Below are positions 1 through 64,000 of a stretch of DNA of 64,000 bases, in pieces. The position numbers were made by a program, and so were the translations under genes. The notes under the pieces were generated by a model. That model saw only the letters and a list, made by a program, of their open reading frames with translations. It had not been told where the DNA came from and did not search any database. How positions within the stretch are numbered: the first letter of the stretch is position 1; each line of letters starts with the position of its first letter. Source of the stretch: an uncultured Prolixibacteraceae bacterium (GTDB lineage Bacteria > Bacteroidota > Bacteroidia > Bacteroidales > FEN-979); NCBI GenBank assembly GCA_964642545.1, contig CAZXQU010000006.1, positions 1,534-65,533 of the forward strand. The letters run 5' to 3'.

Positions 1-1
1 G

Positions 2-334
2 TGGGTGGAAAAATTTATAGCAACAAATCCTTCCAATCCGGAAGCATACTACCTTTCGGGTATGATTCATTATGAGCGGGGAGAATTGCAAGAGGCGGAA
101 CAACAGTTAAAAAAGGCTCTCTACCTTGACCCTGACCACCTCCTTTCACATTTTCAAATGGCTGGTATTTGCAACAATCATGGCAAAGAGAAGCAAGCCA
201 GAAAACACATTCAAAATGTCGGTTATCTTCTTCAACAGTTTAAGGATGAGGACCTCCTGCCTGGCACAGAAGGGATGACAGCCGGTCAGCTTAGAAGCCT
301 TTTAAAACCAATCAACACCTCCGGGGATGCTTGA
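2..334 (+). CDS. TPR-repeat protein, C-terminal fragment (5' end outside window); possibly the TPR tail of a CheR-type methyltransferase
   Basis: The frame is open to the window edge. TPR-like helices are present (AYYLSGMIHYERGELQEAEQQLKKALYLDPDH). The stop overlaps the cheW start (ATGCTTGA). CheR-TPR fusions occur in Wsp/Frz-type clusters. The methyltransferase part is not visible, so the CheR call is inference. Confidence 0.5.
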   Translation, partial: WVEKFIATNPSNPEAYYLSGMIHYERGELQEAEQQLKKALYLDPDHLLSHFQMAGICNNHGKEKQARKHIQNVGYLLQQFKDEDLLPGTEGMTAGQLRSLLKPINTSGDA

Positions 335-848
335 CGAACAGGAATTACTGAAATCCAGGGCCCGCGACCTGGCGACACCCGATCATGACCAGATCTCTGA
401 TACAGGGACCAGGAAAGAGATGCTTATATTTCTTCTTTCAGGAGAGCATTATGCAATTGAGACATCTTTCGTAACTGAAGCCCTAAGTGTTCAGGAGATA
501 ACCCAGATACCAGGAATGCCAGCATACCTGACCGGAGTTATGAATGTAAGGGGAAGAATCGTTCCTGTGGTGAATCTGAAAAAATTGTACTCGCTAAAAG
601 AGGAGGGGATTGTTGCGTCCACTAAGACTCTAATCCTAAGTGAAGATACTTATGAAGTCGCAGTTCTGACAGATGCCATCCTTCCTACCCGATGGATCGC
701 TGAATCTTCCATCAAGCCCGTCCCTTCAAACCTCCGTGGGGTGGGAATTGAACAGTTACTTGGTGCTACAGAGGATGCCCTTATTATCCTCGACGGCAAC
801 AGCCTGATAAACAAGCTTAAAACTTCATTGACAAATCGAAAATCATAA
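327..848 (+). CDS. cheW: Chemotaxis coupling protein CheW
   Basis: 173 aa with a single CheW-like domain (LIFLLSGEHYAIE, VMNVRGRIVPVVNL). Translationally coupled to the upstream ORF. Confidence 0.9.
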   Translation: MLDEQELLKSRARDLATPDHDQISDTGTRKEMLIFLLSGEHYAIETSFVTEALSVQEITQIPGMPAYLTGVMNVRGRIVPVVNLKKLYSLKEEGIVASTKTLILSEDTYEVAVLTDAILPTRWIAESSIKPVPSNLRGVGIEQLLGATEDALIILDGNSLINKLKTSLTNRKS

Positions 849-880
849 CATAATCAACTATTAACTAAGGAGAGACAATT

Positions 881-2374
881 ATGAAATCTGGATTTATCAT
901 CAGTACAAGGGCTCAATTGTATCTTGGAGCAGGGACCATCTTTACATGCGTTGTTATTGTGATTATTGCAGGTATTATTGGGACACAGCGAATCGATGAG
1001 ATTTATACAAAGATTGAGCAATCGCATAAGATCTCAAATTTGCTCACCGAGATGAAATCGGATCAGAACAGCAATCACTCTCTCGCCTTGCAGATGGTGA
1101 TGACGAAAGATCCGATACTGCAGATGGAGCTTGAGACTGAGATCCGTGCCCAGGCCGACAAAATAACAACTCTTCACGGGAACCTGGAACAGCTGCTTCT
1201 GATATACCCTGAGACCCTTGGAACGTATAAAGAAGTTGAAACGCTCTTTGCCGACTATCGAAAAAACAGAGATCGACAGATCATGCTTCTGAAAGAGGGG
1301 AAGCATTTAGAAGCGGAAGCCCTCACTACGACAATTCAGGTACCATTGTTTGAAAAACTTCTTGGTACCATCAATGCAATCCAGGGAGATCTCGCCGGAA
1401 TAACCCAACACTTAACTGCTGAAGCAACCAATGTCAGCAAAAATGCCAGAATATTGATCTGGATTCCTGGGGGTATTTCCATCCTGGTAGTTATACTGAT
1501 GGTTGCCTGGGCTATTTGGGTAATACGCAGCCTGAACCGGGAAATCCTTGATGGGATAAACATCCTTGATATAACAACCAACGAGATTCTCACTACAGCA
1601 ACTGAAGTGTCAACAGGAGCCACAGAAACTGCCACATCGGTTGCGGAGACGACCACTACGATTGAAGAGGTACGTCAAACCTCACAGTTAGCGAATAAAA
1701 AAGCAATCAAAGTTCTTGAAAACTCGCAAAGAGCTTCGGAAGTGGCAGAAAACGGGAAGGTAGCAGTTATGAAGACAATCGAAGGGATGGACAGGATCAA
1801 GTCGCAGATGGACCTGATTGCTGCGAGCATCGTCCAACTGGCAGATCAAAGCAGGGTGATCGGAGATATTACCACAACCGTCACCGACCTGGCGGACCAG
1901 TCTAATCTTTTAGCCGTTAATGCAGCGATCGAAGCAGCAAAGGCAGGGGAACAAGGCAGGGGATTTGCAGTAGTTGCACAAGAGATTCGAAGCCTGGCAG
2001 AGCAATCAAAAAAATCGACATCTCAGGTAAAGGAAATCCTGAACGAAGTGCAAAAATCGGTAAGCCATGCTGTTATGGCAACGGAACAGGGCAGCAAAGC
2101 TGTTGAGAGCGGGAGTGCCCTGGCCAATGAAAGCGGTGAAGTGATTGAGTTGCTCGCCGAGACGGTTGAGGAGGCTGCACAATCGGCACTTCAGATATCA
2201 TCCTCTACCAATGAACAGATGGCCGGAATGGATCAGATCGTACCGGCCATGGAGAATATCAAGCAAGCCAGTGAACAAAATGTGATTGGGACAAGGCAAA
2301 CGCAAACAGTAGCTACAAACCTTTCCAAACTGGGTGAAACGTTCAAGATGACGATCAGGAAGTTTAACGTATAA
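881..2374 (+). CDS. Methyl-accepting chemotaxis protein
   Basis: Two TM segments flank a helical sensor region. The conserved MCP signalling hairpin is present ([40 protein letters not shown]). Confidence 0.9.
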
Positions 2375-2382
2375 CAGGTGTA

Positions 2383-4536
2383 ATGGACAGTAAACAGGAA
2401 GCCTTTCTAAAGGAACTTCTGGTCGACTTCAAAATTGAGGCAGCCGAGCACTATCAGTCCATCATCAACGGACTGATTGATTTGGAACAGCACCCTCAGT
2501 CTGGTGCCAACCAACTCCTGATTGAGACAACATTCCGTGAACTGCATAGTCTCAAAGGGGCGGCACGTGCAGTGAACCTGCTCGATATTGAGAGATTATG
2601 TCAGAGTGCAGAAAGCGTATTTCACCTGCTTAAAGAACAAAATCTCTCTCTCTCACAGGACATATTCGATGTTTTTCACAAGGTTATGGACACGCTCCAG
2701 GTGATGCTGTCGGAGGTTGAGTTGAAAGAGAAGTCGATTCGGTCTGAAGCGATCAAGAATTTACAACGGCGGTTGGAGAAATGCACACTATCGGTCCGAC
2801 CTACATCCTTTGGGCTCCCCTCTCCCCCAATATTCAATTCGGATGAAACGGAGCCTGATATCATGGATGACCCTAAACCGAGTATCCCCACGATGGAGAG
2901 GCATATCGAATCAGGCAGCGTAAGGATTCCAACCAAAAAGCTGAACGACTTGTTAAACCAGACAGAAGAGTTGATTTCGGCAAAAGCAACATTAAACAGT
3001 CACATCAGCGACCTGAGAGATATCCACTCTTCCGATGAAAAGCTGTATAAACTTTATAACAATATTAGTCAATTCCAACGCTCTTTTTCGCGGATGATTG
3101 ACAACCTCCTGGTGAATATCAAAACCACCCTCCTGTACCCTTTTTCGACTGTTCTCGACATGATGCCAAAACTGGTAAGAGATCTCTCCCGGGAACAGAA
3201 CAAAGAGATTGCATTCAATATTCTCGGTAAAGAGACAGAGATCGACAGGAGAATCCTGGAAGAGATCAAGGATCCATTGATCCATCTGATCAGGAATTGC
3301 ATTGATCATGGACTTGAAACCCCGGAAGAGAGAATAAAAAACGGGAAGCCACCCAAAGGCTCGTTATCTATTTTTATCATCCAGGAGACCAACCAGCAGG
3401 TGATGATCCTGGTTAGCGACGATGGTGCCGGGATCCAGAAAGAGAAAGTGCTGGCTTCTGCTATTAAGAACGGGATCATTTCGGAAGAAGCAGCTGAAAG
3501 ACTAACACAGCAAGAGATCTTTGCACTGATCTTCCGTTCAGGGATTTCGACCAGCCAGTTCATCACCGACCTGTCGGGACGTGGGCTGGGGATGGCAATT
3601 GTATCTGAGAAAGTTGTCAAACTTGGTGGTTCCATATCCGTGGATTCTACTCCGGGGAAAGGGACAACATTTACGATCCTGTTGCCTCTCACTCTCTCCA
3701 CTTTTCATGGGATTCCCATCAGGGTGCAGGACCAGCTTTTCATCATACCTACCAGCTCTATTAACCAGGCAATCCGAATAAAACCAAACGATATCAAGAC
3801 TATCGAGGGAACCCCGGCAATCTCTCTGGGCGGACAGATGGTAGGACTAGTATTTATGGCAGACGTCCTTGGAATCCCATACAGGAAAACAAAAATAGAG
3901 GTCGAAGCAACCTATCCGGCATTAGTGATGGGAGATTCATTGAGGCGCATTGCATTTGTGATAGATAAAGTAATGGGCGAGCAGGAAGGGATTGTAAAAG
4001 ACATCACACCGATTCTGGGGAAAGTACAAAACATTGCTGGGGCCACTATCCTGGGGAGTGGAAAGATTGTCCCGGTACTGAACATTCCTGAGCTTTTTGA
4101 ATCAGCATCGCAAACCTCATCCGGCACCTCAGCCAGTATGGTGATTGAGCGCATGGCCCCAGAAGAGACTATAATACAGTCGATCCTGGTAGCGGAAGAT
4201 TCCATCACAGCAAGGTCATTGATACGAAATATCCTTGAAACCGCAGGATACGTAGTTCAAACTGCTGTTGACGGTCAGGAAGCATTACAAATGCTGAAGA
4301 AGGAGTGGTTTGACCTCCTGGTTTCAGACGTAGAGATGCCCCGATTGAATGGGTTTGAACTTACTGCCCGAATCAGGGAAGATAACAAGTTAAGCGAACT
4401 CCCGGTCATTCTTGTCACAGCCCTGGAGTCGGCTGACGACAGACAACGAGGCATGGATGCCGGAGCCAATGCCTACATCAATAAAAGTAGTTTTGAACAG
4501 AGTAACCTGGTTGAAACCATTCACAGGTTAATATAA
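2383..4536 (+). CDS. cheA: Hybrid CheA histidine kinase with C-terminal receiver domain (CheA-CheY)
   Basis: HPt (ELHSLKGAARAV), N box (HLIRNCIDHG), G1 (DDGAGI), G2 (GRGLGM), a CheW-like domain, and a terminal REC (ILVAEDS...DLLVSDVEMPRLNG). Confidence 0.9.
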   Translation: MDSKQEAFLKELLVDFKIEAAEHYQSIINGLIDLEQHPQSGANQLLIETTFRELHSLKGAARAVNLLDIERLCQSAESVFHLLKEQNLSLSQDIFDVFHKVMDTLQVMLSEVELKEKSIRSEAIKNLQRRLEKCTLSVRPTSFGLPSPPIFNSDETEPDIMDDPKPSIPTMERHIESGSVRIPTKKLNDLLNQTEELISAKATLNSHISDLRDIHSSDEKLYKLYNNISQFQRSFSRMIDNLLVNIKTTLLYPFSTVLDMMPKLVRDLSREQNKEIAFNILGKETEIDRRILEEIKDPLIHLIRNCIDHGLETPEERIKNGKPPKGSLSIFIIQETNQQVMILVSDDGAGIQKEKVLASAIKNGIISEEAAERLTQQEIFALIFRSGISTSQFITDLSGRGLGMAIVSEKVVKLGGSISVDSTPGKGTTFTILLPLTLSTFHGIPIRVQDQLFIIPTSSINQAIRIKPNDIKTIEGTPAISLGGQMVGLVFMADVLGIPYRKTKIEVEATYPALVMGDSLRRIAFVIDKVMGEQEGIVKDITPILGKVQNIAGATILGSGKIVPVLNIPELFESASQTSSGTSASMVIERMAPEETIIQSILVAEDSITARSLIRNILETAGYVVQTAVDGQEALQMLKKEWFDLLVSDVEMPRLNGFELTARIREDNKLSELPVILVTALESADDRQRGMDAGANAYINKSSFEQSNLVETIHRLI

Positions 4537-5624
4537 TGATCAATAAAGACAAAATCGGGGTCCTCATAGTGGATGATTCCATTACGGCGAGAAATCTCCT
4601 GAAGATATTACTGAATGAAGACCCTCAGTTTGAAATCATCGGGATCGTTTCCAATGGATCTGAAGCGGTTGCTTTTGTTAAAACCGAGAAGCCCGACGTC
4701 ATCAGCATGGACATCCATATGCCGGTGATGAACGGTTTTGAAGCTACCAGGCAGATCATGTCAACTAATCCCGTTCCAATCGTTATCGTTTCAACTGCAT
4801 ACAATCCCAGTGAGACCCAGCTCGCTTTCAAAGCACTGGAAGCAGGGGCTTTGACGATTCTTCCCAGGCCTATCGGACCCGGGCATCCGGATTTTCTGAA
4901 ACATGGAAAAACCTATCGCACAACATTGAAATCTCTTTCGGAAGTACGGGTCATCCGGCGGCATCAGAGTGGATCAAAACCAGTGGAAGATTCAGACAAG
5001 TACCTGAAATTTGATAAAAACACAGGAACCGAGGAAAGGAAAAGTATTGCCAGCAAGATTGTTGCAATAGGAGCCTCAGCAGGTGGACCAGCCGCCTTGC
5101 AAGCCATCATGAAATCGCTCCCCTCCGACTTTCCCGCTCCGATACTTGTTGTTCAGCATATTGATAAAGGGTTTGCAGAAGGATTTGCACAGTGGCTCGG
5201 GGAAATGTCAAAAATTCCTGTGATCATACCTAAAGATGGGGAACGACTTTTACCGGGACATGTATATCTCCCGAGTGGTGATCATCATCTTGGCGTTAAA
5301 CAAGAGGGAATCGTCTCCATCTCCTCCGCCTCCCCCGAACATGGATTACGTCCTGCAGTTAGCTACCTTTTCCGTTCAGTAGGATCTGTTTATGGGAACA
5401 ACACCACAGCCATTCTTCTCTCGGGAATGGGTCTCGATGGAGCCAGAGAGTTGAAGAAACTGAAAGAGTTAGGAGCTTTTACGATTGTGCAGAATGAAGA
5501 GACATCTCTTGTTTATGGGATGCCGGGAGAAGCAATCAGGCTCCATGCCTCCTGCCGGATACTTCCACCTGAACAAATGATCCAGGCAATATTGAATCAA
5601 TTCACATCGTTAGCTAAACTTTAA
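4536..5624 (+). CDS. cheB: Protein-glutamate methylesterase CheB (REC + methylesterase)
   Basis: REC (VLIVDDS...DVISMDIHMPVMNG). Esterase motifs GASAGGP, VVQHI and GMGLDGA. The start overlaps the cheA stop (TAATG). Confidence 0.9.
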   Translation: MINKDKIGVLIVDDSITARNLLKILLNEDPQFEIIGIVSNGSEAVAFVKTEKPDVISMDIHMPVMNGFEATRQIMSTNPVPIVIVSTAYNPSETQLAFKALEAGALTILPRPIGPGHPDFLKHGKTYRTTLKSLSEVRVIRRHQSGSKPVEDSDKYLKFDKNTGTEERKSIASKIVAIGASAGGPAALQAIMKSLPSDFPAPILVVQHIDKGFAEGFAQWLGEMSKIPVIIPKDGERLLPGHVYLPSGDHHLGVKQEGIVSISSASPEHGLRPAVSYLFRSVGSVYGNNTTAILLSGMGLDGARELKKLKELGAFTIVQNEETSLVYGMPGEAIRLHASCRILPPEQMIQAILNQFTSLAKL

Positions 5625-5630
5625 ATCTAT

Positions 5631-6896
5631 ATGAATAACGGATACAACATCACTTTGGGAGACAGTTACATCATGGCTGTAGAAGATTCTGTGGTTCAGG
5701 CCAAGCGGCTGAAACATTTTCTGGACATGAATAACCTGAACAACAAGGTATTCTACACTGCAACAGAAGCTTATCAGGCTGCATTAACCACTCCCCCGAT
5801 ACTGATTATCAGCGATATCGTGATGCCAGGGATAGATGGTTACGAATTCTGTAAAAAACTGAAAGAGACTCCTGCATTGAAGGATATTCCTATCATCCTG
5901 CTCACCTCTCTCAATGACCCGCTTGATATTATCAAAGGCCTTCAGGCCGGAGCTGATAACTTCATCACGAAACCATATGAAGAGAAATATCTCCTCTCCC
6001 GTATCAATTACCTGCTTGCTAACAGTGAAATAAGGAGATCAGGTGGTGGAGAGATGGTCCTTGAAATCGTTTTCCGCGGAAATAAATACGCCATTAACTC
6101 CGATAAGAAGCAGATCCTCGACCTCCTTCTATCAGTATATGAAGCTGCTGTTCAACGCAATGACGAGCTGATTATAGCACAGGAACAGCTTCAGATGCTG
6201 AATGAGAACCTGATTTCCTCAAATCGCGAGCTGGAAGCCTTCTCCTACACAGTATCCCATGATCTTCGCTCACCCCTCCATACAATTCATGGATATACAC
6301 AATTGATGCTTGAAGACTATACGGAGAGACTGGAACCTGAAGCCCTTGGATTTTTAGAAACGATCTTATCAGCATCTAAAAATATGGCCCAGTTGATTGA
6401 TGATCTGTTGAAATTCTCCAGGTCGGGCCGTGCAGTCTTAACCAAAGTTGATGTCGACTTAAGCAACATGGCCAATCAGGTTATCCAAACTATTCGTCAA
6501 CGTGATCCTTTACGCAATGTACACGTCAAAATTGCAGAAGGAATATCAGGATATGCGGATAAAAATCTCATGGGAGTTATTCTCGACAACTTATTGGGGA
6601 ATGCCTGGAAATATTCTGGGAAGAATAGTGAAGCCGAAATAGAATTCGGACAAACCGAGATTGAAGGAGAGAAAGTTTATTTTATTAAAGACAACGGTGC
6701 CGGGTTTGATATGGAAAAAGCCGATACCATGTTCAGTCCGTTTGAACGTTTCCATACCACTGCTGAATTTCCAGGAACTGGTGTTGGGTTAGCTACCGTA
6801 AGACGGATACTTGAAAAACATGATGGCCGGATCTGGGCCGAGAGTGAGGTTGGGAAAGGATCGATATTCTATTTTACACTTCCCGAAGGCCGTTAA
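5631..6896 (+). CDS. Response regulator / histidine kinase hybrid (REC-HisKA-HATPase), last gene of the chemosensory operon
   Basis: REC (IMAVEDS...ILIISDIVMPGIDG), H box (SYTVSHDLRSPL), N box (DNLLGNAWKY), G boxes (DNGAGFD, GTGVGLA). Confidence 0.85.
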   Translation: MNNGYNITLGDSYIMAVEDSVVQAKRLKHFLDMNNLNNKVFYTATEAYQAALTTPPILIISDIVMPGIDGYEFCKKLKETPALKDIPIILLTSLNDPLDIIKGLQAGADNFITKPYEEKYLLSRINYLLANSEIRRSGGGEMVLEIVFRGNKYAINSDKKQILDLLLSVYEAAVQRNDELIIAQEQLQMLNENLISSNRELEAFSYTVSHDLRSPLHTIHGYTQLMLEDYTERLEPEALGFLETILSASKNMAQLIDDLLKFSRSGRAVLTKVDVDLSNMANQVIQTIRQRDPLRNVHVKIAEGISGYADKNLMGVILDNLLGNAWKYSGKNSEAEIEFGQTEIEGEKVYFIKDNGAGFDMEKADTMFSPFERFHTTAEFPGTGVGLATVRRILEKHDGRIWAESEVGKGSIFYFTLPEGR

Positions 6897-8698
6897 CTCA
6901 CCTTCCTGCTCCTTTTGCGTTCGATTTCATCGAGGATGATCTTTCGCAGCCGGATCGTTTTCGGTGTCACTTCCACGTATTCATCTCCCTGGATATATTC
7001 CATGGCCTCTTCGAGGCTGAATTTGATTGCCGGAATGATGACAGCTTTGTCATCCGATCCTGATGCGCGAACGTTCGAAAGTTTCTTAGTCTTAGTAAGA
7101 TTGATCAGCATATCATCGCCACGGGTATTTTCCCCAACCACCATTCCTGCATAGATGGGATCATTGGGTTCAATGAAAAACTTACCGCGATCCTGAAGCT
7201 TATCAATCGAATAGGTAATAGCCATGCCTTTCTCCATGGCTATCAGGGATCCATTGATACGATTCACCATATCCCCTCTCCAGGGCTCATAACCCTTGAA
7301 CCGGTGAGCCATAATCGCTTCTCCTTCAGTAGCTGTGAGAATTGGATTACGTAGTCCGATCAATCCACGGGCAGAAATAGTAAAATCGATGACAACCCTA
7401 TCACGTTTATTCAATATGTTGACAATTTCTCCACGTCGGCGAGTCACTAATTCTATTACTTTCCCTGAAAATTGATCTGGCACCTGGATCGTCAGGTTTT
7501 CTATCGGCTCCATTAAAGTACCGTTGATCAGTTTCGTAAGTACTTGTGGTTGCCCAAGCTGAAACTCATACCCTTCACGCCGCATTGTCTCTACAAGAAT
7601 AGCAAGGTGAAGTACTCCACGTCCGAAAACCAAAAATTTCTCAGGTGCTTCAGTCTCTTCAACGCGCAATGCAAGATTCTTCTCGGTCTCTTTGAATAAG
7701 CGTTCACGGATGTTTCTTGATGTGACAAACGTCCCATCTTGTCCTGCAAAAGGTGAATTATTAATGGTAAATACCATACTCATCGTAGGCTCATCGACCG
7801 TAATAGGCTTCAGTGCAACAGGATTCAACGTATCGGCGATGGTATCTCCTATATCGAAATTTTCGGGTCCCAATACAGCGCAAATCTCTCCGGCGCCGAC
7901 TTCCCATTTTACCTTCTCTTTGCTGAGTCCTTCAAAAAGGTAGAGCTCTTTGATCACCGATTTGATAATTGTCCCGTCACTCTTGACCAGAGAGACCTGC
8001 ATACCTGCTTTAATCGATCCTCTAGTAATCCGGCCAACGGCAATCCGCCCAACATAAGATGAATAATCCAGAGAGCTGATTTGCAGTTGAAGGGCACCTT
8101 CGCTTCGGGGAGGTTCCGGTATATGTTCCAGAATTGTATCCAGGAGGTAATGAATATCAGTTGTTGGGTTCCGCCAGTCATCCGACATCCAGCCCTGTTT
8201 CGAAGAGCCATATACGGTAGGGAAATTCAGCTGGTCTTCAGTTGCGTCCAAACTGAACATCAACTCAAACATAGCTTCATGCACCTCATCGGGAGAGCAA
8301 TTTGGTTTATCAACCTTGTTGATAACAACAATTGGCTTTTTCCCAAGCTCAATCGCCTTTTGCAATACAAACCTGGTTTGCGGCATCGGTCCTTCGAAAG
8401 CATCAACTAAAATAAGCACGCCATCAGCCATATTGAGAACCCGCTCCACTTCACCGCCGAAGTCAGCGTGTCCTGGAGTATCTATAATATTGATTTTAAC
8501 ACCTTTATAACGAACTGATACATTTTTCGACAAAATAGTAATTCCTCTTTCTCGCTCAAGGTCATTGGAGTCAAGGATCAGATCCCTAACCTCCTGGTTC
8601 TCACGGAAGAGGTGAGTCTGATGTAACATCCTGTCAACCAAGGTTGTTTTTCCATGATCGACATGCGCAATGATTGCGATATTCCGGATATTTTGCAT
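6893..8698 (-). CDS. typA: Translational GTPase TypA/BipA
   Basis: 601 aa with GTPase motifs AHVDHGKTT, DTPGH and NKVD. The EF-G-like domain order is typical of BipA. Confidence 0.95.
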   Translation of the reverse strand: MQNIRNIAIIAHVDHGKTTLVDRMLHQTHLFRENQEVRDLILDSNDLERERGITILSKNVSVRYKGVKINIIDTPGHADFGGEVERVLNMADGVLILVDAFEGPMPQTRFVLQKAIELGKKPIVVINKVDKPNCSPDEVHEAMFELMFSLDATEDQLNFPTVYGSSKQGWMSDDWRNPTTDIHYLLDTILEHIPEPPRSEGALQLQISSLDYSSYVGRIAVGRITRGSIKAGMQVSLVKSDGTIIKSVIKELYLFEGLSKEKVKWEVGAGEICAVLGPENFDIGDTIADTLNPVALKPITVDEPTMSMVFTINNSPFAGQDGTFVTSRNIRERLFKETEKNLALRVEETEAPEKFLVFGRGVLHLAILVETMRREGYEFQLGQPQVLTKLINGTLMEPIENLTIQVPDQFSGKVIELVTRRRGEIVNILNKRDRVVIDFTISARGLIGLRNPILTATEGEAIMAHRFKGYEPWRGDMVNRINGSLIAMEKGMAITYSIDKLQDRGKFFIEPNDPIYAGMVVGENTRGDDMLINLTKTKKLSNVRASGSDDKAVIIPAIKFSLEEAMEYIQGDEYVEVTPKTIRLRKIILDEIERKRSRKVS

Positions 8699-8732
8699 TT
8701 AATATATTTATATATGTTGTTGAAATAATTTG

Positions 8733-8740
8733 CAAAATTA
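8733..8740 (-). promoter_or_regulatory. Candidate Bacteroidota -7 box (TAATTTTG, fits TAnnTTTG) for typA
   Basis: On the minus strand it reads TAATTTTG, 35 nt upstream of the typA ATG. A TTTG lies about 17-20 nt further upstream. Sequence match only. Confidence 0.35.
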
Positions 8741-8823
8741 CGATTTATTTCCATGCAAAACGAAAACAGGCAAAAGGAAAACCCCAAATGGTATGTTGCG
8801 TTGCCAATGTTGTATAGTTTTTT

Positions 8824-8831
8824 TAAGTTTG
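8824..8831 (+). promoter_or_regulatory. Candidate Bacteroidota -7 box (TAAGTTTG) for the 8851 gene
   Basis: TAAGTTTG fits TAnnTTTG and lies 20 nt upstream of the ATG at 8851. Confidence 0.35.
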
Positions 8832-8850
8832 CGCCACTAAAACTAAAACT

Positions 8851-9861
8851 ATGATCAAATACTGGATTGCCCGCCAAATGGTGAAACGCACGAAGAAGAG
8901 ACAGTTTTCCACTGAATACCTTGAACAGAAACATGTTGACCCAAACGAACCATTCCCCAACGACAGCTCCTATTTTTACGGTGGTGACAAGAAAGGTAAT
9001 GCCTTTATCACCCGGATGGCTTTTCGCTGGACAAGCCGTCCGCACGAATACTGGCTGGATTTTTACCTCAAAGGGCTTGGATTTTTCGGCATCCGGGAAG
9101 ATCCTGGTCCCGAAGGAGACGGATTTCAGCAGGGAACGTTGAAATACGAGCCTGTTGAAATCGGTAAAATATGGCGTGTTTCTTATGAAGGAAAAGTTGT
9201 TGACGAACTTGGCAAACCGCACGACTGCAAAATAGACCTGCTCTTTACGGGAGAGCATCCCATTTATGATTTTGCGAAAAGTTCCGATCAGCGGATGATC
9301 GCAAGAGCTATTTCCAAAGAGAAGTGGACCAAAGAGTTCTTTCATCACATGAAAGACACCCACCAGGTTCATTACGAGCAAACCGGTAGGTTTACCGGGA
9401 CCATCACCCTGGATGGAACGGCGCATGAGCTAGACATGATAGCCTCCCGCGACCACTCGTTCGGTTCCCGCACCTGGCTTACATGGGATCGGCATTACTG
9501 GATCACCGGGGTTGCCGACAACGGCTATCGCTGGACCGTTACAACCATCAAATGGCAGTTCCTCGGAAGACTGACTGCCGGATTTGTTTTCGGGCCAGAT
9601 GGCGTTGCCGATGCGATCACCGAATGCACCGACCTGGAGACGATCTCCAAAGAACAGCTCCTTCCCAACCATGGCTTCATTGATATCTATACCAGGAGCG
9701 GAAAGCATCACAAACTTGAGTTCTGGCGCAAGGGCGAATTCCCTTACCTGCACGACGGGAAATACCATATGCGAGAAGGCATCGGCACATACAAGTTCGA
9801 TGGCGTTGATGGATTGGGAATGGTAGAGTTCGGGTTTCACGCGGACAGGTACAAGGTATGA
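8851..9861 (+). CDS. Hypothetical protein (336 aa), family not recognised
   Basis: Long ORF with ordinary amino-acid composition, a clean ATG and a candidate promoter. It ends inside a GTATGAGA array. I cannot name any motif in it with confidence. Confidence 0.6.
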   Translation: MIKYWIARQMVKRTKKRQFSTEYLEQKHVDPNEPFPNDSSYFYGGDKKGNAFITRMAFRWTSRPHEYWLDFYLKGLGFFGIREDPGPEGDGFQQGTLKYEPVEIGKIWRVSYEGKVVDELGKPHDCKIDLLFTGEHPIYDFAKSSDQRMIARAISKEKWTKEFFHHMKDTHQVHYEQTGRFTGTITLDGTAHELDMIASRDHSFGSRTWLTWDRHYWITGVADNGYRWTVTTIKWQFLGRLTAGFVFGPDGVADAITECTDLETISKEQLLPNHGFIDIYTRSGKHHKLEFWRKGEFPYLHDGKYHMREGIGTYKFDGVDGLGMVEFGFHADRYKV

Positions 9862-9942
9862 GAGTATGAGAGTATGAGAGTATGAGGGTTTGAGACTATG
9901 AAAGCGTAAGACATTGAGGTAGCGAGAAGCGAGAAGCGAAAA
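9856..9942 (+). repeat. 8-nt periodic tandem array: (GTATGAGA)x4 degrading through GTTTGAGA/CTATGAAA/GCGTAAGA to (AGCGAGA)x3
   Basis: Read directly. The first unit contains the TGA stop of the upstream CDS. The array fills almost the whole spacer up to the next start at 9957. Confidence 0.9.
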
Positions 9943-9956
9943 TAGAACAACAAATT

Positions 9957-12488
9957 TTGAAAACTAAGATTGAACAAAATATCATTCGGCTCAGCGAGAT
10001 CGGGGATGAGCCGGTAGGTGGGAAAGCCCTTGGGCTGAAACGACTAAAAGAGCTGGGACTTCCTGTACCTGAAGCTTTTGTTATCGTTCATCCTGATCCG
10101 GATAACCTTGACCCGGATTTTCTGAATAAACACATTGATTTACTTGGAGAAGGGCCGAAAGCCGTTCGCTCTTCCGCCGTCAGCGAAGATGGGCACGACG
10201 CCTCATTTGCCGGTCAGTTTGAATCATTTTTGAACGTTAACGGCAAGGATGATATCCTGCATGCGATTCGGAATTGTGTGACCGCTGCCTCTTCCGAACG
10301 GGTGAAACATTACTCTCAAAGCCGTATTACAGAAGCCGATCTGCGAATTTCCGTGATTGTTCAGAATATGGTTCCGGCTACTTGCGCCGGCGTAATTTTT
10401 ACTGCAGATCCTGTTACCCACCGGCGCGACAAGGTGATCATCAATGCAGTTTCCGGACTCGGAGAAGATCTTGTCGCAGGCAAAAAAGATGCACACCATT
10501 ACGAACTATTTAAAAGTGGATCAGACCTTGAGAGTGTAATAAAATCCAACGGGCATCTGCTTACATCCGAACAACTCAGGGAATTGATGTCGGGAGCCAA
10601 AAAAGCTGAAGAGCACTTCCGCCAGCCGATGGACATGGAGTGGGCTATCGACGAATCGGACTCGTTATTCTGGCTTCAGGCCCGGCCGGTCACCACTCTT
10701 GATCACGTTCATTACAACGAACTCGATACTATGAAGGGTTTCAGCGACGACATCTGGACTTTAGGAAATATTGGTGAGATGATGCCCGGTGTAACCACTC
10801 CCCTCACCTACTCGGTAGTAGTGGATGCCATTGACTATGGTATGTGTGTTCTTGCAGATAAAGGCGGAGCATTCAGGTTGAAGAACCGCAATGGATATCA
10901 TTATATCCAGATGTTCTACAACAGGCTGTTCGTGAATATGACCCACATGATGGAATACGCCTCAAATATCTGGCTCAACAAGTCGGAAAATATTCAGATT
11001 GCCTTGAGCGTAAAAGTAAATACCGATATCCGTGAAAAGTACAAGGCCCCATTGCTCAAGCGGGTATTCAACTTCGGCAAGCAAGCTTCAACTGTCATCA
11101 GGGCTAACAGTTACCTCAAAAAACTTAGGGTACTGGCCGGCGGTTTCAGGATCGATACAACACTGCCTGTCAGAGAATTGTGGGAATCTCTGGGTAAAGG
11201 CAAAAGGGATGTCAGTGTTGGTTTTGGCCACCATCTCATCACATCCGGGCAATCAGGGAGTCTCTATTCCGCTTTTATGGGGATCATGACAGACGACAAA
11301 AGGTTGCCCGACGCAAACGATCATCACATTGCAACGATACTGCTCTCTGACATCCCGAATATCGAAAGTGCCGATGCAGTGAAATCACTGGAATCTTTTT
11401 CACAAGAGATCAGGAACCATCAGGAATTTGCAAATCAATTTATATCTGTAACCCCGGAGGAGGCGATTTCATTAATCCAACACGAGTCTCCATCAGAAAT
11501 CAGGGAAAAATACCAGAATTTCATCACCCGACATGGCCACCGTTGCATACGCGAGAGCGAACTGCGTGAGAAACCCTGGGAGGAGAACCAGGAACACCTT
11601 GTCCAGTTACTGCAAACAAAGGTCAGGTTCGGTGACCTTGAGCACCGATCCATCGATGTAAAACAGGAGATCCGTAGGACATTGAAGAAACTACCACTCC
11701 ATAAACGATTGGTATTCAAAATCCTTTTACCCACAGCACGAACGGCCGTTGCTCGTAGGGAGATATCTAAAGCTCTGGCGATAAAGATGGTGAATGAACT
11801 TAGGAAGGGGTACAGGGTATTGGCAGAGAAAATGTTCTGCGATACGGGATCAGCGATACGGGATACGGGATCTGTGATCAACGATTCTTTTTCTCGTATC
11901 GCGAATCACGAATCGCGTATCGGACTATTAGATGATACCGATCAAATATACTTTCTGACCCATGAAGAGATTGGGCAGTTAATAGAAACAGGAGACCGCT
12001 CCCTGCTTGAGAAGGCGAACCGTCGCCGGAAACTTTTACCTGAGACTGACAAACTGCAATTCAATGAAATTTGCTTTGGGATCCCCGAACCCATAGAACA
12101 CCCGGAAACAATTGAAATCAAAGAGGGACAACTTCATGGAACTCCTGTGAGCAGCGGAAAAGTTAAAGCCCGTGTACGAATCATCCATACCCTCGAAGAT
12201 GCCGACAAACTGGAGCGGGGAGAGATTATGGTAGCCTCGTTTACTGATATAGGGTGGACTCCCTATTTCAGTATCATTTCAGGCCTTGTCACCGAGATCG
12301 GGAGCCCTCTTTCTCACGGTGCCGTAGTGGCACGGGAATACGGCATCCCAGCAGTGGTTGGCGTAAAAGGAGCCAGGGCATCCCTTACTGATGGTGAATT
12401 TGTCCTCCTCGACGGGGACCGGGGGATTGTTGAAAGGATGAGGGACGAGGGAAGAGGATTACCCCCCAATCCCCTGAAGGGGGAGTAA
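9957..12488 (+). CDS. PEP-utilizing enzyme with rifampin-phosphotransferase-like architecture (N-terminal PEP/pyruvate-binding ATP-grasp, long middle domain, C-terminal swivel His domain)
   Basis: N-terminus GGKALGLKRLKELGLPVPEAFVI, RSSAVSEDG..SFAGQF and DMEWAI. C-terminus TDIGWTPYFSIISGLVTEIGSPLSHGAVVAREYGIPAVVG. The 843 aa length fits. The apparent start is TTG. The substrate is not inferable. Confidence 0.8.
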   Translation: MKTKIEQNIIRLSEIGDEPVGGKALGLKRLKELGLPVPEAFVIVHPDPDNLDPDFLNKHIDLLGEGPKAVRSSAVSEDGHDASFAGQFESFLNVNGKDDILHAIRNCVTAASSERVKHYSQSRITEADLRISVIVQNMVPATCAGVIFTADPVTHRRDKVIINAVSGLGEDLVAGKKDAHHYELFKSGSDLESVIKSNGHLLTSEQLRELMSGAKKAEEHFRQPMDMEWAIDESDSLFWLQARPVTTLDHVHYNELDTMKGFSDDIWTLGNIGEMMPGVTTPLTYSVVVDAIDYGMCVLADKGGAFRLKNRNGYHYIQMFYNRLFVNMTHMMEYASNIWLNKSENIQIALSVKVNTDIREKYKAPLLKRVFNFGKQASTVIRANSYLKKLRVLAGGFRIDTTLPVRELWESLGKGKRDVSVGFGHHLITSGQSGSLYSAFMGIMTDDKRLPDANDHHIATILLSDIPNIESADAVKSLESFSQEIRNHQEFANQFISVTPEEAISLIQHESPSEIREKYQNFITRHGHRCIRESELREKPWEENQEHLVQLLQTKVRFGDLEHRSIDVKQEIRRTLKKLPLHKRLVFKILLPTARTAVARREISKALAIKMVNELRKGYRVLAEKMFCDTGSAIRDTGSVINDSFSRIANHESRIGLLDDTDQIYFLTHEEIGQLIETGDRSLLEKANRRRKLLPETDKLQFNEICFGIPEPIEHPETIEIKEGQLHGTPVSSGKVKARVRIIHTLEDADKLERGEIMVASFTDIGWTPYFSIISGLVTEIGSPLSHGAVVAREYGIPAVVGVKGARASLTDGEFVLLDGDRGIVERMRDEGRGLPPNPLKGE
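11841..11923 (+). repeat. Intragenic in-frame GAT-heptamer element (GATACGG GATCAGC GATACGG GATACGG GATCTGT GATCAAC ... GTATCGC GAATCAC GAATCGC GTATCGG)
   Basis: Read directly. It encodes DTGSAIRDTGSVINDSFSRIANHESRIG inside the PEP-utilizing enzyme. The two halves are partly reverse-complementary (CGATACG / CGTATCG). Confidence 0.85.
12436..12456 (+). repeat. Heptamer array (GGATGAG GGACGAG GGAAGAG) inside the last codons of the PEP-utilizing enzyme
   Basis: Read directly. It encodes the RDEGRG tail. The same unit family occurs at 56183-56232, 57630-57727 and in the parC tail. Confidence 0.8.
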
Positions 12489-12505
12489 GTCCCCTTCAGG
12501 GGATT
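12468..12505. terminator. 15-bp stem-loop between convergent genes (AATCCCCTGAAGGGG / CCCCTTCAGGGGATT), possible bidirectional terminator
   Basis: Positions 12468-12482 pair perfectly with 12491-12505. The TAA stop (12486-12488) sits in the loop. TTT follows on the plus strand. Confidence 0.6.
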
Positions 12506-12521
12506 TAGGGGCGACTTTACT

Positions 12522-13238
12522 TTACTTCAGAAAATTCTTTGAAACGAATTCCTGAAACTTCACTTTGTACTGCTCACTCACAGGAATGTAGGTTGTAACA
12601 TCGAAGATGATGCGGTTTCGCTCAATGGTTGTGATCCTGTCCAGGTTGACAATATAGGAACGGTGAACCCGCATAAATCGTTCGGATGGAAGTTGCTCTT
12701 CCAGTGACTTCATACTCATCAGCGACATCACAGGTTTACCATTAGAAAGATGGATCCTGACGTATTCCCCTTTTCCTTCAATGTATTTGATATCCTGAAA
12801 AGCGACTCTGACAATCTTATACTCTGATTTGATAAAAAGAAAATCCTCTTTGTTAGACAATAGAACCGGAACCTGGCGATGAAGCTCGAACCAGGATCTG
12901 GCTTTGTTCGCAGCTTTTAAAAATGCTGTATAATCAACCGGTTTCAGCAAATAATCCAAAGCATTGACCTGAAACCCTTCAACAGCATATTGGCTGTATG
13001 CAGTGGTAAATATAACCTGAACTGGCTGATCAAGAGATTTTACAAAATCCATCCCGCTCAGATCGGGCATATGGATGTCGACAAACATTAGATCAATCTC
13101 ATTCTCTTTCAGCAATTCCATTGCCTTAAAAGCACTCTCGCAACTGGCCACAAGTTCCAGGAATGGAGTCTTGTCAATATATGATGCCAATTGTTTCAGC
13201 GCAAGAGGTTCATCATCGATAGTCAGGCAATGGATCAT
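12522..13238 (-). CDS. LytTR-family response regulator
   Basis: REC (CLTIDDEPLAL...DLMFVDIHMPDLSG) plus a LytTR DNA-binding domain (RVHRSYIVNLDRI). Confidence 0.9.
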   Translation of the reverse strand: MIHCLTIDDEPLALKQLASYIDKTPFLELVASCESAFKAMELLKENEIDLMFVDIHMPDLSGMDFVKSLDQPVQVIFTTAYSQYAVEGFQVNALDYLLKPVDYTAFLKAANKARSWFELHRQVPVLLSNKEDFLFIKSEYKIVRVAFQDIKYIEGKGEYVRIHLSNGKPVMSLMSMKSLEEQLPSERFMRVHRSYIVNLDRITTIERNRIIFDVTTYIPVSEQYKVKFQEFVSKNFLK

Positions 13239-14395
13239 ATAGGTATAGATAAGTTAACATTGAACTCAGTTCCATCATTCAGGATATCCAGGTGATACTT
13301 ATCTCCATAAAGAAGATCCAGTCTTTTCCTTGTATTATCAATTCCTATCCCAGAGGGTGAATCCTTGATTCCCTGTGATGCAATGCTGTTTTTAACAGCC
13401 AGGAGAAGCCGGTTGTCATCAATAGCAATGTCGACGATAACGAACGATTTGGCCTTATAACTGATTCCATGCTTAAAGGCATTCTCAATCAAGGATGTGA
13501 AGAGGAATGGGGGGATTTGTTTCTCGGGGATTCTTTCCGGGATATTAAGATTTATAATAACATTCTCTGAATAACGAATTTTCATCAAATCAACGTAACT
13601 TCTCACAAATTCCAGCTCACTGCTTAATGATGTTTTCCCTGATTCCGTTTCATATAAAAGGTAACGCATCATGTTGGAAAGCCTGATGACTGCCTCTTTC
13701 GCCTCCGTAGTATTGATATCAATCAACGCATGGATATTATTCAGAGTATTCATAAAAAAATGAGGACTAACCTGGTTTTTAAGAATCGTTAGCTGGGTCT
13801 CCATTTTCTCCTTTTCCAACTTCACCTTCTCCTGTTCACTGCCTACAAGTTTTACAGACAACCGTAAACCGGTATCAAAACCCACAAGAAGGATAGAGAA
13901 GATAAGGACGTTTACATATAGGGGTATCGGACCTCGTTGTTCGGGGCCCGGAGGTGGAGGATTGATTGAGCTATTTGATGAGGGGCCTAACTGAGGTGGA
14001 GGTGGAGGATGTGGTGATTGTTGTGACTGTCGTTGTTGTGGTGAAGGTTGAAAATTACCCTGAGCAGGTTTGGAAATCAGGATAAATGCGGTTACTACCA
14101 CCAGAATCAATGCCACTGCAGACAAAATATACCTTAAATAGTTAGGGGCTCCTCCCCGAAATAAAATAAAAGGGACCAACAGAAATCTGTTTACAAAGAA
14201 TACAACAGCCAGTGGGATAAGAGATTCAAATGGTTTTGAGATTGATCTCCAGCTAGGGTCATCAGCTGCATCCCCAAACAGGAAGGGCGCGGAAATCAGA
14301 ACAATCCACACTACGGAGATCAGGAGAACCTCGAAGGAACTCATCCTGTTTTTCGTATGCGATGGCATGGGTTTATCCTTCATTGAAATAATCAA
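13235..14395 (-). CDS. Sensor histidine kinase (LytS/YehU-type His_kinase domain) with a Pro/Gln-rich insert
   Basis: Conserved QVSPHFFMNTLNNI H-region and an ATPase part. N-terminal TM helices. 4-nt overlap with the response regulator gene. Confidence 0.85.
   Translation of the reverse strand: MIISMKDKPMPSHTKNRMSSFEVLLISVVWIVLISAPFLFGDAADDPSWRSISKPFESLIPLAVVFFVNRFLLVPFILFRGGAPNYLRYILSAVALILVVVTAFILISKPAQGNFQPSPQQRQSQQSPHPPPPPQLGPSSNSSINPPPPGPEQRGPIPLYVNVLIFSILLVGFDTGLRLSVKLVGSEQEKVKLEKEKMETQLTILKNQVSPHFFMNTLNNIHALIDINTTEAKEAVIRLSNMMRYLLYETESGKTSLSSELEFVRSYVDLMKIRYSENVIINLNIPERIPEKQIPPFLFTSLIENAFKHGISYKAKSFVIVDIAIDDNRLLLAVKNSIASQGIKDSPSGIGIDNTRKRLDLLYGDKYHLDILNDGTEFNVNLSIPI
13928..14050 (-). 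repeat. Low-complexity in-frame segment in the kinase (sense strand CA-rich: CACAACAA CGACAGT CACAACAA ... CCTCCACCTCCACC)
   Basis: It encodes QPSPQQRQSQQSPHPPPPPQLGPSSNSSINPPPPGPEQ between TM helices and the kinase core. The periodicity is only approximate. Confidence 0.5.
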
Positions 14396-14402
14396 ATATA
14401 GT

Positions 14403-16688
14403 TTATTTTTGAATGACCATTTTCTTCACCTGGACCCTGTTTTGTGCCTGAATGGAATAAAAATAAATTCCTGATGGCAAATCTCCGGCTCGAAATGAAT
14501 AGCTATAAGCTCCTGCCGTGAGCTGCTGCGACACAAGGGTTTCAACAAGCATCCCGTAGATGTTAAACACGTTCAGAGTCACTTCCCCTGCCTGCTCAAG
14601 TCTGAATTCAATCGTTGTTTGATCTCTGAATGGATTTGGATAGTTTTGCCTGAGTATGATTGAGTGTATTATATCAGACAAAGGAGTATCGATTGCCAGG
14701 ATTCCGGAAAGGTTGGTAGCGCTAAAAGATGGAAGCATTTCAACAAATTCACCGGTGCCGTTGGGGTAACGGCCCGTGGTTGTGTCGGCCTTCTGTTGCC
14801 CGAAGATGATTTCATCCAATACCAGCAAGTTGTTGTCGGATAAGACAATAGTCTCTCCTGAAGCGGATAGTTTAAAATTGGCATGCAACCCTTCCTGGCC
14901 GCCATCATCATCAGCCCATACAATCAGGAAGTTTCCAGGTGCGATGGTTGTATCAGGGAACATCCATTGATCAGGTTCAGCGGCATCATCCGACAAGAAA
15001 TACCCGCCCAGACTGATATCTTCTGTGCCGTTATTGTAAAACTCGATCCAGTCATCATATTCTCCATCCTGATCAGTGACGGTACTCTTGTTATCGGCCA
15101 TAAACTCATTGATCACCAAATCGCCCGTGATGCTGATCCGGTAAAACTCATATTCGGCTCTTGCAGGTGAAAATGCAACAGCTTCCAGATTTTCAGCATA
15201 TATATAATAATGAAGATCAGTGGCGCCAACAATCAATGAAGCTCCATAAATGCCATCTCCGGCCTGACCATCATGATGATTTCCATCATCATACATGCTA
15301 ACTTTTTCAAACACACCATATTCATTATTTCTACTAGCTAAGAACACAGATGTTGCATTGTCAACTTCGGCGGTAAACCAGACTTCTGAATTTGGAGATA
15401 CCTGCTCGGGCGAATGGGCAACATTGGCAATATCGGGAGCCGCATACTGAAAATCCGGCAGCGAATTAAGATAGGTGATCCTTGCCTCCATCAACTGGGT
15501 GATCCCGATGATTGAATTCGGTCCCATCCCAATAGAATTGTTGACATTGGCTATAAAATTAGCATAAGTGAAGAATTTATTGGGATCCCCCTGCACCTCG
15601 GCATCAATGACCGACTGGATCTCGAGGGCCCTGGTTTCGTACCATCCGTTAGCAAAATTCTCTGCCAACATGGTTTTCATGTGCGCTACATACATTTTCC
15701 GGTAAGTGTCGTTATTCAGGATTTTGCTGATAATGGGATAGTCACTGCTGGTGAGATTTAAAAATGGATTTAGTTGTTGTAACTGGGTTGTATTCTGCGG
15801 ACCACCGTTCTGAAGTGCGGTGAAAACGCCGAAACTCTCATTCAGATCCCAGGGGATGGGGTTAAACCTGCCGTTATCATCCTGATAAAGGTAGTAATTC
15901 TGAGGATTGTTGATAGGCCCGTCAAGATTGACCAGCAGGTTTTGGAAAGCAAGGAACCACAAGTGCCGATCAAGGTTTAAAACCTCGTCAACATAGGCGC
16001 TGTAATTATTTATTGTATCCAGGAACCTTATCAGTTCCTGCCAGCCAAAATCTGATTCCAGGGAATACAGACTCATATAGTCGTTCGAATCGGTGCCGAA
16101 ATATTGCCAAACTCCGCCCATGGAACCTGGTGGAAGGTTATCAGCCAGTTCACCCTTGATTCTTGCATTTTCATCGCTGCCATAATGGGTTCGCATAAAC
16201 AACTTATCCACATCCTGGTCACTGGTATAAAGCCCTAGATAAGTACTGTTTATGTACACTTTGGCATAATTTGACAAACCAGCGGGTATATATTTCCGTG
16301 CAATTTCATAGCTCATGGTTTCACGAATAAAAGATGGATCTTTAAACACATTGGCTAACTTGAGCGTTCCATACCCCTCTATCAGCTGGTCATCGATGAC
16401 ATAATCTAGTTTGATGTTAAGCGGGTTTTTAACCTGGTTGGAATTGTAGGAGCTGTTACCTTTATATCGTACCCCAACACTGTCGAAAATTTGCCCGTTG
16501 AGGGTTGCCGTTCCCAGAAGCCGCTCTTCCTCTCCGTTTGCTACAAGGCTATCAAGCAGATAATCCCAGTTCGTTTGCGTGAAACTGATTTCGATAGTAT
16601 TGATGGTAGTGATGTCGTAAAAATTTTGAGAGGATGAAGTCATCCATATCACCATCAAGATAAAAACGGTTAAGATTTCTTTTTTCAT
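14403..16688 (-). CDS. Secreted CotH-family protein with lamin-tail domain and T9SS C-terminal sorting domain
   Basis: Signal peptide. CotH core (VRYKGNSS..NPLNIKLDY..DPSFIRE..VYINSTYLGLYT). LTD (VINEFMADN..DDWIEFYN). T9SS CTD (NYPNPFRDQTTIEF...GIYFYSIQ). Confidence 0.85.
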   Translation of the reverse strand: MKKEILTVFILMVIWMTSSSQNFYDITTINTIEISFTQTNWDYLLDSLVANGEEERLLGTATLNGQIFDSVGVRYKGNSSYNSNQVKNPLNIKLDYVIDDQLIEGYGTLKLANVFKDPSFIRETMSYEIARKYIPAGLSNYAKVYINSTYLGLYTSDQDVDKLFMRTHYGSDENARIKGELADNLPPGSMGGVWQYFGTDSNDYMSLYSLESDFGWQELIRFLDTINNYSAYVDEVLNLDRHLWFLAFQNLLVNLDGPINNPQNYYLYQDDNGRFNPIPWDLNESFGVFTALQNGGPQNTTQLQQLNPFLNLTSSDYPIISKILNNDTYRKMYVAHMKTMLAENFANGWYETRALEIQSVIDAEVQGDPNKFFTYANFIANVNNSIGMGPNSIIGITQLMEARITYLNSLPDFQYAAPDIANVAHSPEQVSPNSEVWFTAEVDNATSVFLASRNNEYGVFEKVSMYDDGNHHDGQAGDGIYGASLIVGATDLHYYIYAENLEAVAFSPARAEYEFYRISITGDLVINEFMADNKSTVTDQDGEYDDWIEFYNNGTEDISLGGYFLSDDAAEPDQWMFPDTTIAPGNFLIVWADDDGGQEGLHANFKLSASGETIVLSDNNLLVLDEIIFGQQKADTTTGRYPNGTGEFVEMLPSFSATNLSGILAIDTPLSDIIHSIILRQNYPNPFRDQTTIEFRLEQAGEVTLNVFNIYGMLVETLVSQQLTAGAYSYSFRAGDLPSGIYFYSIQAQNRVQVKKMVIQK

Positions 16689-16715
16689 GGGATAAAAATT
16701 TTGGTTAGTTGGTTA

Positions 16716-18218
16716 TTACAGTTTAAAAAATTTACCGATCAGTTGATTGGTGTTCATTGGGAATGTCAGAACATACATACCCGTTGGAAGGCTGCTGACA
16801 TCAAAGGTACAACTGGAAGAGATCAGGATAGTCTTTTGTAGAACCATCTGCCCTGTTGTATTGATTATTTTAATTGTAACCTCGTTAGGAAATTCACCTG
16901 TAAAGTTGATAGTCAGCTTATCTTTCACCGGATTCGGATAGATCTTCAGACTGTTTTCCTGAATACCGGTTTCGTTTATCCCTACTGATGAGTCGGACCG
17001 CACCAATCTCACATAGTTGAATATCCTTACAACATCCCCCTGTGGCCCATTACCATGAGGCCAGTTGGCCGGATCACCGCTTTTCGGGTCGCTCCGTTGT
17101 GCCCCTGCACCATGAACATCCATAAGTGTATAGTTACCCGACATGGGAGGTTGTTCCATCCAGCCAAGGGCTTCCCCGAAACATAAGTACACGCCAAACC
17201 CACCTGTCCCGTTTGAAGAGGCATGCGTTGTTCCTGTCCAGTAGAAGGGATAGTTGGTTCCACCTCCCTCATCGATAATCGTGGATGTGTTAAAAATGGG
17301 ATCAATGGCTGCCGAATTGGTCGTTTGCGGTGACCTGGAATAATCCACAATACTTTGCATCTCTTTGGCATTTGGCAACCTCCAATCATTGGCACCGAGG
17401 TATTGTTCCGCGTTTTTCTGCTCAACCCAGGCCAAACCCTCTTCCCAGTTTAATCCTTCACCACTGTCATTTTTATCCCAAATCAACCCGGTCGCGGCAT
17501 CCCTAATCGTTCCATCACCATTATCCACGAATTCGTTGACTCCATACTGTAAATTTCCCCGTACGTAGCGCACTTCAAATGTTTTGTCCCCCGTTTGTCC
17601 GGGCAAAGGACCGGTTCCGTAACCTTTGATTCTGCCATCAGCGAAATTCACACCGAAATCTGTATGATCTCCGCCCATAGTGGTTCCAACATATTCTGTA
17701 GATGTCGCGTACTGAGCATCGATCATCCGTTCGCCGATCAGGGTATCGCCATACCTGAACTCAAAATAGTTCGTATCCAGGAACGGGGAAAGATTCTCCG
17801 GATTAGGACCACTGATATCAGTCCCGCTGAACAGAATCAGTGAATACATCTCTTTTATCGTTGGAAGTCTCCAGTCGGTATATCCGGCCAGGCTGAGGGT
17901 ATCAGCCCCGGCCACTGCCTGGTTGAACGTAAGTTTGGAAGGGAACAAGCCTTGTTGCCACATCAGCCCGGTAACCAGATCGGTAACCGTACCATCTCCA
18001 TTATCCTGATACGATGGCTGATATCCGTCAAACTGAGCATCCTGACCATAAAATGCTGCTCCCGGTAAAGGTGGGGTTATCTCGTTTAAGGTATTGTAGC
18101 ATTTATCCTGGTTGGTATCAACAATTTTAAAAGAGAGGGTTTGCCCTGAAAGTGTGATGCAAAACAGGAGGGATAGCATCAGGATAGAAGCGGATTTCAC
18201 TAGTGCAGTCATGATCAA
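16716..18218 (-). CDS. Secreted DUF1566 (Lcl C-terminal domain) protein with T9SS C-terminal sorting domain
   Basis: Signal peptide. Two DWRLP(T/N)xKEM motifs typical of DUF1566. C-terminal LKIYPNPVKDKLTINF...GMYVLTF. Confidence 0.8.
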   Translation of the reverse strand: MIMTALVKSASILMLSLLFCITLSGQTLSFKIVDTNQDKCYNTLNEITPPLPGAAFYGQDAQFDGYQPSYQDNGDGTVTDLVTGLMWQQGLFPSKLTFNQAVAGADTLSLAGYTDWRLPTIKEMYSLILFSGTDISGPNPENLSPFLDTNYFEFRYGDTLIGERMIDAQYATSTEYVGTTMGGDHTDFGVNFADGRIKGYGTGPLPGQTGDKTFEVRYVRGNLQYGVNEFVDNGDGTIRDAATGLIWDKNDSGEGLNWEEGLAWVEQKNAEQYLGANDWRLPNAKEMQSIVDYSRSPQTTNSAAIDPIFNTSTIIDEGGGTNYPFYWTGTTHASSNGTGGFGVYLCFGEALGWMEQPPMSGNYTLMDVHGAGAQRSDPKSGDPANWPHGNGPQGDVVRIFNYVRLVRSDSSVGINETGIQENSLKIYPNPVKDKLTINFTGEFPNEVTIKIINTTGQMVLQKTILISSSCTFDVSSLPTGMYVLTFPMNTNQLIGKFFKL

Positions 18219-18404
18219 TGATTTTTTGAGTTTATGATAGCAAAAGTAACCGCTTGTCCTTCGTCGATCAAAATATAATCAACGAAAACGGGAAATATTC
18301 TATTGAATCCGAAGATATTAATACTAAACAAAAGAGTTATAATGATGGGAAATAAGACATGAGGGTCGAGGGCAAATGGAAGAGAGTCGAAACCCACTGC
18401 CAAC

Positions 18405-18868
18405 TCACTTCCCTGATTCCTCGAACAAAGCCGGTTTCTTCTTGTTGAAATTGATGGTGCGGGAAAACCTGAACGAGAAGGTATAATCGTTTGCCAGCTG
18501 TGTTGCATTGACCTTCTCTTTGTTGGCATCGGAAGCAAGGTCACGTACCATTAGACGGAATTGGACTGATGCTGTAAGATGCCTAAAAAAGGTATAGGCG
18601 CCATATTGGGAAGCACAACCGGTCCATTCATCTGGTCAAACTTCCCAACAGGGATCGTGAAATCAAACGAAGAGAAGATATCGATTGCAAGTGGGATGTT
18701 TTGATACACCTTATATTGTACTCCCATGATAAGGTCCCAGAATCCATTTGCCGATCGGTCATAACCGAAATCAAATGTTTGGGCCTTGCTAAAAAAGTAA
18801 CCGATTTCGGCCCGCACTTTCAACCTGTTTGTAATCCCGTAAGAGGCGAATAACTGTGCTGGAAGAAT
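18405..18868 (-). pseudogene. Probable decayed outer-membrane beta-barrel gene (frame-shifted fragments, no N-terminus)
   Basis: The minus strand reads AQLFASYGITNRLKVRAEIGYFFSKAQTFDFGYDRSANGFWDLIMGVQYKVY... to a stop at 18551. A beta-strand-like continuation (RDLASDANKEKVNATQLANDYTFSFRFSRTINF) follows in another frame and ends at 18405. No start or signal peptide is found upstream. Confidence 0.4.
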
Positions 18869-18984
18869 CTAGCAATGCTCCACCATAGACCCCACTACAG
18901 GGTAATGCTAGTTCCATAGGATTCCTCAACACACTCGTTGTGCGACCATGTAGCTCCTTCTGATAAGTGCAAAGGAGTATACAC

Positions 18985-20403
18985 CTATCGAATAATCAGT
19001 TTCTGATTAACCAATTTATCCTTTATTTGAATCCTTAGAATATAGATTCCTGATGGCAGCCCAGTCCAAATACCCAAACCATCAGCAGCAGCATTTTCAA
19101 GAGTGAAATCAAAAAGAATTTGTCCGGATAATGAGACAATCTCAACCTTTTGAACTACCTCGTCATTTGGAAAAACAATCCTAATTCGGCCATCCGATGG
19201 GTTAGGGAATACAGTTATCTCAGAATCGGTTCTGCTGTTGGGAAGTCCAACATTTGGATCGAACAATTCACCCCTGAAGGCGCTATTGGTGTATGTAGCA
19301 GCATAGCAGTACCAGGCCGAACTGCTCACAAAAGGATTTGAAAATCCGGTTATATTGGTAGCAGACAATCCTTCATTGGCAATAGTCCACGTCAAACCTC
19401 CATCTGTTGATATCTGTACTGCATTTTGCGTGGAGGCACAATAGACGACTTCGGGGTAAATAGGATGAATGAGAAGATCCTTAACTTTGGAGTAAGTGCC
19501 CATATTCAGGTTCGTGGTACTCCAACCGACTCCTCCATCATTGGAAATACAGATGGTTCCATTATTTCCGTATCCACCACACCCGGCAATGATTTTATCG
19601 GAGTTATCCGGACTGCAAACTATGGCGCCTCCCCATTTGTATGTAACCGGAATTGTGGTTCCGATCTCCGACCAGGTGAATCCTCCATCAGTGCTTTTCA
19701 AAAATCCACCCTGTACCTCCGATTTATACCCGGCATAGATAATCTGATCGTTTGAGTTCGGATCGATAAAAAGGAACTGTATGCTGTAAAAATCATCGGG
19801 CGAGCCGATGTACGTATTGATCCACTCCTGGCCACCGTTGGAACTTATCCAGATAACCGGGGCCCAGCCGTTTACACCGAAATTATTTCCTCCAATAATA
19901 ACCAGATCAGGATCGTCAGAAGAGGCTGTAAGTGCAAAGACCTGCGTTTCGAAAAGGCTTCCGACAAAAGGGCCTTTATTTATCCACGTATTCCCTCCAT
20001 CAACCGATTTGTACAATCCCTCCTGCGCAACTGTGGTTGGTCCGTTCGACCAGGCATACATGGCACCATCAGATCTGAAGGTTACCTGGGAAAATCGTGT
20101 GGCGGGCAGTCCTGTTGCAAGATCCCATGTATCTCCCCCATCATTGCTAACGAAAGGGAGCCCAGCGGCAGCATAGAGGTTCGTAGTATTTTGCGGGTCG
20201 ACTGCCAGTCCAATGACATCCCCGCCGAAAGGGCCAACCGGAGTCCATAAATTTCCGGCTTCAGGATAGAGATTCCATTCCGCTGGGATTTGGATTGATC
20301 CATGTGGTTTATTCCCGGCATCATCTGTTGTTTGATTATATGATTGGGCAACAATTGCCAGGATCAATACCTGTGATAAAAGTGTGAGGAATACGATTTT
20401 CAT
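18985..20403 (-). CDS. Secreted BNR/Asp-box repeat protein with T9SS C-terminal sorting domain
   Basis: Six SxDxGxTW-type boxes (SNDGGDTW, SVDGGNTW, SSNGGQEW, STDGGFTW, SNDGGVGW, STDGGLTW). Signal peptide. CTD (VFPNPSDGRIRIVF...GIYILRI). Confidence 0.85.
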   Translation of the reverse strand: MKIVFLTLLSQVLILAIVAQSYNQTTDDAGNKPHGSIQIPAEWNLYPEAGNLWTPVGPFGGDVIGLAVDPQNTTNLYAAAGLPFVSNDGGDTWDLATGLPATRFSQVTFRSDGAMYAWSNGPTTVAQEGLYKSVDGGNTWINKGPFVGSLFETQVFALTASSDDPDLVIIGGNNFGVNGWAPVIWISSNGGQEWINTYIGSPDDFYSIQFLFIDPNSNDQIIYAGYKSEVQGGFLKSTDGGFTWSEIGTTIPVTYKWGGAIVCSPDNSDKIIAGCGGYGNNGTICISNDGGVGWSTTNLNMGTYSKVKDLLIHPIYPEVVYCASTQNAVQISTDGGLTWTIANEGLSATNITGFSNPFVSSSAWYCYAATYTNSAFRGELFDPNVGLPNSRTDSEITVFPNPSDGRIRIVFPNDEVVQKVEIVSLSGQILFDFTLENAAADGLGIWTGLPSGIYILRIQIKDKLVNQKLIIR

Positions 20404-20457
20404 ATCAAGGAGTTTATTTGTTGTGAATGGATTATTGTTTTTACATCAAACAGTCAC

Positions 20458-20997
20458 TCAGCTTTTTTGCAATTTAAGTTTGTTGTTTACAATCTTTGCC
20501 CACTTTTCAATTAGGTCAAGTTCACCGTTTAATTGTTGATTGTTTTCCGAAGTATAAAACTCCAACAAGGTTTCCGGCTTGCTTTTATCGACAGGAATGA
20601 AATTAAGCCCAAGTTTGTCAATAACTTGTTGACTGCTTTTCTTGTTCTTAAATGTCCTGTTCAAATTAATGACCGAGCAATGTTGAATTTCAGAAAGGTT
20701 AATATGTTGAACAATCTCTTTGCCATTGACTTTCTTATAGAAGAAAACAAAATTGGCTGATTCGTCAAGTCCTATAATTTGTTCTCTACTAACTTGGTGT
20801 TGGGTTACTTTACAATTGTGTTTTCCTGCAATGGCTGATAATGATTGTAAAAGTTTTTTTTCTTTACTTTTTGTGCTTCCGCTTAAAAATACGAATGGCA
20901 CAATAAAGAGGACTAACATAATAGCCCCAATTATGGTTGTTTCCAGATTCATTTCAAAATAGTTTAATAGTGACGAAATAATTGACGGGTTTTGCAA
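20458..20997 (-). CDS. Hypothetical membrane-anchored protein
   Basis: One N-terminal TM helix (TTIIGAIMLVLFIVPFVFL). The real start may be Met16 (20952). It lies in an AT-rich stretch and I recognise no family. Confidence 0.45.
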   Translation of the reverse strand: MQNPSIISSLLNYFEMNLETTIIGAIMLVLFIVPFVFLSGSTKSKEKKLLQSLSAIAGKHNCKVTQHQVSREQIIGLDESANFVFFYKKVNGKEIVQHINLSEIQHCSVINLNRTFKNKKSSQQVIDKLGLNFIPVDKSKPETLLEFYTSENNQQLNGELDLIEKWAKIVNNKLKLQKS

Positions 20998-21056
20998 GAT
21001 GCAAAACCAGAAAATTCAATTCTTTGCCGAAAACGGCAACTAGTACCTAAAATGAA

Positions 21057-21428
21057 TTACCAGAAATATTGGAATGGGAAAATGATATCTGCTTTCCGAA
21101 GCTTAATCGGAAAGTTTCTTGAGATGGAATTATATTGTGCGAACTCGGTTGTAAATAGTTTTTGTTTGGTTCTTTCGCTTGCCAAAAGTCCGTTTAAGGA
21201 ATTTTTAAAAGTAAAGGGTGGGGTATTATTGGAAGTTTTTACAGAATTTTCAAATTGTGAGGTACAACAAACCCGATTCGAGATGACTGGTGAATGGTAT
21301 TGTTCATTCCATATAGTTGAAATGCTGTTAAACGGTGTATTTACATAATCACTATAAACCACACGTATTGCAAAGCAAAAAAGTAATGCGGGAATAGTTA
21401 TACCTAAAATTCTAAATACATTTTTCAC
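21057..21428 (-). CDS. Hypothetical small protein with N-terminal hydrophobic segment
   Basis: N-terminus ILGITIPALLFCFAI. It competes with the plus-strand ORF 20992..21348. I chose it for co-orientation and the signal-like N-terminus. Weak call. Confidence 0.3.
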   Translation of the reverse strand: MKNVFRILGITIPALLFCFAIRVVYSDYVNTPFNSISTIWNEQYHSPVISNRVCCTSQFENSVKTSNNTPPFTFKNSLNGLLASERTKQKLFTTEFAQYNSISRNFPIKLRKADIIFPFQYFW

Positions 21429-21478
21429 GTTGCAAAGGTAGATTGATTTTGGTTGATTTATTCCTGGATAATTTAATT

Positions 21479-22783
21479 TCAGTTTTTCTCATACCGCCCT
21501 TTGAATAGATCATCCCGTCGATACGACCAGCGCATTAAAGCCATGGCTGCCAAGAGAACGACAAGGGTCAGGAGAAAAGTTCCGGTGAAGCCAAACAACT
21601 CATAAAACCATACACCGAAAAGGGGGGCAAACAGGGAGCGCAGTCCTGTGAGAGAGAGGTGAATGGATTGATAATCGTCGGCTTCTTCGGGTTTGCAGAA
21701 ATAGGCCGAACCGATGTACCATACCAAAGCCATAGTAGCAGCGAAAATACCGTAAAACCCAAAGGAGATGAGCAACATGTAATAAATCTCGATGCCAAAA
21801 ACATCGGTATGCCCTGGGATATATTCGGTCAGAAGAAGAAAGAGGATATAACCGAAAAGAGCGGCAAAAGTGATTGCGGCAAATTTCCGGGGATCAAGTC
21901 TGCTGAGAAGTCTTCCAAAAAAAGGAAGCAAGAGAATAGCCAGAATGTTATAGGCATTCTTGTAAAAAGCTACACTGGAATAATTCAGGTGCAACTGATC
22001 CTGAAAAAAGATATTGATTATGGTTACTGAAATCATAAAGGAGAATCCATATAACATGAAGCCAATCTCAAAATGCCTGTAGGGTTTATTGGTTTTCAAG
22101 ATTGTCACCATGTTTACCCACGACTTTTTCACAGATGCCAGAAAAGGGAGGGATTCAATTTGCTGAGTCACTTTGGAGTAATCAATCTGTGACAATACAA
22201 ATAAGGAAATTACACCAAGCAAGCCAATCAAGGGGAAAATATATGTGAAGGCAAAGTTATCGGCATCAAGAAGTAATCCATATGAAAAGGTGATGATGAG
22301 CATGATTATTTTATTAAAGGAAGTAGCATAGCTGTATAGTTTCCCAAAAAAATCATGCCGGTAATTGGTCTTCAGTAATACATTTATCGCCGGATAGATG
22401 ATGAGGTTCCCAGAGAAATAGACCAGAAAAACAAAAAGGAAAAGGTAATGCCAGCATGATTGCCCGCTCATTGCTGCTTCACTCCGGGGTATAACGATCA
22501 GTAACACCAGTGGCAAACGAGTTGCCAGGCCAGTAATGCGTAACATCATTTTTTTGTTCCTGATCCGTTTCCTGAATTCGTTGAGAACCACCAGAAAAAG
22601 GAATAGGATTGTGCTGAATTGGAAGAGAAGGGCGAGCTGGTAATTGGATCCACGAAGGCTATGAATAAAGACATATTCGTTGAGGGCAAGCACACCGAGG
22701 ATAATTCCCTCGATGCCGGAATAGATCATATGCAGGCGGAATGCCGTCTTTTCACGAAGGTCAAGTTTTTTTAAAATCCCCAT
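21479..22783 (-). CDS. MFS-type transporter
   Basis: 434 aa, about 12 predicted TM helices, and a basic loop after TM2 (RKRIRNKKMMLR). Confidence 0.7.
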   Translation of the reverse strand: MGILKKLDLREKTAFRLHMIYSGIEGIILGVLALNEYVFIHSLRGSNYQLALLFQFSTILFLFLVVLNEFRKRIRNKKMMLRITGLATRLPLVLLIVIPRSEAAMSGQSCWHYLFLFVFLVYFSGNLIIYPAINVLLKTNYRHDFFGKLYSYATSFNKIIMLIITFSYGLLLDADNFAFTYIFPLIGLLGVISLFVLSQIDYSKVTQQIESLPFLASVKKSWVNMVTILKTNKPYRHFEIGFMLYGFSFMISVTIINIFFQDQLHLNYSSVAFYKNAYNILAILLLPFFGRLLSRLDPRKFAAITFAALFGYILFLLLTEYIPGHTDVFGIEIYYMLLISFGFYGIFAATMALVWYIGSAYFCKPEEADDYQSIHLSLTGLRSLFAPLFGVWFYELFGFTGTFLLTLVVLLAAMALMRWSYRRDDLFKGRYEKN

Positions 22784-22794
22784 GGAATCAATCC

Positions 22795-22829
22795 CTAATC
22801 GCTAATCGCTAATCGCTGATGGCTAATCG
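22795..22829 (-). repeat. Heptamer array, sense strand (CGATTAG)x5 with one degenerate unit
   Basis: The plus strand reads CTAATCG CTAATCG CTAATCG CTGATGG CTAATCG. The last unit contains the TAG stop of the carbonic anhydrase gene. Confidence 0.9.
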
Positions 22830-23464
22830 TTGGCACCTAAGTTATAGATCTCCTGGATATCTTTCAGTTTCTCCCGGAAATCGATCTTAAGATCAATAAG
22901 GTTTCCGGTTTTCATGTCAAAAACCCACCCATGAACGAGTGGGTATCCTTCGGAAAGATATGTTTTTTGAACCGCAGCCGTTTTGATCACGTTGAGTGCC
23001 TGCTCTTCCACATTCAGTTCAACAAGTCTCCTATACCGTTGTTCTTCATCTCCAATAGCGTTGAGTTCACGCCTGTGAAGGCGGTAAACATCCCGGATGT
23101 TCCTGAGCCAGGGATTCAGGATGCCAAGGTCGCGGGCCTGCATGGCGGCTTTCACTCCTCCGCAGCCATAATGTCCGCAAACAATAATATGTTTAACCTG
23201 AAGTTGATGAATCGCATAATTGATGATACTCATCACATTGAGGTCGTTGTTGCACACCAAGTTGGCAATATTCCGGTGAACAAAGACCTCTCCTGGCTTA
23301 ACACCCATCAACTCTTCCGTAGCAACGCGACTGTCGCTGCATCCGATGTAAAGGAAATCTGGATTCTGGCCTTCAGCAAGATTCTCAAAGAATTCGTTGT
23401 CACCTGCTTTTTTCTCAGCAACCCATCGTTTGTTGTTCTCGAAGATTTGTTCGTAAGTAGTCAT
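22823..23464 (-). CDS. Beta-class carbonic anhydrase
   Basis: Zinc ligand motifs CSDSR and HYGCGG, in a 213-aa protein. Confidence 0.9.
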   Translation of the reverse strand: MTTYEQIFENNKRWVAEKKAGDNEFFENLAEGQNPDFLYIGCSDSRVATEELMGVKPGEVFVHRNIANLVCNNDLNVMSIINYAIHQLQVKHIIVCGHYGCGGVKAAMQARDLGILNPWLRNIRDVYRLHRRELNAIGDEEQRYRRLVELNVEEQALNVIKTAAVQKTYLSEGYPLVHGWVFDMKTGNLIDLKIDFREKLKDIQEIYNLGAND

Positions 23465-23660
23465 CAGGTAATCCTTTTTGGGGTCAAAGATACAAGAAAA
23501 GGATATTGGATGTTTAATGCTGGGGACAGAGTAAACTAGTGAAATGGGAAATGGTAATTAAAAGATCTCCAGGTCTCTGCCCTACTTCAATAGTAGAGGT
23601 GTGATGGTGCTGATGGTAGATTTTCCAATCCGGAGTCTTCTTCTCCCAGCCTTTCTGAAA

Positions 23661-25448
23661 TTAGACTTCATGGATCAGGATATTGGCATTATAGGCTTTT
23701 ATAATATGTTTTGTCAGCCGATTCAATCCTTTCGGGCCATAAACCTCCAGGGACTCATTCCTGCCCATCACCCATGGGGTGAGGATCAGATCGGGATAAC
23801 CGGTGGTATGATCAGAATGCAGATGGGTGAGGAATGCGTGCTTAGTGTTTTTCGTTGCAAGTCCCTTGATTGGTCCGCCATACCTTTGTGAAAGAGCAGC
23901 TGCCTGCCTGACCAGTCCGGGACCAAAATCGACAATATTAGGGACATCATTTACGACGATCGCGATGGAATATCCCGATTGATGCGGATAGGGGTTGGGG
24001 TTGCCGGAACCCAATATCACAACATGAGTGTTTCCATCGGGAAGTTGTGACGGAATCACATCCGGGAGATGCTTTTCAGGCTGAACAGTGTCTATTTTTC
24101 CCAATTTAAAATCAAGGTAAACCTTTTCCTTTTCAATAGAATGTTTGTTATCTGGATACTGATCTTCATATCTCTTGATCAACCGAAGAGCTTCCAGATA
24201 GTTGCTGTCGGCTTCCAATATATTTATCCGGAACATTAGTGAATCAAACGGGATGATATTGGATACCCTGCCAGCAGCAGTTTCAGATGCTCCCAGAAGC
24301 TGTATGCCAGACCCATCAATCATTTGTCGCGTATCGCTATACGCCTCTTCCGCCATCTTCCGGGAAGTAAGATCCAGCCATGGCAAGGTGGTATCTGAAG
24401 CAGCCCGTTCGGCTGGATAGATGATGTGTTTCTTCATCCTGGGATTTGTTCCACGGTAGACCCAGGTAGGTAAATACCGGATTCCGGATACCCTGATGCC
24501 TGATGCCGGATATTTTGTAAGCTCTACCTGCAGGATCATACCGGCATCAGTGTATCTCCAATACTGGTTGGAATAGAAATTCCCCATCGATGTAGCCACA
24601 AACCCTGAGTCAAGTATACCGCCGGATGTTTTAAAAAAGCGAACCTTTCCGATTATATGCGGATGACTTCCAATCACAATATCAGTACCCGCCGCGATCG
24701 TTTTTTCAATAATGGCTTCCTGCGAGGCAGTTTCATCGCTGTACATCTCCTGACCATAATGGTAAAAGACAATAACGATCTCCGCCCCAGCTTTTCTGGC
24801 GTACAAAATATCCTGCCCGATAGATGCCGTATCTATCAGGTTCAACATGTAGCGATGCTCCTTACATGGATAAAATTCGTTTGATCCATAGGAATAATTC
24901 AGGATTGCAATCGGAATGCCCTTTAAATTGATTACCCTTATTGAATCGTGATCATGTTGTGAATTAAATGTCCCTGAGCGTCCCAATCCGATGGAGTCGA
25001 TCACCCTGATGGTGCGTAATAATCCCTTCTCGCGCATATCCATTGAATGGTTGTTTGCCGTTACCAGAAAGTCGAATCCATTTTTTTTCAATGCCCCAAC
25101 GATCTCATCAGGCGTGTTGAAGGCTGGATATCCGGTATATTCCTTAGTAGCTCCGGCACAAACGGTTTCAAAATTTCCGACGGTGAGGTCATCATCTTCA
25201 AGCCATCTCTTTACCTCAGCGAAAGAGGGATTGAAGTCGAAACCATCTTTCCCAACACGGGCATTTTCAAGTTGCGGTGTGTGGCACATGATGTCACCAA
25301 CGAAAGAGAGGCGGATAGTGATAGTGGAATCGGTATAAGTTGAATCATTCTGGGATCCGGCATGTGCTGCAAGATGAACCCAACAGAGAAATACCAATAA
25401 ACCCGAAAGGTTAAAATTCCTATTCACCACAAAGAGACTAAGACACAA
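23661..25448 (-). CDS. CapA-like metallophosphatase (PGA_cap) fused to a shortened MBL-fold domain; interrupted by an in-frame TAA
   Basis: N-terminus: signal-like peptide plus CapA motifs (SFVGDIMCH, VTANNHSMD, IVIGSHPH). C-terminus: FLTHLHSDHTTG MBL motif ending ILIHEV-stop. The same frame continues for 49 codons down to 23514, with the stop codon at 23511-23513 (FQKGW...HQHHHTSTIEVGQ...). Confidence 0.7.
   Translation of the reverse strand: MCLSLFVVNRNFNLSGLLVFLCWVHLAAHAGSQNDSTYTDSTITIRLSFVGDIMCHTPQLENARVGKDGFDFNPSFAEVKRWLEDDDLTVGNFETVCAGATKEYTGYPAFNTPDEIVGALKKNGFDFLVTANNHSMDMREKGLLRTIRVIDSIGLGRSGTFNSQHDHDSIRVINLKGIPIAILNYSYGSNEFYPCKEHRYMLNLIDTASIGQDILYARKAGAEIVIVFYHYGQEMYSDETASQEAIIEKTIAAGTDIVIGSHPHIIGKVRFFKTSGGILDSGFVATSMGNFYSNQYWRYTDAGMILQVELTKYPASGIRVSGIRYLPTWVYRGTNPRMKKHIIYPAERAASDTTLPWLDLTSRKMAEEAYSDTRQMIDGSGIQLLGASETAAGRVSNIIPFDSLMFRINILEADSNYLEALRLIKRYEDQYPDNKHSIEKEKVYLDFKLGKIDTVQPEKHLPDVIPSQLPDGNTHVVILGSGNPNPYPHQSGYSIAIVVNDVPNIVDFGPGLVRQAAALSQRYGGPIKGLATKNTKHAFLTHLHSDHTTGYPDLILTPWVMGRNESLEVYGPKGLNRLTKHIIKAYNANILIHEV
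24474..24515 (+). repeat. Intragenic in-frame heptamer element (ATACCGG ATTCCGG ATACCCT GATGCCT GATGCCG GATATTT)
   Basis: Six heptamers, 42 nt in total. On the minus strand it encodes YPASGIRVSGIRYL in the CapA-like protein. Confidence 0.75.
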
Positions 25449-25485
25449 AGATCATAAAAAATAGCTATGTCGCAAACAATGGAAT

Positions 25486-26247
25486 TCAGACCAGGTATTT
25501 TTCCTTCAACGCATTGAAATCCACTTCAAGGATATCAGTGAGAAAGGTACTCACCGAGTGGAATTGAAGTTCAATCTCCTCTAGTGCAGCATCAAGGTAT
25601 TCGGCCCGAACTTCCATCAGTGGACGGATGATATCTGCATTGGGATTTCCTGCCGCTTTGACCTCACGTATGATCCTTTCCAAAGCCAGCTTGAGATGGA
25701 TGTTGGATAGAAAGTAATCTTTCCTGGCCTCTTCCACGAAAACACCCAGGGCGATCAGCAAGAGGTATGAGGCAAGGCCTGTCCGATCTTTCCCAGCGGC
25801 ACAATGGTACATCAGAGGGATGTGTTCAGTTGTGGCGAGTATACTGAAAAACTCCCGGAAGTCGTCCTGATGATCTCTTACCATACGACGGTAATCTTTT
25901 ATCAGGATGGTCTCGAGTCCGAAAACATCATTTTCCCTAAGCATCTGCTCAGCCTTATCCCTTGCCGAATCTACGATTGTTATTCGTTTGTTCTCCTGCA
26001 CAGTCTCAATGTGGGGAGTAGGATAATTGATCAATTCCCTATCGGATCGGAAATCAATGATCATCCGGATGCCAATTTCTTCAAGCCGAAGAATGTCCTC
26101 CTCAGAAAGTCGGGAAAGGTCACCACTTCGATAAAGCAACCCTGACTTGACCATTCGCCCGTCTGTTGTTGAAATCCCGCCAATACCACGGAAGTTAGGC
26201 TGGTTTTTGAGGATGGCATGAATCTGCGGAGGAGTTGTATCAAACAT
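25486..26247 (-). CDS. Protein-tyrosine phosphatase (Y_phosphatase3-like)
   Basis: CX5R active site HCAAGKDRTG. Start set at the internal Met (MFDTTPP) to avoid overlapping the divergent gene; the longest ORF reaches 26319. Confidence 0.8.
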   Translation of the reverse strand: MFDTTPPQIHAILKNQPNFRGIGGISTTDGRMVKSGLLYRSGDLSRLSEEDILRLEEIGIRMIIDFRSDRELINYPTPHIETVQENKRITIVDSARDKAEQMLRENDVFGLETILIKDYRRMVRDHQDDFREFFSILATTEHIPLMYHCAAGKDRTGLASYLLLIALGVFVEEARKDYFLSNIHLKLALERIIREVKAAGNPNADIIRPLMEVRAEYLDAALEEIELQFHSVSTFLTDILEVDFNALKEKYLV

Positions 26248-26307
26248 GAGGCAAAGGTACTGATTTGCGAGGAAACCATTATCTTTGACACAAATCAAAG
26301 ATACCAA

Positions 26308-27420
26308 ATGGTTCGTCAAAAATTTCCATTACGTTATTTTCTGCCACTGATAATTTCTTTGTTCTGTTTCCCAATAACTACGCTAAATGCCCAACGAGGC
26401 GGCATCAGGGTCCCCGTCGATACGATTGGTTTTGCTACCCAGGCATGGCAGATGGATTCAATAATGGCAAGAATCAACAGACAATTCGGGGCGCAAATCA
26501 AACAGGCTCTTGCGAAAAAGAAAATTTCTAAAAAGTCCATCTGGAAAATGGCCATTTGTCCGCACGACGATTACGCCTACGCGGGATGGATGTACCCAAT
26601 GGCATTGCAGAACATCAAAGCACCAGTTGTAATTTTACTTGGAGTGGCCCACAAAGCAAGGCAGTTTGGGATCGAAGGAAAAATGGTCTTCGATTCTCAC
26701 GACTCCTGGCAGGCACCCTATGGAACTGTAAGAATTTCGGGGCTTCGTGATAAGATTACAAACCAGCTTCCCAAAAGTGAATATATCGTCCACGACAGCC
26801 TCCAAAACGTGGAGCACAGCCTCGAGGCATTGGTCCCTTTCCTCCAGTATTATAACCCCACTGTGGAGATCGTTCCCATTCTTGTGCCTGCTATGTCGAT
26901 GGAGAAGATGGAGGGGCTTGCGGGTTCCCTGGCATGGGCTATCTCCAAGGTGATGGTTACAGACGACCTGGAGTGGATGAAAGATATTGCCATTGTCATC
27001 TCCAATGATGCCGTCCATTATGGTTGCGAAGATTGGGGTGGGAAAGACCTGGCACCCTATGGCTGTGACCAGGAGGGGTATCAGAAGGCAGTAGCTCATG
27101 AGCATGAGATCATCGACAATTGCCTCACTGGCGGCATCGTGAAGATGCAAATCCGCCGGTTTGCAGATTATACTGTGCAGGATACCAATTTCAGGATCTA
27201 CAAGTGGACATGGTGTGGCAGGTTCTCGGTTCCATTTGGACTTTTAACAGCGTTCTACCTTCAGCAACATACCAGAACCTATCCTCCTTCCGGGACAGTT
27301 ATCGGGTACTCAACATCCATCGACCATCCGATCCTGCCGGTTGAAGACCTGGGAATGGGTGTCACCGCTCCGGCTAATGTCAAGCATTGGGTGGGCTATG
27401 TGGTAGTGGGTTATAGGTAG
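26308..27420 (+). CDS. Memo-like (AmmeMemoRadiSam protein B family) protein with signal peptide
   Basis: CPHDDYAYAG, GVAHK and SNDAVHYG motifs resemble MEMO1. Start chosen at MVRQKFPLRYFLPLIISLFCFPITTLNA; the longest ORF starts at 26218. Confidence 0.65.
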   Translation: MVRQKFPLRYFLPLIISLFCFPITTLNAQRGGIRVPVDTIGFATQAWQMDSIMARINRQFGAQIKQALAKKKISKKSIWKMAICPHDDYAYAGWMYPMALQNIKAPVVILLGVAHKARQFGIEGKMVFDSHDSWQAPYGTVRISGLRDKITNQLPKSEYIVHDSLQNVEHSLEALVPFLQYYNPTVEIVPILVPAMSMEKMEGLAGSLAWAISKVMVTDDLEWMKDIAIVISNDAVHYGCEDWGGKDLAPYGCDQEGYQKAVAHEHEIIDNCLTGGIVKMQIRRFADYTVQDTNFRIYKWTWCGRFSVPFGLLTAFYLQQHTRTYPPSGTVIGYSTSIDHPILPVEDLGMGVTAPANVKHWVGYVVVGYR

Positions 27421-27503
27421 TGAGGTAGTGAGGTAGTGAGGTAGTGAGGTAGTAAAATGGTGAAATGGTGAAATAGCGAAACTGCCAACTGCCAACTGCC
27501 AAC
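27416..27503 (+). repeat. Composite array: (GGTAGTGA)x5, (AATGGTGA)x2, AATAGCGA, (AACTGCC)x3
   Basis: It fills the whole convergent spacer. The first unit contains the TAG stop of 26308..27420. The last units abut the stop of 27503..28516. Confidence 0.9.
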
Positions 27504-28516
27504 TAAAGTCGCTGGTATTCTATTGCTGGATAGCCTTTTTGCCCCAGTTCGTTATAGAAACCGACAAATCTGAGTTTGTAATAAAAGCCACTATGGTTAC
27601 GGATTACATAAGAGACACCAAGTGTAACAGTATAGCTTCCCGCTTCAAAATTGTAGTATTTCCAGTCGTACCCGATGGCATCCAGGTTGGAAGAGTAAAC
27701 CATTTGCTGGGCCATGTCGAAGTTGATCGTTGAAAAATCATTGAGTGTATCCTTAGCTACTTCTACTCCATTCCTGTTAACAAGGACTCCCGTTACAAGA
27801 TATGGATAAGCTTCTCCAAGATCTGTAAACAACAGGGTTGTATACTGAGTGAACAATAGATCCCAGTTGTTTTTCGGAGGTTGCAGGTTACGGATGGCAC
27901 CTCCTTCATCAAAACTGAAATAAAGGTAATTTACAGCAAAGTCTTTGGGAACCACTGCCAGTAACGGCACACCTCCAAGCAATGGAGCGAAGCGAAAATA
28001 GAAGTTGCCATTTTTCAGGCTATCGAAGATGACCTGCATATATCCCAAAGGATTTCCCGCATCATCAATCCCACGATTGATCGCATATACGTGCTGATTT
28101 GAAATGGTATCGCCATCAGAAGTAACGTCAAACCAGATGCCGATAGCCGTGGAATCGGGGTTCCCGTCAGAACGGTCGAACCACCATTTCAAGCCAATAG
28201 TATCCTGCGGTATCCCAAATGGCATGGCACCCAGATCGGCAGCATACATAAAATTTGCTGTATTCAATAAAACATGCCATCCATCCGCACTGCATTCAAA
28301 AGCCAGGTCGCTTTCCCTCTTTGGGTTGGTACTCACAGCGCCTATTGAATCGAGATTAAAGTAAATCTGGTATTTGTAGGTCTGGGTCATGGCGATGGTA
28401 TCGCTTTTAGCATCACCACGCGGGTGGGGTTCAACCATGTCATCTTCCTTGAAACATCCCGTCAGGAGTATCGTCAGGAAAAAAAAGTAAGACCAGACAG
28501 AGTTCAAACGTATCAT
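27503..28516 (-). CDS. Lipoprotein, HmuY-like (putative)
   Basis: Lipobox LLTGCF. It shares the NNWDLLFTQYTT...YPYLVTGVLVN block with the 30767..32032 protein and overlaps the TonB receptor gene by 4 nt. The HmuY assignment rests on context and the WDLxF motif only. Confidence 0.5.
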   Translation of the reverse strand: MIRLNSVWSYFFFLTILLTGCFKEDDMVEPHPRGDAKSDTIAMTQTYKYQIYFNLDSIGAVSTNPKRESDLAFECSADGWHVLLNTANFMYAADLGAMPFGIPQDTIGLKWWFDRSDGNPDSTAIGIWFDVTSDGDTISNQHVYAINRGIDDAGNPLGYMQVIFDSLKNGNFYFRFAPLLGGVPLLAVVPKDFAVNYLYFSFDEGGAIRNLQPPKNNWDLLFTQYTTLLFTDLGEAYPYLVTGVLVNRNGVEVAKDTLNDFSTINFDMAQQMVYSSNLDAIGYDWKYYNFEAGSYTVTLGVSYVIRNHSGFYYKLRFVGFYNELGQKGYPAIEYQRL

Positions 28517-30765
28517 TTGTACTGATTAAAATTGAATGTAAAACGGAAAAACACAGTCCGTCCATAGCCGATAGCAACTCCGTCGCCACCTCCACTTCCA
28601 TGACCTCCCCCACCCAATCCTGTTGAAGGAATGATCTGGTTGTTAAAGATGTTCTTCAATCCGCATGAGAGGCGTATCCGGTTCTTCCAAAACCCCTTGG
28701 TTATCGTGAAGTCCATTGTGTTGTATCCATCTATGTATCCGAAAGAAAGAGTATCGGAGTCGAAATATGGTTGTGGCTTCTTTCCTGTATACTTATAGAG
28801 GAGTGCAAAGGTAAGATCTGGTTTGACAAACCGGTACGATGCATTGGAGTTTACGTCGGTTGAGAATGTAAATCCGCCTGTGGATGTCCCATCTGCCATC
28901 TCCACATTGATGCCCGTAACAGCTAGTCCGGTCGAAATTTTCAGTGAAGGATAAAGCGAAAATGTTGCATTCAGTTGTCCTCCGGTTGTTTTATACCGGT
29001 CGAGATTAACATAGGTGTAAGTGAGGTCGTTTCCTGTTCCCGGGACCTGTGCCAGTGTGATTATATTTTGCAAGGCATTGTAAAATCCACCAATCTCAAT
29101 TTCGTAAGCAATCTTCCTCTTCTCTTCTGCATATTTCAGGGTGAGGTTAACATTGTTGGATGTCTCTGCCTTTAGGTCAGGGTTTCCCTGGATGTTATGG
29201 TTTACATCCTTGAAAAAGAGGTAAAGTTCTTTGATAGAAGGAGCCCGGAAGCCTCGTGAATAGGAAACTCTCAGTGAGAGTGGTTCCAGGATATCCCATT
29301 TGCTACTGAGGGCATAAACCAATGGAGCCTTATACTTGGTATTGTAGATAAAACGGATTCCCGGCTGAAAGGAGAGTACTTTTACAGGATCCCACTTAAG
29401 ACTAAAAAAAACAGCATAATCACCAATTTCCTGTTCGTTATCAAGGATTCGTTTGCCTGTTCCTGTCTCGTAATTAAGATCAATGCCTAACTGGTAGTTG
29501 AATTTCTTATCAGGATTGTTTTTTGCAATGGTCATCCGCCCCATGTATGTTCTCATATTGGTAGTATCCTGCTGCTCCGGATCCTCTGTTTTGACCTCTG
29601 TCAATGTCGTCAGGTCTTTTAGAAAAGTCTCTTTGAACCTGTTATACGCCGAATAGGAGGCAATGAGATTAAACACGTGAGATTTCCAGAGATGCCAGTT
29701 AAGGTCAACTCTTGCATTGTATCGGACAGTTGTGAAATAGGAGTCAAAAGCTTTCTCATAATAGGGTGGCTGAAGGTTTCCTTTATCCTGAAGCAATTCA
29801 TTGAAGTAATCGCCTCCAATTTTCACCTTTATTTTTTTGAAGGTGTAGGCGTAATATCCGTCAGCGAAGTATTGACGCCGTGGTTTAAATACCAATGAAC
29901 GTCCGGTGTCGGAAGAAGGGGAATAGCCCCCGAAGAAGTTGCGGCCGCCATCAACACCGAAGGTATGCCTGTTCAATTTCATGGCAACACTTCCATCGAA
30001 ATTATAGGTACCAACCGACTCAACATATGCATTGGCAACTGTGCTCAGGTTGGCCGATTTATTCTCTTTTGTAATAATATTGACCACCCCGGCAAGGGCA
30101 TTGCTTCCATAAATGACTGACATCGGCCCTTCAATCACCTCAATATGGTCAACGTTATTCAGATTGATCTGGTTAAGGTCAAAATTCCCGTTCATCCTGC
30201 CAATCATGGGTACCCCATCCATCAGAAATTTCACGTTTTCGCCCGAAAGCCCCTGAATATTGAGGCTTGTCCCCAATACACCATCCTGCCTAACATTCAT
30301 GCTCACTTCGTCTTTCAACAAGTCGGCCATGTTTACTGCTGCTTTTAGCTCAATCTGGCGGGCATTGATCACCGACACCTTATAGATTGACTTGTCGGCC
30401 CGCTCTGGTGAATATTGAGCTGTTACCACCAACTCATCCATGTTCAGCACCGTAGGCTGTAGCTGAATTTCCATTGACTCTCCAGGATTGATCGTATCGT
30501 AATAGGTTTTGTACCCAACAAACGAGATCGCAAGTTTCGACTTCTCCTTTACATCATTGAATGCTTTTCCTTCAAGAGAAGTCATACAATATCTTGGACT
30601 TCCGCTATTCAATCCTTCAAAACAAACATGTGCGTAAGCAACCGGCTCCCTGCTTTTTTGATCAAGCACAGTAACAAAAGCCTGCTGACCAAGGGATTGC
30701 TCCCCGGTCAGCAGGCAAACAAACAAAAACCAAAAGACGCCTATACCAAAGTGTCTTTTTGACAT
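28513..30765 (-). CDS. TonB-dependent receptor with N-terminal carboxypeptidase-regulatory-like domain
   Basis: Signal peptide, plug region (DELVVTAQY...), a long beta-barrel, and a C-terminal aromatic terminus (FNFNQYK). Confidence 0.9.
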   Translation of the reverse strand: MSKRHFGIGVFWFLFVCLLTGEQSLGQQAFVTVLDQKSREPVAYAHVCFEGLNSGSPRYCMTSLEGKAFNDVKEKSKLAISFVGYKTYYDTINPGESMEIQLQPTVLNMDELVVTAQYSPERADKSIYKVSVINARQIELKAAVNMADLLKDEVSMNVRQDGVLGTSLNIQGLSGENVKFLMDGVPMIGRMNGNFDLNQINLNNVDHIEVIEGPMSVIYGSNALAGVVNIITKENKSANLSTVANAYVESVGTYNFDGSVAMKLNRHTFGVDGGRNFFGGYSPSSDTGRSLVFKPRRQYFADGYYAYTFKKIKVKIGGDYFNELLQDKGNLQPPYYEKAFDSYFTTVRYNARVDLNWHLWKSHVFNLIASYSAYNRFKETFLKDLTTLTEVKTEDPEQQDTTNMRTYMGRMTIAKNNPDKKFNYQLGIDLNYETGTGKRILDNEQEIGDYAVFFSLKWDPVKVLSFQPGIRFIYNTKYKAPLVYALSSKWDILEPLSLRVSYSRGFRAPSIKELYLFFKDVNHNIQGNPDLKAETSNNVNLTLKYAEEKRKIAYEIEIGGFYNALQNIITLAQVPGTGNDLTYTYVNLDRYKTTGGQLNATFSLYPSLKISTGLAVTGINVEMADGTSTGGFTFSTDVNSNASYRFVKPDLTFALLYKYTGKKPQPYFDSDTLSFGYIDGYNTMDFTITKGFWKNRIRLSCGLKNIFNNQIIPSTGLGGGGHGSGGGDGVAIGYGRTVFFRFTFNFNQYK

Positions 30766-30766
30766 T

Positions 30767-32032
30767 TTACTGTTTGATGAATTTATTGAGAGAGAAATTA
30801 TTACCCGATGTTACCTTTAAAAGATAGACACCGGGAGAGAGAGACTGAATATTCAAGGTAATCTGTTGCTGACTGGAAGAGACGCGCTCTGAACGGATCG
30901 ACTTTCCGGTAAAGTCAAGAAGTGTGATGAGCACCTCTTCATTTAACAGCTTCAGCGCTTCTATGTCGATTTTAATAACATCTGTAGCTGGATTTGGGTA
31001 AAGTGTGATCCGGATCTCCGATTGTTGCTTATCCCCGATGCCGGCGGAGAATACTCTGGCTTTACCGAAGTCGATATTTCCCGTTGAAGAACCTTCAAAA
31101 CCTGTGAATTTAAGACGATAGGCTTCGGCAATCTGATCTTTCACATAAAAGACCATGGAGTCATTGACCTGATATGTCATTGTAGTCATGCTAAATGTTT
31201 TCCAGTCCCAGCCAATATTTGATCGGGAGCTGTCCCAGGGGGCCACTTCCCAATCATTGTACTCGGAATCAACGGGATAATATTTCTTTGTGTAGTTCAC
31301 AGGATTGGTTAGTACCCCTGTAACAGGATATGGTTCGCCATTGGGTTGAACCGACATGTATTTGGTAAACAGGATATCCCAGCTGGTTTTTGCCGGCTGG
31401 TAATCCACAACGAGGTTTGTTTGCATGTTAAATCCAATAAAATCCTTATCGAGATAGAGGCTGCAGTCTAACACCATCTCCTGGAAATCGGATCCGTCGA
31501 GATTGGCATAGCGGAACAGGTAGGTGTTTGCCGGTGAGTCTTTCTCCACAACCCAGAGTTTTTTGAAACTTCCATCCATTAATTGAATTACAAAGAGAGA
31601 GTCGCCGGTAAGGATATGGGTCCCGGTATTGTACTTAGCCCATCCGAAATCGAGTCCCCCGAGTGCATTCCGAGAAAAGGCTCCGTTTTCCCAATCGGTA
31701 GGGTCGTTATACATTGGTGTCCAGGAAGAAAGACCAGTTGTGTCAAGGATTGCCCATCCTGTAGTATCGGCATAGGGATATGACCAGAGGGTGACTCCTG
31801 AACCGTCATTAGTCAAGATGGATGAACTCATGATCATAGTTCTGAATGAAATATCCCATATATTCCTGGCCACTGAGGTTGTATTGCTGGTAGAGAACTG
31901 ATAATAGACTTCATCGGCATACCCTGCTCCCATTGAAACTGTTTCAGGATACATTGGAAACTGTGCAGGACCAGTTGTTGAGAGAAGTGTCAGGATTATT
32001 CCGCTGACAAGAGAGAGTAAACTTTTTTTCAT
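30767..32032 (-). CDS. HmuY-like surface protein with T9SS C-terminal sorting domain (putative)
   Basis: Signal peptide. TSWDILFTKY...YPVTGVLTN block paralogous to 27503..28516. CTD (ITLYPNPATDVIKIDI...GVYLLKV). Confidence 0.55.
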   Translation of the reverse strand: MKKSLLSLVSGIILTLLSTTGPAQFPMYPETVSMGAGYADEVYYQFSTSNTTSVARNIWDISFRTMIMSSSILTNDGSGVTLWSYPYADTTGWAILDTTGLSSWTPMYNDPTDWENGAFSRNALGGLDFGWAKYNTGTHILTGDSLFVIQLMDGSFKKLWVVEKDSPANTYLFRYANLDGSDFQEMVLDCSLYLDKDFIGFNMQTNLVVDYQPAKTSWDILFTKYMSVQPNGEPYPVTGVLTNPVNYTKKYYPVDSEYNDWEVAPWDSSRSNIGWDWKTFSMTTMTYQVNDSMVFYVKDQIAEAYRLKFTGFEGSSTGNIDFGKARVFSAGIGDKQQSEIRITLYPNPATDVIKIDIEALKLLNEEVLITLLDFTGKSIRSERVSSSQQQITLNIQSLSPGVYLLKVTSGNNFSLNKFIKQ

Positions 32033-32139
32033 GATACATAATTTTGAAAGAAATTATTATTGAATTGGATTTCAATCGTGTATTCTTAAATAACAACATA
32101 GCTGTTAGCAAGAAAACAGAGAAAGAAACAGGAAGGAAA

Positions 32140-32475
32140 TTAAGCTACCGGGGGACCCCGGAGGCCAGATGCTATTAAAAACCGGAAACCGGTCTGTTCT
32201 GACAAGAAAAGAGATGTGGTTTGGATTACAGGCAGATAAAGAGCAATCTCATCAAGTGTATCGAATGGGATGAAGTCAGTAATCTGATTTTTTACATCCT
32301 GGATCTTGACGATCTTGGCTTTATCTCTAGGCGTAACGAACGAATAAGGAAGCAATTGCTTGCCCCATATCTTGTTCTGGTGAAAATTGATCAACGACCC
32401 AAACGTAATCAGGAACACGGGAATGATCCAGATTGGCAGAAAAATCAGAAAGTGCCGTTTGCGTTGTTCAATCAT
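32140..32475 (-). CDS. Hypothetical small membrane protein
   Basis: One TM helix (FLIFLPIWIIPVFLITFGSLI). No family recognised. It competes with an antisense ORF. Confidence 0.3.
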   Translation of the reverse strand: MIEQRKRHFLIFLPIWIIPVFLITFGSLINFHQNKIWGKQLLPYSFVTPRDKAKIVKIQDVKNQITDFIPFDTLDEIALYLPVIQTTSLFLSEQTGFRFLIASGLRGPPVA

Positions 32476-32548
32476 TCACAATGGAATTTGAGGCAAAGAT
32501 ATAAATATATTAATGACCAGATCTTTAAAAAAGAGGAAAATATTTTTT

Positions 32549-33412
32549 TTACCCCAGATATGTCTTCAGCAATGTACTCCGGGAAGAGTGTTTCAGTCGC
32601 CGGATAGCCTTCTCTTTGATCTGCCTGACCCGCTCACGGGTAAGATCAAACATTGCGCCAATCTCTTCCAGGGTATAATTGTGGGGGTAACCAATTCCAT
32701 AAAACATATTGATGATCTCACGCTCCTTCTCGGTAAGGGTTGAAAGGGATCGTTGAATCTCGTGTGACAGGGACTCCTGTAATAAAAGATCATCTGTACC
32801 AGGAGAATCGTTGGGCACAAAGAAATCCAGAAACTTCATATCCTCGTCCTGATCAAGAGGGGCATCCATTGAAAGTGTACGTGATCCTATTTTCATTGTT
32901 TCACGAACCTTGTGTTCAGGAATATCCATCTCTCTGGCAATCTCATCAGCCGAAGGAGGACGTTCATAAACCTGCTCCAGGCGGGAGGACATCTTGTTTA
33001 ATTTACTCAGAGAGCCTACCTGATTCAGCGGCAACCGAACGATCCTGGCCTGTTCGGCCAGTGCTTGAAGAATCGATTGACGAATCCACCAAACAGCATA
33101 GGAGATGAATTTAAACCCACGCGTCTCATCAAAGCGTGTTGCAGCTTTAATTAGTCCCAGATTGCCTTCGTTAATCAGATCGGGCAGACTGAGTCCCTGG
33201 TTTTGATATTGCTTGGCTACCGAAACAACAAACCGGAGATTGGCTTTGCAAAGCTTTTCCAATGCGGCCTGGTCCCCCTGCTTGATCCGTTGAGCCAGGA
33301 GTACCTCCTCGTCAGCGGTGATCAGCTCCTCCCTCCCGATATCTTGCAAATACTTATCGAGCGAGGCGGTTTCCCGGTTGGTAATTGATTTCGATATTTT
33401 TAATTGTCTCAT
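32549..33412 (-). CDS. rpoD: Primary sigma-70 factor, Bacteroidota short RpoD type
   Basis: Regions 2-4 are present ([52 protein letters not shown]). 287 aa. Confidence 0.9.
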
Positions 33413-33480
33413 TACACCCTCAAGTTACAACTTTATAACGGAAATTCCAACTATTTATTTAAACTTCTTCTAAATTTTAT

Positions 33481-34920
33481 TCACAACCCAACACCATAGT
33501 ATGCTTTTAACCCATTCGGGTATAATCCTTCCAGCAAAACGCCCCCACTTCGTCCCGACAAAGCATTTTTCAAGGCTGTTAATGAGCGTATTGGCTCCCG
33601 GTCAATCCCTAACAGAATGAAACCTTCACGGATGCCTGCATCCCTAAGTTTGCCGTTGTTCAGCTGTGTAATCTGGAATCCATAATCAATCCCAAACCTG
33701 GTTTTCTCCGCTTCTGGCAGTGGCTCGAAGGTAGCCCCATGAATAATTACTTTATCACCCTGCACAAGAGCCTGTGTTGACTCTTCGCTTTGAAGTGTGA
33801 TATTCATCTCCATCAGCTTGCCATCTCTCCATAGTTTAACTGCAACATTGTCGCCGGGACTATGCTGCCCCATAAACTCGGTGAGTTCCGATTTCCGGTT
33901 CACAGTCGAATTTCCAAGTTGCAGGATGATATCCCCTTTTTTAATTCCTCCTTTGGCTGCAGATCCCCCTTCAACAAGATCTTCAATATAGATACCTTTC
34001 GGACTATCCAGTCCCTGCGCCTTCGCCATCTGGTCATCAATCTCCCTGTAGTATATCCCGAAATATGCACGCTGAATCTTCCCATATTTCATTAAATCAT
34101 CCACCACTTTTCGGGCAATGTTTACCGGGATAGCAAATGAATATCCTTGATAATATCCGGTTCCGCTTGCAATGGCTGCATTGATTCCGATCAGCGCCCC
34201 ACGTGTATTAACCAATGCACCTCCACTGTTTCCTGGGTTAACCGCAGCATCTGTCTGGATAAATGATTCAATCGCTCCCTGTGAACCTAAAATGTTGATG
34301 TTTCTTGCTTTTGCGCTCACTATACCTGCAGTAACAGTTGATGTGAGGTTAAATGGATTCCCAACTGCTAGTACCCACTCCCCTACCTTTACATCATCGG
34401 AATTTCCGTACGAAAGGAATGGGAGGTTAGCCTGGTCAATCTTGATCAGAGCAATATCGGTAGTTGGGTCAGTGCCTACGATAGATGCATTAAAAACTCT
34501 GCGATCATTCAATGTTACCAGGATCTCATTGGCATCCTGTACTACATGATTATTTGTCACAATATACCCCTCCGGAGAGATAATGACTCCCGAGCCCATA
34601 GCCTCATAGGGGAAGACCTGTTCTCTCGGAGTTCCTCTGTGCAAGTCGAAAAACTCAAAGAAGTCGTCATATACCATACTTTTCCGCTGAAACTGTGTTT
34701 TAATGTGGACAACAGCATGGATAGTCAGGTCAGCCGCGGCTTCAAAATCGGGAAGGTTCATCGGGGCGGATGTTGAGAAATTGGCTTGGTTCACAGGAAC
34801 CGTCACCGGGATATCGCTATAGGCCGGAACCTTCTTCTCCAGCATAAAAAACAGGCCCAGGGCTACCGCTCCTCCTGTAAGGGCTACCAGAAACAGTGCT
34901 GCGATCTTCTTCATATCCAA
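33481..34920 (-). CDS. HtrA/DegP-family serine protease with PDZ domains
   Basis: Signal anchor. Catalytic triad context (TNNHVV, DIALIK, GNSGGAL). Two PDZ-like regions. Confidence 0.9.
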   Translation of the reverse strand: MDMKKIAALFLVALTGGAVALGLFFMLEKKVPAYSDIPVTVPVNQANFSTSAPMNLPDFEAAADLTIHAVVHIKTQFQRKSMVYDDFFEFFDLHRGTPREQVFPYEAMGSGVIISPEGYIVTNNHVVQDANEILVTLNDRRVFNASIVGTDPTTDIALIKIDQANLPFLSYGNSDDVKVGEWVLAVGNPFNLTSTVTAGIVSAKARNINILGSQGAIESFIQTDAAVNPGNSGGALVNTRGALIGINAAIASGTGYYQGYSFAIPVNIARKVVDDLMKYGKIQRAYFGIYYREIDDQMAKAQGLDSPKGIYIEDLVEGGSAAKGGIKKGDIILQLGNSTVNRKSELTEFMGQHSPGDNVAVKLWRDGKLMEMNITLQSEESTQALVQGDKVIIHGATFEPLPEAEKTRFGIDYGFQITQLNNGKLRDAGIREGFILLGIDREPIRSLTALKNALSGRSGGVLLEGLYPNGLKAYYGVGL

Positions 34921-34931
34921 AACATTTAATT

Positions 34932-35014
34932 CGTTAGGTTAACGGACATCCCCACTTGAAAGTGCGACCCTACTGTTAAAAACTGTTAACATCATTGTTA
35001 AAGATTCGTTAAAC
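34932..35014. promoter_or_regulatory. Phased GTTAA(A/C) repeats in the divergent htrA-like / EEP spacer
   Basis: CGTTAGGTTAACGG, then CTGTTAAA, CTGTTAAC, TTGTTAAA and TCGTTAAA at 10-12 nt spacing. No function is known. Confidence 0.3.
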
Positions 35015-35091
35015 AATTTTCACAGTGTAACATATAACCTTTTCACTCTATTCCGGATTAAGTAAAAGAGACTTACCAATAATTATTTACC

Positions 35092-36276
35092 ATGAGACAT
35101 TTAAAAAGTTTTCAAGGCAGGCAGCTAATGCTTGGTTTACTTTTATGCCACCTTAATTTGCCACAGTCGCAGATAACCCTCTCCGAAAATTGTGCCATAG
35201 CCGATAGTTGTCAGAATTCGGGTCAAAATGTCAGAATCCTCTTCTGGAATGTCGAAAACCTTTTTGACTATAAGGATGACACACTTACTGCCGACGAAGA
35301 GTTTACCGGCAACGGAGCTATGCATTGGAGTTATACGAAACTTCAGACAAAACTCGCGCATGTAGCCAAAGCCATCCTGGCTGCCGGAGAGTGGGACCCT
35401 CCTGTCATAATAGGCATGTGTGAGATTGAGAACCGATATGTGCTGAATAAACTGATTTACAATTCTCCTCTAAAGTCATCTGGATACCGGATCATTCACC
35501 GCAACTCCCCCGACAGCCGTGGTATCGATGTAGCCATGCTCTACCGTGCAGATGCATTTACCCCAATGTTTACCGAATGGATCACTATCAAATTCCCTTT
35601 CGACACCACTGCTACAACTCGGGATATACTCTATGCCAAAGGGATTCTGTTCGATTCAGATACCATCCATCTATTTGTCAACCACTGGCCATCAAGGCGT
35701 GGAGGAGAGGCGGCTTCTGCGCCGAGAAGGAATTATGTAGCGTCGGTACTGCGTGCGAAAATTGATTCCATTCTGAAAGCAGATACGCATTATACGATGC
35801 GCAATATGCGATACGCGATACACGATCAAAAGATACCTGATGCCAGATCCCTGATGCTGGATACCACATCTCAAATCGCAGATCCTTCACTCCTGATCAT
35901 GGGCGACTTCAACGATGAGCCTGAAAACGAGAGCCTGCAGAATATTCTGAAAGCGCGACTGGATGCAGGAGATCTGAAGCCCGGGGACCTGATTAACATG
36001 ATGCATCTGATGGTAAACAAAGAGGGCAGCCATAAATTCAGGGAACATTGGGGTTTGCTCGACCAGTTTATTGTCTCCGGCTCCCTCCTGGACAAACAAC
36101 ATCCGCTTCAGGTTGATCCCGGCAGTGTCCAGATATTCAAACCAGCTTTTCTTATGGAAGATGACCTGAAGTACCTAGGCACTAAACCCAAACGCACCTA
36201 CCTCGGACCGAGGTATAAGGGAGGGTTTTCGGATCATCTGCCTGTTGTGATGGAAATTAGGAAATTAGGAAATTAG
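35092..36276 (+). CDS. Endonuclease/exonuclease/phosphatase (EEP) family protein
   Basis: FWNVENLFD, MCEIEN, VNHWPSRRGG, GDFNDEP and SDHLPV motifs. The last codons (RKLGN) are encoded by a GGAAATTA array. Confidence 0.85.
   Translation: MRHLKSFQGRQLMLGLLLCHLNLPQSQITLSENCAIADSCQNSGQNVRILFWNVENLFDYKDDTLTADEEFTGNGAMHWSYTKLQTKLAHVAKAILAAGEWDPPVIIGMCEIENRYVLNKLIYNSPLKSSGYRIIHRNSPDSRGIDVAMLYRADAFTPMFTEWITIKFPFDTTATTRDILYAKGILFDSDTIHLFVNHWPSRRGGEAASAPRRNYVASVLRAKIDSILKADTHYTMRNMRYAIHDQKIPDARSLMLDTTSQIADPSLLIMGDFNDEPENESLQNILKARLDAGDLKPGDLINMMHLMVNKEGSHKFREHWGLLDQFIVSGSLLDKQHPLQVDPGSVQIFKPAFLMEDDLKYLGTKPKRTYLGPRYKGGFSDHLPVVMEIRKLGN
35782..35866 (+). repeat. Intragenic in-frame GAT-heptamer element (GATACGC ATTATAC GATGCGC AATATGC GATACGC GATACAC GATCAAAA GATACCT GATGCCA GATCCCT GATGCTG GATACCA)
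   Basis: Read directly. It encodes DTHYTMRNMRYAIHDQKIPDARSLMLDT inside the EEP protein. Confidence 0.8.
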
Positions 36277-36291
36277 GAAATTAGGAAAATA
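36252..36291 (+). repeat. (GGAAATTA)x4 plus GGAAAATA octamer array
   Basis: Read directly. It contains the TAG stop (36274-36276) of the EEP gene. Confidence 0.95.
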
Positions 36292-36314
36292 ATAAATTAA
36301 GGAAGGGGACGAGG

Positions 36315-36677
36315 ATGAAATTGGAAGAGTTGAAGATTTATCAGGTTGCCATGGAGATTGGCGAGGAAATCTGGAGAATAGTCAAGCCACTGGATTATTT
36401 TACAAAAGAAACTATTGGGAAACAAATCGTGAAGTCATCAGACTCAATTGCATCGAATATTAGCGAAGGCTATGGGAGGTTCCATTATCGCGAATCACGT
36501 ATGTTTTATTTTTATGCCAGAGGCTCCGCATTCGAAACCAAAACCTGGATAAAAAAGCTCTACAATCGAAGGAAGCTCAATGAAGAAGAGTATAAAAGAA
36601 TATATAACTTAATTGAATTTGAATGTGCTTCCCTAAACAACTATATAAAAACGGTGGGCCCAAAAGAAGCACATTGA
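36315..36677 (+). CDS. Four-helix-bundle protein (23S rRNA intervening-sequence protein / Avd-like family)
   Basis: 120 aa. Family-typical blocks LKIYQVAMEI, QIVKSSDSIASNISEGYGR, FYARGSAFETKTWI. Confidence 0.8.
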   Translation: MKLEELKIYQVAMEIGEEIWRIVKPLDYFTKETIGKQIVKSSDSIASNISEGYGRFHYRESRMFYFYARGSAFETKTWIKKLYNRRKLNEEEYKRIYNLIEFECASLNNYIKTVGPKEAH

Positions 36678-36695
36678 ATCCTAAGCACCTCCCCT

Positions 36696-36727
36696 TAATT
36701 TCCTATTTTCCTAATTTCCTAACTCCC
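36696..36727 (-). repeat. Octamer array; sense (minus) strand reads GGGAGTTA GGAAATTA GGAAAATA GGAAATTA
   Basis: The plus strand reads TAATTTCC TATTTTCC TAATTTCC TAACTCCC. It abuts the TAG stop of the radical SAM gene and is inverted relative to 36252-36291. Confidence 0.9.
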
Positions 36728-37884
36728 TACCCCCACCTCCCCGCAATCGCATTTCCACAAAACCCACACTTCCCCTCCTTCAGGTTGTTTGTAAGGATCG
36801 TAAACCCCTTTCTTTCCAGGACCACTTTGTTGCATTTCGGACAATAGGTATTTTCGGCTTTGTTGTTTGGGACATTGCCGATGTAGACGTACTTGATGCC
36901 GGCTTTTTTTGCAATATCGTGAGCCTCTTCAAGGATTGCCAGAGGGGTGAACGGTAGATTGGTCAACTGATAGAGGGGGAAGAAGCGGCTAAAATGGAGC
37001 GGACAGTCTTCGAGTCCGTTGTCTACCAGCCATGTACACATCTCTCTGATCATCTCAGGTTTGTCGGTCCAGTTTGGAACAACCAGGTTGGTAATCTCCA
37101 GCCAGACACCCATTTCATGCAATATTTTCAATGTCCTCAGGATCGGCGCAAGATGTCCGCCATTCAGATTCTGATAGATCTCATCGGAAAATGACTTCAG
37201 GTTGATATTGGCGCCATCAATATAGACAGCCATGTCTCTCAACGGTTTTTCATTGATATAACCATTTGATACCAGGACGTTTTTAATCCCTCTCTGTCGG
37301 GCAAGTTTTGCAGAGTCAAACATATACTCATAAAATGCTATCGGTTCGGAATAAGTATATGCGATGGATAGGGCCCCACTGGCAACCGCCTCGTCAACCA
37401 GGACTTCAGGGAAGAGATCGTAGTTTTTGGTCTCACGCGGGCTCACCTGGGAGATCTCCCAGTTCTGGCAATTCAGGCATGCCAGGGTACATCCGGCAAT
37501 GGCCACAGAATATGCCCGCGAAGTAGGATAGAAATGAAAAAGGGGTTTCTTCTCAATCGGATCCACGTGAATGGAGCAGGGATTGCCATAACCAATCGTG
37601 TAAAGCTTCCCGTCCTTGGCAACTTTCGTGCGACAGAGGCTCTCATTCCCCTCGGTGAGGGTGCATTGGTTTGGGCAGATCAGGCACCTCACCCCTTTTG
37701 GGGTCACAATGCTATAGGGTGACTCTTTGCTGAACCGCCCCAATCCGCCATCCGGAATTCCTGTTTCACTATTCATACCTGTTATGTTTGCCAACGACTC
37801 CATTGAATTCAACCCAATAGCTGCTCCTCCTGCACCCAGAAGGCTCCGGCGAAGAAATTCCCGTTTGGATATCTTATGGCTCAT
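36727..37884 (-). CDS. AmmeMemoRadiSam system radical SAM enzyme with twin-arginine-like N-terminus
   Basis: CX3CX2C (GCTLACLNCQNW). N-terminal Cys cluster (CLICPNQC). C-terminal CPKC...CGFC. N-terminus MSHKISKREFLRRSLLGAGGAAIG. The longest ORF starts at 37917. Confidence 0.85.
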   Translation of the reverse strand: MSHKISKREFLRRSLLGAGGAAIGLNSMESLANITGMNSETGIPDGGLGRFSKESPYSIVTPKGVRCLICPNQCTLTEGNESLCRTKVAKDGKLYTIGYGNPCSIHVDPIEKKPLFHFYPTSRAYSVAIAGCTLACLNCQNWEISQVSPRETKNYDLFPEVLVDEAVASGALSIAYTYSEPIAFYEYMFDSAKLARQRGIKNVLVSNGYINEKPLRDMAVYIDGANINLKSFSDEIYQNLNGGHLAPILRTLKILHEMGVWLEITNLVVPNWTDKPEMIREMCTWLVDNGLEDCPLHFSRFFPLYQLTNLPFTPLAILEEAHDIAKKAGIKYVYIGNVPNNKAENTYCPKCNKVVLERKGFTILTNNLKEGKCGFCGNAIAGRWG

Positions 37885-37981
37885 GATGATCTCATCAAAG
37901 TTACTAAAAAAATCCAAAGAATTGGGCTAAAGCCCAGTAATACACAACTTCCCATTGCCTCCCTAACACATGCAATGACAA

Positions 37982-38044
37982 TAATTTCCTAATTTCCTAA
38001 TTTCTCACCTCCAGGCTCCCTGACCTCCTGACTTCCTGACTCTT
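37982..38044 (-). repeat. Composite array; sense strand reads AAGAGTCA GGAAGTCA GGAGGTCA ... AGAAATTA GGAAATTA GGAAATTA
   Basis: The plus strand reads TAATTTCC TAATTTCC TAATTTCT ... TGACCTCC TGACTTCC TGACTCTT. It starts 3 nt after the stop of 38047..40176. Confidence 0.9.
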
Positions 38045-38046
38045 TC

Positions 38047-40176
38047 TCACCTCCTCCCTGTCGCAAAGTACCAAAGCGCTGTAACTGTATTCAATATCGC
38101 CAACATCACGAGTGTCATCTTGATCCCCATCAGGGGAAGCAGGACTATGGTAGTAAGGAGAGCGCCGAGGGCTGAGCCGTAGAGATCGATGGCGTAGTTA
38201 GAGGCTGCTACTTTATCTATTCCTCCTTTTGAGATGAGGGCCGCAAAAGAAAATACAAGTCCGGTGAGAAAAGAGATTCCGAGCACAAAAAAGATAAAGG
38301 CAGCAAAAATAATGGCATCCGGGAGTTCAAGAAAGGGAACAAGTGAGATGAACAAAAGGATCAGGATGACAAATCCTGCCATCAATAACTGAATGAGCAG
38401 GTAACTCCTGGGATGGATGGATTTGAAAAGGATTTTCCGGAAGGCGGCGCCAAGAGCCAGACCCAGCATAAAAACCATTATCAGGACTCCCAGTGCCTGG
38501 TATACATAACCAAATATGACCTGAAATCCCAGCAGGAGGATGATCTCGGTAGATGATGCCGTAAATCCGGCAGCAAATACCCCTGCATTGACACGATCGG
38601 CCACCAGAAAAGAAAAGACAAGAAGCATCAGGATCATCCCGCCGATAAGGGTATAATTTTGCCGGAAATAGCTGAGCCAGTATGCCTGCTGGTAAAAGTA
38701 GGCAACAGGGTGGAAATCATAGTTTATCCCGCTCTCCTCCATGAGTTTTCCCATCACAAACTGACTGCGGTCTTTCAGTAACTGTTCATCAAAATAGTAT
38801 GGATTGACATAATCAGTTTGGATTCCCCTTTGAATAATCATGGAAGGAATTGCCAGGCTCAGGGAATCATCAGAGGCCAGGAAGTAGTTTTGACTGGATG
38901 GCAGAATGACCACATGCCGAAAATGGTTCTTCAGGGTAAAGTAAATCGAGGAGTTTAGTTTACCAGCTTCATCGCTCACATAATCTGATCCGGTAGACAT
39001 TGAAAGAGCCAGAATACCACCGGAATCCATCTTGTTGCTAATCGCATCAAAAAACTCATCGGTATAATAGCGGTTCAACTGGAGGGTGGAAGGTTCAGGC
39101 AGGTTTATCAGTACCACATCGTAGAGGCTGTCACAATGTGTAATGTACCTCCTGGCATCTGCCGTGATATACCTGACAGCAGAATCGGCTACCTGTTCTC
39201 CCAATGTTGATGTTATTTCAATCAATGCCGGGTTGAGTTCCACATAATCAACCCTGATGGGGTGATATTTCAGAATTTCGGGGATGGCGCCGCTCAATCC
39301 CCCTGAAACGAGCAACACCCGCCCCGGATTGTCATGCTGCACCATTGCAAAATGGACCGACTCCTCATCCCGGATCACATTTCCCGAACTGAAAAGCAGA
39401 ACTCCATTCTCATAAACATTGTGCTGTCCGCTCTGATGCGTAACGATTACCCTGCCGTAGGGAGTCTCCCTATCGACAACCACCTCCTGTTCCTCGAAAA
39501 GCAGAGAGAGGCTGAAAGATGTAAAGGATACCGAATAGAGGCCCAGCAGAACGCCTCCTGCGATAAGCGGGACCATGATCTTCGGGATCAGCGTTGGCTG
39601 TGAGAAGGCATAGAGAATGACACTTCCAAGGAAGACAGCAGAAATGATATTCATCGCCGGAAATGAGCCTATCGTCCAAAGGAAAACGAAATTGATCAAC
39701 CCTCCTGCTACCAAACTGCCCAGCGACTCCACCGCATATGCACCCCCCAGCGGATTTTGCCCCGGTTTTCGTGGAAGAATCGCTGTTAGTGCAGTAAACA
39801 GGAAACCACTCAGGAAACAAACAGGTGTTTGAAGCAACAACGATGAGTAAAAAATCTCCCGTAGCCCCACCATGCTTCCTGTTGGAAAGACAACACACCG
39901 CCATATATCCAGCTTCACAATAGTGAGAACAGGGATTACGGCAAGCAGTATCATCAGGAAGAGGAAAAAAGATTCCCGGTCTTTTATCTGCTGAGCAAAC
40001 CGTCCTATAAAAGCGCCAAACCCACTGATCAGCATCCACGTAGTAAGAACAATGCCGAAAACAAGCTCATTGCCCTGGAAAACGTAAAGGAACTCGCGCA
40101 GCAGGTAAATCTGAGTAGCAATAGAGATAAATCCCAGGCCAAACAAGGCAGAGAAGATTGCAAATCTCTTGTACAT
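38047..40176 (-). CDS. Fused polytopic membrane domain / spermidine synthase-like protein
   Basis: N- and C-terminal blocks of TM helices flank a class I methyltransferase/aminopropyltransferase-like core (VLLVSGGLSGAIPEILKY..VDYVELNPALIE..YDVVLINLPEPST). Confidence 0.8.
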   Translation of the reverse strand: MYKRFAIFSALFGLGFISIATQIYLLREFLYVFQGNELVFGIVLTTWMLISGFGAFIGRFAQQIKDRESFFLFLMILLAVIPVLTIVKLDIWRCVVFPTGSMVGLREIFYSSLLLQTPVCFLSGFLFTALTAILPRKPGQNPLGGAYAVESLGSLVAGGLINFVFLWTIGSFPAMNIISAVFLGSVILYAFSQPTLIPKIMVPLIAGGVLLGLYSVSFTSFSLSLLFEEQEVVVDRETPYGRVIVTHQSGQHNVYENGVLLFSSGNVIRDEESVHFAMVQHDNPGRVLLVSGGLSGAIPEILKYHPIRVDYVELNPALIEITSTLGEQVADSAVRYITADARRYITHCDSLYDVVLINLPEPSTLQLNRYYTDEFFDAISNKMDSGGILALSMSTGSDYVSDEAGKLNSSIYFTLKNHFRHVVILPSSQNYFLASDDSLSLAIPSMIIQRGIQTDYVNPYYFDEQLLKDRSQFVMGKLMEESGINYDFHPVAYFYQQAYWLSYFRQNYTLIGGMILMLLVFSFLVADRVNAGVFAAGFTASSTEIILLLGFQVIFGYVYQALGVLIMVFMLGLALGAAFRKILFKSIHPRSYLLIQLLMAGFVILILLFISLVPFLELPDAIIFAAFIFFVLGISFLTGLVFSFAALISKGGIDKVAASNYAIDLYGSALGALLTTIVLLPLMGIKMTLVMLAILNTVTALWYFATGRR

Positions 40177-40209
40177 TTTGTACCTTTACTTTGTTTTATT
40201 TCAAAAATA

Positions 40210-41745
40210 ATGCAAACAACCCGCTTTTCTTTCATTTTGTTAATAAGCTTTATGTTTGGTTCACAACTTGGATGCTCATCCCAGAATCCGGAAGAATCAT
40301 CCCAAAAAAATGACCGGAAGCCGGCAGCGGCAGGTAGGTTCTATTCCGACAATCCTAAAGAACTCCGATCCGTGGTTACGGACTTCTTTGCGAAATCGAT
40401 CCCCCGGGAGGGGGGACATATTGCGGCAATCATCTCACCACATGCCGGTTATGTATTTTCGGGTCAGGTAGCTGCAAATGCATTCAACCAGGTTGATCCC
40501 GATCGTATATTCGATAACGTTTTCGTCATTGCATCCAGCCACCAGGTAACCTTTTCGGGGGCCTCCATCTATAACCTGGGCGATTATGTAACACCACTTG
40601 GGAAGGTACCTGTAAATATCGACCTTGCCAACCAACTTATTGAGAAGAGCCCGCTATTCATGTTTCATCCCGAAGCCGACAAATACGAACACAGTCTGGA
40701 GGTGCAGGTTCCCTTTTTGCAGGTGCATCTGAAACAACCATTTAAATTGGTTCCAATTGTACTGGGGACCCAGTCGGCCGAAACCTGCCAAAAGATTGCT
40801 GAAGCCCTGAAGCCATGGTTCAACAACCGGAACCTTTTCGTGATTAGCAGTGATTTCGCTCATTACCCCGAATATGAAGAAGCCAACGTTGCCGACAAAG
40901 CCACCTGCGATGCCATCGTAACCAATGATCCTGAGATCTTTACCTCGTTTCTCAACGGCTATAAAAAGAAAACGATCCCCAATCTGGCAACCAATTGCTG
41001 TGGGTGGACATCTGTACTCACGCTGCTGAACCTTACTTCCGAAAATCCCGATTACACCTACATGCCACTTTTTTATCAGAATTCGGGGGATTCGAAGTAT
41101 GGAGACAAAAAACAAGTGGTAGGATACTGGGCGATCACAGTAACTCGAAAGAGTGATGAGTATCTGGAGAAATCAGGCTTTTCATTATCTAATGAGGAAA
41201 AAATTCAGTTACTGGAGATTGCGAGGAGTACAGTTAACGGATATGTCAGAAATAAAAAGAAACCCGAAATTGATGCAACGCTGTTCTCCGAAAACCTGAA
41301 ACTTCATGCCGGAGCTTTTGTTACCCTTAAAAAGGGAGGTGAGTTGCGGGGCTGTATCGGACGGTTCACAGCAACGATTCCGTTGTATCAAGTGATTCAG
41401 GAGATGGCGATTGCCAGTGCTACACAGGATTACAGGTTCTCACCGGTACAATCCAATGAGATCGATGCGCTGGAGATTGAAATCTCGGTACTTTCTCCCA
41501 TGAAACGCATTGCCGGAATGGATGAACTCGAACTGGGAAGAGATGGCATCTACATTAAAAAAGGGAGTTCTGCAGGCACATTTTTGCCTCAGGTTGCAAC
41601 TGAAACCGGATGGACAAAAGAGGAGTTCCTTGGACATTGTGCCCGGGATAAGGCTGGCATTGGATGGAATGGGTGGAAAGATGCCGAACTCTATACCTAT
41701 GAAGCCGTTGTGTTTTCAGAATCAGAATTTAGCGGCCACAAATAG
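40210..41745 (+). CDS. Memo-like (protein B) + AMMECR1 (protein A) fusion of the AmmeMemoRadiSam system, with lipoprotein signal
   Basis: Lipobox GSQLGCSS. Memo part (ISPHAGYVFSG, EHSLEVQVPFLQ, SSDFAHY). AMMECR1 part (GAFVTLKKGGELRGCIG, YRFSPV, GTFLPQV). Confidence 0.85.
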   Translation: MQTTRFSFILLISFMFGSQLGCSSQNPEESSQKNDRKPAAAGRFYSDNPKELRSVVTDFFAKSIPREGGHIAAIISPHAGYVFSGQVAANAFNQVDPDRIFDNVFVIASSHQVTFSGASIYNLGDYVTPLGKVPVNIDLANQLIEKSPLFMFHPEADKYEHSLEVQVPFLQVHLKQPFKLVPIVLGTQSAETCQKIAEALKPWFNNRNLFVISSDFAHYPEYEEANVADKATCDAIVTNDPEIFTSFLNGYKKKTIPNLATNCCGWTSVLTLLNLTSENPDYTYMPLFYQNSGDSKYGDKKQVVGYWAITVTRKSDEYLEKSGFSLSNEEKIQLLEIARSTVNGYVRNKKKPEIDATLFSENLKLHAGAFVTLKKGGELRGCIGRFTATIPLYQVIQEMAIASATQDYRFSPVQSNEIDALEIEISVLSPMKRIAGMDELELGRDGIYIKKGSSAGTFLPQVATETGWTKEEFLGHCARDKAGIGWNGWKDAELYTYEAVVFSESEFSGHK

Positions 41746-44599
41746 ATATATAGGGGCAGTAAACACATCTCTCTTCCTCCTGTGTTTGACGAAAAGGTAG
41801 ATTTGGGTCGAAAATATCCACAAGAATCCTTCTCAGGACCTCCTCCATTTTTCCAATCTGGTAATTCCCAATCACCGAAGATTTAGGAGTTCCTTTTTCA
41901 TCGGGCATCGTAACCATTACAAACCCTGGGGCCTGTTTCTTCAGGGAGATGATTCCTGCCTGATAATGGCTGGCCTGATGGCGTCCGGCGAGAAGCCATG
42001 TGTAGGTCAGCAGTTGGAATCCTTTGTCAAGGTCTGGATCTGAGACCAACCCATCCCAGTCGGATATGGCGACCTCTTTGGGGGCAACATTCCCTGTCTT
42101 GTAATCGATCACGCGGGTAATCCCGCCAATTTTGTCAACACGATCCACAAACCCCTTAATCCGGATCTCCATCTCCGATCCGTTCAGAATTACCACTAAA
42201 GGTCTTGAAAGGGGCTGTTCAAGAAGCTTGACAATCAGGGTCTCCCTCTTTGCAGCCAATTGCTCCACATACCGCATTTCTCCGCGGATGAACTTCTTGA
42301 CCATAATTCTGGTAACCTCGACCAATAGAAGGTTTTTCCCGGTTTTTAGGCTGTCACCTTTGAAGACTTCGCTGAATGCAGTTTCAATCTCCCTGTCAAT
42401 CCTCGGTTCCATCGATGCAAGATCATCGCGCGACAGAACTCGTCCTACAAAAGGTTTAAACAGGTTCATCAGGGCATGATGGACAGCCGATCCCAATGTC
42501 CGGGGATCAATCTCCACCTCCTCCTCTTCAGGTTCCTTCAACCCGGCAACTTCCGAAAAGTAGAATCTCAGGGAACACGAGCGGTAAGCATTGAGTGATG
42601 TAGGCGCAAATCCGGTTGAGATTTTTTGTTTCAGTTTTTCGAGAACAGCCACCCCTTTAACGATCTCAATAACCGATGCCTCCGATCCATTCATCAGTGG
42701 GGTAACCAGTACTTCATTAAGAAGGTTGATCGACTTGTTGTATTTTGGCAATTCTGTCTCAATTTGCCTGATAAAACGGCTTGGATCACCTCCACCCATT
42801 TGCCCGGGCTCGGTGCAGTATAGCAGCCACACACTGGAAGAGTGCTGCAATAACCTGTAAAAGTGGTAGGCATAAACGGCATCCTTCTGGCGGTACAAAG
42901 GAAGATCAAAATCCTTCCGTACATCAAACGGGATAAAGGATTGAAGATTCTTCCCTGATGGCAGTATCCCTTCGTTGCAGGAGAGGATGATCACCCGATC
43001 AAAATCGAGCGTACGGGTCTCCAGCATCCCCATGATCTGGAGTCCTTTTAGTGGCTCTCCATAAAATGGAAGCATGGTAGTTTCAAGCAACTGTTTAAAA
43101 AACTTTGTCAGGCTGTCCCACGTGAGAAAACCGGAAGATTCATCAATCAACTGCCTGAGTTGACGAAGTATCCGAGCTACGGCATAGGCGTATTCCAACT
43201 CGATCTTAGGTGCTGGGTCATCAGAAACAGTAGAATTCACAATTGCCTCCACCAGGTTTTGAAGGCCAATCAAGGCGCCATCAAGGGTTTCCCAGGTATC
43301 AAACATCAGGTCGAGAAAATGAAGGCTGATGCTAAAGAGCCCTGTGTGTTCGGTTACAAGATCTTTCCGCTGGAGGAATGTCTTATGCCCTCTTTTGACA
43401 GATTCAACGAGTTCACGAAATGCAAACGGATTCCCATCTGAATTTGCGGAAGCCAGACGGGATACATATGGATGTTGTAGCACCTTCGCGACATCCCGAA
43501 AATAGAATCTTCCAGATTTTTTTGCACCGGGAGTCATCCTGATGGCATGGTGGTGCATCTCATATACCAGTATCAGGAGATCCGCGAGTGGAGTCTGGCT
43601 CAACGGGAGCCCCATAGTAATATTCACTGCATCGAGTTGGGCCGGCAACGAGTTCAGTAATGGAAGAAGAAGCTTTTCATCGGGGAGGATGACAGCTGTT
43701 CGTTCATTCAGAAGTCCTCGCTGATGCCACTCTTCCAATAAGTTACCGCTTAGTTTTACCTGGCCGATGATATCGGGAACCCCGATCACCTTAATCTCTT
43801 TCGTACCAGATCTGAAATCGTCAGATTTCCACCGATTCGACCACTCAGGCCATTTTTTAAACCATTTTCGAAGGTAATCGCCAGCCTCCTGTTTGGGATC
43901 CTCGAAGTAGTAGTTGTCAGCATCCCAAAGCAACTCACCAACACCCTCTTTTACCAGGAAATCGATGATTCGCTCTTCGGAGGTTGTCAGGGCATTGAAT
44001 CCTGCAAAAACAACCTTCTCCCAGGGAATCTTTGCCACCCCACGTTCCATCTTTTGCCAGGCATCCCTGAACATCAATCCCTGATAAGCTTCCCCCCGTG
44101 AAAGCAGTTCCACTGTTAATCCTGAATAGTATGAAAGCAGAAAGTTATAGAACTTCAGGTAGTTCAGCTGAAACTCTGTAAGTGGTGTATTGTCGGGATT
44201 CCAGACCGTTAGTGCCCTAACTTCATCCAGGTAAGTAAAAAGAGTTGTTGGATCAACCAAATAGCGATCTATCTCGTTGAAATCGGAGAGCAGCTGACTC
44301 CCCCAATTCAGAAACTCATCAAACGGTTGCGCTTTTTCCTTCTCAAAACGCTGATGAACTTTGTAGAGTTCAAAAAGACAATGAACCTGCTCCACTTCCC
44401 TCAGCCCCGAGACAGATGCAATGAACTCCTCGATGGAAAAGAGAGCCGGTGACCAGGAAGTTTTCTGAAGCATTCCGGCAAGATATTTACGCAAAAAAAG
44501 GCCTGCACGCCTGTTTGGAAGGACAACAGCCACATTGGCAAGATTATCACCAAAGGTTTCATACAGGTATTTTGCGGTTTGCTGGAGAAAAGGAGGCAT
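41729..44599 (-). CDS. PD-(D/E)XK nuclease family protein, AddB/RexB-like
   Basis: 956 aa. C-terminal RecB-type nuclease (IKGFVDRVD..VIDYKTG) with terminal Cys cluster (CVYCPYISICGR). Paired with a UvrD-type helicase-nuclease two genes upstream. Confidence 0.75.
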   Translation of the reverse strand: MPPFLQQTAKYLYETFGDNLANVAVVLPNRRAGLFLRKYLAGMLQKTSWSPALFSIEEFIASVSGLREVEQVHCLFELYKVHQRFEKEKAQPFDEFLNWGSQLLSDFNEIDRYLVDPTTLFTYLDEVRALTVWNPDNTPLTEFQLNYLKFYNFLLSYYSGLTVELLSRGEAYQGLMFRDAWQKMERGVAKIPWEKVVFAGFNALTTSEERIIDFLVKEGVGELLWDADNYYFEDPKQEAGDYLRKWFKKWPEWSNRWKSDDFRSGTKEIKVIGVPDIIGQVKLSGNLLEEWHQRGLLNERTAVILPDEKLLLPLLNSLPAQLDAVNITMGLPLSQTPLADLLILVYEMHHHAIRMTPGAKKSGRFYFRDVAKVLQHPYVSRLASANSDGNPFAFRELVESVKRGHKTFLQRKDLVTEHTGLFSISLHFLDLMFDTWETLDGALIGLQNLVEAIVNSTVSDDPAPKIELEYAYAVARILRQLRQLIDESSGFLTWDSLTKFFKQLLETTMLPFYGEPLKGLQIMGMLETRTLDFDRVIILSCNEGILPSGKNLQSFIPFDVRKDFDLPLYRQKDAVYAYHFYRLLQHSSSVWLLYCTEPGQMGGGDPSRFIRQIETELPKYNKSINLLNEVLVTPLMNGSEASVIEIVKGVAVLEKLKQKISTGFAPTSLNAYRSCSLRFYFSEVAGLKEPEEEEVEIDPRTLGSAVHHALMNLFKPFVGRVLSRDDLASMEPRIDREIETAFSEVFKGDSLKTGKNLLLVEVTRIMVKKFIRGEMRYVEQLAAKRETLIVKLLEQPLSRPLVVILNGSEMEIRIKGFVDRVDKIGGITRVIDYKTGNVAPKEVAISDWDGLVSDPDLDKGFQLLTYTWLLAGRHQASHYQAGIISLKKQAPGFVMVTMPDEKGTPKSSVIGNYQIGKMEEVLRRILVDIFDPNLPFRQTQEEERCVYCPYISICGR

Positions 44600-44622
44600 T
44601 TGGTTTTATTTACGAATAATTC

Positions 44623-44693
44623 GATTTCCGATTTGGGATTTGAGATTTGAGACTTGGATATTATTTGTTATTTGTGATTTGTTATTTGATTAT
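44623..44693 (+). repeat. Heptamer arrays (GATTTCC GATTTGG GATTTGA GATTTGA GACTTGG) then (TTGTTAT TTGTGAT TTGTTAT)
   Basis: Read directly. It overlaps the last codons and stop of 44682..45386. On that gene's sense strand it is CA-rich, the opposite polarity to most arrays. Confidence 0.85.
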
Positions 44694-45386
44694 TGACCTA
44701 TCTGTATATTTCCCAATGTCTCTCCACTCCAGCGAGTTATCCATGTATCCCTTGATAAGATGATCTGATGCGAGTCTGATGTATAAATCTGTAAGCGAGA
44801 ATCTTCCTGTTTCAATCATCAATGAAAAGATTTCTGGCTGAAGAATTTGTATGCCGCTGAATGCGAGAGGATGCAACTCCTCACACTTCATGCTTATCCT
44901 CTTTTCACCGCTCTTTTTGTTTTCCCATCCGCAAAGCCTGTTCTTGTCATTAAACAGAAAATAACGAGAAGTTTCACGAGTACGGACTGCGAGTGTAGCA
45001 AGGGGCTTAACGAGTGCATGAGCCCTGGCCATCAGGCTGAGATCAAGATCGGAAAGGATATCTGCATTTCTAACGAGAAACGGCTTACCATCATCAAAAA
45101 ACCAGGAAGCCTTTTTCAGTCCACCGCCTGTCTCCAGCAACTCCTCTGATTCGTCGGAGATTGTAATGGACAAACCAAAATTATCATTCGCCCTGAGAAA
45201 ATCCCGAATCTGCGCAGGGAAGTGGTGTACATTGATGATGACATCCCGTATCCCGTATCGCTTAACGTGTTCCAGCGTATACTGCAGCAATGGTTTTCCC
45301 TCCACCACCACAAGTGCTTTGGGGATTGAATTTGTGATTGGCCGCAACCGCGTACCCAATCCCGCTGCAAGTATCATCGCTTTCAT
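44682..45386 (-). CDS. Sugar-1-phosphate nucleotidyltransferase, MurU-like
   Basis: N-terminus MILAAGLGTRLRPIT plus an NTP_transferase fold. Adjacent to an AmgK-like kinase gene. Confidence 0.8.
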   Translation of the reverse strand: MKAMILAAGLGTRLRPITNSIPKALVVVEGKPLLQYTLEHVKRYGIRDVIINVHHFPAQIRDFLRANDNFGLSITISDESEELLETGGGLKKASWFFDDGKPFLVRNADILSDLDLSLMARAHALVKPLATLAVRTRETSRYFLFNDKNRLCGWENKKSGEKRISMKCEELHPLAFSGIQILQPEIFSLMIETGRFSLTDLYIRLASDHLIKGYMDNSLEWRDIGKYTDRSIIK

Positions 45387-45388
45387 TT

Positions 45389-45474
45389 GTTCGCTGTTCG
45401 CTTTCCTAATTTCCTAATTTCTTAATTTCCCACATCCCTACTCTCATACTCTCATACCCTCAACCCTCTTACCC
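45389..45474 (-). repeat. Composite array filling the spacer; sense strand has GGTAAGAG GGTTGAGG (GTATGAGA)x2 ... (GGAAATTA-type)x3 ... (GCGAACA)x2
   Basis: The plus strand reads TGTTCGC TGTTCGC TTTCCTAA TTTCCTAA TTTCTTAA TTTCCCAC ATCCCTAC TCTCATAC TCTCATAC CCTCAACC CTCTTACC. Confidence 0.9.
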
Positions 45475-45476
45475 AT

Positions 45477-46964
<1,488 letters not shown>

Positions 46965-46972
46965 TCTACTTC

Positions 46973-47009
46973 CCTAATTTCCTAATTTCCTAATTTCGAA
47001 TTTCCTACC
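46973..47009 (-). repeat. Octamer array; sense strand reads GGTAGG AAATTCG AAATTAGG AAATTAGG AAATTAGG
   Basis: The plus strand reads CCTAATTT x3, then CGAATTT CCTACC. It abuts the TGA stop of 47010..50213. Confidence 0.9.
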
Positions 47010-50000
47010 TCAAACCTCTTCCACTTCAACAATATTACCAAGATAAACCAATAGTTTCCTTACATTCTGATAGCCGATTTCCTGTAAAAGCCGGCCATAT
47101 CTTTCTATCTGTTCATGGTGGGCCCGGGACTTTCTTCCTGTTTTATAGTCGATCACGATCACCTCATCCCCATCGAATACAACCCTGTCGGGGCGTGAGG
47201 CTTCTCCCTGCATCTCCAGGATCTCAGGCTCGTTTTTAATTGTCACAGCAGCTTCAAAACATCTTGCAAGTTTGGGATGTGATACCACTTTATTCAGAAT
47301 CTTCCTGATATGCTTCTCCTCTTCACGTGACACCGCTCCCGAAAGCAAGGCGCGCTTCAATGCCTCTTCAATCTCGGAAGCTTCCCTGATCTCAGCAAGA
47401 ATTGCATGAATCCTGCTTCCAAAATCAACCCGTCCGGATGGATCCTCCATATCCCAGTATTCAGGTGCTCTCTGTCGGATCTTGATTGCGTTGCGCCAAT
47501 CGGATGATGGCATCGTGGATAAGGTGCGGATAACACCCTGTGGCTTGGAGGATGGGCCATGCTTTGGTGAAAACTGACCAAACTCATAAATTCTCTTTCC
47601 CTCCTCCCAAACTCCCGTCGATTGCAGGTATCCAGTAAAAAATGCCGGTAGTGATTTCATCTCATTCGACGATGAGGGGGGTGGAGTGGTTAGAATATAA
47701 AGTTGTTCTTCGGGCCGCGTTAATGCGACATAAAGTACATTCGTGACATCCAGAAGTGATTTTACCAGTTCGTCCTCGTACATGTCAGCATAGCGTGTCT
47801 CCTGCATCTGCTTTTCAACCGGAAGAAAGGCTGTTTTGAGTTTCAAATTTTCCTCTTCAGGAATCTCAATCCAAAGATAATTTTTACCGGGTTTCTTCAA
47901 CGCTTCATCGGCGAAAGGGTATATAACAACCGGAAATTCAAGACCTTTTGCCTTATGTATCGTCATGATCCGAACAGCATTAACGCCATCAGGTACTACA
48001 ATAGAAAGGCCTCCTTTATGCTGTTCCCACCACTCGAGAAAGCCGGCAGCACTGTGTGTCTCTTTCTCCATATACGCTATCACGGCATCTAAAAAAAATT
48101 GAATGTATGGATCAACACTCTTGTTAATTCCAAAGGTACGGATGACTACTTCGCAAAGGTCATAAATGGGTAAGGCCAGTATGAAATCTCTGTCAAGATT
48201 GAAGCCGTTACGTGCCAGAATTGTGAAAAAATGATCTCCGGGATGCTCGACATTACCAATTCCAGTCAAAAGCGCATGAAAATCCTCACTTTCTAGTGGT
48301 AGTCCTCCGGTGTATAAAAGATAATTCACCACGGAAGCCTGGATGATGGTATTAGACGGCTCAAAGAGTAAACGGATCAATCCCAGGATAAACCGCACCT
48401 CGGGAGAGTATGACAACAGAAGTGACTCGGAGGAGACCACATCAATGCCACGAATTATCAGATCCCGTGCAATCCGGCCTGCCTGCCTGTTTGTTCTGCA
48501 TAAAATGGCGACATCCTGCAGTGCGTATCCTCCTTCAAGCAGCTGGCTGATAATATCTTCTGTACGATTGATCGTTTTTTCGGCATATGTAAGGTCACTC
48601 TCATCAGCTGCAATGATCTCTATCCGAACAAATCCTCCCTCCTTTGAGGAGGTAGATTTTTGCTCCAACTCTTTATAAACACGTTGTAATTCTTTGTCAA
48701 GATGCTGAGAGAGCCATCGAAAGAAGTGATTATTAAAATTCACGATCTCAGGCAATGATCTATAGTTGGAATCCAGTTTAAATTCGTTGAAATATTGAAG
48801 AAACAGCGTCTCCCGCTGGCGGATCAACTGACTCTCTTCACGCCCGGGAAGAGCAGGTAAGGAGGTAAACTGAGCCACATCCCCATTCCTCCATCGATAG
48901 ATAGCCTGCTTGCCATCACCAACCACGAGATTGAAGTATCCTCCTGCCAGGGCATTCTCCATGAGCGGAACGAAATTGAGCCACTGCAATCTCGAGGTAT
49001 CCTGAAACTCATCAATCATAACATGGTGGAATTTCTCTCCAAGGCGTTCATAGATGAAAGGTACAGGTTCTCGCATTACGATCCTTGCAATACGGCTGTT
49101 GAACTCAGAGATGTGAACCAGGTTTTGCTGCCGTTTGAAACCATCCAGCACCCGTCCTATCTCATTCAATACGGCAAGAGGATATATGGTTTTTGACAGC
49201 AGTTTTGCAAGGTGATAACTCCCTGATTGGGTCTGCTTTAACACCTCAGCCTGTTGGTACATATCCTGCAACTCCTCTTTAATCGCTTTGATCGCAGTGA
49301 TATCGTCGGTGGTGGCTTTTGAGCTGAACCATTTATCCTCTTCCAGGGTAGCTTTAACACGTACATTCGCCTCAAGCTTATCCATCCTGGCTTGAGCCAG
49401 GTATCCGAAATACCCCGGGATTCCTGTCTTCCCATAATAGAATGAGGTCTCCGAAATTCCTTTTCTGTCAATCAATTGCTGTGCCTTTTCACCCAGTTTC
49501 TTAAATTGCTGTTCAATAGAACGGATTCGCGCAAAGAGCTGCTTACTGATGGCATGAAAATCCTCCATGGTAAGGGAAGCTAATTTTTTCACCTCTACCT
49601 CTCCCTCCTCATCCAGAAGTATCGTTGCAAAAGAGACTAGCAACCGGTCAATATTCCATCCTTTGTCCTCCTCCATTCGTGATTCAAGAAAACTGACCAG
49701 CAGTCTGGTAAGCTCAACATCACTGCCCGCTTGCTCCAGCAGAAGATCCACTGCAGTTGTCAGAAGCTCTTTTGATTCGAGCTCCACGGCAAAGGAGACC
49801 GGTAAACCAAAATCGTGAGCAAAAGCACGGATAATGCGGTGGGAGAAGCTATCGATGGTTCCAATAGAAAATTCCGAATAGTGGTGAAGGATGAGCGACA
49901 GAGCCTCTCCGGCACGTAGCGCAATTTCCTTCCCATCCAACCCAGTCTCATTGATAAGAGCGGTCTGCATCTGGAGAGAGGAACCTGCAAGGTGGAGATT

Positions 50001-50213
50001 GTTGCTGCCAGAAAGGTCGCGCAATGTATTCATCACCCGCTCCTTCATTTCGTTTGCCGCTTTGTGTGTAAAGGTGATTGCCAGGATATGCCTGAAACCA
50101 GGAGGATTTTTCAATACCATCTTCAAGTATTCCCTGACCAGTGAAAATGTTTTTCCTGATCCGGCTGAACTTCGGTAGACGTTGAAACTCACGTGTTGAA
50201 AATCTTCATCCAT
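47010..50213 (-). CDS. UvrD/PcrA-type helicase with C-terminal PD-(D/E)XK nuclease, AddA/RexA-like
   Basis: Walker A SAGSGKTF. Helicase motifs (DEFQDTS, VGDGKQAIYRWR, TIHKAKGLEF). C-terminal nuclease (RPDRVVF..VIDYKTG). Confidence 0.85.
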   Translation of the reverse strand: MDEDFQHVSFNVYRSSAGSGKTFSLVREYLKMVLKNPPGFRHILAITFTHKAANEMKERVMNTLRDLSGSNNLHLAGSSLQMQTALINETGLDGKEIALRAGEALSLILHHYSEFSIGTIDSFSHRIIRAFAHDFGLPVSFAVELESKELLTTAVDLLLEQAGSDVELTRLLVSFLESRMEEDKGWNIDRLLVSFATILLDEEGEVEVKKLASLTMEDFHAISKQLFARIRSIEQQFKKLGEKAQQLIDRKGISETSFYYGKTGIPGYFGYLAQARMDKLEANVRVKATLEEDKWFSSKATTDDITAIKAIKEELQDMYQQAEVLKQTQSGSYHLAKLLSKTIYPLAVLNEIGRVLDGFKRQQNLVHISEFNSRIARIVMREPVPFIYERLGEKFHHVMIDEFQDTSRLQWLNFVPLMENALAGGYFNLVVGDGKQAIYRWRNGDVAQFTSLPALPGREESQLIRQRETLFLQYFNEFKLDSNYRSLPEIVNFNNHFFRWLSQHLDKELQRVYKELEQKSTSSKEGGFVRIEIIAADESDLTYAEKTINRTEDIISQLLEGGYALQDVAILCRTNRQAGRIARDLIIRGIDVVSSESLLLSYSPEVRFILGLIRLLFEPSNTIIQASVVNYLLYTGGLPLESEDFHALLTGIGNVEHPGDHFFTILARNGFNLDRDFILALPIYDLCEVVIRTFGINKSVDPYIQFFLDAVIAYMEKETHSAAGFLEWWEQHKGGLSIVVPDGVNAVRIMTIHKAKGLEFPVVIYPFADEALKKPGKNYLWIEIPEEENLKLKTAFLPVEKQMQETRYADMYEDELVKSLLDVTNVLYVALTRPEEQLYILTTPPPSSSNEMKSLPAFFTGYLQSTGVWEEGKRIYEFGQFSPKHGPSSKPQGVIRTLSTMPSSDWRNAIKIRQRAPEYWDMEDPSGRVDFGSRIHAILAEIREASEIEEALKRALLSGAVSREEEKHIRKILNKVVSHPKLARCFEAAVTIKNEPEILEMQGEASRPDRVVFDGDEVIVIDYKTGRKSRAHHEQIERYGRLLQEIGYQNVRKLLVYLGNIVEVEEV

Positions 50214-50524
50214 CCATCGACGAAAGAACTACGTGGCCAATGGGTTGAAAAATAAAACATCCCGGGAAACTCAAAACCAAAAGAGGAGGACGAGTCCCAG
50301 CTACCATTTGTATCCACCCGCTGGTTCATTGCCTCCAGCATCGAAAAATCCCATATAAAATTGCTTCCTGTTACAGCGTAATTAACAGGAACGACACTTG
50401 TCATGCTTACCCGAAGTGTATCTCCAGGACCGGGCATGTCAGATTGATCGATAGAGATCTGCGAAAAGAGCACAAGTGGGAGACAAAGCAGGAGACAACG
50501 GAGAGTAAAGATACTGGGTTTCAT
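50189..50524 (-). CDS. Hypothetical small secreted protein (possibly a truncated remnant)
   Basis: Signal peptide (LLLCLPLVLFSQ). 111 aa. Its 3' end overlaps the helicase start by 25 nt. No family recognised. Confidence 0.35.
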   Translation of the reverse strand: MKPSIFTLRCLLLCLPLVLFSQISIDQSDMPGPGDTLRVSMTSVVPVNYAVTGSNFIWDFSMLEAMNQRVDTNGSWDSSSSFGFEFPGMFYFSTHWPRSSFVDGWMKIFNT

Positions 50525-50543
50525 GATTTTCTGGTTTCTGGTA

Positions 50544-50609
50544 GGTTTTTGGTTATTGAGTTATTGGTTTTTGGTTATTGGTTATTGGTTATTGAGTTAT
50601 TGGGATATT
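50544..50609 (+). repeat. Heptamer/octamer array (GGTTTTT GGTTATT GAGTTATT GGTTTTT GGTTATT x3 GAGTTATT GGGATATT)
   Basis: Read directly, just after the tamB stop (50615). On the tamB sense strand it is CA-rich (AATAACC). Confidence 0.9.
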
Positions 50610-50614
50610 GGGCT

Positions 50615-53600
50615 TTATTTGTCAGTTGGAGTTTGTTTCTTGGTGTTTGATTTTTTGATCAGCTCCCTCCACGTGTAGAAATCGCGCTGGTAGGAAATAC
50701 CAACACCTTGTGTGTAAGGAGCGTTATTATTAAGCAGATCGATTGTATTGGTTCGGTTAAACGCCCGGATCCGCCATCGCCTGTTTTTGGTCAGGATGTA
50801 TTCAATATTGATATCGCCAACGATCGTACTAGCCTGGGCGGAAGTTGTATTCTTATAAGATGACATCCCAAAGGTACCATCAATCAGCAATCGGTCATCA
50901 AACAACTGCGTTGATACCGTCATGTCAATGTCCTGACTGGTTGTAGATGATCCTGGGTTATAGTTAACACCAATGTTCAAATTTTGTGTCATTCCCGAAA
51001 GCCAGCTATTGATCTGGTTCGTCACGATAGAAAGAGAAGTGCTACTTACATCCACCGACCCTCCAGCGCCACCTGCAACTGGTTTAAATTGGTTCATTAC
51101 CAGGATGTACAACACCTGTTGTGTCATCTCAGCCGTATTGTTGGTATCTATGGCATTAAACACCAGGTTACGTTCATTTGCCTGGGCATTTGGTAATTCC
51201 AATCCGAACGACATAACCGGATTCATCAGCTTCCCGTTGAGGCGGATGATGCACTCAACAGGAATCCTCCCCTGAACTGATGAGGTCTCTGAGCTAAGTC
51301 CTGTCAAGGGCACTTTTGTTTTATAGATGGCAGATAATGATATCGTTGCATTGGTGGGATCACCTGTCCACGAAATTGAACTCCCCTCTTTGATGGCAAA
51401 CGGTAACCGGATCAGGTTTTTCATCTGGAAGAGAAAAGACCCCTTATAGATATAATAGCTTCCAAAAAGGTTAAAAGGGGTGGTTGGAGTCATTCCCATG
51501 CTGAGATTTCCGGTACCCGTTGCTTTGATATTACCCAGTTGATCCGGGAAGAGCACCTCTACCTGGGCATCGGATTTTACATCAAGGCTTAAAGCCAGTG
51601 TCAGACCCGTTGAAGGATGTATTCGTGACGAACCTTTTACCTCCTCCAAAGAATCCTGAACAGATTGTTTAAAAACAATGTAATCTACCTGTCCTACACC
51701 CTGTGTAAGGCTAATTGGTATGGTTACATGGGTATTATTACCCGTGCTTGCCACTACATCCACAACGATGTTATCCAATGGCCCAGTGATACTCACCTTT
51801 CCGCTTGCTCTGGCATTGCCAAAAAATGTTGAATTCTGTGCATAGGTGTTCTTGAAGGCAGAAAAATCGTCCATGCTGATCGCCAGATTCAGTCGTATGT
51901 CCTTGAAATAATTATGATCGATGGAGCCGTTCAAGTATGCTTTGTTTCCAAGAGAGTCATACAGTACGATATTGTCGAAATCAAACTTGTCAGGTTTAAT
52001 CTGAATGACTTCCGAAAGGGAATAAGGTACATTGAGATAATTGATCTTGAATTCGGTACGCATCAGATTCAATTCTCCTTGCAACGAGGGTTCATTTAAC
52101 GTTCCGGTGATCTTTACCTCCCCGGAAGCCAATCCGGTAAGTTTGGACATGAAGCTTGCAACAAAAGGTTGCAGCATCTTGAGATTTAAATTCTTCAGCT
52201 TCAGGTCGAGATCAAAATGGGCCTCTGGTTTGTTGGTAAAAATACTGCCTTGTAATGAGAATGGGATATTCTGGCCTATATTGCCGGTATATATTATCTC
52301 TGAAAGCACATCAAATTTCCCTTCTGTCTGGTTGTAATTTACCTGAAAAACAGCATCTCCAAGGTGTTGCTTGTTGAAGATGAAATTGTCAAGTTTAAGA
52401 TCTGAATAAATCGAAAGTTCATTGTAAATATCCGTAATCTTCAGACTCCCCGACAAAATGCCGTCAACATCAACATTGGGATTAGACAACAAATAATCAA
52501 GTTGAGAAACATCCACCCCATTGAATTCAAGATCAAGGGTATCCACTTCATGATGGGTAACCCGTCCATTCAAGGAGAGCATTTGATTTCCGCTCGTAAA
52601 GGAGAGATCATGGAATTCCATCAGGGCTGTATCGAGGATCACATAATTTTCTTTTGAAATAGACCAGGAATTTCCGGCTAATTTCAGGTCAAGATCATCC
52701 AATTTAATTTTCACGCTTCCCTCTTCCTGGAATGTGAGAAATCCTTGTAAATAGCTGTAATCCTCCCCTGAATCAGAGCTTACCTTATAGAGGATGCTGT
52801 CATGGCGAATGCTGGAAGTGAGTAAAAGCATGTCAAGTTGAACATATACTGTATCTGTAGGCCTTGACTTATTCATGATCAGCTGGTCACACCCTGTTTG
52901 CAGGGAGAGATCGTCGGTGTGCGCCTCGGCATCGACAAACCAATTCTCCAGATCCATTCCACGAATATGAAGTACGTCGGATCGGCCGGTAAGTGAGAGT
53001 AGTTTCTTATCCTCGTTGTAATTTCCTTCCAGAAATGCTCCCGGGGAAATCTCCAAAAATGGGAGAAAAATGGCTGTGATATCAGCTGTTTTCTTGAACT
53101 CAACACGATAATTCAGCTTCTGTCCTGAATGGTGATATTTTCTGGTTGAGTCGCTCCGCATCTCAAAGCTGGCCATGTATTTCTGGATAAATGTTATTAC
53201 AGAAGGTACCAGCTTACTGAATTCAAACTCACCCGTAAAATCAGCATCAAGAAGATCGGATCTTACCTCATATACTGTCTTTCCAGAAGAGTCAGAAATA
53301 GTCCTTAAAAGCAGGGAATCGATCACTGCGCGGTTCCTTCCTTCCCAATAAGAGATGTCGTGCAAATTTAATGTCCCATCTGCATTATCGATAGTATTTC
53401 CGCTGAAATCAGCCTCAATGAAAGCTGAGAATATCTCGATCGAGTCCCGCTCCAGTAGATGTAAGTTGAAAAGCTGTGCATGAGCAATCCGTGCGTCGAA
53501 ATTAAAGATAGGTAAGGAATCACTAACATTTGCCATTCCGTGGAAAGTGAATTGCAAGTTGGGATCATCCACAGTAACATCTCCGAAGAACTTTTTCCTG

Positions 53601-55051
53601 ATCAGAGAGCCATTGACGGCGATATTTTTATAATTATACCCATTAAGTGCGGCAGAGTCGATATGCCCCTGCATCAGCAGGTCAGCGTTGTCGAATGAAA
53701 TACCCTGTCCATCCAGGTTAGCCCGCAGGGTGACCTTTCCAAAAAGTTCTGTGTCCTCAATCAGTATGCCCAAATTAAACGCGGTGATACTTAGTTCACC
53801 TTTGTAAGCCAGAGGGCCTCCTTTGGTTGGTTGCTTCAACTGAAGGTTTGTTGCTGCGGTTCCGATATCTGTATGAAATTCAGCCCGGGAAATAAAGTCA
53901 TCCATGAAACCCGTAAATTCACCATGGATATTGATTAAGCCAAGATTCGTTATGATTGATGGGATTGGCAAGGTATCAGGATCCCCTGGAATCCTGAATG
54001 AACGTATATCTTGGGCAGTTGACGTAAAATTATTGATTTTCATGTCAACATAAGTGGCCATGACATTGGGCAACCCAACAGCCTTAATATCTCCGTCGAA
54101 GAGGGTATTCTCGCCAAAACCAATTCGTAAGTTATGCGCATTGAACTTACTGACCGTACCTGCGATATCTCCCTCGAGATTGAAACGGTTGGTCATTTTT
54201 TTTACCTCAGGGGCAAAGAATCCGATATCGGTCATGTCAAACTCGGAGGGTTGGATATCAGCCTCAATCCTCACGAGTTTCAGGAAATCTGTAAAAGCGA
54301 CGAAGCCGTTGTACCGGAAAGCAAAATCAAGCTCAAGATTTGAGTTGTCGGTAACCAGTTTCAGCTTCTCCACCTCAATAAACTGGTCACAAACCCTGCA
54401 GTCGCCCTGAAAATCATGCAGATTAATTCCACTTCGTTCCTTTGCCGACAAACTGTTGATTGTCGCACACATTGTGTCACCTTCAATTCTGACGCCAGAG
54501 ATATCGAGGTTGATATTATCCACATCAATATTCGCGTAATCCATCCCTTCAGGTGCTGCAGGCTTGGTTTCATCCTGGTAGTGAAAACGGATTCCTTTCA
54601 GTTCGACATGATTGCAGATAATTGTAAATGGGGTTGTTGGCGCAGTGTCTGGCGGTTTTGGTATCGTGTCTTTGGATGCAAAATAATTGATTATATACTG
54701 AAGATTGAGGATGGAGTCTCCCTGATGCTTCAACAGCTGGAACTCTCCCTCACTGATCATAATCTTTTGCACCATGATATTTCTGCCGGACAGACTGAAC
54801 CAGATTGGCTTGACTCCAAGGATCTGTGCAGCAAATAGGGTTGTATCCAGATTGTCCTTCACCAGGATATCTTCAATGACCAGTCCGTTGTTGAAAGAGA
54901 TGTCGAATTTTCCAATACGAATTTCCGTACCAATTTCTTTTGTAAGATAATCAGCAGCCAGTTTAGCTGAAAGGCTTTGGACCCATGTATCGCGCAATAC
55001 AAGAGTTACAGTCATGATCAGTGAGATCAGGACCGTTAACAGATAGGCCAA
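50615..55051 (-). CDS. tamB: Translocation and assembly module protein TamB
   Basis: 1478 aa, N-terminal TM anchor, long beta-rich body, and a C-terminal DUF490-like end (DINIEYILTKNRRWRIRAFNR). Apparent TTG start. Confidence 0.85.
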   Translation of the reverse strand: MAYLLTVLISLIMTVTLVLRDTWVQSLSAKLAADYLTKEIGTEIRIGKFDISFNNGLVIEDILVKDNLDTTLFAAQILGVKPIWFSLSGRNIMVQKIMISEGEFQLLKHQGDSILNLQYIINYFASKDTIPKPPDTAPTTPFTIICNHVELKGIRFHYQDETKPAAPEGMDYANIDVDNINLDISGVRIEGDTMCATINSLSAKERSGINLHDFQGDCRVCDQFIEVEKLKLVTDNSNLELDFAFRYNGFVAFTDFLKLVRIEADIQPSEFDMTDIGFFAPEVKKMTNRFNLEGDIAGTVSKFNAHNLRIGFGENTLFDGDIKAVGLPNVMATYVDMKINNFTSTAQDIRSFRIPGDPDTLPIPSIITNLGLINIHGEFTGFMDDFISRAEFHTDIGTAATNLQLKQPTKGGPLAYKGELSITAFNLGILIEDTELFGKVTLRANLDGQGISFDNADLLMQGHIDSAALNGYNYKNIAVNGSLIRKKFFGDVTVDDPNLQFTFHGMANVSDSLPIFNFDARIAHAQLFNLHLLERDSIEIFSAFIEADFSGNTIDNADGTLNLHDISYWEGRNRAVIDSLLLRTISDSSGKTVYEVRSDLLDADFTGEFEFSKLVPSVITFIQKYMASFEMRSDSTRKYHHSGQKLNYRVEFKKTADITAIFLPFLEISPGAFLEGNYNEDKKLLSLTGRSDVLHIRGMDLENWFVDAEAHTDDLSLQTGCDQLIMNKSRPTDTVYVQLDMLLLTSSIRHDSILYKVSSDSGEDYSYLQGFLTFQEEGSVKIKLDDLDLKLAGNSWSISKENYVILDTALMEFHDLSFTSGNQMLSLNGRVTHHEVDTLDLEFNGVDVSQLDYLLSNPNVDVDGILSGSLKITDIYNELSIYSDLKLDNFIFNKQHLGDAVFQVNYNQTEGKFDVLSEIIYTGNIGQNIPFSLQGSIFTNKPEAHFDLDLKLKNLNLKMLQPFVASFMSKLTGLASGEVKITGTLNEPSLQGELNLMRTEFKINYLNVPYSLSEVIQIKPDKFDFDNIVLYDSLGNKAYLNGSIDHNYFKDIRLNLAISMDDFSAFKNTYAQNSTFFGNARASGKVSITGPLDNIVVDVVASTGNNTHVTIPISLTQGVGQVDYIVFKQSVQDSLEEVKGSSRIHPSTGLTLALSLDVKSDAQVEVLFPDQLGNIKATGTGNLSMGMTPTTPFNLFGSYYIYKGSFLFQMKNLIRLPFAIKEGSSISWTGDPTNATISLSAIYKTKVPLTGLSSETSSVQGRIPVECIIRLNGKLMNPVMSFGLELPNAQANERNLVFNAIDTNNTAEMTQQVLYILVMNQFKPVAGGAGGSVDVSSTSLSIVTNQINSWLSGMTQNLNIGVNYNPGSSTTSQDIDMTVSTQLFDDRLLIDGTFGMSSYKNTTSAQASTIVGDINIEYILTKNRRWRIRAFNRTNTIDLLNNNAPYTQGVGISYQRDFYTWRELIKKSNTKKQTPTDK

Positions 55052-55074
55052 TATTTTTCCTGCTGTTTTTATCT

Positions 55075-55082
55075 TATTTTTG
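55075..55082 (+). promoter_or_regulatory. Candidate Bacteroidota -7 box (TATTTTTG) for tsaD
   Basis: It fits TAnnTTTG and lies 27 nt upstream of the tsaD ATG. Confidence 0.35.
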
Positions 55083-55108
55083 CTTTTTGCAAACTGATCT
55101 TACTATTT

Positions 55109-56182
55109 ATGTCCCTGCCCTTTATCCTAGGTATTGAATCCTCTTGTGATGACACTTCTGCATCTGTGGTGGAAGGCACCATCGTTCGATCAAATGTGAC
55201 TGCCACCCAGGATATCCACAGGAAATTTGGGGGAGTAGTCCCGGAGCTGGCATCCCGTGCTCATCAGCAAAATATCATACCCGTAATTGAAGCCGCAATC
55301 CAACAAGCAAATATAGATAAAAATCAGCTTGCTGCAGTGGCTTTTACACAGGGTCCGGGGCTACTTGGATCGTTGCTTGTAGGATCATCTTTTGCAAAGA
55401 GTTTTGCCCTCGGAATGGGCATCCCACTCATCGAGATTGACCATATGCAAGCCCATATCCTGGCACACTTTCTGGAAGATCTTGAAAAGCCACGCCCCAT
55501 CCCAGAATTTCCTTTCCTCTGCCTGACTGTCTCAGGTGGACATACACAGATCGTCCTGGTTAAGGACTACTTCGAAATGGAGGTTTTAGGGCAAACGATT
55601 GATGATGCGGCCGGGGAGGCGTTTGATAAAACCGCCAAGATCCTTGGGCTTCCTTATCCAGGAGGGCCAGTTATTGATAAACTTGCAGCTAAAGGTTATC
55701 CCTCCCGTTTTTCATTCGCCCGTCCCAATATCCCGGGCCTTGATTACAGCTTCAGTGGTCTCAAAACTTCAATTCTCTATTTCATTCGGGATGAGCTGAG
55801 AAAGGATCCAGAATTTATTGAGAAAAACAGGAATGACCTTTGCGCTTCGATCCAGACAACGATTGTAGAGATCTTAATGTCGAAGTTAAAGTTGGCAGTT
55901 CAAGCGATACGCGATACACGATACGCGATATACAATGACCAGATGCCTGATCCCGGATCACAAACCATTGATGTTGCAATCGCCGGCGGGGTTTCGGCCA
56001 ACTCGGCTCTGCGTAAAGCGCTTCTGGAGGCAGCGGCTTCGGAGGGTTGGCGTGCCTTTATCCCTCCATTTGAATATACAACCGATAATGCCGCAATGAT
56101 TGCTGTAGCTGGGTATTTCAAGTTTATTAAGGGTGAATTTGCCCTTCAATCAACAACATCTTATGCAAGGAGCAGATGGTGA
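55109..56182 (+). CDS. tsaD: tRNA N6-adenosine threonylcarbamoyltransferase TsaD
   Basis: ILGIESSCDDT, GGVVPELASRAH, SGGHTQ, DDAAGEAFDKTAKILGLPYPGGP, AGGVSAN and TDNAAMIA motifs. It is about 19 aa longer than typical because of a repeat insertion. Confidence 0.95.
   Translation: MSLPFILGIESSCDDTSASVVEGTIVRSNVTATQDIHRKFGGVVPELASRAHQQNIIPVIEAAIQQANIDKNQLAAVAFTQGPGLLGSLLVGSSFAKSFALGMGIPLIEIDHMQAHILAHFLEDLEKPRPIPEFPFLCLTVSGGHTQIVLVKDYFEMEVLGQTIDDAAGEAFDKTAKILGLPYPGGPVIDKLAAKGYPSRFSFARPNIPGLDYSFSGLKTSILYFIRDELRKDPEFIEKNRNDLCASIQTTIVEILMSKLKLAVQAIRDTRYAIYNDQMPDPGSQTIDVAIAGGVSANSALRKALLEAAASEGWRAFIPPFEYTTDNAAMIAVAGYFKFIKGEFALQSTTSYARSRW
55906..55962 (+). repeat. Intragenic in-frame GAT-heptamer element (GATACGC GATACAC GATACGC GATATAC AATGACCA GATGCCT GATCCCG GATCACA)
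   Basis: 57 nt. It encodes IRDTRYAIYNDQMPDPGSQ immediately before the conserved AIAGGVSAN strand of TsaD. Confidence 0.9.
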
Positions 56183-56232
56183 GAACGAAGGACGAGGGAA
56201 GAGGGAATAGGGAATAGGGAGTAAGGAAGTTA
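56183..56232 (+). repeat. Heptamer array (AACGAAG GACGAGG GAAGAGG GAATAGG GAATAGG GAGTAAG GAAGTTAG)
   Basis: It starts directly after the tsaD TGA stop. It contains four GGG tracts with 4-nt loops (56195-56218). Confidence 0.9.
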
Positions 56233-56285
56233 GAAAATTATCATATCAAAAATTAGTTTATCTTTGATGTAATAAAATATCCTTT

Positions 56286-56972
56286 ATGAGAAATCGCATC
56301 TTCACATCCATTCTTTTCTTAGCCGGTATCATGCTGGCAATGACGGGCTGTAAGAAAGATCAATCCCTGGATCAGAATATTCCCACTGACGAACAAATCA
56401 CGATCCTGATTGATCAATCGTGGAACAGGATGGCATCAGAAGGACTTTTCCCTGAAAATCCTTCTCTTGGAATCGAGATGCTGAACGAGGGAATTGCCCC
56501 TGATTTCCTGCTGGATGAAACCTATTTTGAGGATGCCCCACCAGCAACTGAGACAAATCATGCCAACTGGTATTCCATCCGGGATCATTCGTTCATCCAA
56601 TGCCTGCGTGGCATCCAGCTCTCTGAAGAGCAAACTGCAGGAGTTCGTCATAATATCAGAGAGTATGCATCATGTAAAGAAGATGCGCTTCAGCGAGCCC
56701 GTAGCATTTACCGCGAACTTAGAGCTGAGTATCATCAACGTTTTCAGAGGTTAGTCAATGCGTACAGGAATGGCACGCTTACCGAAAGGGAATTCCATCA
56801 GAAAGTAGCCGAACTCAGGAGTGATTTCCGCAATGAGCTACGTCAGTTACATCTTCGCGAAAGTTTGGACGACGCTTTCAAAAATTGTCTTCGAGTATGT
56901 ATGCGTGAACTTCATGGAATACTGACCGAGAGGCACTGGAATGCGTTTGTGGAATGCTATCGGGGTTTGTAA
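56286..56972 (+). CDS. Hypothetical lipoprotein
   Basis: Lipobox LAMTGCKKD. Helical, charged C-terminal half. No family recognised. Confidence 0.6.
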   Translation: MRNRIFTSILFLAGIMLAMTGCKKDQSLDQNIPTDEQITILIDQSWNRMASEGLFPENPSLGIEMLNEGIAPDFLLDETYFEDAPPATETNHANWYSIRDHSFIQCLRGIQLSEEQTAGVRHNIREYASCKEDALQRARSIYRELRAEYHQRFQRLVNAYRNGTLTEREFHQKVAELRSDFRNELRQLHLRESLDDAFKNCLRVCMRELHGILTERHWNAFVECYRGL

Positions 56973-56984
56973 ACCATAATTCTC

Positions 56985-57671
56985 TTGACCTTCATCAACA
57001 TTCCCACCGAACAAACAACAGCAGTTACAGATGTTCTGCTAGCATTGGTCGCCGCCTCTGTTTGCTTACTCACACTGAAAGCCGGGGCCATAAACAACGC
57101 AAAAAAAGGCAAGATATGGGGCTGGGCTTTCGGATTGCTCGCTTTTGCAGCGCTAACAGGAGCTATAGCACACGGGTTCCAGATGTCAAAGGAACTCAAT
57201 TACATCCTGTGGCAACCGTTGAACCTGGCTCTCGGACTTACCGTCTCGTTGTTTGTTGTGGGTGTCATCTTAGATTTAACCACTGGTTCCCTGCCAAAGT
57301 ACCTCCTCCCGCTGATGATCAGTATCGGGACCTTGTTCTATCTGGTCACCCTATTTTTCCCTGGCTCCTTCCTGGTTTTCATTCTATACGAAGCCGTTGC
57401 AATGTTGTTTTCACTGGTGGTTTATATAGTTCTTTCAACCCGGCATCGCTTGCAAGGGGCATCCCTTATGGCAGCCGGGATCCTGATCACCATCATTGCG
57501 GCAGGCATCCAGGCTAGTGAGGCAGTTCACTTCCAGTGCATCTGGGAGTTCGACCACAATGGAATATTTCACCTCGTCCAGATTATCGGTTTACTGGTTT
57601 TATATGCAGGACTTAGGTTGGACCTCAGGGACGAAAGACGAGGGATGAAAGACGAAGGACGTAAAACGTAA
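56985..57671 (+). CDS. Hypothetical polytopic membrane protein
   Basis: About 7 hydrophobic helices. TTG start. The C-terminal tail DLRDERRGMKDEGRKT is encoded by a heptamer array. Confidence 0.6.
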   Translation: MTFINIPTEQTTAVTDVLLALVAASVCLLTLKAGAINNAKKGKIWGWAFGLLAFAALTGAIAHGFQMSKELNYILWQPLNLALGLTVSLFVVGVILDLTTGSLPKYLLPLMISIGTLFYLVTLFFPGSFLVFILYEAVAMLFSLVVYIVLSTRHRLQGASLMAAGILITIIAAGIQASEAVHFQCIWEFDHNGIFHLVQIIGLLVLYAGLRLDLRDERRGMKDEGRKT

Positions 57672-57727
57672 GAGGTGAGACGTGAGAGGTGAGACGTGGG
57701 AAGTGGAATGTGGGATGTGATATTTGG
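57630..57727 (+). repeat. 14-unit heptamer array (GACGAAA GACGAGG GATGAAA GACGAAG GACGTAA AACGTAA GAGGTGA GACGTGA GAGGTGA GACGTGG GAAGTGG AATGTGG GATGTGA TATTTGG)
   Basis: Read directly. It spans the last 14 codons (13 sense codons plus the TAA stop) of 56985..57671 and the convergent spacer beyond. Confidence 0.9.
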
Positions 57728-57738
57728 AAGTTCTTTCA

Positions 57739-58002
57739 TTATATCGTTTTTTCACTGTCTGCGTGACAGCGGCACTCCGCATAGCTCCGTTTCTTTGCTT
57801 TTTCCATTGCTTCCATACCCTCTTTCACTGAGAACCAAATCAGGCCTGCAGCGCCAATGGCATCTATGTAGGCAAAACCAAATAGAGCAAGAGTTTCATC
57901 CGAATAACCCAGCGTTATGGAGATAATTCCCTCCACAAGGTTATATAGAATGGTAAAAAGCGCAAGGTAAAAAGCAAATCGGAACAGTTTTTTAATGCGC
58001 AT
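57739..58002 (-). CDS. Hypothetical small membrane protein (87 aa), possibly a gene remnant
   Basis: Two hydrophobic segments, no recognisable family. It is bracketed by inverted copies of GTGAGACGTGAGA. Confidence 0.3.
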   Translation of the reverse strand: MRIKKLFRFAFYLALFTILYNLVEGIISITLGYSDETLALFGFAYIDAIGAAGLIWFSVKEGMEAMEKAKKRSYAECRCHADSEKTI

Positions 58003-58008
58003 AATTTT

Positions 58009-58064
58009 CAGTCAGCAATCAACAGTCAGCAGTCAAGATTCTCACGTCTCACGTTTCAGGTTTA
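58009..58064 (+). repeat. Heptamer array (CAGTCAG CAATCAA CAGTCAG CAGTCAA GATTCTC ACGTCTC ACGTTTC AGGTTTA)
   Basis: Read directly. The ACGTCTC units are the reverse complement of the GAGACGT units at 57672-57699. Confidence 0.85.
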
Positions 58065-58074
58065 CCACATTAGG

Positions 58075-58094
58075 CACAATAGTTCACAATAGTT
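58075..58094 (+). repeat. Direct 10-nt duplication (CACAATAGTT)x2
   Basis: Read directly. Confidence 0.8.
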
Positions 58095-58126
58095 CTACTG
58101 TGTCCTATGTGCCAGTTGTGGTAACT

Positions 58127-58158
58127 TTCCTAATTTCCTAATTTCCTAATTTCCTAAT
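58127..58158 (-). repeat. Octamer array; plus strand (TTCCTAAT)x4, sense strand (ATTAGGAA)x4
   Basis: It abuts the TAG stop (58159-58161) of the esterase gene. Confidence 0.95.
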
Positions 58159-59127
58159 CTACCTCTTCCCTCTCACGTCCCTCAGCGCTTTACAGCAATC
58201 TGCCAGCGCCTTTTCGGCTTTAGGCATCACCTTGCCAAAAATCACGAAGTCGTGGATCTGGCCTGGATAGATTTTCATACAAGCGTTTACACCAGCTTCC
58301 TGAAGCCGTTTCCCATATGCTTCCGCTTCATCCCGGAGGATGTCAAATTCGGCAATCACAATAAAGGACGGGGGTAGGTCCGACAGGTTGCTGGCAAGCA
58401 GAGGGGATACATAAGGATTTCCAATGTCTGCCAAATTCTCCAGGTAATAACTTGTATACCACTTCATCAACTCCTCAGGGACCCATATCCCAAATCCAAA
58501 TTGCTTGTATGAGAGGGTATTTGTGTCTTTCAGGTTGGTTGCGGGGCAAATCAGGAGCTGAAATTGTATTGAGGGACCTTTTCTGTCGCGGGCCATCATG
58601 GCGATAACAGTGGCCATATTCGCTCCTGCACTATCACCTCCCACAACTATCCTGTCAGGGTCCACGTTCATTGCATCAGACTGGTCAGCAAGCCATTCCA
58701 GCGTGGCATAACCCTCCTCAATAGCAACCGGAAACCGGGCTTCAGGGGAGAGTTGGTAATCAACAGATACGACTAGATAACCCGAGTCAGCACATAAAAT
58801 CGTACATACCGCGTCATAATCATCAAGCGTACCAACTACCCATCCCCCACCATGAAGGTAGAGAAGCACGGGGAAGGGACCCTCGCCTTCTGGAGTGTAA
58901 ACCCGTATGGGGATCTCTCCGAAAGGTCCATCAATCATCATATCCCGCATCGATGCAACAGGGACCGGTTTCAAAGAGAATGCTTTAACAATGTTCTTTT
59001 CCCGAGCCAATTGTGGTGTCAGTTCAGACAAAGGTGGAAGACCTGCAGCCGCAATTGCTGTAAGAAATTGTTCGGCCCTGGGGTCCAGTTCCCCACTCTG
59101 GTAAGAGGGGTAAAAAATATCAGTCAT
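58159..59127 (-). CDS. Alpha/beta hydrolase, hormone-sensitive-lipase-type esterase
   Basis: HGGGW oxyanion motif, GDSAGA nucleophile elbow, and C-terminal DxL...HDF. Confidence 0.85.
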   Translation of the reverse strand: MTDIFYPSYQSGELDPRAEQFLTAIAAAGLPPLSELTPQLAREKNIVKAFSLKPVPVASMRDMMIDGPFGEIPIRVYTPEGEGPFPVLLYLHGGGWVVGTLDDYDAVCTILCADSGYLVVSVDYQLSPEARFPVAIEEGYATLEWLADQSDAMNVDPDRIVVGGDSAGANMATVIAMMARDRKGPSIQFQLLICPATNLKDTNTLSYKQFGFGIWVPEELMKWYTSYYLENLADIGNPYVSPLLASNLSDLPPSFIVIAEFDILRDEAEAYGKRLQEAGVNACMKIYPGQIHDFVIFGKVMPKAEKALADCCKALRDVRGKR

Positions 59128-59141
59128 ACAATCCCTGTTTG

Positions 59142-59990
59142 TTAATTTCCATCAAGTAGTTCAAACCGCTCCTCTTCTACAGGGGTAAAACTATTGCGGT
59201 AGCGATTGTAATGGTAATATACCAGAGGCTGGAACCCCTTTGGGAGATGAAACGCAATGTATTGATTCAGGAAAAAATCGTAGAGGTAACTGGCATGTAC
59301 CCTTCCAAGGAAGAGAGCGATATGGTTTACATCCTCAATTTTCAAGGAGTCTACAGTATATGAATACTTAACATTCTGGCGGAAGGGATCCACAAGGAAT
59401 TCCCCTTCCAGGTTGTCAGAAGCCATATGGGACGAATAGAGAACTGTTTTTAAACCACCTGCCCTACCTAGCTTGCTTAATTCCAGCCACACTGAAAAAT
59501 CGACAGCATCCAGATCAAATTTTTTGTAAAAGAGGGTATCGAAAAAATATTCCTCATCTTCGTACGGGTAGAAATATTCATCCAGTTGGACCTGGGCCAT
59601 CAGAAGTTCATAAGATTGCGGCTGAGCAAGAAGGAAGGAATCCATCTCATGACCGATATAGACTGAGAAATGCAGACTCCGCAGTTCATCAAGAAACCCA
59701 TTCACATAGTTTTCCAGAAAAAGAGAGTCATTAATATACTGTACGAACCCACTGGAATAAAAGAGGGCTGAATCCTGTTGTGCCGGACTCAGTTTATTCA
59801 AATCCTCAACCAACTCACCTTTATGATTGTACTTGAACAACATTGCCGGAGGTGTTACATGAAGGTAAAATTCGGGAGGAGATTCACGAAACTCTTTAGC
59901 CAGCTTATACTCGGGAGTACAGGCAGTTATTCCAGCAATGAGAATGATCAGGAAATAGGAGAGAATTCGATGCATAGTCAAATAACTCAA
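59142..59990 (-). CDS. Hypothetical lipoprotein
   Basis: Lipobox IAGITACTPE. 282 aa. No family recognised. Confidence 0.55.
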   Translation of the reverse strand: MSYLTMHRILSYFLIILIAGITACTPEYKLAKEFRESPPEFYLHVTPPAMLFKYNHKGELVEDLNKLSPAQQDSALFYSSGFVQYINDSLFLENYVNGFLDELRSLHFSVYIGHEMDSFLLAQPQSYELLMAQVQLDEYFYPYEDEEYFFDTLFYKKFDLDAVDFSVWLELSKLGRAGGLKTVLYSSHMASDNLEGEFLVDPFRQNVKYSYTVDSLKIEDVNHIALFLGRVHASYLYDFFLNQYIAFHLPKGFQPLVYYHYNRYRNSFTPVEEERFELLDGN

Positions 59991-60022
59991 TTTTAGTAAT
60001 TTTATTATTACAGAGCGGTGTC

Positions 60023-61240
60023 CTAGTTTTTCTTTTCAGCAAGCATTTTCTCCCCAAACGATCTGCCAAACTCATGACACTCGCTAATGGTGTCTTTGTG
60101 TGGAGTAAACCGGATCATCAGCCCATCAGCCACAACATTCAACCGGAGCATCTTCAATGCAGAATCAATAATTTTTGCAGCTTCTCCACTCCAGCCAAAG
60201 GAGCCGAATGATGCAGCAACTTTGTGACGATCCCTGATAGGATTTATTAACGCAAACACCTGATATATAGGCAATAATACATTTTGATTAAACGTAGGAC
60301 ATCCCAGAATGATGCCGGAAGACTCAATGATCTTCTGTTCAACCTCCTCCATTTTTGTCTGTTCCAGATCGCAAAGATCAATATCAAAGGATCCCGCTAA
60401 CTGGATACCCGCCGCAATTTCTTCGGCAATCATCCGTGTATTCTGGTAGGCTGAAACATAACCGATAAACACTCTATTGGCGTATGGATAAACAAGGGCC
60501 TCTTTCGCATATTTCTCCGAAAGGTCGACGTACTTCTTCCAAAAGGTACGAAGAATAGGGCCATGTCCCGGACACACGATGTCAATTTCAAGTGGCCGGA
60601 TTTTTGCAATTGCCTGGACCATAAACCGGCTGTATGGTTTCATAATGACATCGAAATAATAACGGAAAGCATCATCAAAATCGCCGACAAGGTCGTCAAA
60701 CATCTCTTCCCTGGCAAAGTGACAACCAAATGAGTCGCAGGTAAAAAGAACCTTATCTTCTTCCAGGTAAGTGTACATTGAGTCGGGCCAATGCAAATTC
60801 GGAGCCCCTATGAAACGTAGGGTTTTATTTCCGAGATCAAGGGCGTCACCATCCTTGACAATCAGATGTGGGAAATCCATCCCAAGTTGATCCTTCAAAT
60901 AGCGAATCGCATTTCCACTGCCCACAACTTTCGCCGAAGGGGCTACTTCGAGAAGGAATTTAAGGGTCCCTGAATGATCTGGCTCCGTATGATTCATCAC
61001 AATAAACTCAATATCAGCAGGATCTGTCAGTTGCTTTACTTTCCCCAGGAAGGTGTCCCGGAATCGTTCTTTTGTGGTTTCAATGATGCATTTTTTCTCA
61101 GCCTGGATGAAATAGGAGTTGTATGTTGTTCCATACCTGGTCTCCATCACAACATCAAAGGTGATCAGATCAGGATCAAGGACACCTATCCACGAAACAT
61201 CGTTCGTGACTGCTAATACTTTATTACCATTCATTTCCAT
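60023..61240 (-). CDS. Flavodiiron protein (FprA-type: MBL-like diiron domain + flavodoxin domain)
   Basis: HTEPDHSG diiron motif, an MBL-like N-terminal half, and a flavodoxin-like C-terminal half (IILGCPTFNQN, FGSFGWSGEA). Confidence 0.85.
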   Translation of the reverse strand: MEMNGNKVLAVTNDVSWIGVLDPDLITFDVVMETRYGTTYNSYFIQAEKKCIIETTKERFRDTFLGKVKQLTDPADIEFIVMNHTEPDHSGTLKFLLEVAPSAKVVGSGNAIRYLKDQLGMDFPHLIVKDGDALDLGNKTLRFIGAPNLHWPDSMYTYLEEDKVLFTCDSFGCHFAREEMFDDLVGDFDDAFRYYFDVIMKPYSRFMVQAIAKIRPLEIDIVCPGHGPILRTFWKKYVDLSEKYAKEALVYPYANRVFIGYVSAYQNTRMIAEEIAAGIQLAGSFDIDLCDLEQTKMEEVEQKIIESSGIILGCPTFNQNVLLPIYQVFALINPIRDRHKVAASFGSFGWSGEAAKIIDSALKMLRLNVVADGLMIRFTPHKDTISECHEFGRSFGEKMLAEKKN

Positions 61241-61249
61241 CTACTGCAA

Positions 61250-61315
61250 CTATTTCACTATTTGGCTCCGCCGAGCTCCGCTTCGCTCCGGTTCACTATT
61301 TCGCTATTTCGCTAC
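61250..61315 (-). repeat. Octamer array after the parC stop; sense strand reads AGGTAGCG AAATAGCG AAATAGTG ... CCAAATAG TGAAATAG
   Basis: The plus strand reads CTATTTCA CTATTTGG ... CACTATTT CGCTATTT CGCTACCT. The same unit type occurs at 27456-27479. Confidence 0.8.
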
Positions 61316-64000
61316 CTATAACTCCAACTCCAGTTGCTCGTCGCTCTTCGCTTTTCGCTCTTCGCTGGTTTCGGGTTCGGGGTTCGGGTTTTGAGTTTCG
61401 GGGTTCGGGTTTTGGGTTTCGGGAGCTTTCGGTTTTCGTCCGCGCTTTTTTACGTCTTTCACTTCCTCTTCTACCCTCGTCTCTCTACCCTCGTCCTTCT
61501 TCGCTCTTCCTTCTTCCTTCATCCCTCTTCCCTCGTCCTTCATCCCTCTTCCTTCGTCCCTCGTCCCTCGTCCTTCGTCCCTCGTCTCTCCTCCCTCGTC
61601 CTTCGTCTCTTCCTGCTCACTGTCAACTATTATCGGTTCCAACCAATTCAGTTTCTTTACCGGATAACTTGTGAGCCGTTTCCCTTTTGCCTTGTAACCT
61701 TTAACACCAATGAATTCCTCAACATTGACCTCCTCTTGATCAGCTCCTTTGCTCTTCTGTTTCATGTCAAAAAGAATCTGCAACTGGGGTCGGAAGTCAA
61801 TCGAAAGAGAAAAAAACTGGTCGGCACTGTCAATAAATTCTAGTTTTTTCTCAGTTGGCTCAGGGATAAACCGCTTGATGAAGTACTGTTTTGTTTTGGG
61901 ATCCTGATAGATTATGGTATAAACTCTTTGGGGATCATATTTTTCGATCCGGAGCATATCCTCATCGAAGTGCGAAGAGAGATCAAACGAACTAAATCTA
62001 TAGTGCCCTAACCGACTGAAAATAATGATCCTGTCGGCTCCCGAGAACGCTCCCAACAATGTTCCCCTCTCTTCTGTATTCAGTCTCATCACGGTATCAT
62101 CATACCATATTTTGAGAGACCCCAACGTAGAGACCCCTTCCTGCCGGATCTCGATTTTTTTAATTGCGTATTTTGTGAGTGTATTCCCAATGGAATTGCG
62201 TCCTTTAATTGCAAGATCGGCGAAATTGAAATCGAAGGAATTCTTTTTGATTCTGGGTTTAGGCTTCAGGTCCACTTTCACCACTTCTGCCTCTCCATTT
62301 GGATTCGCTGAAAAATACAGCACTTTGGACCCTGAAGTGCCCTTGGTTACAGTATATTCTTTATCGCGGGTAACTCCGGGAACAGCAAACCGCTTTACCA
62401 TAATTTTACCATTCTTACCATCCCTGTATATCAGGTTATAGATCGTCCGGTTATCATTCTTCATAAAAACCTGAATATGGATCACATCATGGCCAATAAA
62501 CACCTTGTCGGCCACTTTGGTCACCATAAAGGTCCCATCACTTCTGAAAACAATGATATCATCGATATCTGAACAATCACAAACAAACTCGTCGCGACGA
62601 AGGGAGGTGCCTGCAAAACCCTGCTCCCGGTTGATATAGAGTTTCTCATTGGCCGCAGCGACTTTTACGGCTTCGATAGACTCAAAATTCCGAAGTTCGG
62701 TACGTCTGTCGCGCTCTTTCCCATATTTCTTCCGTATCTGGCGAAAATGATCTATGGCATATTCGGTCAGGTAGGCGAGGTGATTTTTCACCACTTCCAT
62801 CTCTTCCCGGATGCCGTTTATAACATCATCGGCTTTGTTGGAGTTGAATTTTGAAATCCGTTCAATCGGTATCTTACGGAGCCGTTTGATATCATCATCG
62901 CTCAAAGGCCGGATAAACTCATGTTCAAATGGTTTCATCCCCTTTCTGATGGCTTTATCTATCTCTTCGTCCGTTTTGCATTTCTTGATTCCTTCGTAAA
63001 CCTCATTCTCGATGAATATCTTTTCGATAGAGGCATAATGCAACTGTTCGTTCAGCTCGTTCAGCCGAATTTCCAGCTCCTTCTTCAGCAGGTGAACCGT
63101 ATGACCGGTCGATATCCGTAAAATTTCGGAGACTCCTACAAAGCGTGGTTTGCCATCCTCAATGATACAGCAATTCGCAGAGATAGGAATCTCGCATTGC
63201 GTAAAGGCATAGAGGGCATCCATGGTTGTATCGGGGGAGACACCGGGGGCAAGGTGAATAAGAATCTCAACATTTCTTGCCGTGTTGTCATCAATCTTCC
63301 GAATCTTGATCTTTCCTTTGTCGTTGGCTGTCAGGATGGACTCGATCACCGACTCCGTGGTGGTTCCATAAGGGATCTCACTGATTACCAGTGTCTTTTT
63401 ATCCAACAAGCTTACCTTTGCTCTCAACCGGATCTTGCCACCCCGCAGGCCTTCGTTGTATTTTGAAACATCAGCCAACCCGCCCGTAGGAAAATCCGGA
63501 AAAAGTTCAAATTCCTTTCCCTGCAATACCTTGATGGATGCCTCAATCAGCTCATTGAAGTTGTGCGGTAGGATCTTGGATGCCAGCCCAACAGCAATTC
63601 CTTCCACTCCCATTGCAAGCAACAGAGGGAACTTGACCGGAAGAGTAATTGGTTCTTTGTTTCTTCCGTCGTAGGAGGCTTTCCAGTTTGTTGTCTTCGG
63701 ATTGAATACTACATCCAGGGAAAATTTTGATGGCCTTGCTTCGATATAACGGGGAGCTGCAGCGCTGTCGCCGGTATGGATATTTCCCCAGTTTCCCTGG
63801 GTGTCGATTAACAGATCTTTTTGTCCAAGTTGCACGAGGGCATCCCCAATGGAGGCATCCCCATGTGGGTGATATTTCATCGTGTGTCCGATGATATTGG
63901 CAACTTTATTGTATCGCCCGTCATCTAGTTCCTTCATGGCATGAAGAAGCCTCCGCTGCACCGGCTTAAGTCCATCGAGAATTTCAGGCACCGCCCGTTC
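61316..64000 (-). CDS. parC: DNA topoisomerase IV subunit A (ParC-type), N-terminus outside window, with repeat-encoded C-terminal tail
   Basis: DGLKPVQRRLLHAM, HPHGDASIGDALV, a type IIA breakage-reunion domain and a beta-pinwheel CTD. The frame is open to the window edge. The ParC rather than GyrA call rests on HPHGDASI and the lack of a GyrA box. Confidence 0.8.
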   Translation of the reverse strand, partial: ERAVPEILDGLKPVQRRLLHAMKELDDGRYNKVANIIGHTMKYHPHGDASIGDALVQLGQKDLLIDTQGNWGNIHTGDSAAAPRYIEARPSKFSLDVVFNPKTTNWKASYDGRNKEPITLPVKFPLLLAMGVEGIAVGLASKILPHNFNELIEASIKVLQGKEFELFPDFPTGGLADVSKYNEGLRGGKIRLRAKVSLLDKKTLVISEIPYGTTTESVIESILTANDKGKIKIRKIDDNTARNVEILIHLAPGVSPDTTMDALYAFTQCEIPISANCCIIEDGKPRFVGVSEILRISTGHTVHLLKKELEIRLNELNEQLHYASIEKIFIENEVYEGIKKCKTDEEIDKAIRKGMKPFEHEFIRPLSDDDIKRLRKIPIERISKFNSNKADDVINGIREEMEVVKNHLAYLTEYAIDHFRQIRKKYGKERDRRTELRNFESIEAVKVAAANEKLYINREQGFAGTSLRRDEFVCDCSDIDDIIVFRSDGTFMVTKVADKVFIGHDVIHIQVFMKNDNRTIYNLIYRDGKNGKIMVKRFAVPGVTRDKEYTVTKGTSGSKVLYFSANPNGEAEVVKVDLKPKPRIKKNSFDFNFADLAIKGRNSIGNTLTKYAIKKIEIRQEGVSTLGSLKIWYDDTVMRLNTEERGTLLGAFSGADRIIIFSRLGHYRFSSFDLSSHFDEDMLRIEKYDPQRVYTIIYQDPKTKQYFIKRFIPEPTEKKLEFIDSADQFFSLSIDFRPQLQILFDMKQKSKGADQEEVNVEEFIGVKGYKAKGKRLTSYPVKKLNWLEPIIVDSEQEETKDEGGETRDEGRGTRDEGRGMKDEGRGMKEEGRAKKDEGRETRVEEEVKDVKKRGRKPKAPETQNPNPETQNPNPEPETSEERKAKSDEQLELEL
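61337..61612 (-). repeat. Intragenic heptamer arrays forming the parC 3' end: sense GACGAGG/GAAGAGG/GATGAAG units, then CCGAAAC/CCAAAAC/CCGAACC units, then CGAAGAG/CGAAAAG units
   Basis: Read directly. It encodes RDEGRGT-type 7-aa repeats, PETQNPN repeats and the EERKAKSDEQ tail. Confidence 0.9.

Follow-up and report, generated by a model that had tools for sequence, protein, structure and literature searches.

An in-frame heptanucleotide repeat array in a permissive loop of the tRNA-modification enzyme TsaD in an uncultured Bacteroidota clade

Non-triplet tandem repeats are expected to be absent from the interiors of essential genes. Heptamer SSRs as such are already known, a minority of them inside genes (PMC4692102, PMC4679880). 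Long SSRs (LSSRs) with units of 5-11 nt, commonest as heptamers (Mrazek, Guo and Shah 2007, as cited in PMC4679880 and PMC4692102), and the cyanobacterial STRR heptamers of Calothrix PCC 7601 (as cited in PMC4692102) are, as far as the citing papers describe them, head-to-tail arrays of 7-nt units with a period-7 excess only in particular lineages, mostly intergenic and differing in copy number between relatives, for which slippage was proposed. The arrays described here are alike in these respects. They differ in that octamers are enriched too, that the host is an uncultured Bacteroidota clade, and that one copy is found in frame inside a conserved catalytic domain, that of TsaD.

Two heptamer families invite comparison. 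The GGGNATC and GGGGA(T/C)T heptamers of Xanthomonas and Nostoc (Rehm et al. 2015; PMC4692102) lie on the sense strand within about 50 bp after stop codons, and 83% of them are positionally conserved between two Xanthomonas species; intragenic copies make up 7-11% in Xanthomonas species, whereas in Nostoc 68% are intergenic and about a third intragenic. Their units are similar to the GGGATAC and GGGATCC units found here, and their placement is like that of our GGACGAG-family arrays, whereas the tsaD copy (GATACGC/GATACAC) has lost the G-tracts. Encoded peptides and protein sites were outside the analysis of that paper (PMC4692102). TAACTGA direct repeats were found in Beggiatoaceae, Cyanobacteria and five Bacteroidetes (MacGregor 2015; PMC4679880). 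As here, one favoured heptamer occurs at many loci across phyla by no evident mechanism, and orientation-dependent stops set where arrays can lie, the 'reverse' copies being found in ORFs, mostly at protein peripheries. However, the unit set is another one, and the in-ORF cases are mainly hypothetical proteins or termini, whereas the tsaD array sits in the interior of an essential enzyme and is traceable across a clade.

Repeats within coding sequences are also familiar from two other systems. Rickettsia palindromic elements (RPEs), as summarized in PMC10969869, similarly place repeat DNA in frame in unrelated housekeeping genes at fold-compatible positions. They are, in the same description, units of about 150 bp with a conserved family consensus and palindromic ends, whereas the tsaD feature is a variable tandem array that has no consensus length, inverted ends or fold. 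In the phase-variable contingency loci of host-adapted pathogens, coding regions contain SSRs with units of 4, 5 or 7 nt (PMC2651432, PMC4692102). As in tsaD, a non-triplet SSR is located within a coding sequence, and each unit gained or lost would change the reading frame. Contingency SSRs are perfect and sit near the 5' end of dispensable surface genes, in contrast to the tsaD array, which is imperfect, is located 800 nt into an essential gene and has no out-of-frame alleles in assembled contigs.

The window, by which we mean the whole stretch of 64,000 nucleotides that was analysed, contains tsaD on the forward strand at 55109-56182 as an intact coding sequence of 357 aa plus stop. Its translation is exactly the protein quoted in an earlier note on this DNA (...KLKLAVQAIRDTRYAIYNDQMPDPGSQTIDVAIAGGVSAN...). 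The product matches the TIGR03723 equivalog profile over its full length with 383 bits against a cutoff of 296.1, and matches PDB TsaD/YgjD chains at E values of about 1e-76 to 6e-76. The catalytic motifs HMQAH (112-116), AIAGGVSAN (290-298) and TTDNAAM (324-330) are present; H112, H116, A290-N298 and D326, which make up the metal and nucleotide motifs (HxxxH, GGVSAN, TDN), are invariant in an alignment of 41 sequences. An AlphaFold2 model matches the solved TsaD structures 3zet_B and 4ydu with a TM score of about 0.8, in line with the ASKHA fold. Judged by these profile and model comparisons, the identification as TsaD, the tRNA N6-adenosine threonylcarbamoyltransferase, is confirmed.

The array occupies 55906-55961 on the forward strand and encodes I267-Q285. 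Read in the GAT register, its first part (55906-55933) is GATACGC GATACAC GATACGC GATATAC and encodes I267-Y275 (IRDTRYAIY), and its second part (55934-55961) is AATGACC AGATGCC TGATCCC GGATCAC and encodes about N276-Q285 (NDQMPDPGSQ). The earlier note had described a block of eight heptamers, and about eight head-to-tail 7-nt units, the arrangement of a heptanucleotide SSR, are indeed there, albeit not all equally clear: four match their neighbours at 5-6 of 7 positions, one at the junction is degenerate (3/7), and three are of a clear xGATxCC type (5/7). Tandem Repeats Finder reports the first half only (55904-55930, period 7, 3.9 copies, 90% matches, score 47), and this part was also recovered as a direct repeat in a scan for direct and inverted repeats. 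The second part is homologous to GATGCCG/GATCCCG arrays of relatives, and a search with its xGATxCC-type pattern gave three matches at up to 3 mismatches against 0.04 expected. The 17-mer GATACGCGATACACGAT from the array gave 15 such matches against 0.10 expected. These statistics confirm that the array is more than chance, and together with the ORF and the Tandem Repeats Finder result they bear out the view that the repeat in tsaD is real and that the heptamer block encodes the extra residues.

The extra segment itself is real as well, albeit slightly shorter than the 19 aa or so first estimated: it measures 17 aa, both against E. coli TsaD, which lacks these residues (alignment gaps of 3, 12 and 2), and against a Bacteroidota baseline of 23 aa. 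This baseline came from a scan of genome contigs with back-translated patterns, which gave only genomes at most 65% identical; the close relatives were read at individual loci. A similar loop encoded by non-repetitive DNA across Bacteroidota would have spoken against an insertion; instead, the helix-to-strand connection is uniformly 23 aa in non-repetitive DNA in all 67 readable Bacteroidota reference genomes. We also considered ancestral T-G-I codons (ACN GGN ATH) as the source of an ACGGGAT seed and dropped the idea because GGGAT is found at the site in 1 and ACGGGAT in none of these 67 genes. There is in addition a class of TsaD with a 30-aa loop, encoded by non-repetitive DNA in the sole member whose DNA was read (L210). 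As a side observation on this single sequence, its conserved P-D-V codons (CCGGATGTT) hold 6 of the 7 bases of a GATGCCG unit.

Because repeats are easily mis-assembled and the window stems from metagenomic material, we asked whether the feature could be a mis-assembled repeat or a decaying extra tsaD copy. The sequence spanning the array was assembled independently, with zero differences, in contigs of five metagenome runs, and the identical protein is found on 4 contigs. The ORF is unbroken and keeps every invariant TsaD residue, the synteny of tsaD with tamB is kept in all relatives, and one metatranscriptome contig spans 55110-55267, the 5' part of tsaD, with the array outside its span. 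Furthermore, comparison with seven relatives gave dN/dS of 0.03-0.08 at dS of 0.75 to above 4; tsaD is thus under strong purifying selection with largely saturated synonymous sites. An artefact or pseudogene is effectively refuted.

In the AlphaFold2 model, the first array part (I267-Y275) continues the long helix 236-270 and then forms a short helix (272-275), residues 273-282 have pLDDT below 50, and the strand D288-I291, which leads into AIAGGVSAN, follows directly after the insert. The encoded peptide (IRDTRYAIYNDQMPDPGSQ) is thus modelled as extending the helix and then passing into a loop of low confidence, and the array would sit in the helix-to-strand connection right before the nucleotide-binding strand, in agreement with the placement just before a strand that had been proposed. 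The site is permissive, as had also been proposed: the natural length of this loop ranges from 22 to 54 aa under the dN/dS of 0.03-0.08 given above. The insert probably forms a surface loop far from the tRNA, TsaB and TsaE interfaces.

Among close relatives (74-85% amino acid identity), all seven whose DNA was read carry heptamer DNA at this site, with the units GATACGG, AATTACG, GATCCCG/A, GATGCCG and AATCGTA, and their loops measure 28-54 aa against the 23-aa baseline. Further relatives have AGTCCTC heptamers or, in one lineage, a 12-nt repeat. Arrays thus occupy the tsaD site throughout the clade, yet their unit types and lengths keep changing. All of these arrays finish by merging into GAT GTn codons. 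The GATGCCG and AGTCCTC arrays are perfect (four units each), and the near-perfection of several arrays despite largely saturated synonymous sites indicates continual renewal. An alignment with the closest relative (L081; 82% nucleotide identity over 5.4 kb) shows no more than three indels of 4 nt or longer. Heptamer arrays account for two of them, a 36-nt indel within tsaD and a 23-nt one beyond its stop codon. The former (55932-55967), the only one in tsaD, comprises most of the second array part, so that half the array has been lost or gained. It keeps the frame but is no multiple of 7, which counts against simple slippage by units.

The occupied site raises the question of whether the loop is a selected, lineage-specific addition to TsaD that contacts, for example, tRNA, TsaB, TsaE or another partner, the repeat being only its mode of origin. 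The persistence of the insert clade-wide despite saturated synonymous divergence is what one would then expect, and Arg, Asp and Pro are abundant in the inserts. Moreover, in the T. maritima complex the TsaD contact elements are the first turn of alpha7, which binds the D-stem of the tRNA, the beta8-alpha5 loop and the alpha1-alpha2 hairpin (PMC13276492), and the insert is found where the next helix after alpha7 ends. However, the inserts have no conserved residue, vary from 28 to 54 aa and are modelled with pLDDT below 50; half of the insert has been lost in two close relatives, similar inserts occur in unrelated enzymes, and 23 aa suffices for most Bacteroidota. We therefore regard a selected function of this kind as quite unlikely. 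The array peptide would then have no function of its own and would merely be tolerated.

The earlier note had treated the block as a discrete inserted element, and here the evidence points elsewhere. We found no inverted repeats in 55850-56020 and no flanking direct repeat or target-site duplication; the RNA fold of the array is not significant (z = +0.78), and no Rfam family matches across 54500-58500 at E values up to 1. The terminal inverted repeats or palindromic fold, discrete length, consensus and target duplication of a MITE or an RPE are thus lacking, and close relatives hold arrays of differing type and length at the same site, in one lineage the 12-nt repeat. The variable arrays at one site and the lack of element hallmarks indicate that the tsaD array behaves as an SSR that turns over continually in situ and not as a mobile element.

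Could the array instead act at the nucleic-acid level, as a G-quadruplex or hairpin, as a binding site for a protein that sets the pace of transcription or translation, or as a phase-variation switch of tsaD? G-quadruplexes are formed by the related GGGNATC heptamers, whose placement is tied to the ends of ORFs (PMC4692102); two relatives (L085, L087) carry four GGG tracts on the sense strand at the tsaD site, and two other in-ORF arrays of the window fold strongly. The tsaD array, in contrast, contains no GGG and a single CCC on the sense strand of 55906-55961, so neither strand has a run of four G-tracts and, with the G-tracts lost, it cannot form a quadruplex; its fold and the Rfam search were negative, as stated. 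As to a switch, no variants with 7 nt more or less and no out-of-frame variants were found in the five runs, a comparison of assembled contigs, which drop rare variants; the imperfect units would suppress switching, and turning off an essential t6A enzyme would be an implausible strategy. Such a role is very improbable.

The tsaD array is a local case of a lineage-specific, genome-wide bloom of 7- and 8-base repeats, its host clade being uncultured Bacteroidota, placed near Bacteroidales of a Lentimicrobiaceae-like kind, whose genomes are full of such tandem arrays. The window contains 21 arrays of period 7 and 13 of period 8 against about 0.2 in shuffles, and 0-2 for each of the periods 3-6 and 9-12, which is background level; loci of distant Bacteroidota had no preference for period 7 or 8. 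Directly at the tsaD stop codon begins a GGACGAG/GGAAGAG-family heptamer array (56182-56229, sense orientation), which recurs at the equivalent place in four relatives (L085, L087, L088, L212). It contains the 23-nt indel against L081, and one metagenome contig lacks exactly one 7-nt unit of it at 56202.

Arrays of the GATACGS family lie inside ORFs in all seven cases in the window. A GATACGG array and its inverted copy are in frame at 11841-11922 (+) in a PPDK_N/PEP-utilizer gene (9957-12488) and form a strong predicted hairpin (fold z = -5.4). The linker of a gene for an APH and RapZ_C protein (45477-46964, reverse strand) has an in-frame GATAYGC array with an inverted GGGATAC array of 5.6 copies at 45860-45929 (-), again with a strong hairpin (z = -6.1). 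Shorter arrays are an in-frame GATACGG array at 45243-45259 (-) in a nucleotidyl-transferase gene (44682-45386, reverse strand) and a GATGCCK-type array at 24492-24511 (-), antisense, in a gene with a PGA_cap domain (23661-25448, reverse strand). By motif, in-frame GATACGC arrays were also read in MnmA-, UvrA-, PriA- and PNPase-like ORFs of other metagenomic bacteria.

The closest counterpart of the tsaD array is an in-frame array at 35782-35865 (+) in an endonuclease/exonuclease/phosphatase (EEP) gene (35092-36276). It divides the Pfam PF19580 match into two stretches and lies at a helix-to-strand junction, behaving as in TsaD; in EEP homologues from other lineages, the corresponding ILIMGDFNDEP strand is not preceded by an insert. 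The two arrays share the order of their parts, GATACGC-type and then xGATxCC-type, and exactly the 17-mer given above. At the same EEP site, genomes with 83% identical flanking DNA carry entirely different arrays, heptamers in one and octamers in the other, which looks more like replacement than drift. Near the EEP gene there are also octamer arrays whose lengths deviate from those of another relative (L213) by 8 and 24 nt.

The shared 17-mer and part order and the differing arrays at the EEP site, along with the recurring unit vocabulary, count against a reading as an SSR shaped by slippage, as does the absence of tsaD array variants one unit longer or shorter from the assembled contigs, which drop rare variants. 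Clustering of 62 arrays from 11 genomes by single linkage at 1 mismatch gave 21 unit families, with 34 arrays in three of them, an approximate count because single linkage at that threshold can chain families; only 1.8% of random heptamer pairs are within 1 mismatch. The unit set is far smaller than independent slippage predicts. The GATACGC unit is moreover present in over 119 metagenome contigs, whose GC contents span 0.31 to 0.70. We do not claim strict homogenization of arrays within a genome, as the types in tsaD and EEP match in the window and differ in another genome (P0005/P0124; GATCCCG in tsaD at L083, CAGTCGG in EEP at L214).

A dedicated, sequence-specific process might explain such a vocabulary by writing arrays from a small heritable set of units into new places, with slippage only changing copy number later. 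Candidates would be a very small mobile element or copy-paste of micro-elements, gene conversion between arrays, or a templated repeat-adding activity, and the tsaD array would be a collateral landing that survived because the loop is tolerant. The limited unit set common to unrelated loci and genomes, the 17-mer and part order shared by tsaD and EEP, the whole replacement of array type at the EEP site and the spread of GATACGC over contigs of such different GC content all point this way, as does a relative (L212) in which a related unit is present both in tsaD and, 1.7 kb from there, in an intergenic array. Heptamers related to TAACTGA were, furthermore, found to be rarely repeated, again by no evident mechanism (MacGregor 2015; PMC4679880). 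However, the tsaD copy has no terminal repeats, target duplication or fixed length, copies in the window range from 17 to 84 nt in differing architectures, and tsaD and EEP share one 17-mer only. We identified no candidate enzyme in the 64-kb window, and the positionally conserved same-family arrays after the tsaD stop fit residence in place. The vocabulary count is approximate, and selection for stop-free units and hydrophilic peptides, together with sequence-dependent slippage rates, could also narrow it. We therefore consider such a process rather unlikely. If true, it would span several bacterial phyla, and permissive loops of housekeeping enzymes (TsaD and EEP, along with the MnmA-, UvrA-, PriA- and PNPase-like ORFs) would be recurrently overwritten, hypervariable peptide cassettes.

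Taken together, the tsaD feature is probably an intragenic, in-frame heptanucleotide SSR of the LSSR/STRR kind at a permissive loop, changing in copy number by slippage and filtered for frame and stops. Arrays gain and lose units and are the main indel sites between close relatives. Copy number varies in unit steps, as in the 7-nt deletion downstream of tsaD and the octamer differences of 8 and 24 nt, and the net change in tsaD keeps the frame. Inside ORFs, only stop-free units with a frame-preserving total length persist. All pure repeat units found there are stop-free; GGAAATTA, which has stops in all frames, is intergenic only, and in one relative (L090) the sole AATCGTA unit whose TAA would be in frame reads CAA. 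Slipped-strand mispairing would account for the changes in copy number, and frameshifting variants with one unit more or less would arise and then be purged by selection because tsaD is needed. The small common unit set suggests that the seeding of arrays is more specific than generic slippage.

Across this whole clade, the catalytic domain of a universal enzyme of tRNA modification has thus housed a non-triplet repeat that is still changing in sequence and length. The relatives provide a natural map of insertion tolerance for TsaD and for a second enzyme, as well as a clean set of comparisons for measuring how heptamer repeats arise, turn over and are filtered by selection, which visibly acts on frame, on stops and on the single unit whose stop would be in frame. 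Annotators should also be aware that, where conserved proteins of these MAGs contain unusual low-complexity loops, these are real and not assembly errors. Finally, the relatives offer a concrete way into a long-standing question, namely why particular heptamers form arrays again and again in scattered lineages of bacteria whereas neighbouring heptamers do not.

The open reading frame at 55109-56182 (+) encodes a 357-aa protein that was identified as TsaD by the TIGR03723 equivalog (383 bits against a cutoff of 296) and matched solved TsaD/YgjD chains at E ~1e-76. The repeat that an earlier note had seen in this gene is present, and the ORF translates to exactly the peptide quoted there. In the GAT register, the in-frame array at 55906-55961 (+) consists of four units forming a clear tandem repeat (GATACGC, GATACAC, GATACGC, GATATAC), a degenerate junction unit (AATGACC), and three xGATxCC units (AGATGCC, TGATCCC, GGATCAC); TRF reported 55904-55930 with period 7, 3.9 copies, and 90% matches. 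The first half, GATACGCGATACACGAT, has 15 matches in the window at up to 3 mismatches against 0.10 expected, and the second half, AGATGCCTGATCCCGGATC, has 3 against 0.04, so that both halves are far from chance. Contigs of five independent metagenome runs span the array without a single difference, and the exact TsaD protein is on record in four contigs, which rules out an assembly artefact as its source.

The phmmer alignment with Escherichia coli TsaD placed 17 additional residues between the long helix and the strand; the extra segment thus stands, albeit two residues shorter than the earlier note had estimated. We measured the length of the loop flanked by DLCASIQ and AIAGGV in 103 homologues. 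The canonical class has 23 aa, and this form was found in all 67 Bacteroidota reference genomes with a readable segment (Sphingobacterium, Pedobacter, Chryseobacterium, Lentimicrobiaceae, and others), so the result that the earlier note had named as refuting it, a similar loop from non-repetitive DNA throughout Bacteroidota, was not obtained. A second large class (42 of the 103; P0019-P0096, ...ELRRxxPGxxLPDV) has 30 aa, exactly 7 aa above the baseline. The one member of this class that was read, locus L210, has non-repetitive loop DNA in a locus without heptamer arrays; the extra 7 aa may be what is left of three heptamers (21 nt) or a structured extension of unrelated origin. Within the window's own clade (74-85% identity), the loop ranges from 28 to 54 aa, and the added residues show a 7-aa periodicity, such as SRIPDPG or RIPDAGC/RMPDAGY.

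This variation occurs in a gene with dN/dS of 0.03-0.08 against seven relatives (336 gap-free codons), supporting the permissive loop proposed earlier. The dS values, from 0.75 to >4, are largely saturated. A merely inherited repeat would have decayed at such distances, yet several relatives' arrays at the tsaD site are perfect across at least four units; the arrays are therefore undergoing renewal while the remaining gene is conserved.

An AlphaFold2 model of the window TsaD, built from 41 homologues (mean pLDDT 83, pTM 0.83), superposed on YgjD/TsaD structures with a TM of ~0.8. In the model, helix 236-270 takes in I267-T270 of the insert's first half and is followed by a short helix at 272-275, residues 273-282 have pLDDT below 50, and strand 288-291 (DVAI) leads into the conserved AIAGGVSAN. 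The insert is thus predicted to be a helix extension and a flexible connection at the helix-to-strand junction, in agreement with the earlier guess of a loop before the strand. Three elements contact the tRNA in the TsaB2D-tRNA structures of Thermotoga maritima, namely alpha7 with its first turn (FSFSGLK), the loop from beta8 to alpha5, and the hairpin of alpha1 and alpha2 (PMC13276492); the modeled insert would lie at the far end of the helix after alpha7. The better evidence for a permissive site is how widely loop length varies in nature despite strong purifying selection, rather than the placement in the model.

All seven close relatives fetched carry heptamer DNA at the tsaD site, with varying units and lengths: only degenerate GATAC-type units (L081), AATTACG x3 with GATCCCG/A x6 (L083), GATAGGG/GATACGG (L085), GATACGG/GATTCGG with GATGCCG ... 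GATCCCG (L087), GATGCCG with GATCCCG (L088), GATACCG/GATGCCG x8 (L089), and GATCCCG x3 with AATCGTA x3 (L090). Among more distant relatives, L212 has AGTCCTC x5.7 and an octamer, and L211 (P0024) has a 12-nt tandem repeat, GGCTGACCCCCG x5, at its positions 3289-3350, encoding DPRA..., which indicates that the site also takes repeats of periods other than 7. The closest relative, L081, is 82% identical to the window across 5.4 kb and differs from it by just three indels of 4 nt or longer: one of 36 nt inside the tsaD array (55932-55967), one of 23 nt in the heptamer array starting at the tsaD stop, and one of 14 nt in the intergenic spacer. Moreover, in one contig (run X6, labelled marine sediment) the array after the tsaD stop is shorter by exactly one 7-nt unit, at 56202, where lake-water runs are identical to the window. 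Array length is here directly polymorphic by one unit step, and together with the indels this marks the arrays as the length-variable spots in an otherwise colinear region. There was no sign of phase variation of the tsaD array itself in the assembled contigs of the five runs, which hide rare alleles.

The EEP (endonuclease/exonuclease/phosphatase) nuclease gene (35092-36276) provides a second case, with an in-frame array at 35782-35865 (+) that divides the Pfam domain into two stretches. Homologues outside the clade lack an insert ahead of the ILIMGDFNDEP strand; inside the clade, heptamer-coded peptide adds +0 to ~+75 aa. Between genomes, the arrays at this site have been completely exchanged: GATACGC-type heptamers in the window, ACCTCATC octamers in L213 within flanking DNA 83% identical to the window, and CAGTCGG heptamers plus octamers in L214.

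Our lag-match detector, with shuffles as control, found only periods 7 and 8 enriched in the window (21 and 13 arrays against ~0.2 in shuffles; 0-2 arrays for periods 3-6 and 9-12), of which 95% of bases lie inside long ORFs in a greedy ORF map (GC 0.45). No such preference was found in 532 kb of 80 distant Bacteroidota. The 34 arrays draw on few units. The GATACGS family has seven arrays, all within ORFs, whose hosts by Pfam are tsaD, the EEP nuclease, a PPDK_N/PEP-utilizer protein, a nucleotidyl transferase, and an APH + RapZ_C protein. Four GGACGAG arrays lie at or over gene 3' ends. GGACGAG/CCCTCGT-family arrays at 61474-61607, 12436-12457, and 57627-57719 enter ORF 3' ends with predicted C-terminal tails, the longest being 19 units (61474-61607) in the last ~100 codons of the DNA_topoisoIV (GyrA/ParC-like) ORF at 61316-63991 (-). 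The octamer GGAAATTA (equal to TAATTTCC) forms six arrays (36252-36304, 36696-36729, 37982-38004, 45402-45430, 46966-47007, and 58126-58158); the sense strand reads GGAAATTA at or just past a stop codon in every case, and several arrays lie 2-16 nt 5' of the next start. A small ORF at 36315-36677 lies between two GGAAATTA copies in inverted orientation; its counterpart in syntenic L213 matches PF05635 (23S_rRNA_IVP), and the inverted pair is kept there with length differences of 8 and 24 nt. Where two genes converge, 90 nt of intergenic DNA (27415-27504) join four different arrays, AGGTAGTG x5, AAATGGTG x2.5, one AAATAGCG unit, and AACTGCC x3.6; the AGGTAGTG unit is met again, in the form of CACTACCT-like units, within the L214 EEP ORF and an intergenic array of L212.

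A filter from translation is visible in three things. Pure repeat units inside ORFs have no stop codon in the sense orientation (GATACGC reads DTRYAIR, GATCCCG reads DPGSRIP). In L090 (2570-2637), the AATCGTA part has TAA out of frame in two units and CAA in the third, where TAA would be in frame, a single-base signature of selection on the translated repeat. Lastly, GGAAATTA has a stop in each of the three frames of either strand, and its six arrays are all intergenic.

The tsaD array belongs to the heptanucleotide simple-sequence repeats of this lineage and lies in frame within the gene. The permissive loop of the earlier note is supported, whereas its inserted element is not: inverted repeats and target duplication were sought at the tsaD copy and neither is present, its array has no fold (z = +0.78), and the window copies have no common fixed length or consensus, which rules out a MITE or an element like the Rickettsia palindromic element. 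Two GATACGS arrays followed by their inverted copies give long predicted hairpins inside genes, at 11835-11930 (+) in the PPDK_N/PEP-utilizer gene (-38 kcal/mol, z = -5.4) and at 45850-45935 (-) in the APH + RapZ_C linker (-28 kcal/mol, z = -6.1); since the tsaD copy does not fold, structure is a trait of some copies and not of the family. A G-quadruplex repeat is likewise rejected for the window genome because the tsaD array is without G-tracts, although relatives with GGGATAC units would qualify (compare PMC4692102).

As for the origin of the units, slippage explains the change in copy number but not the small vocabulary: the 62 arrays of 11 clade genomes fall into 21 families, with 34 arrays in three of them. 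The tsaD and EEP arrays have an exact 17-mer and an identical order of parts in common, and the GATACGC unit (GATACRCGATACRCGAT arrays) occurs in >119 metagenome contigs with GC of 0.31-0.70 (L091-L170). Judging motifs by eye, some of these arrays sit in frame within ORFs resembling MnmA, UvrA, PriA, and PNPase (e.g. L099, L107, L118, L137/L153, L116), the putative UvrA array preceding LFSFN...GACPxCxG and the putative PriA array directly preceding LLFGPAGSGKT. GATACRCGATACRCGAT arrays often adjoin other heptamer arrays (CGTGAAA, GCGATAA, GACGTTT). A like puzzle of vocabulary was met earlier for TAACTGA and GGGNATC (PMC4679880, PMC4692102). We consider a sequence-specific seeding or copying process unlikely and retain it as a reading because of the small vocabulary, the shared 17-mer, the wide spread of GATACGC, and these precedents. 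The tsaD feature is a well-resolved heptamer simple-sequence repeat, a known kind in an unusual place, and its main value is as a comparative system.
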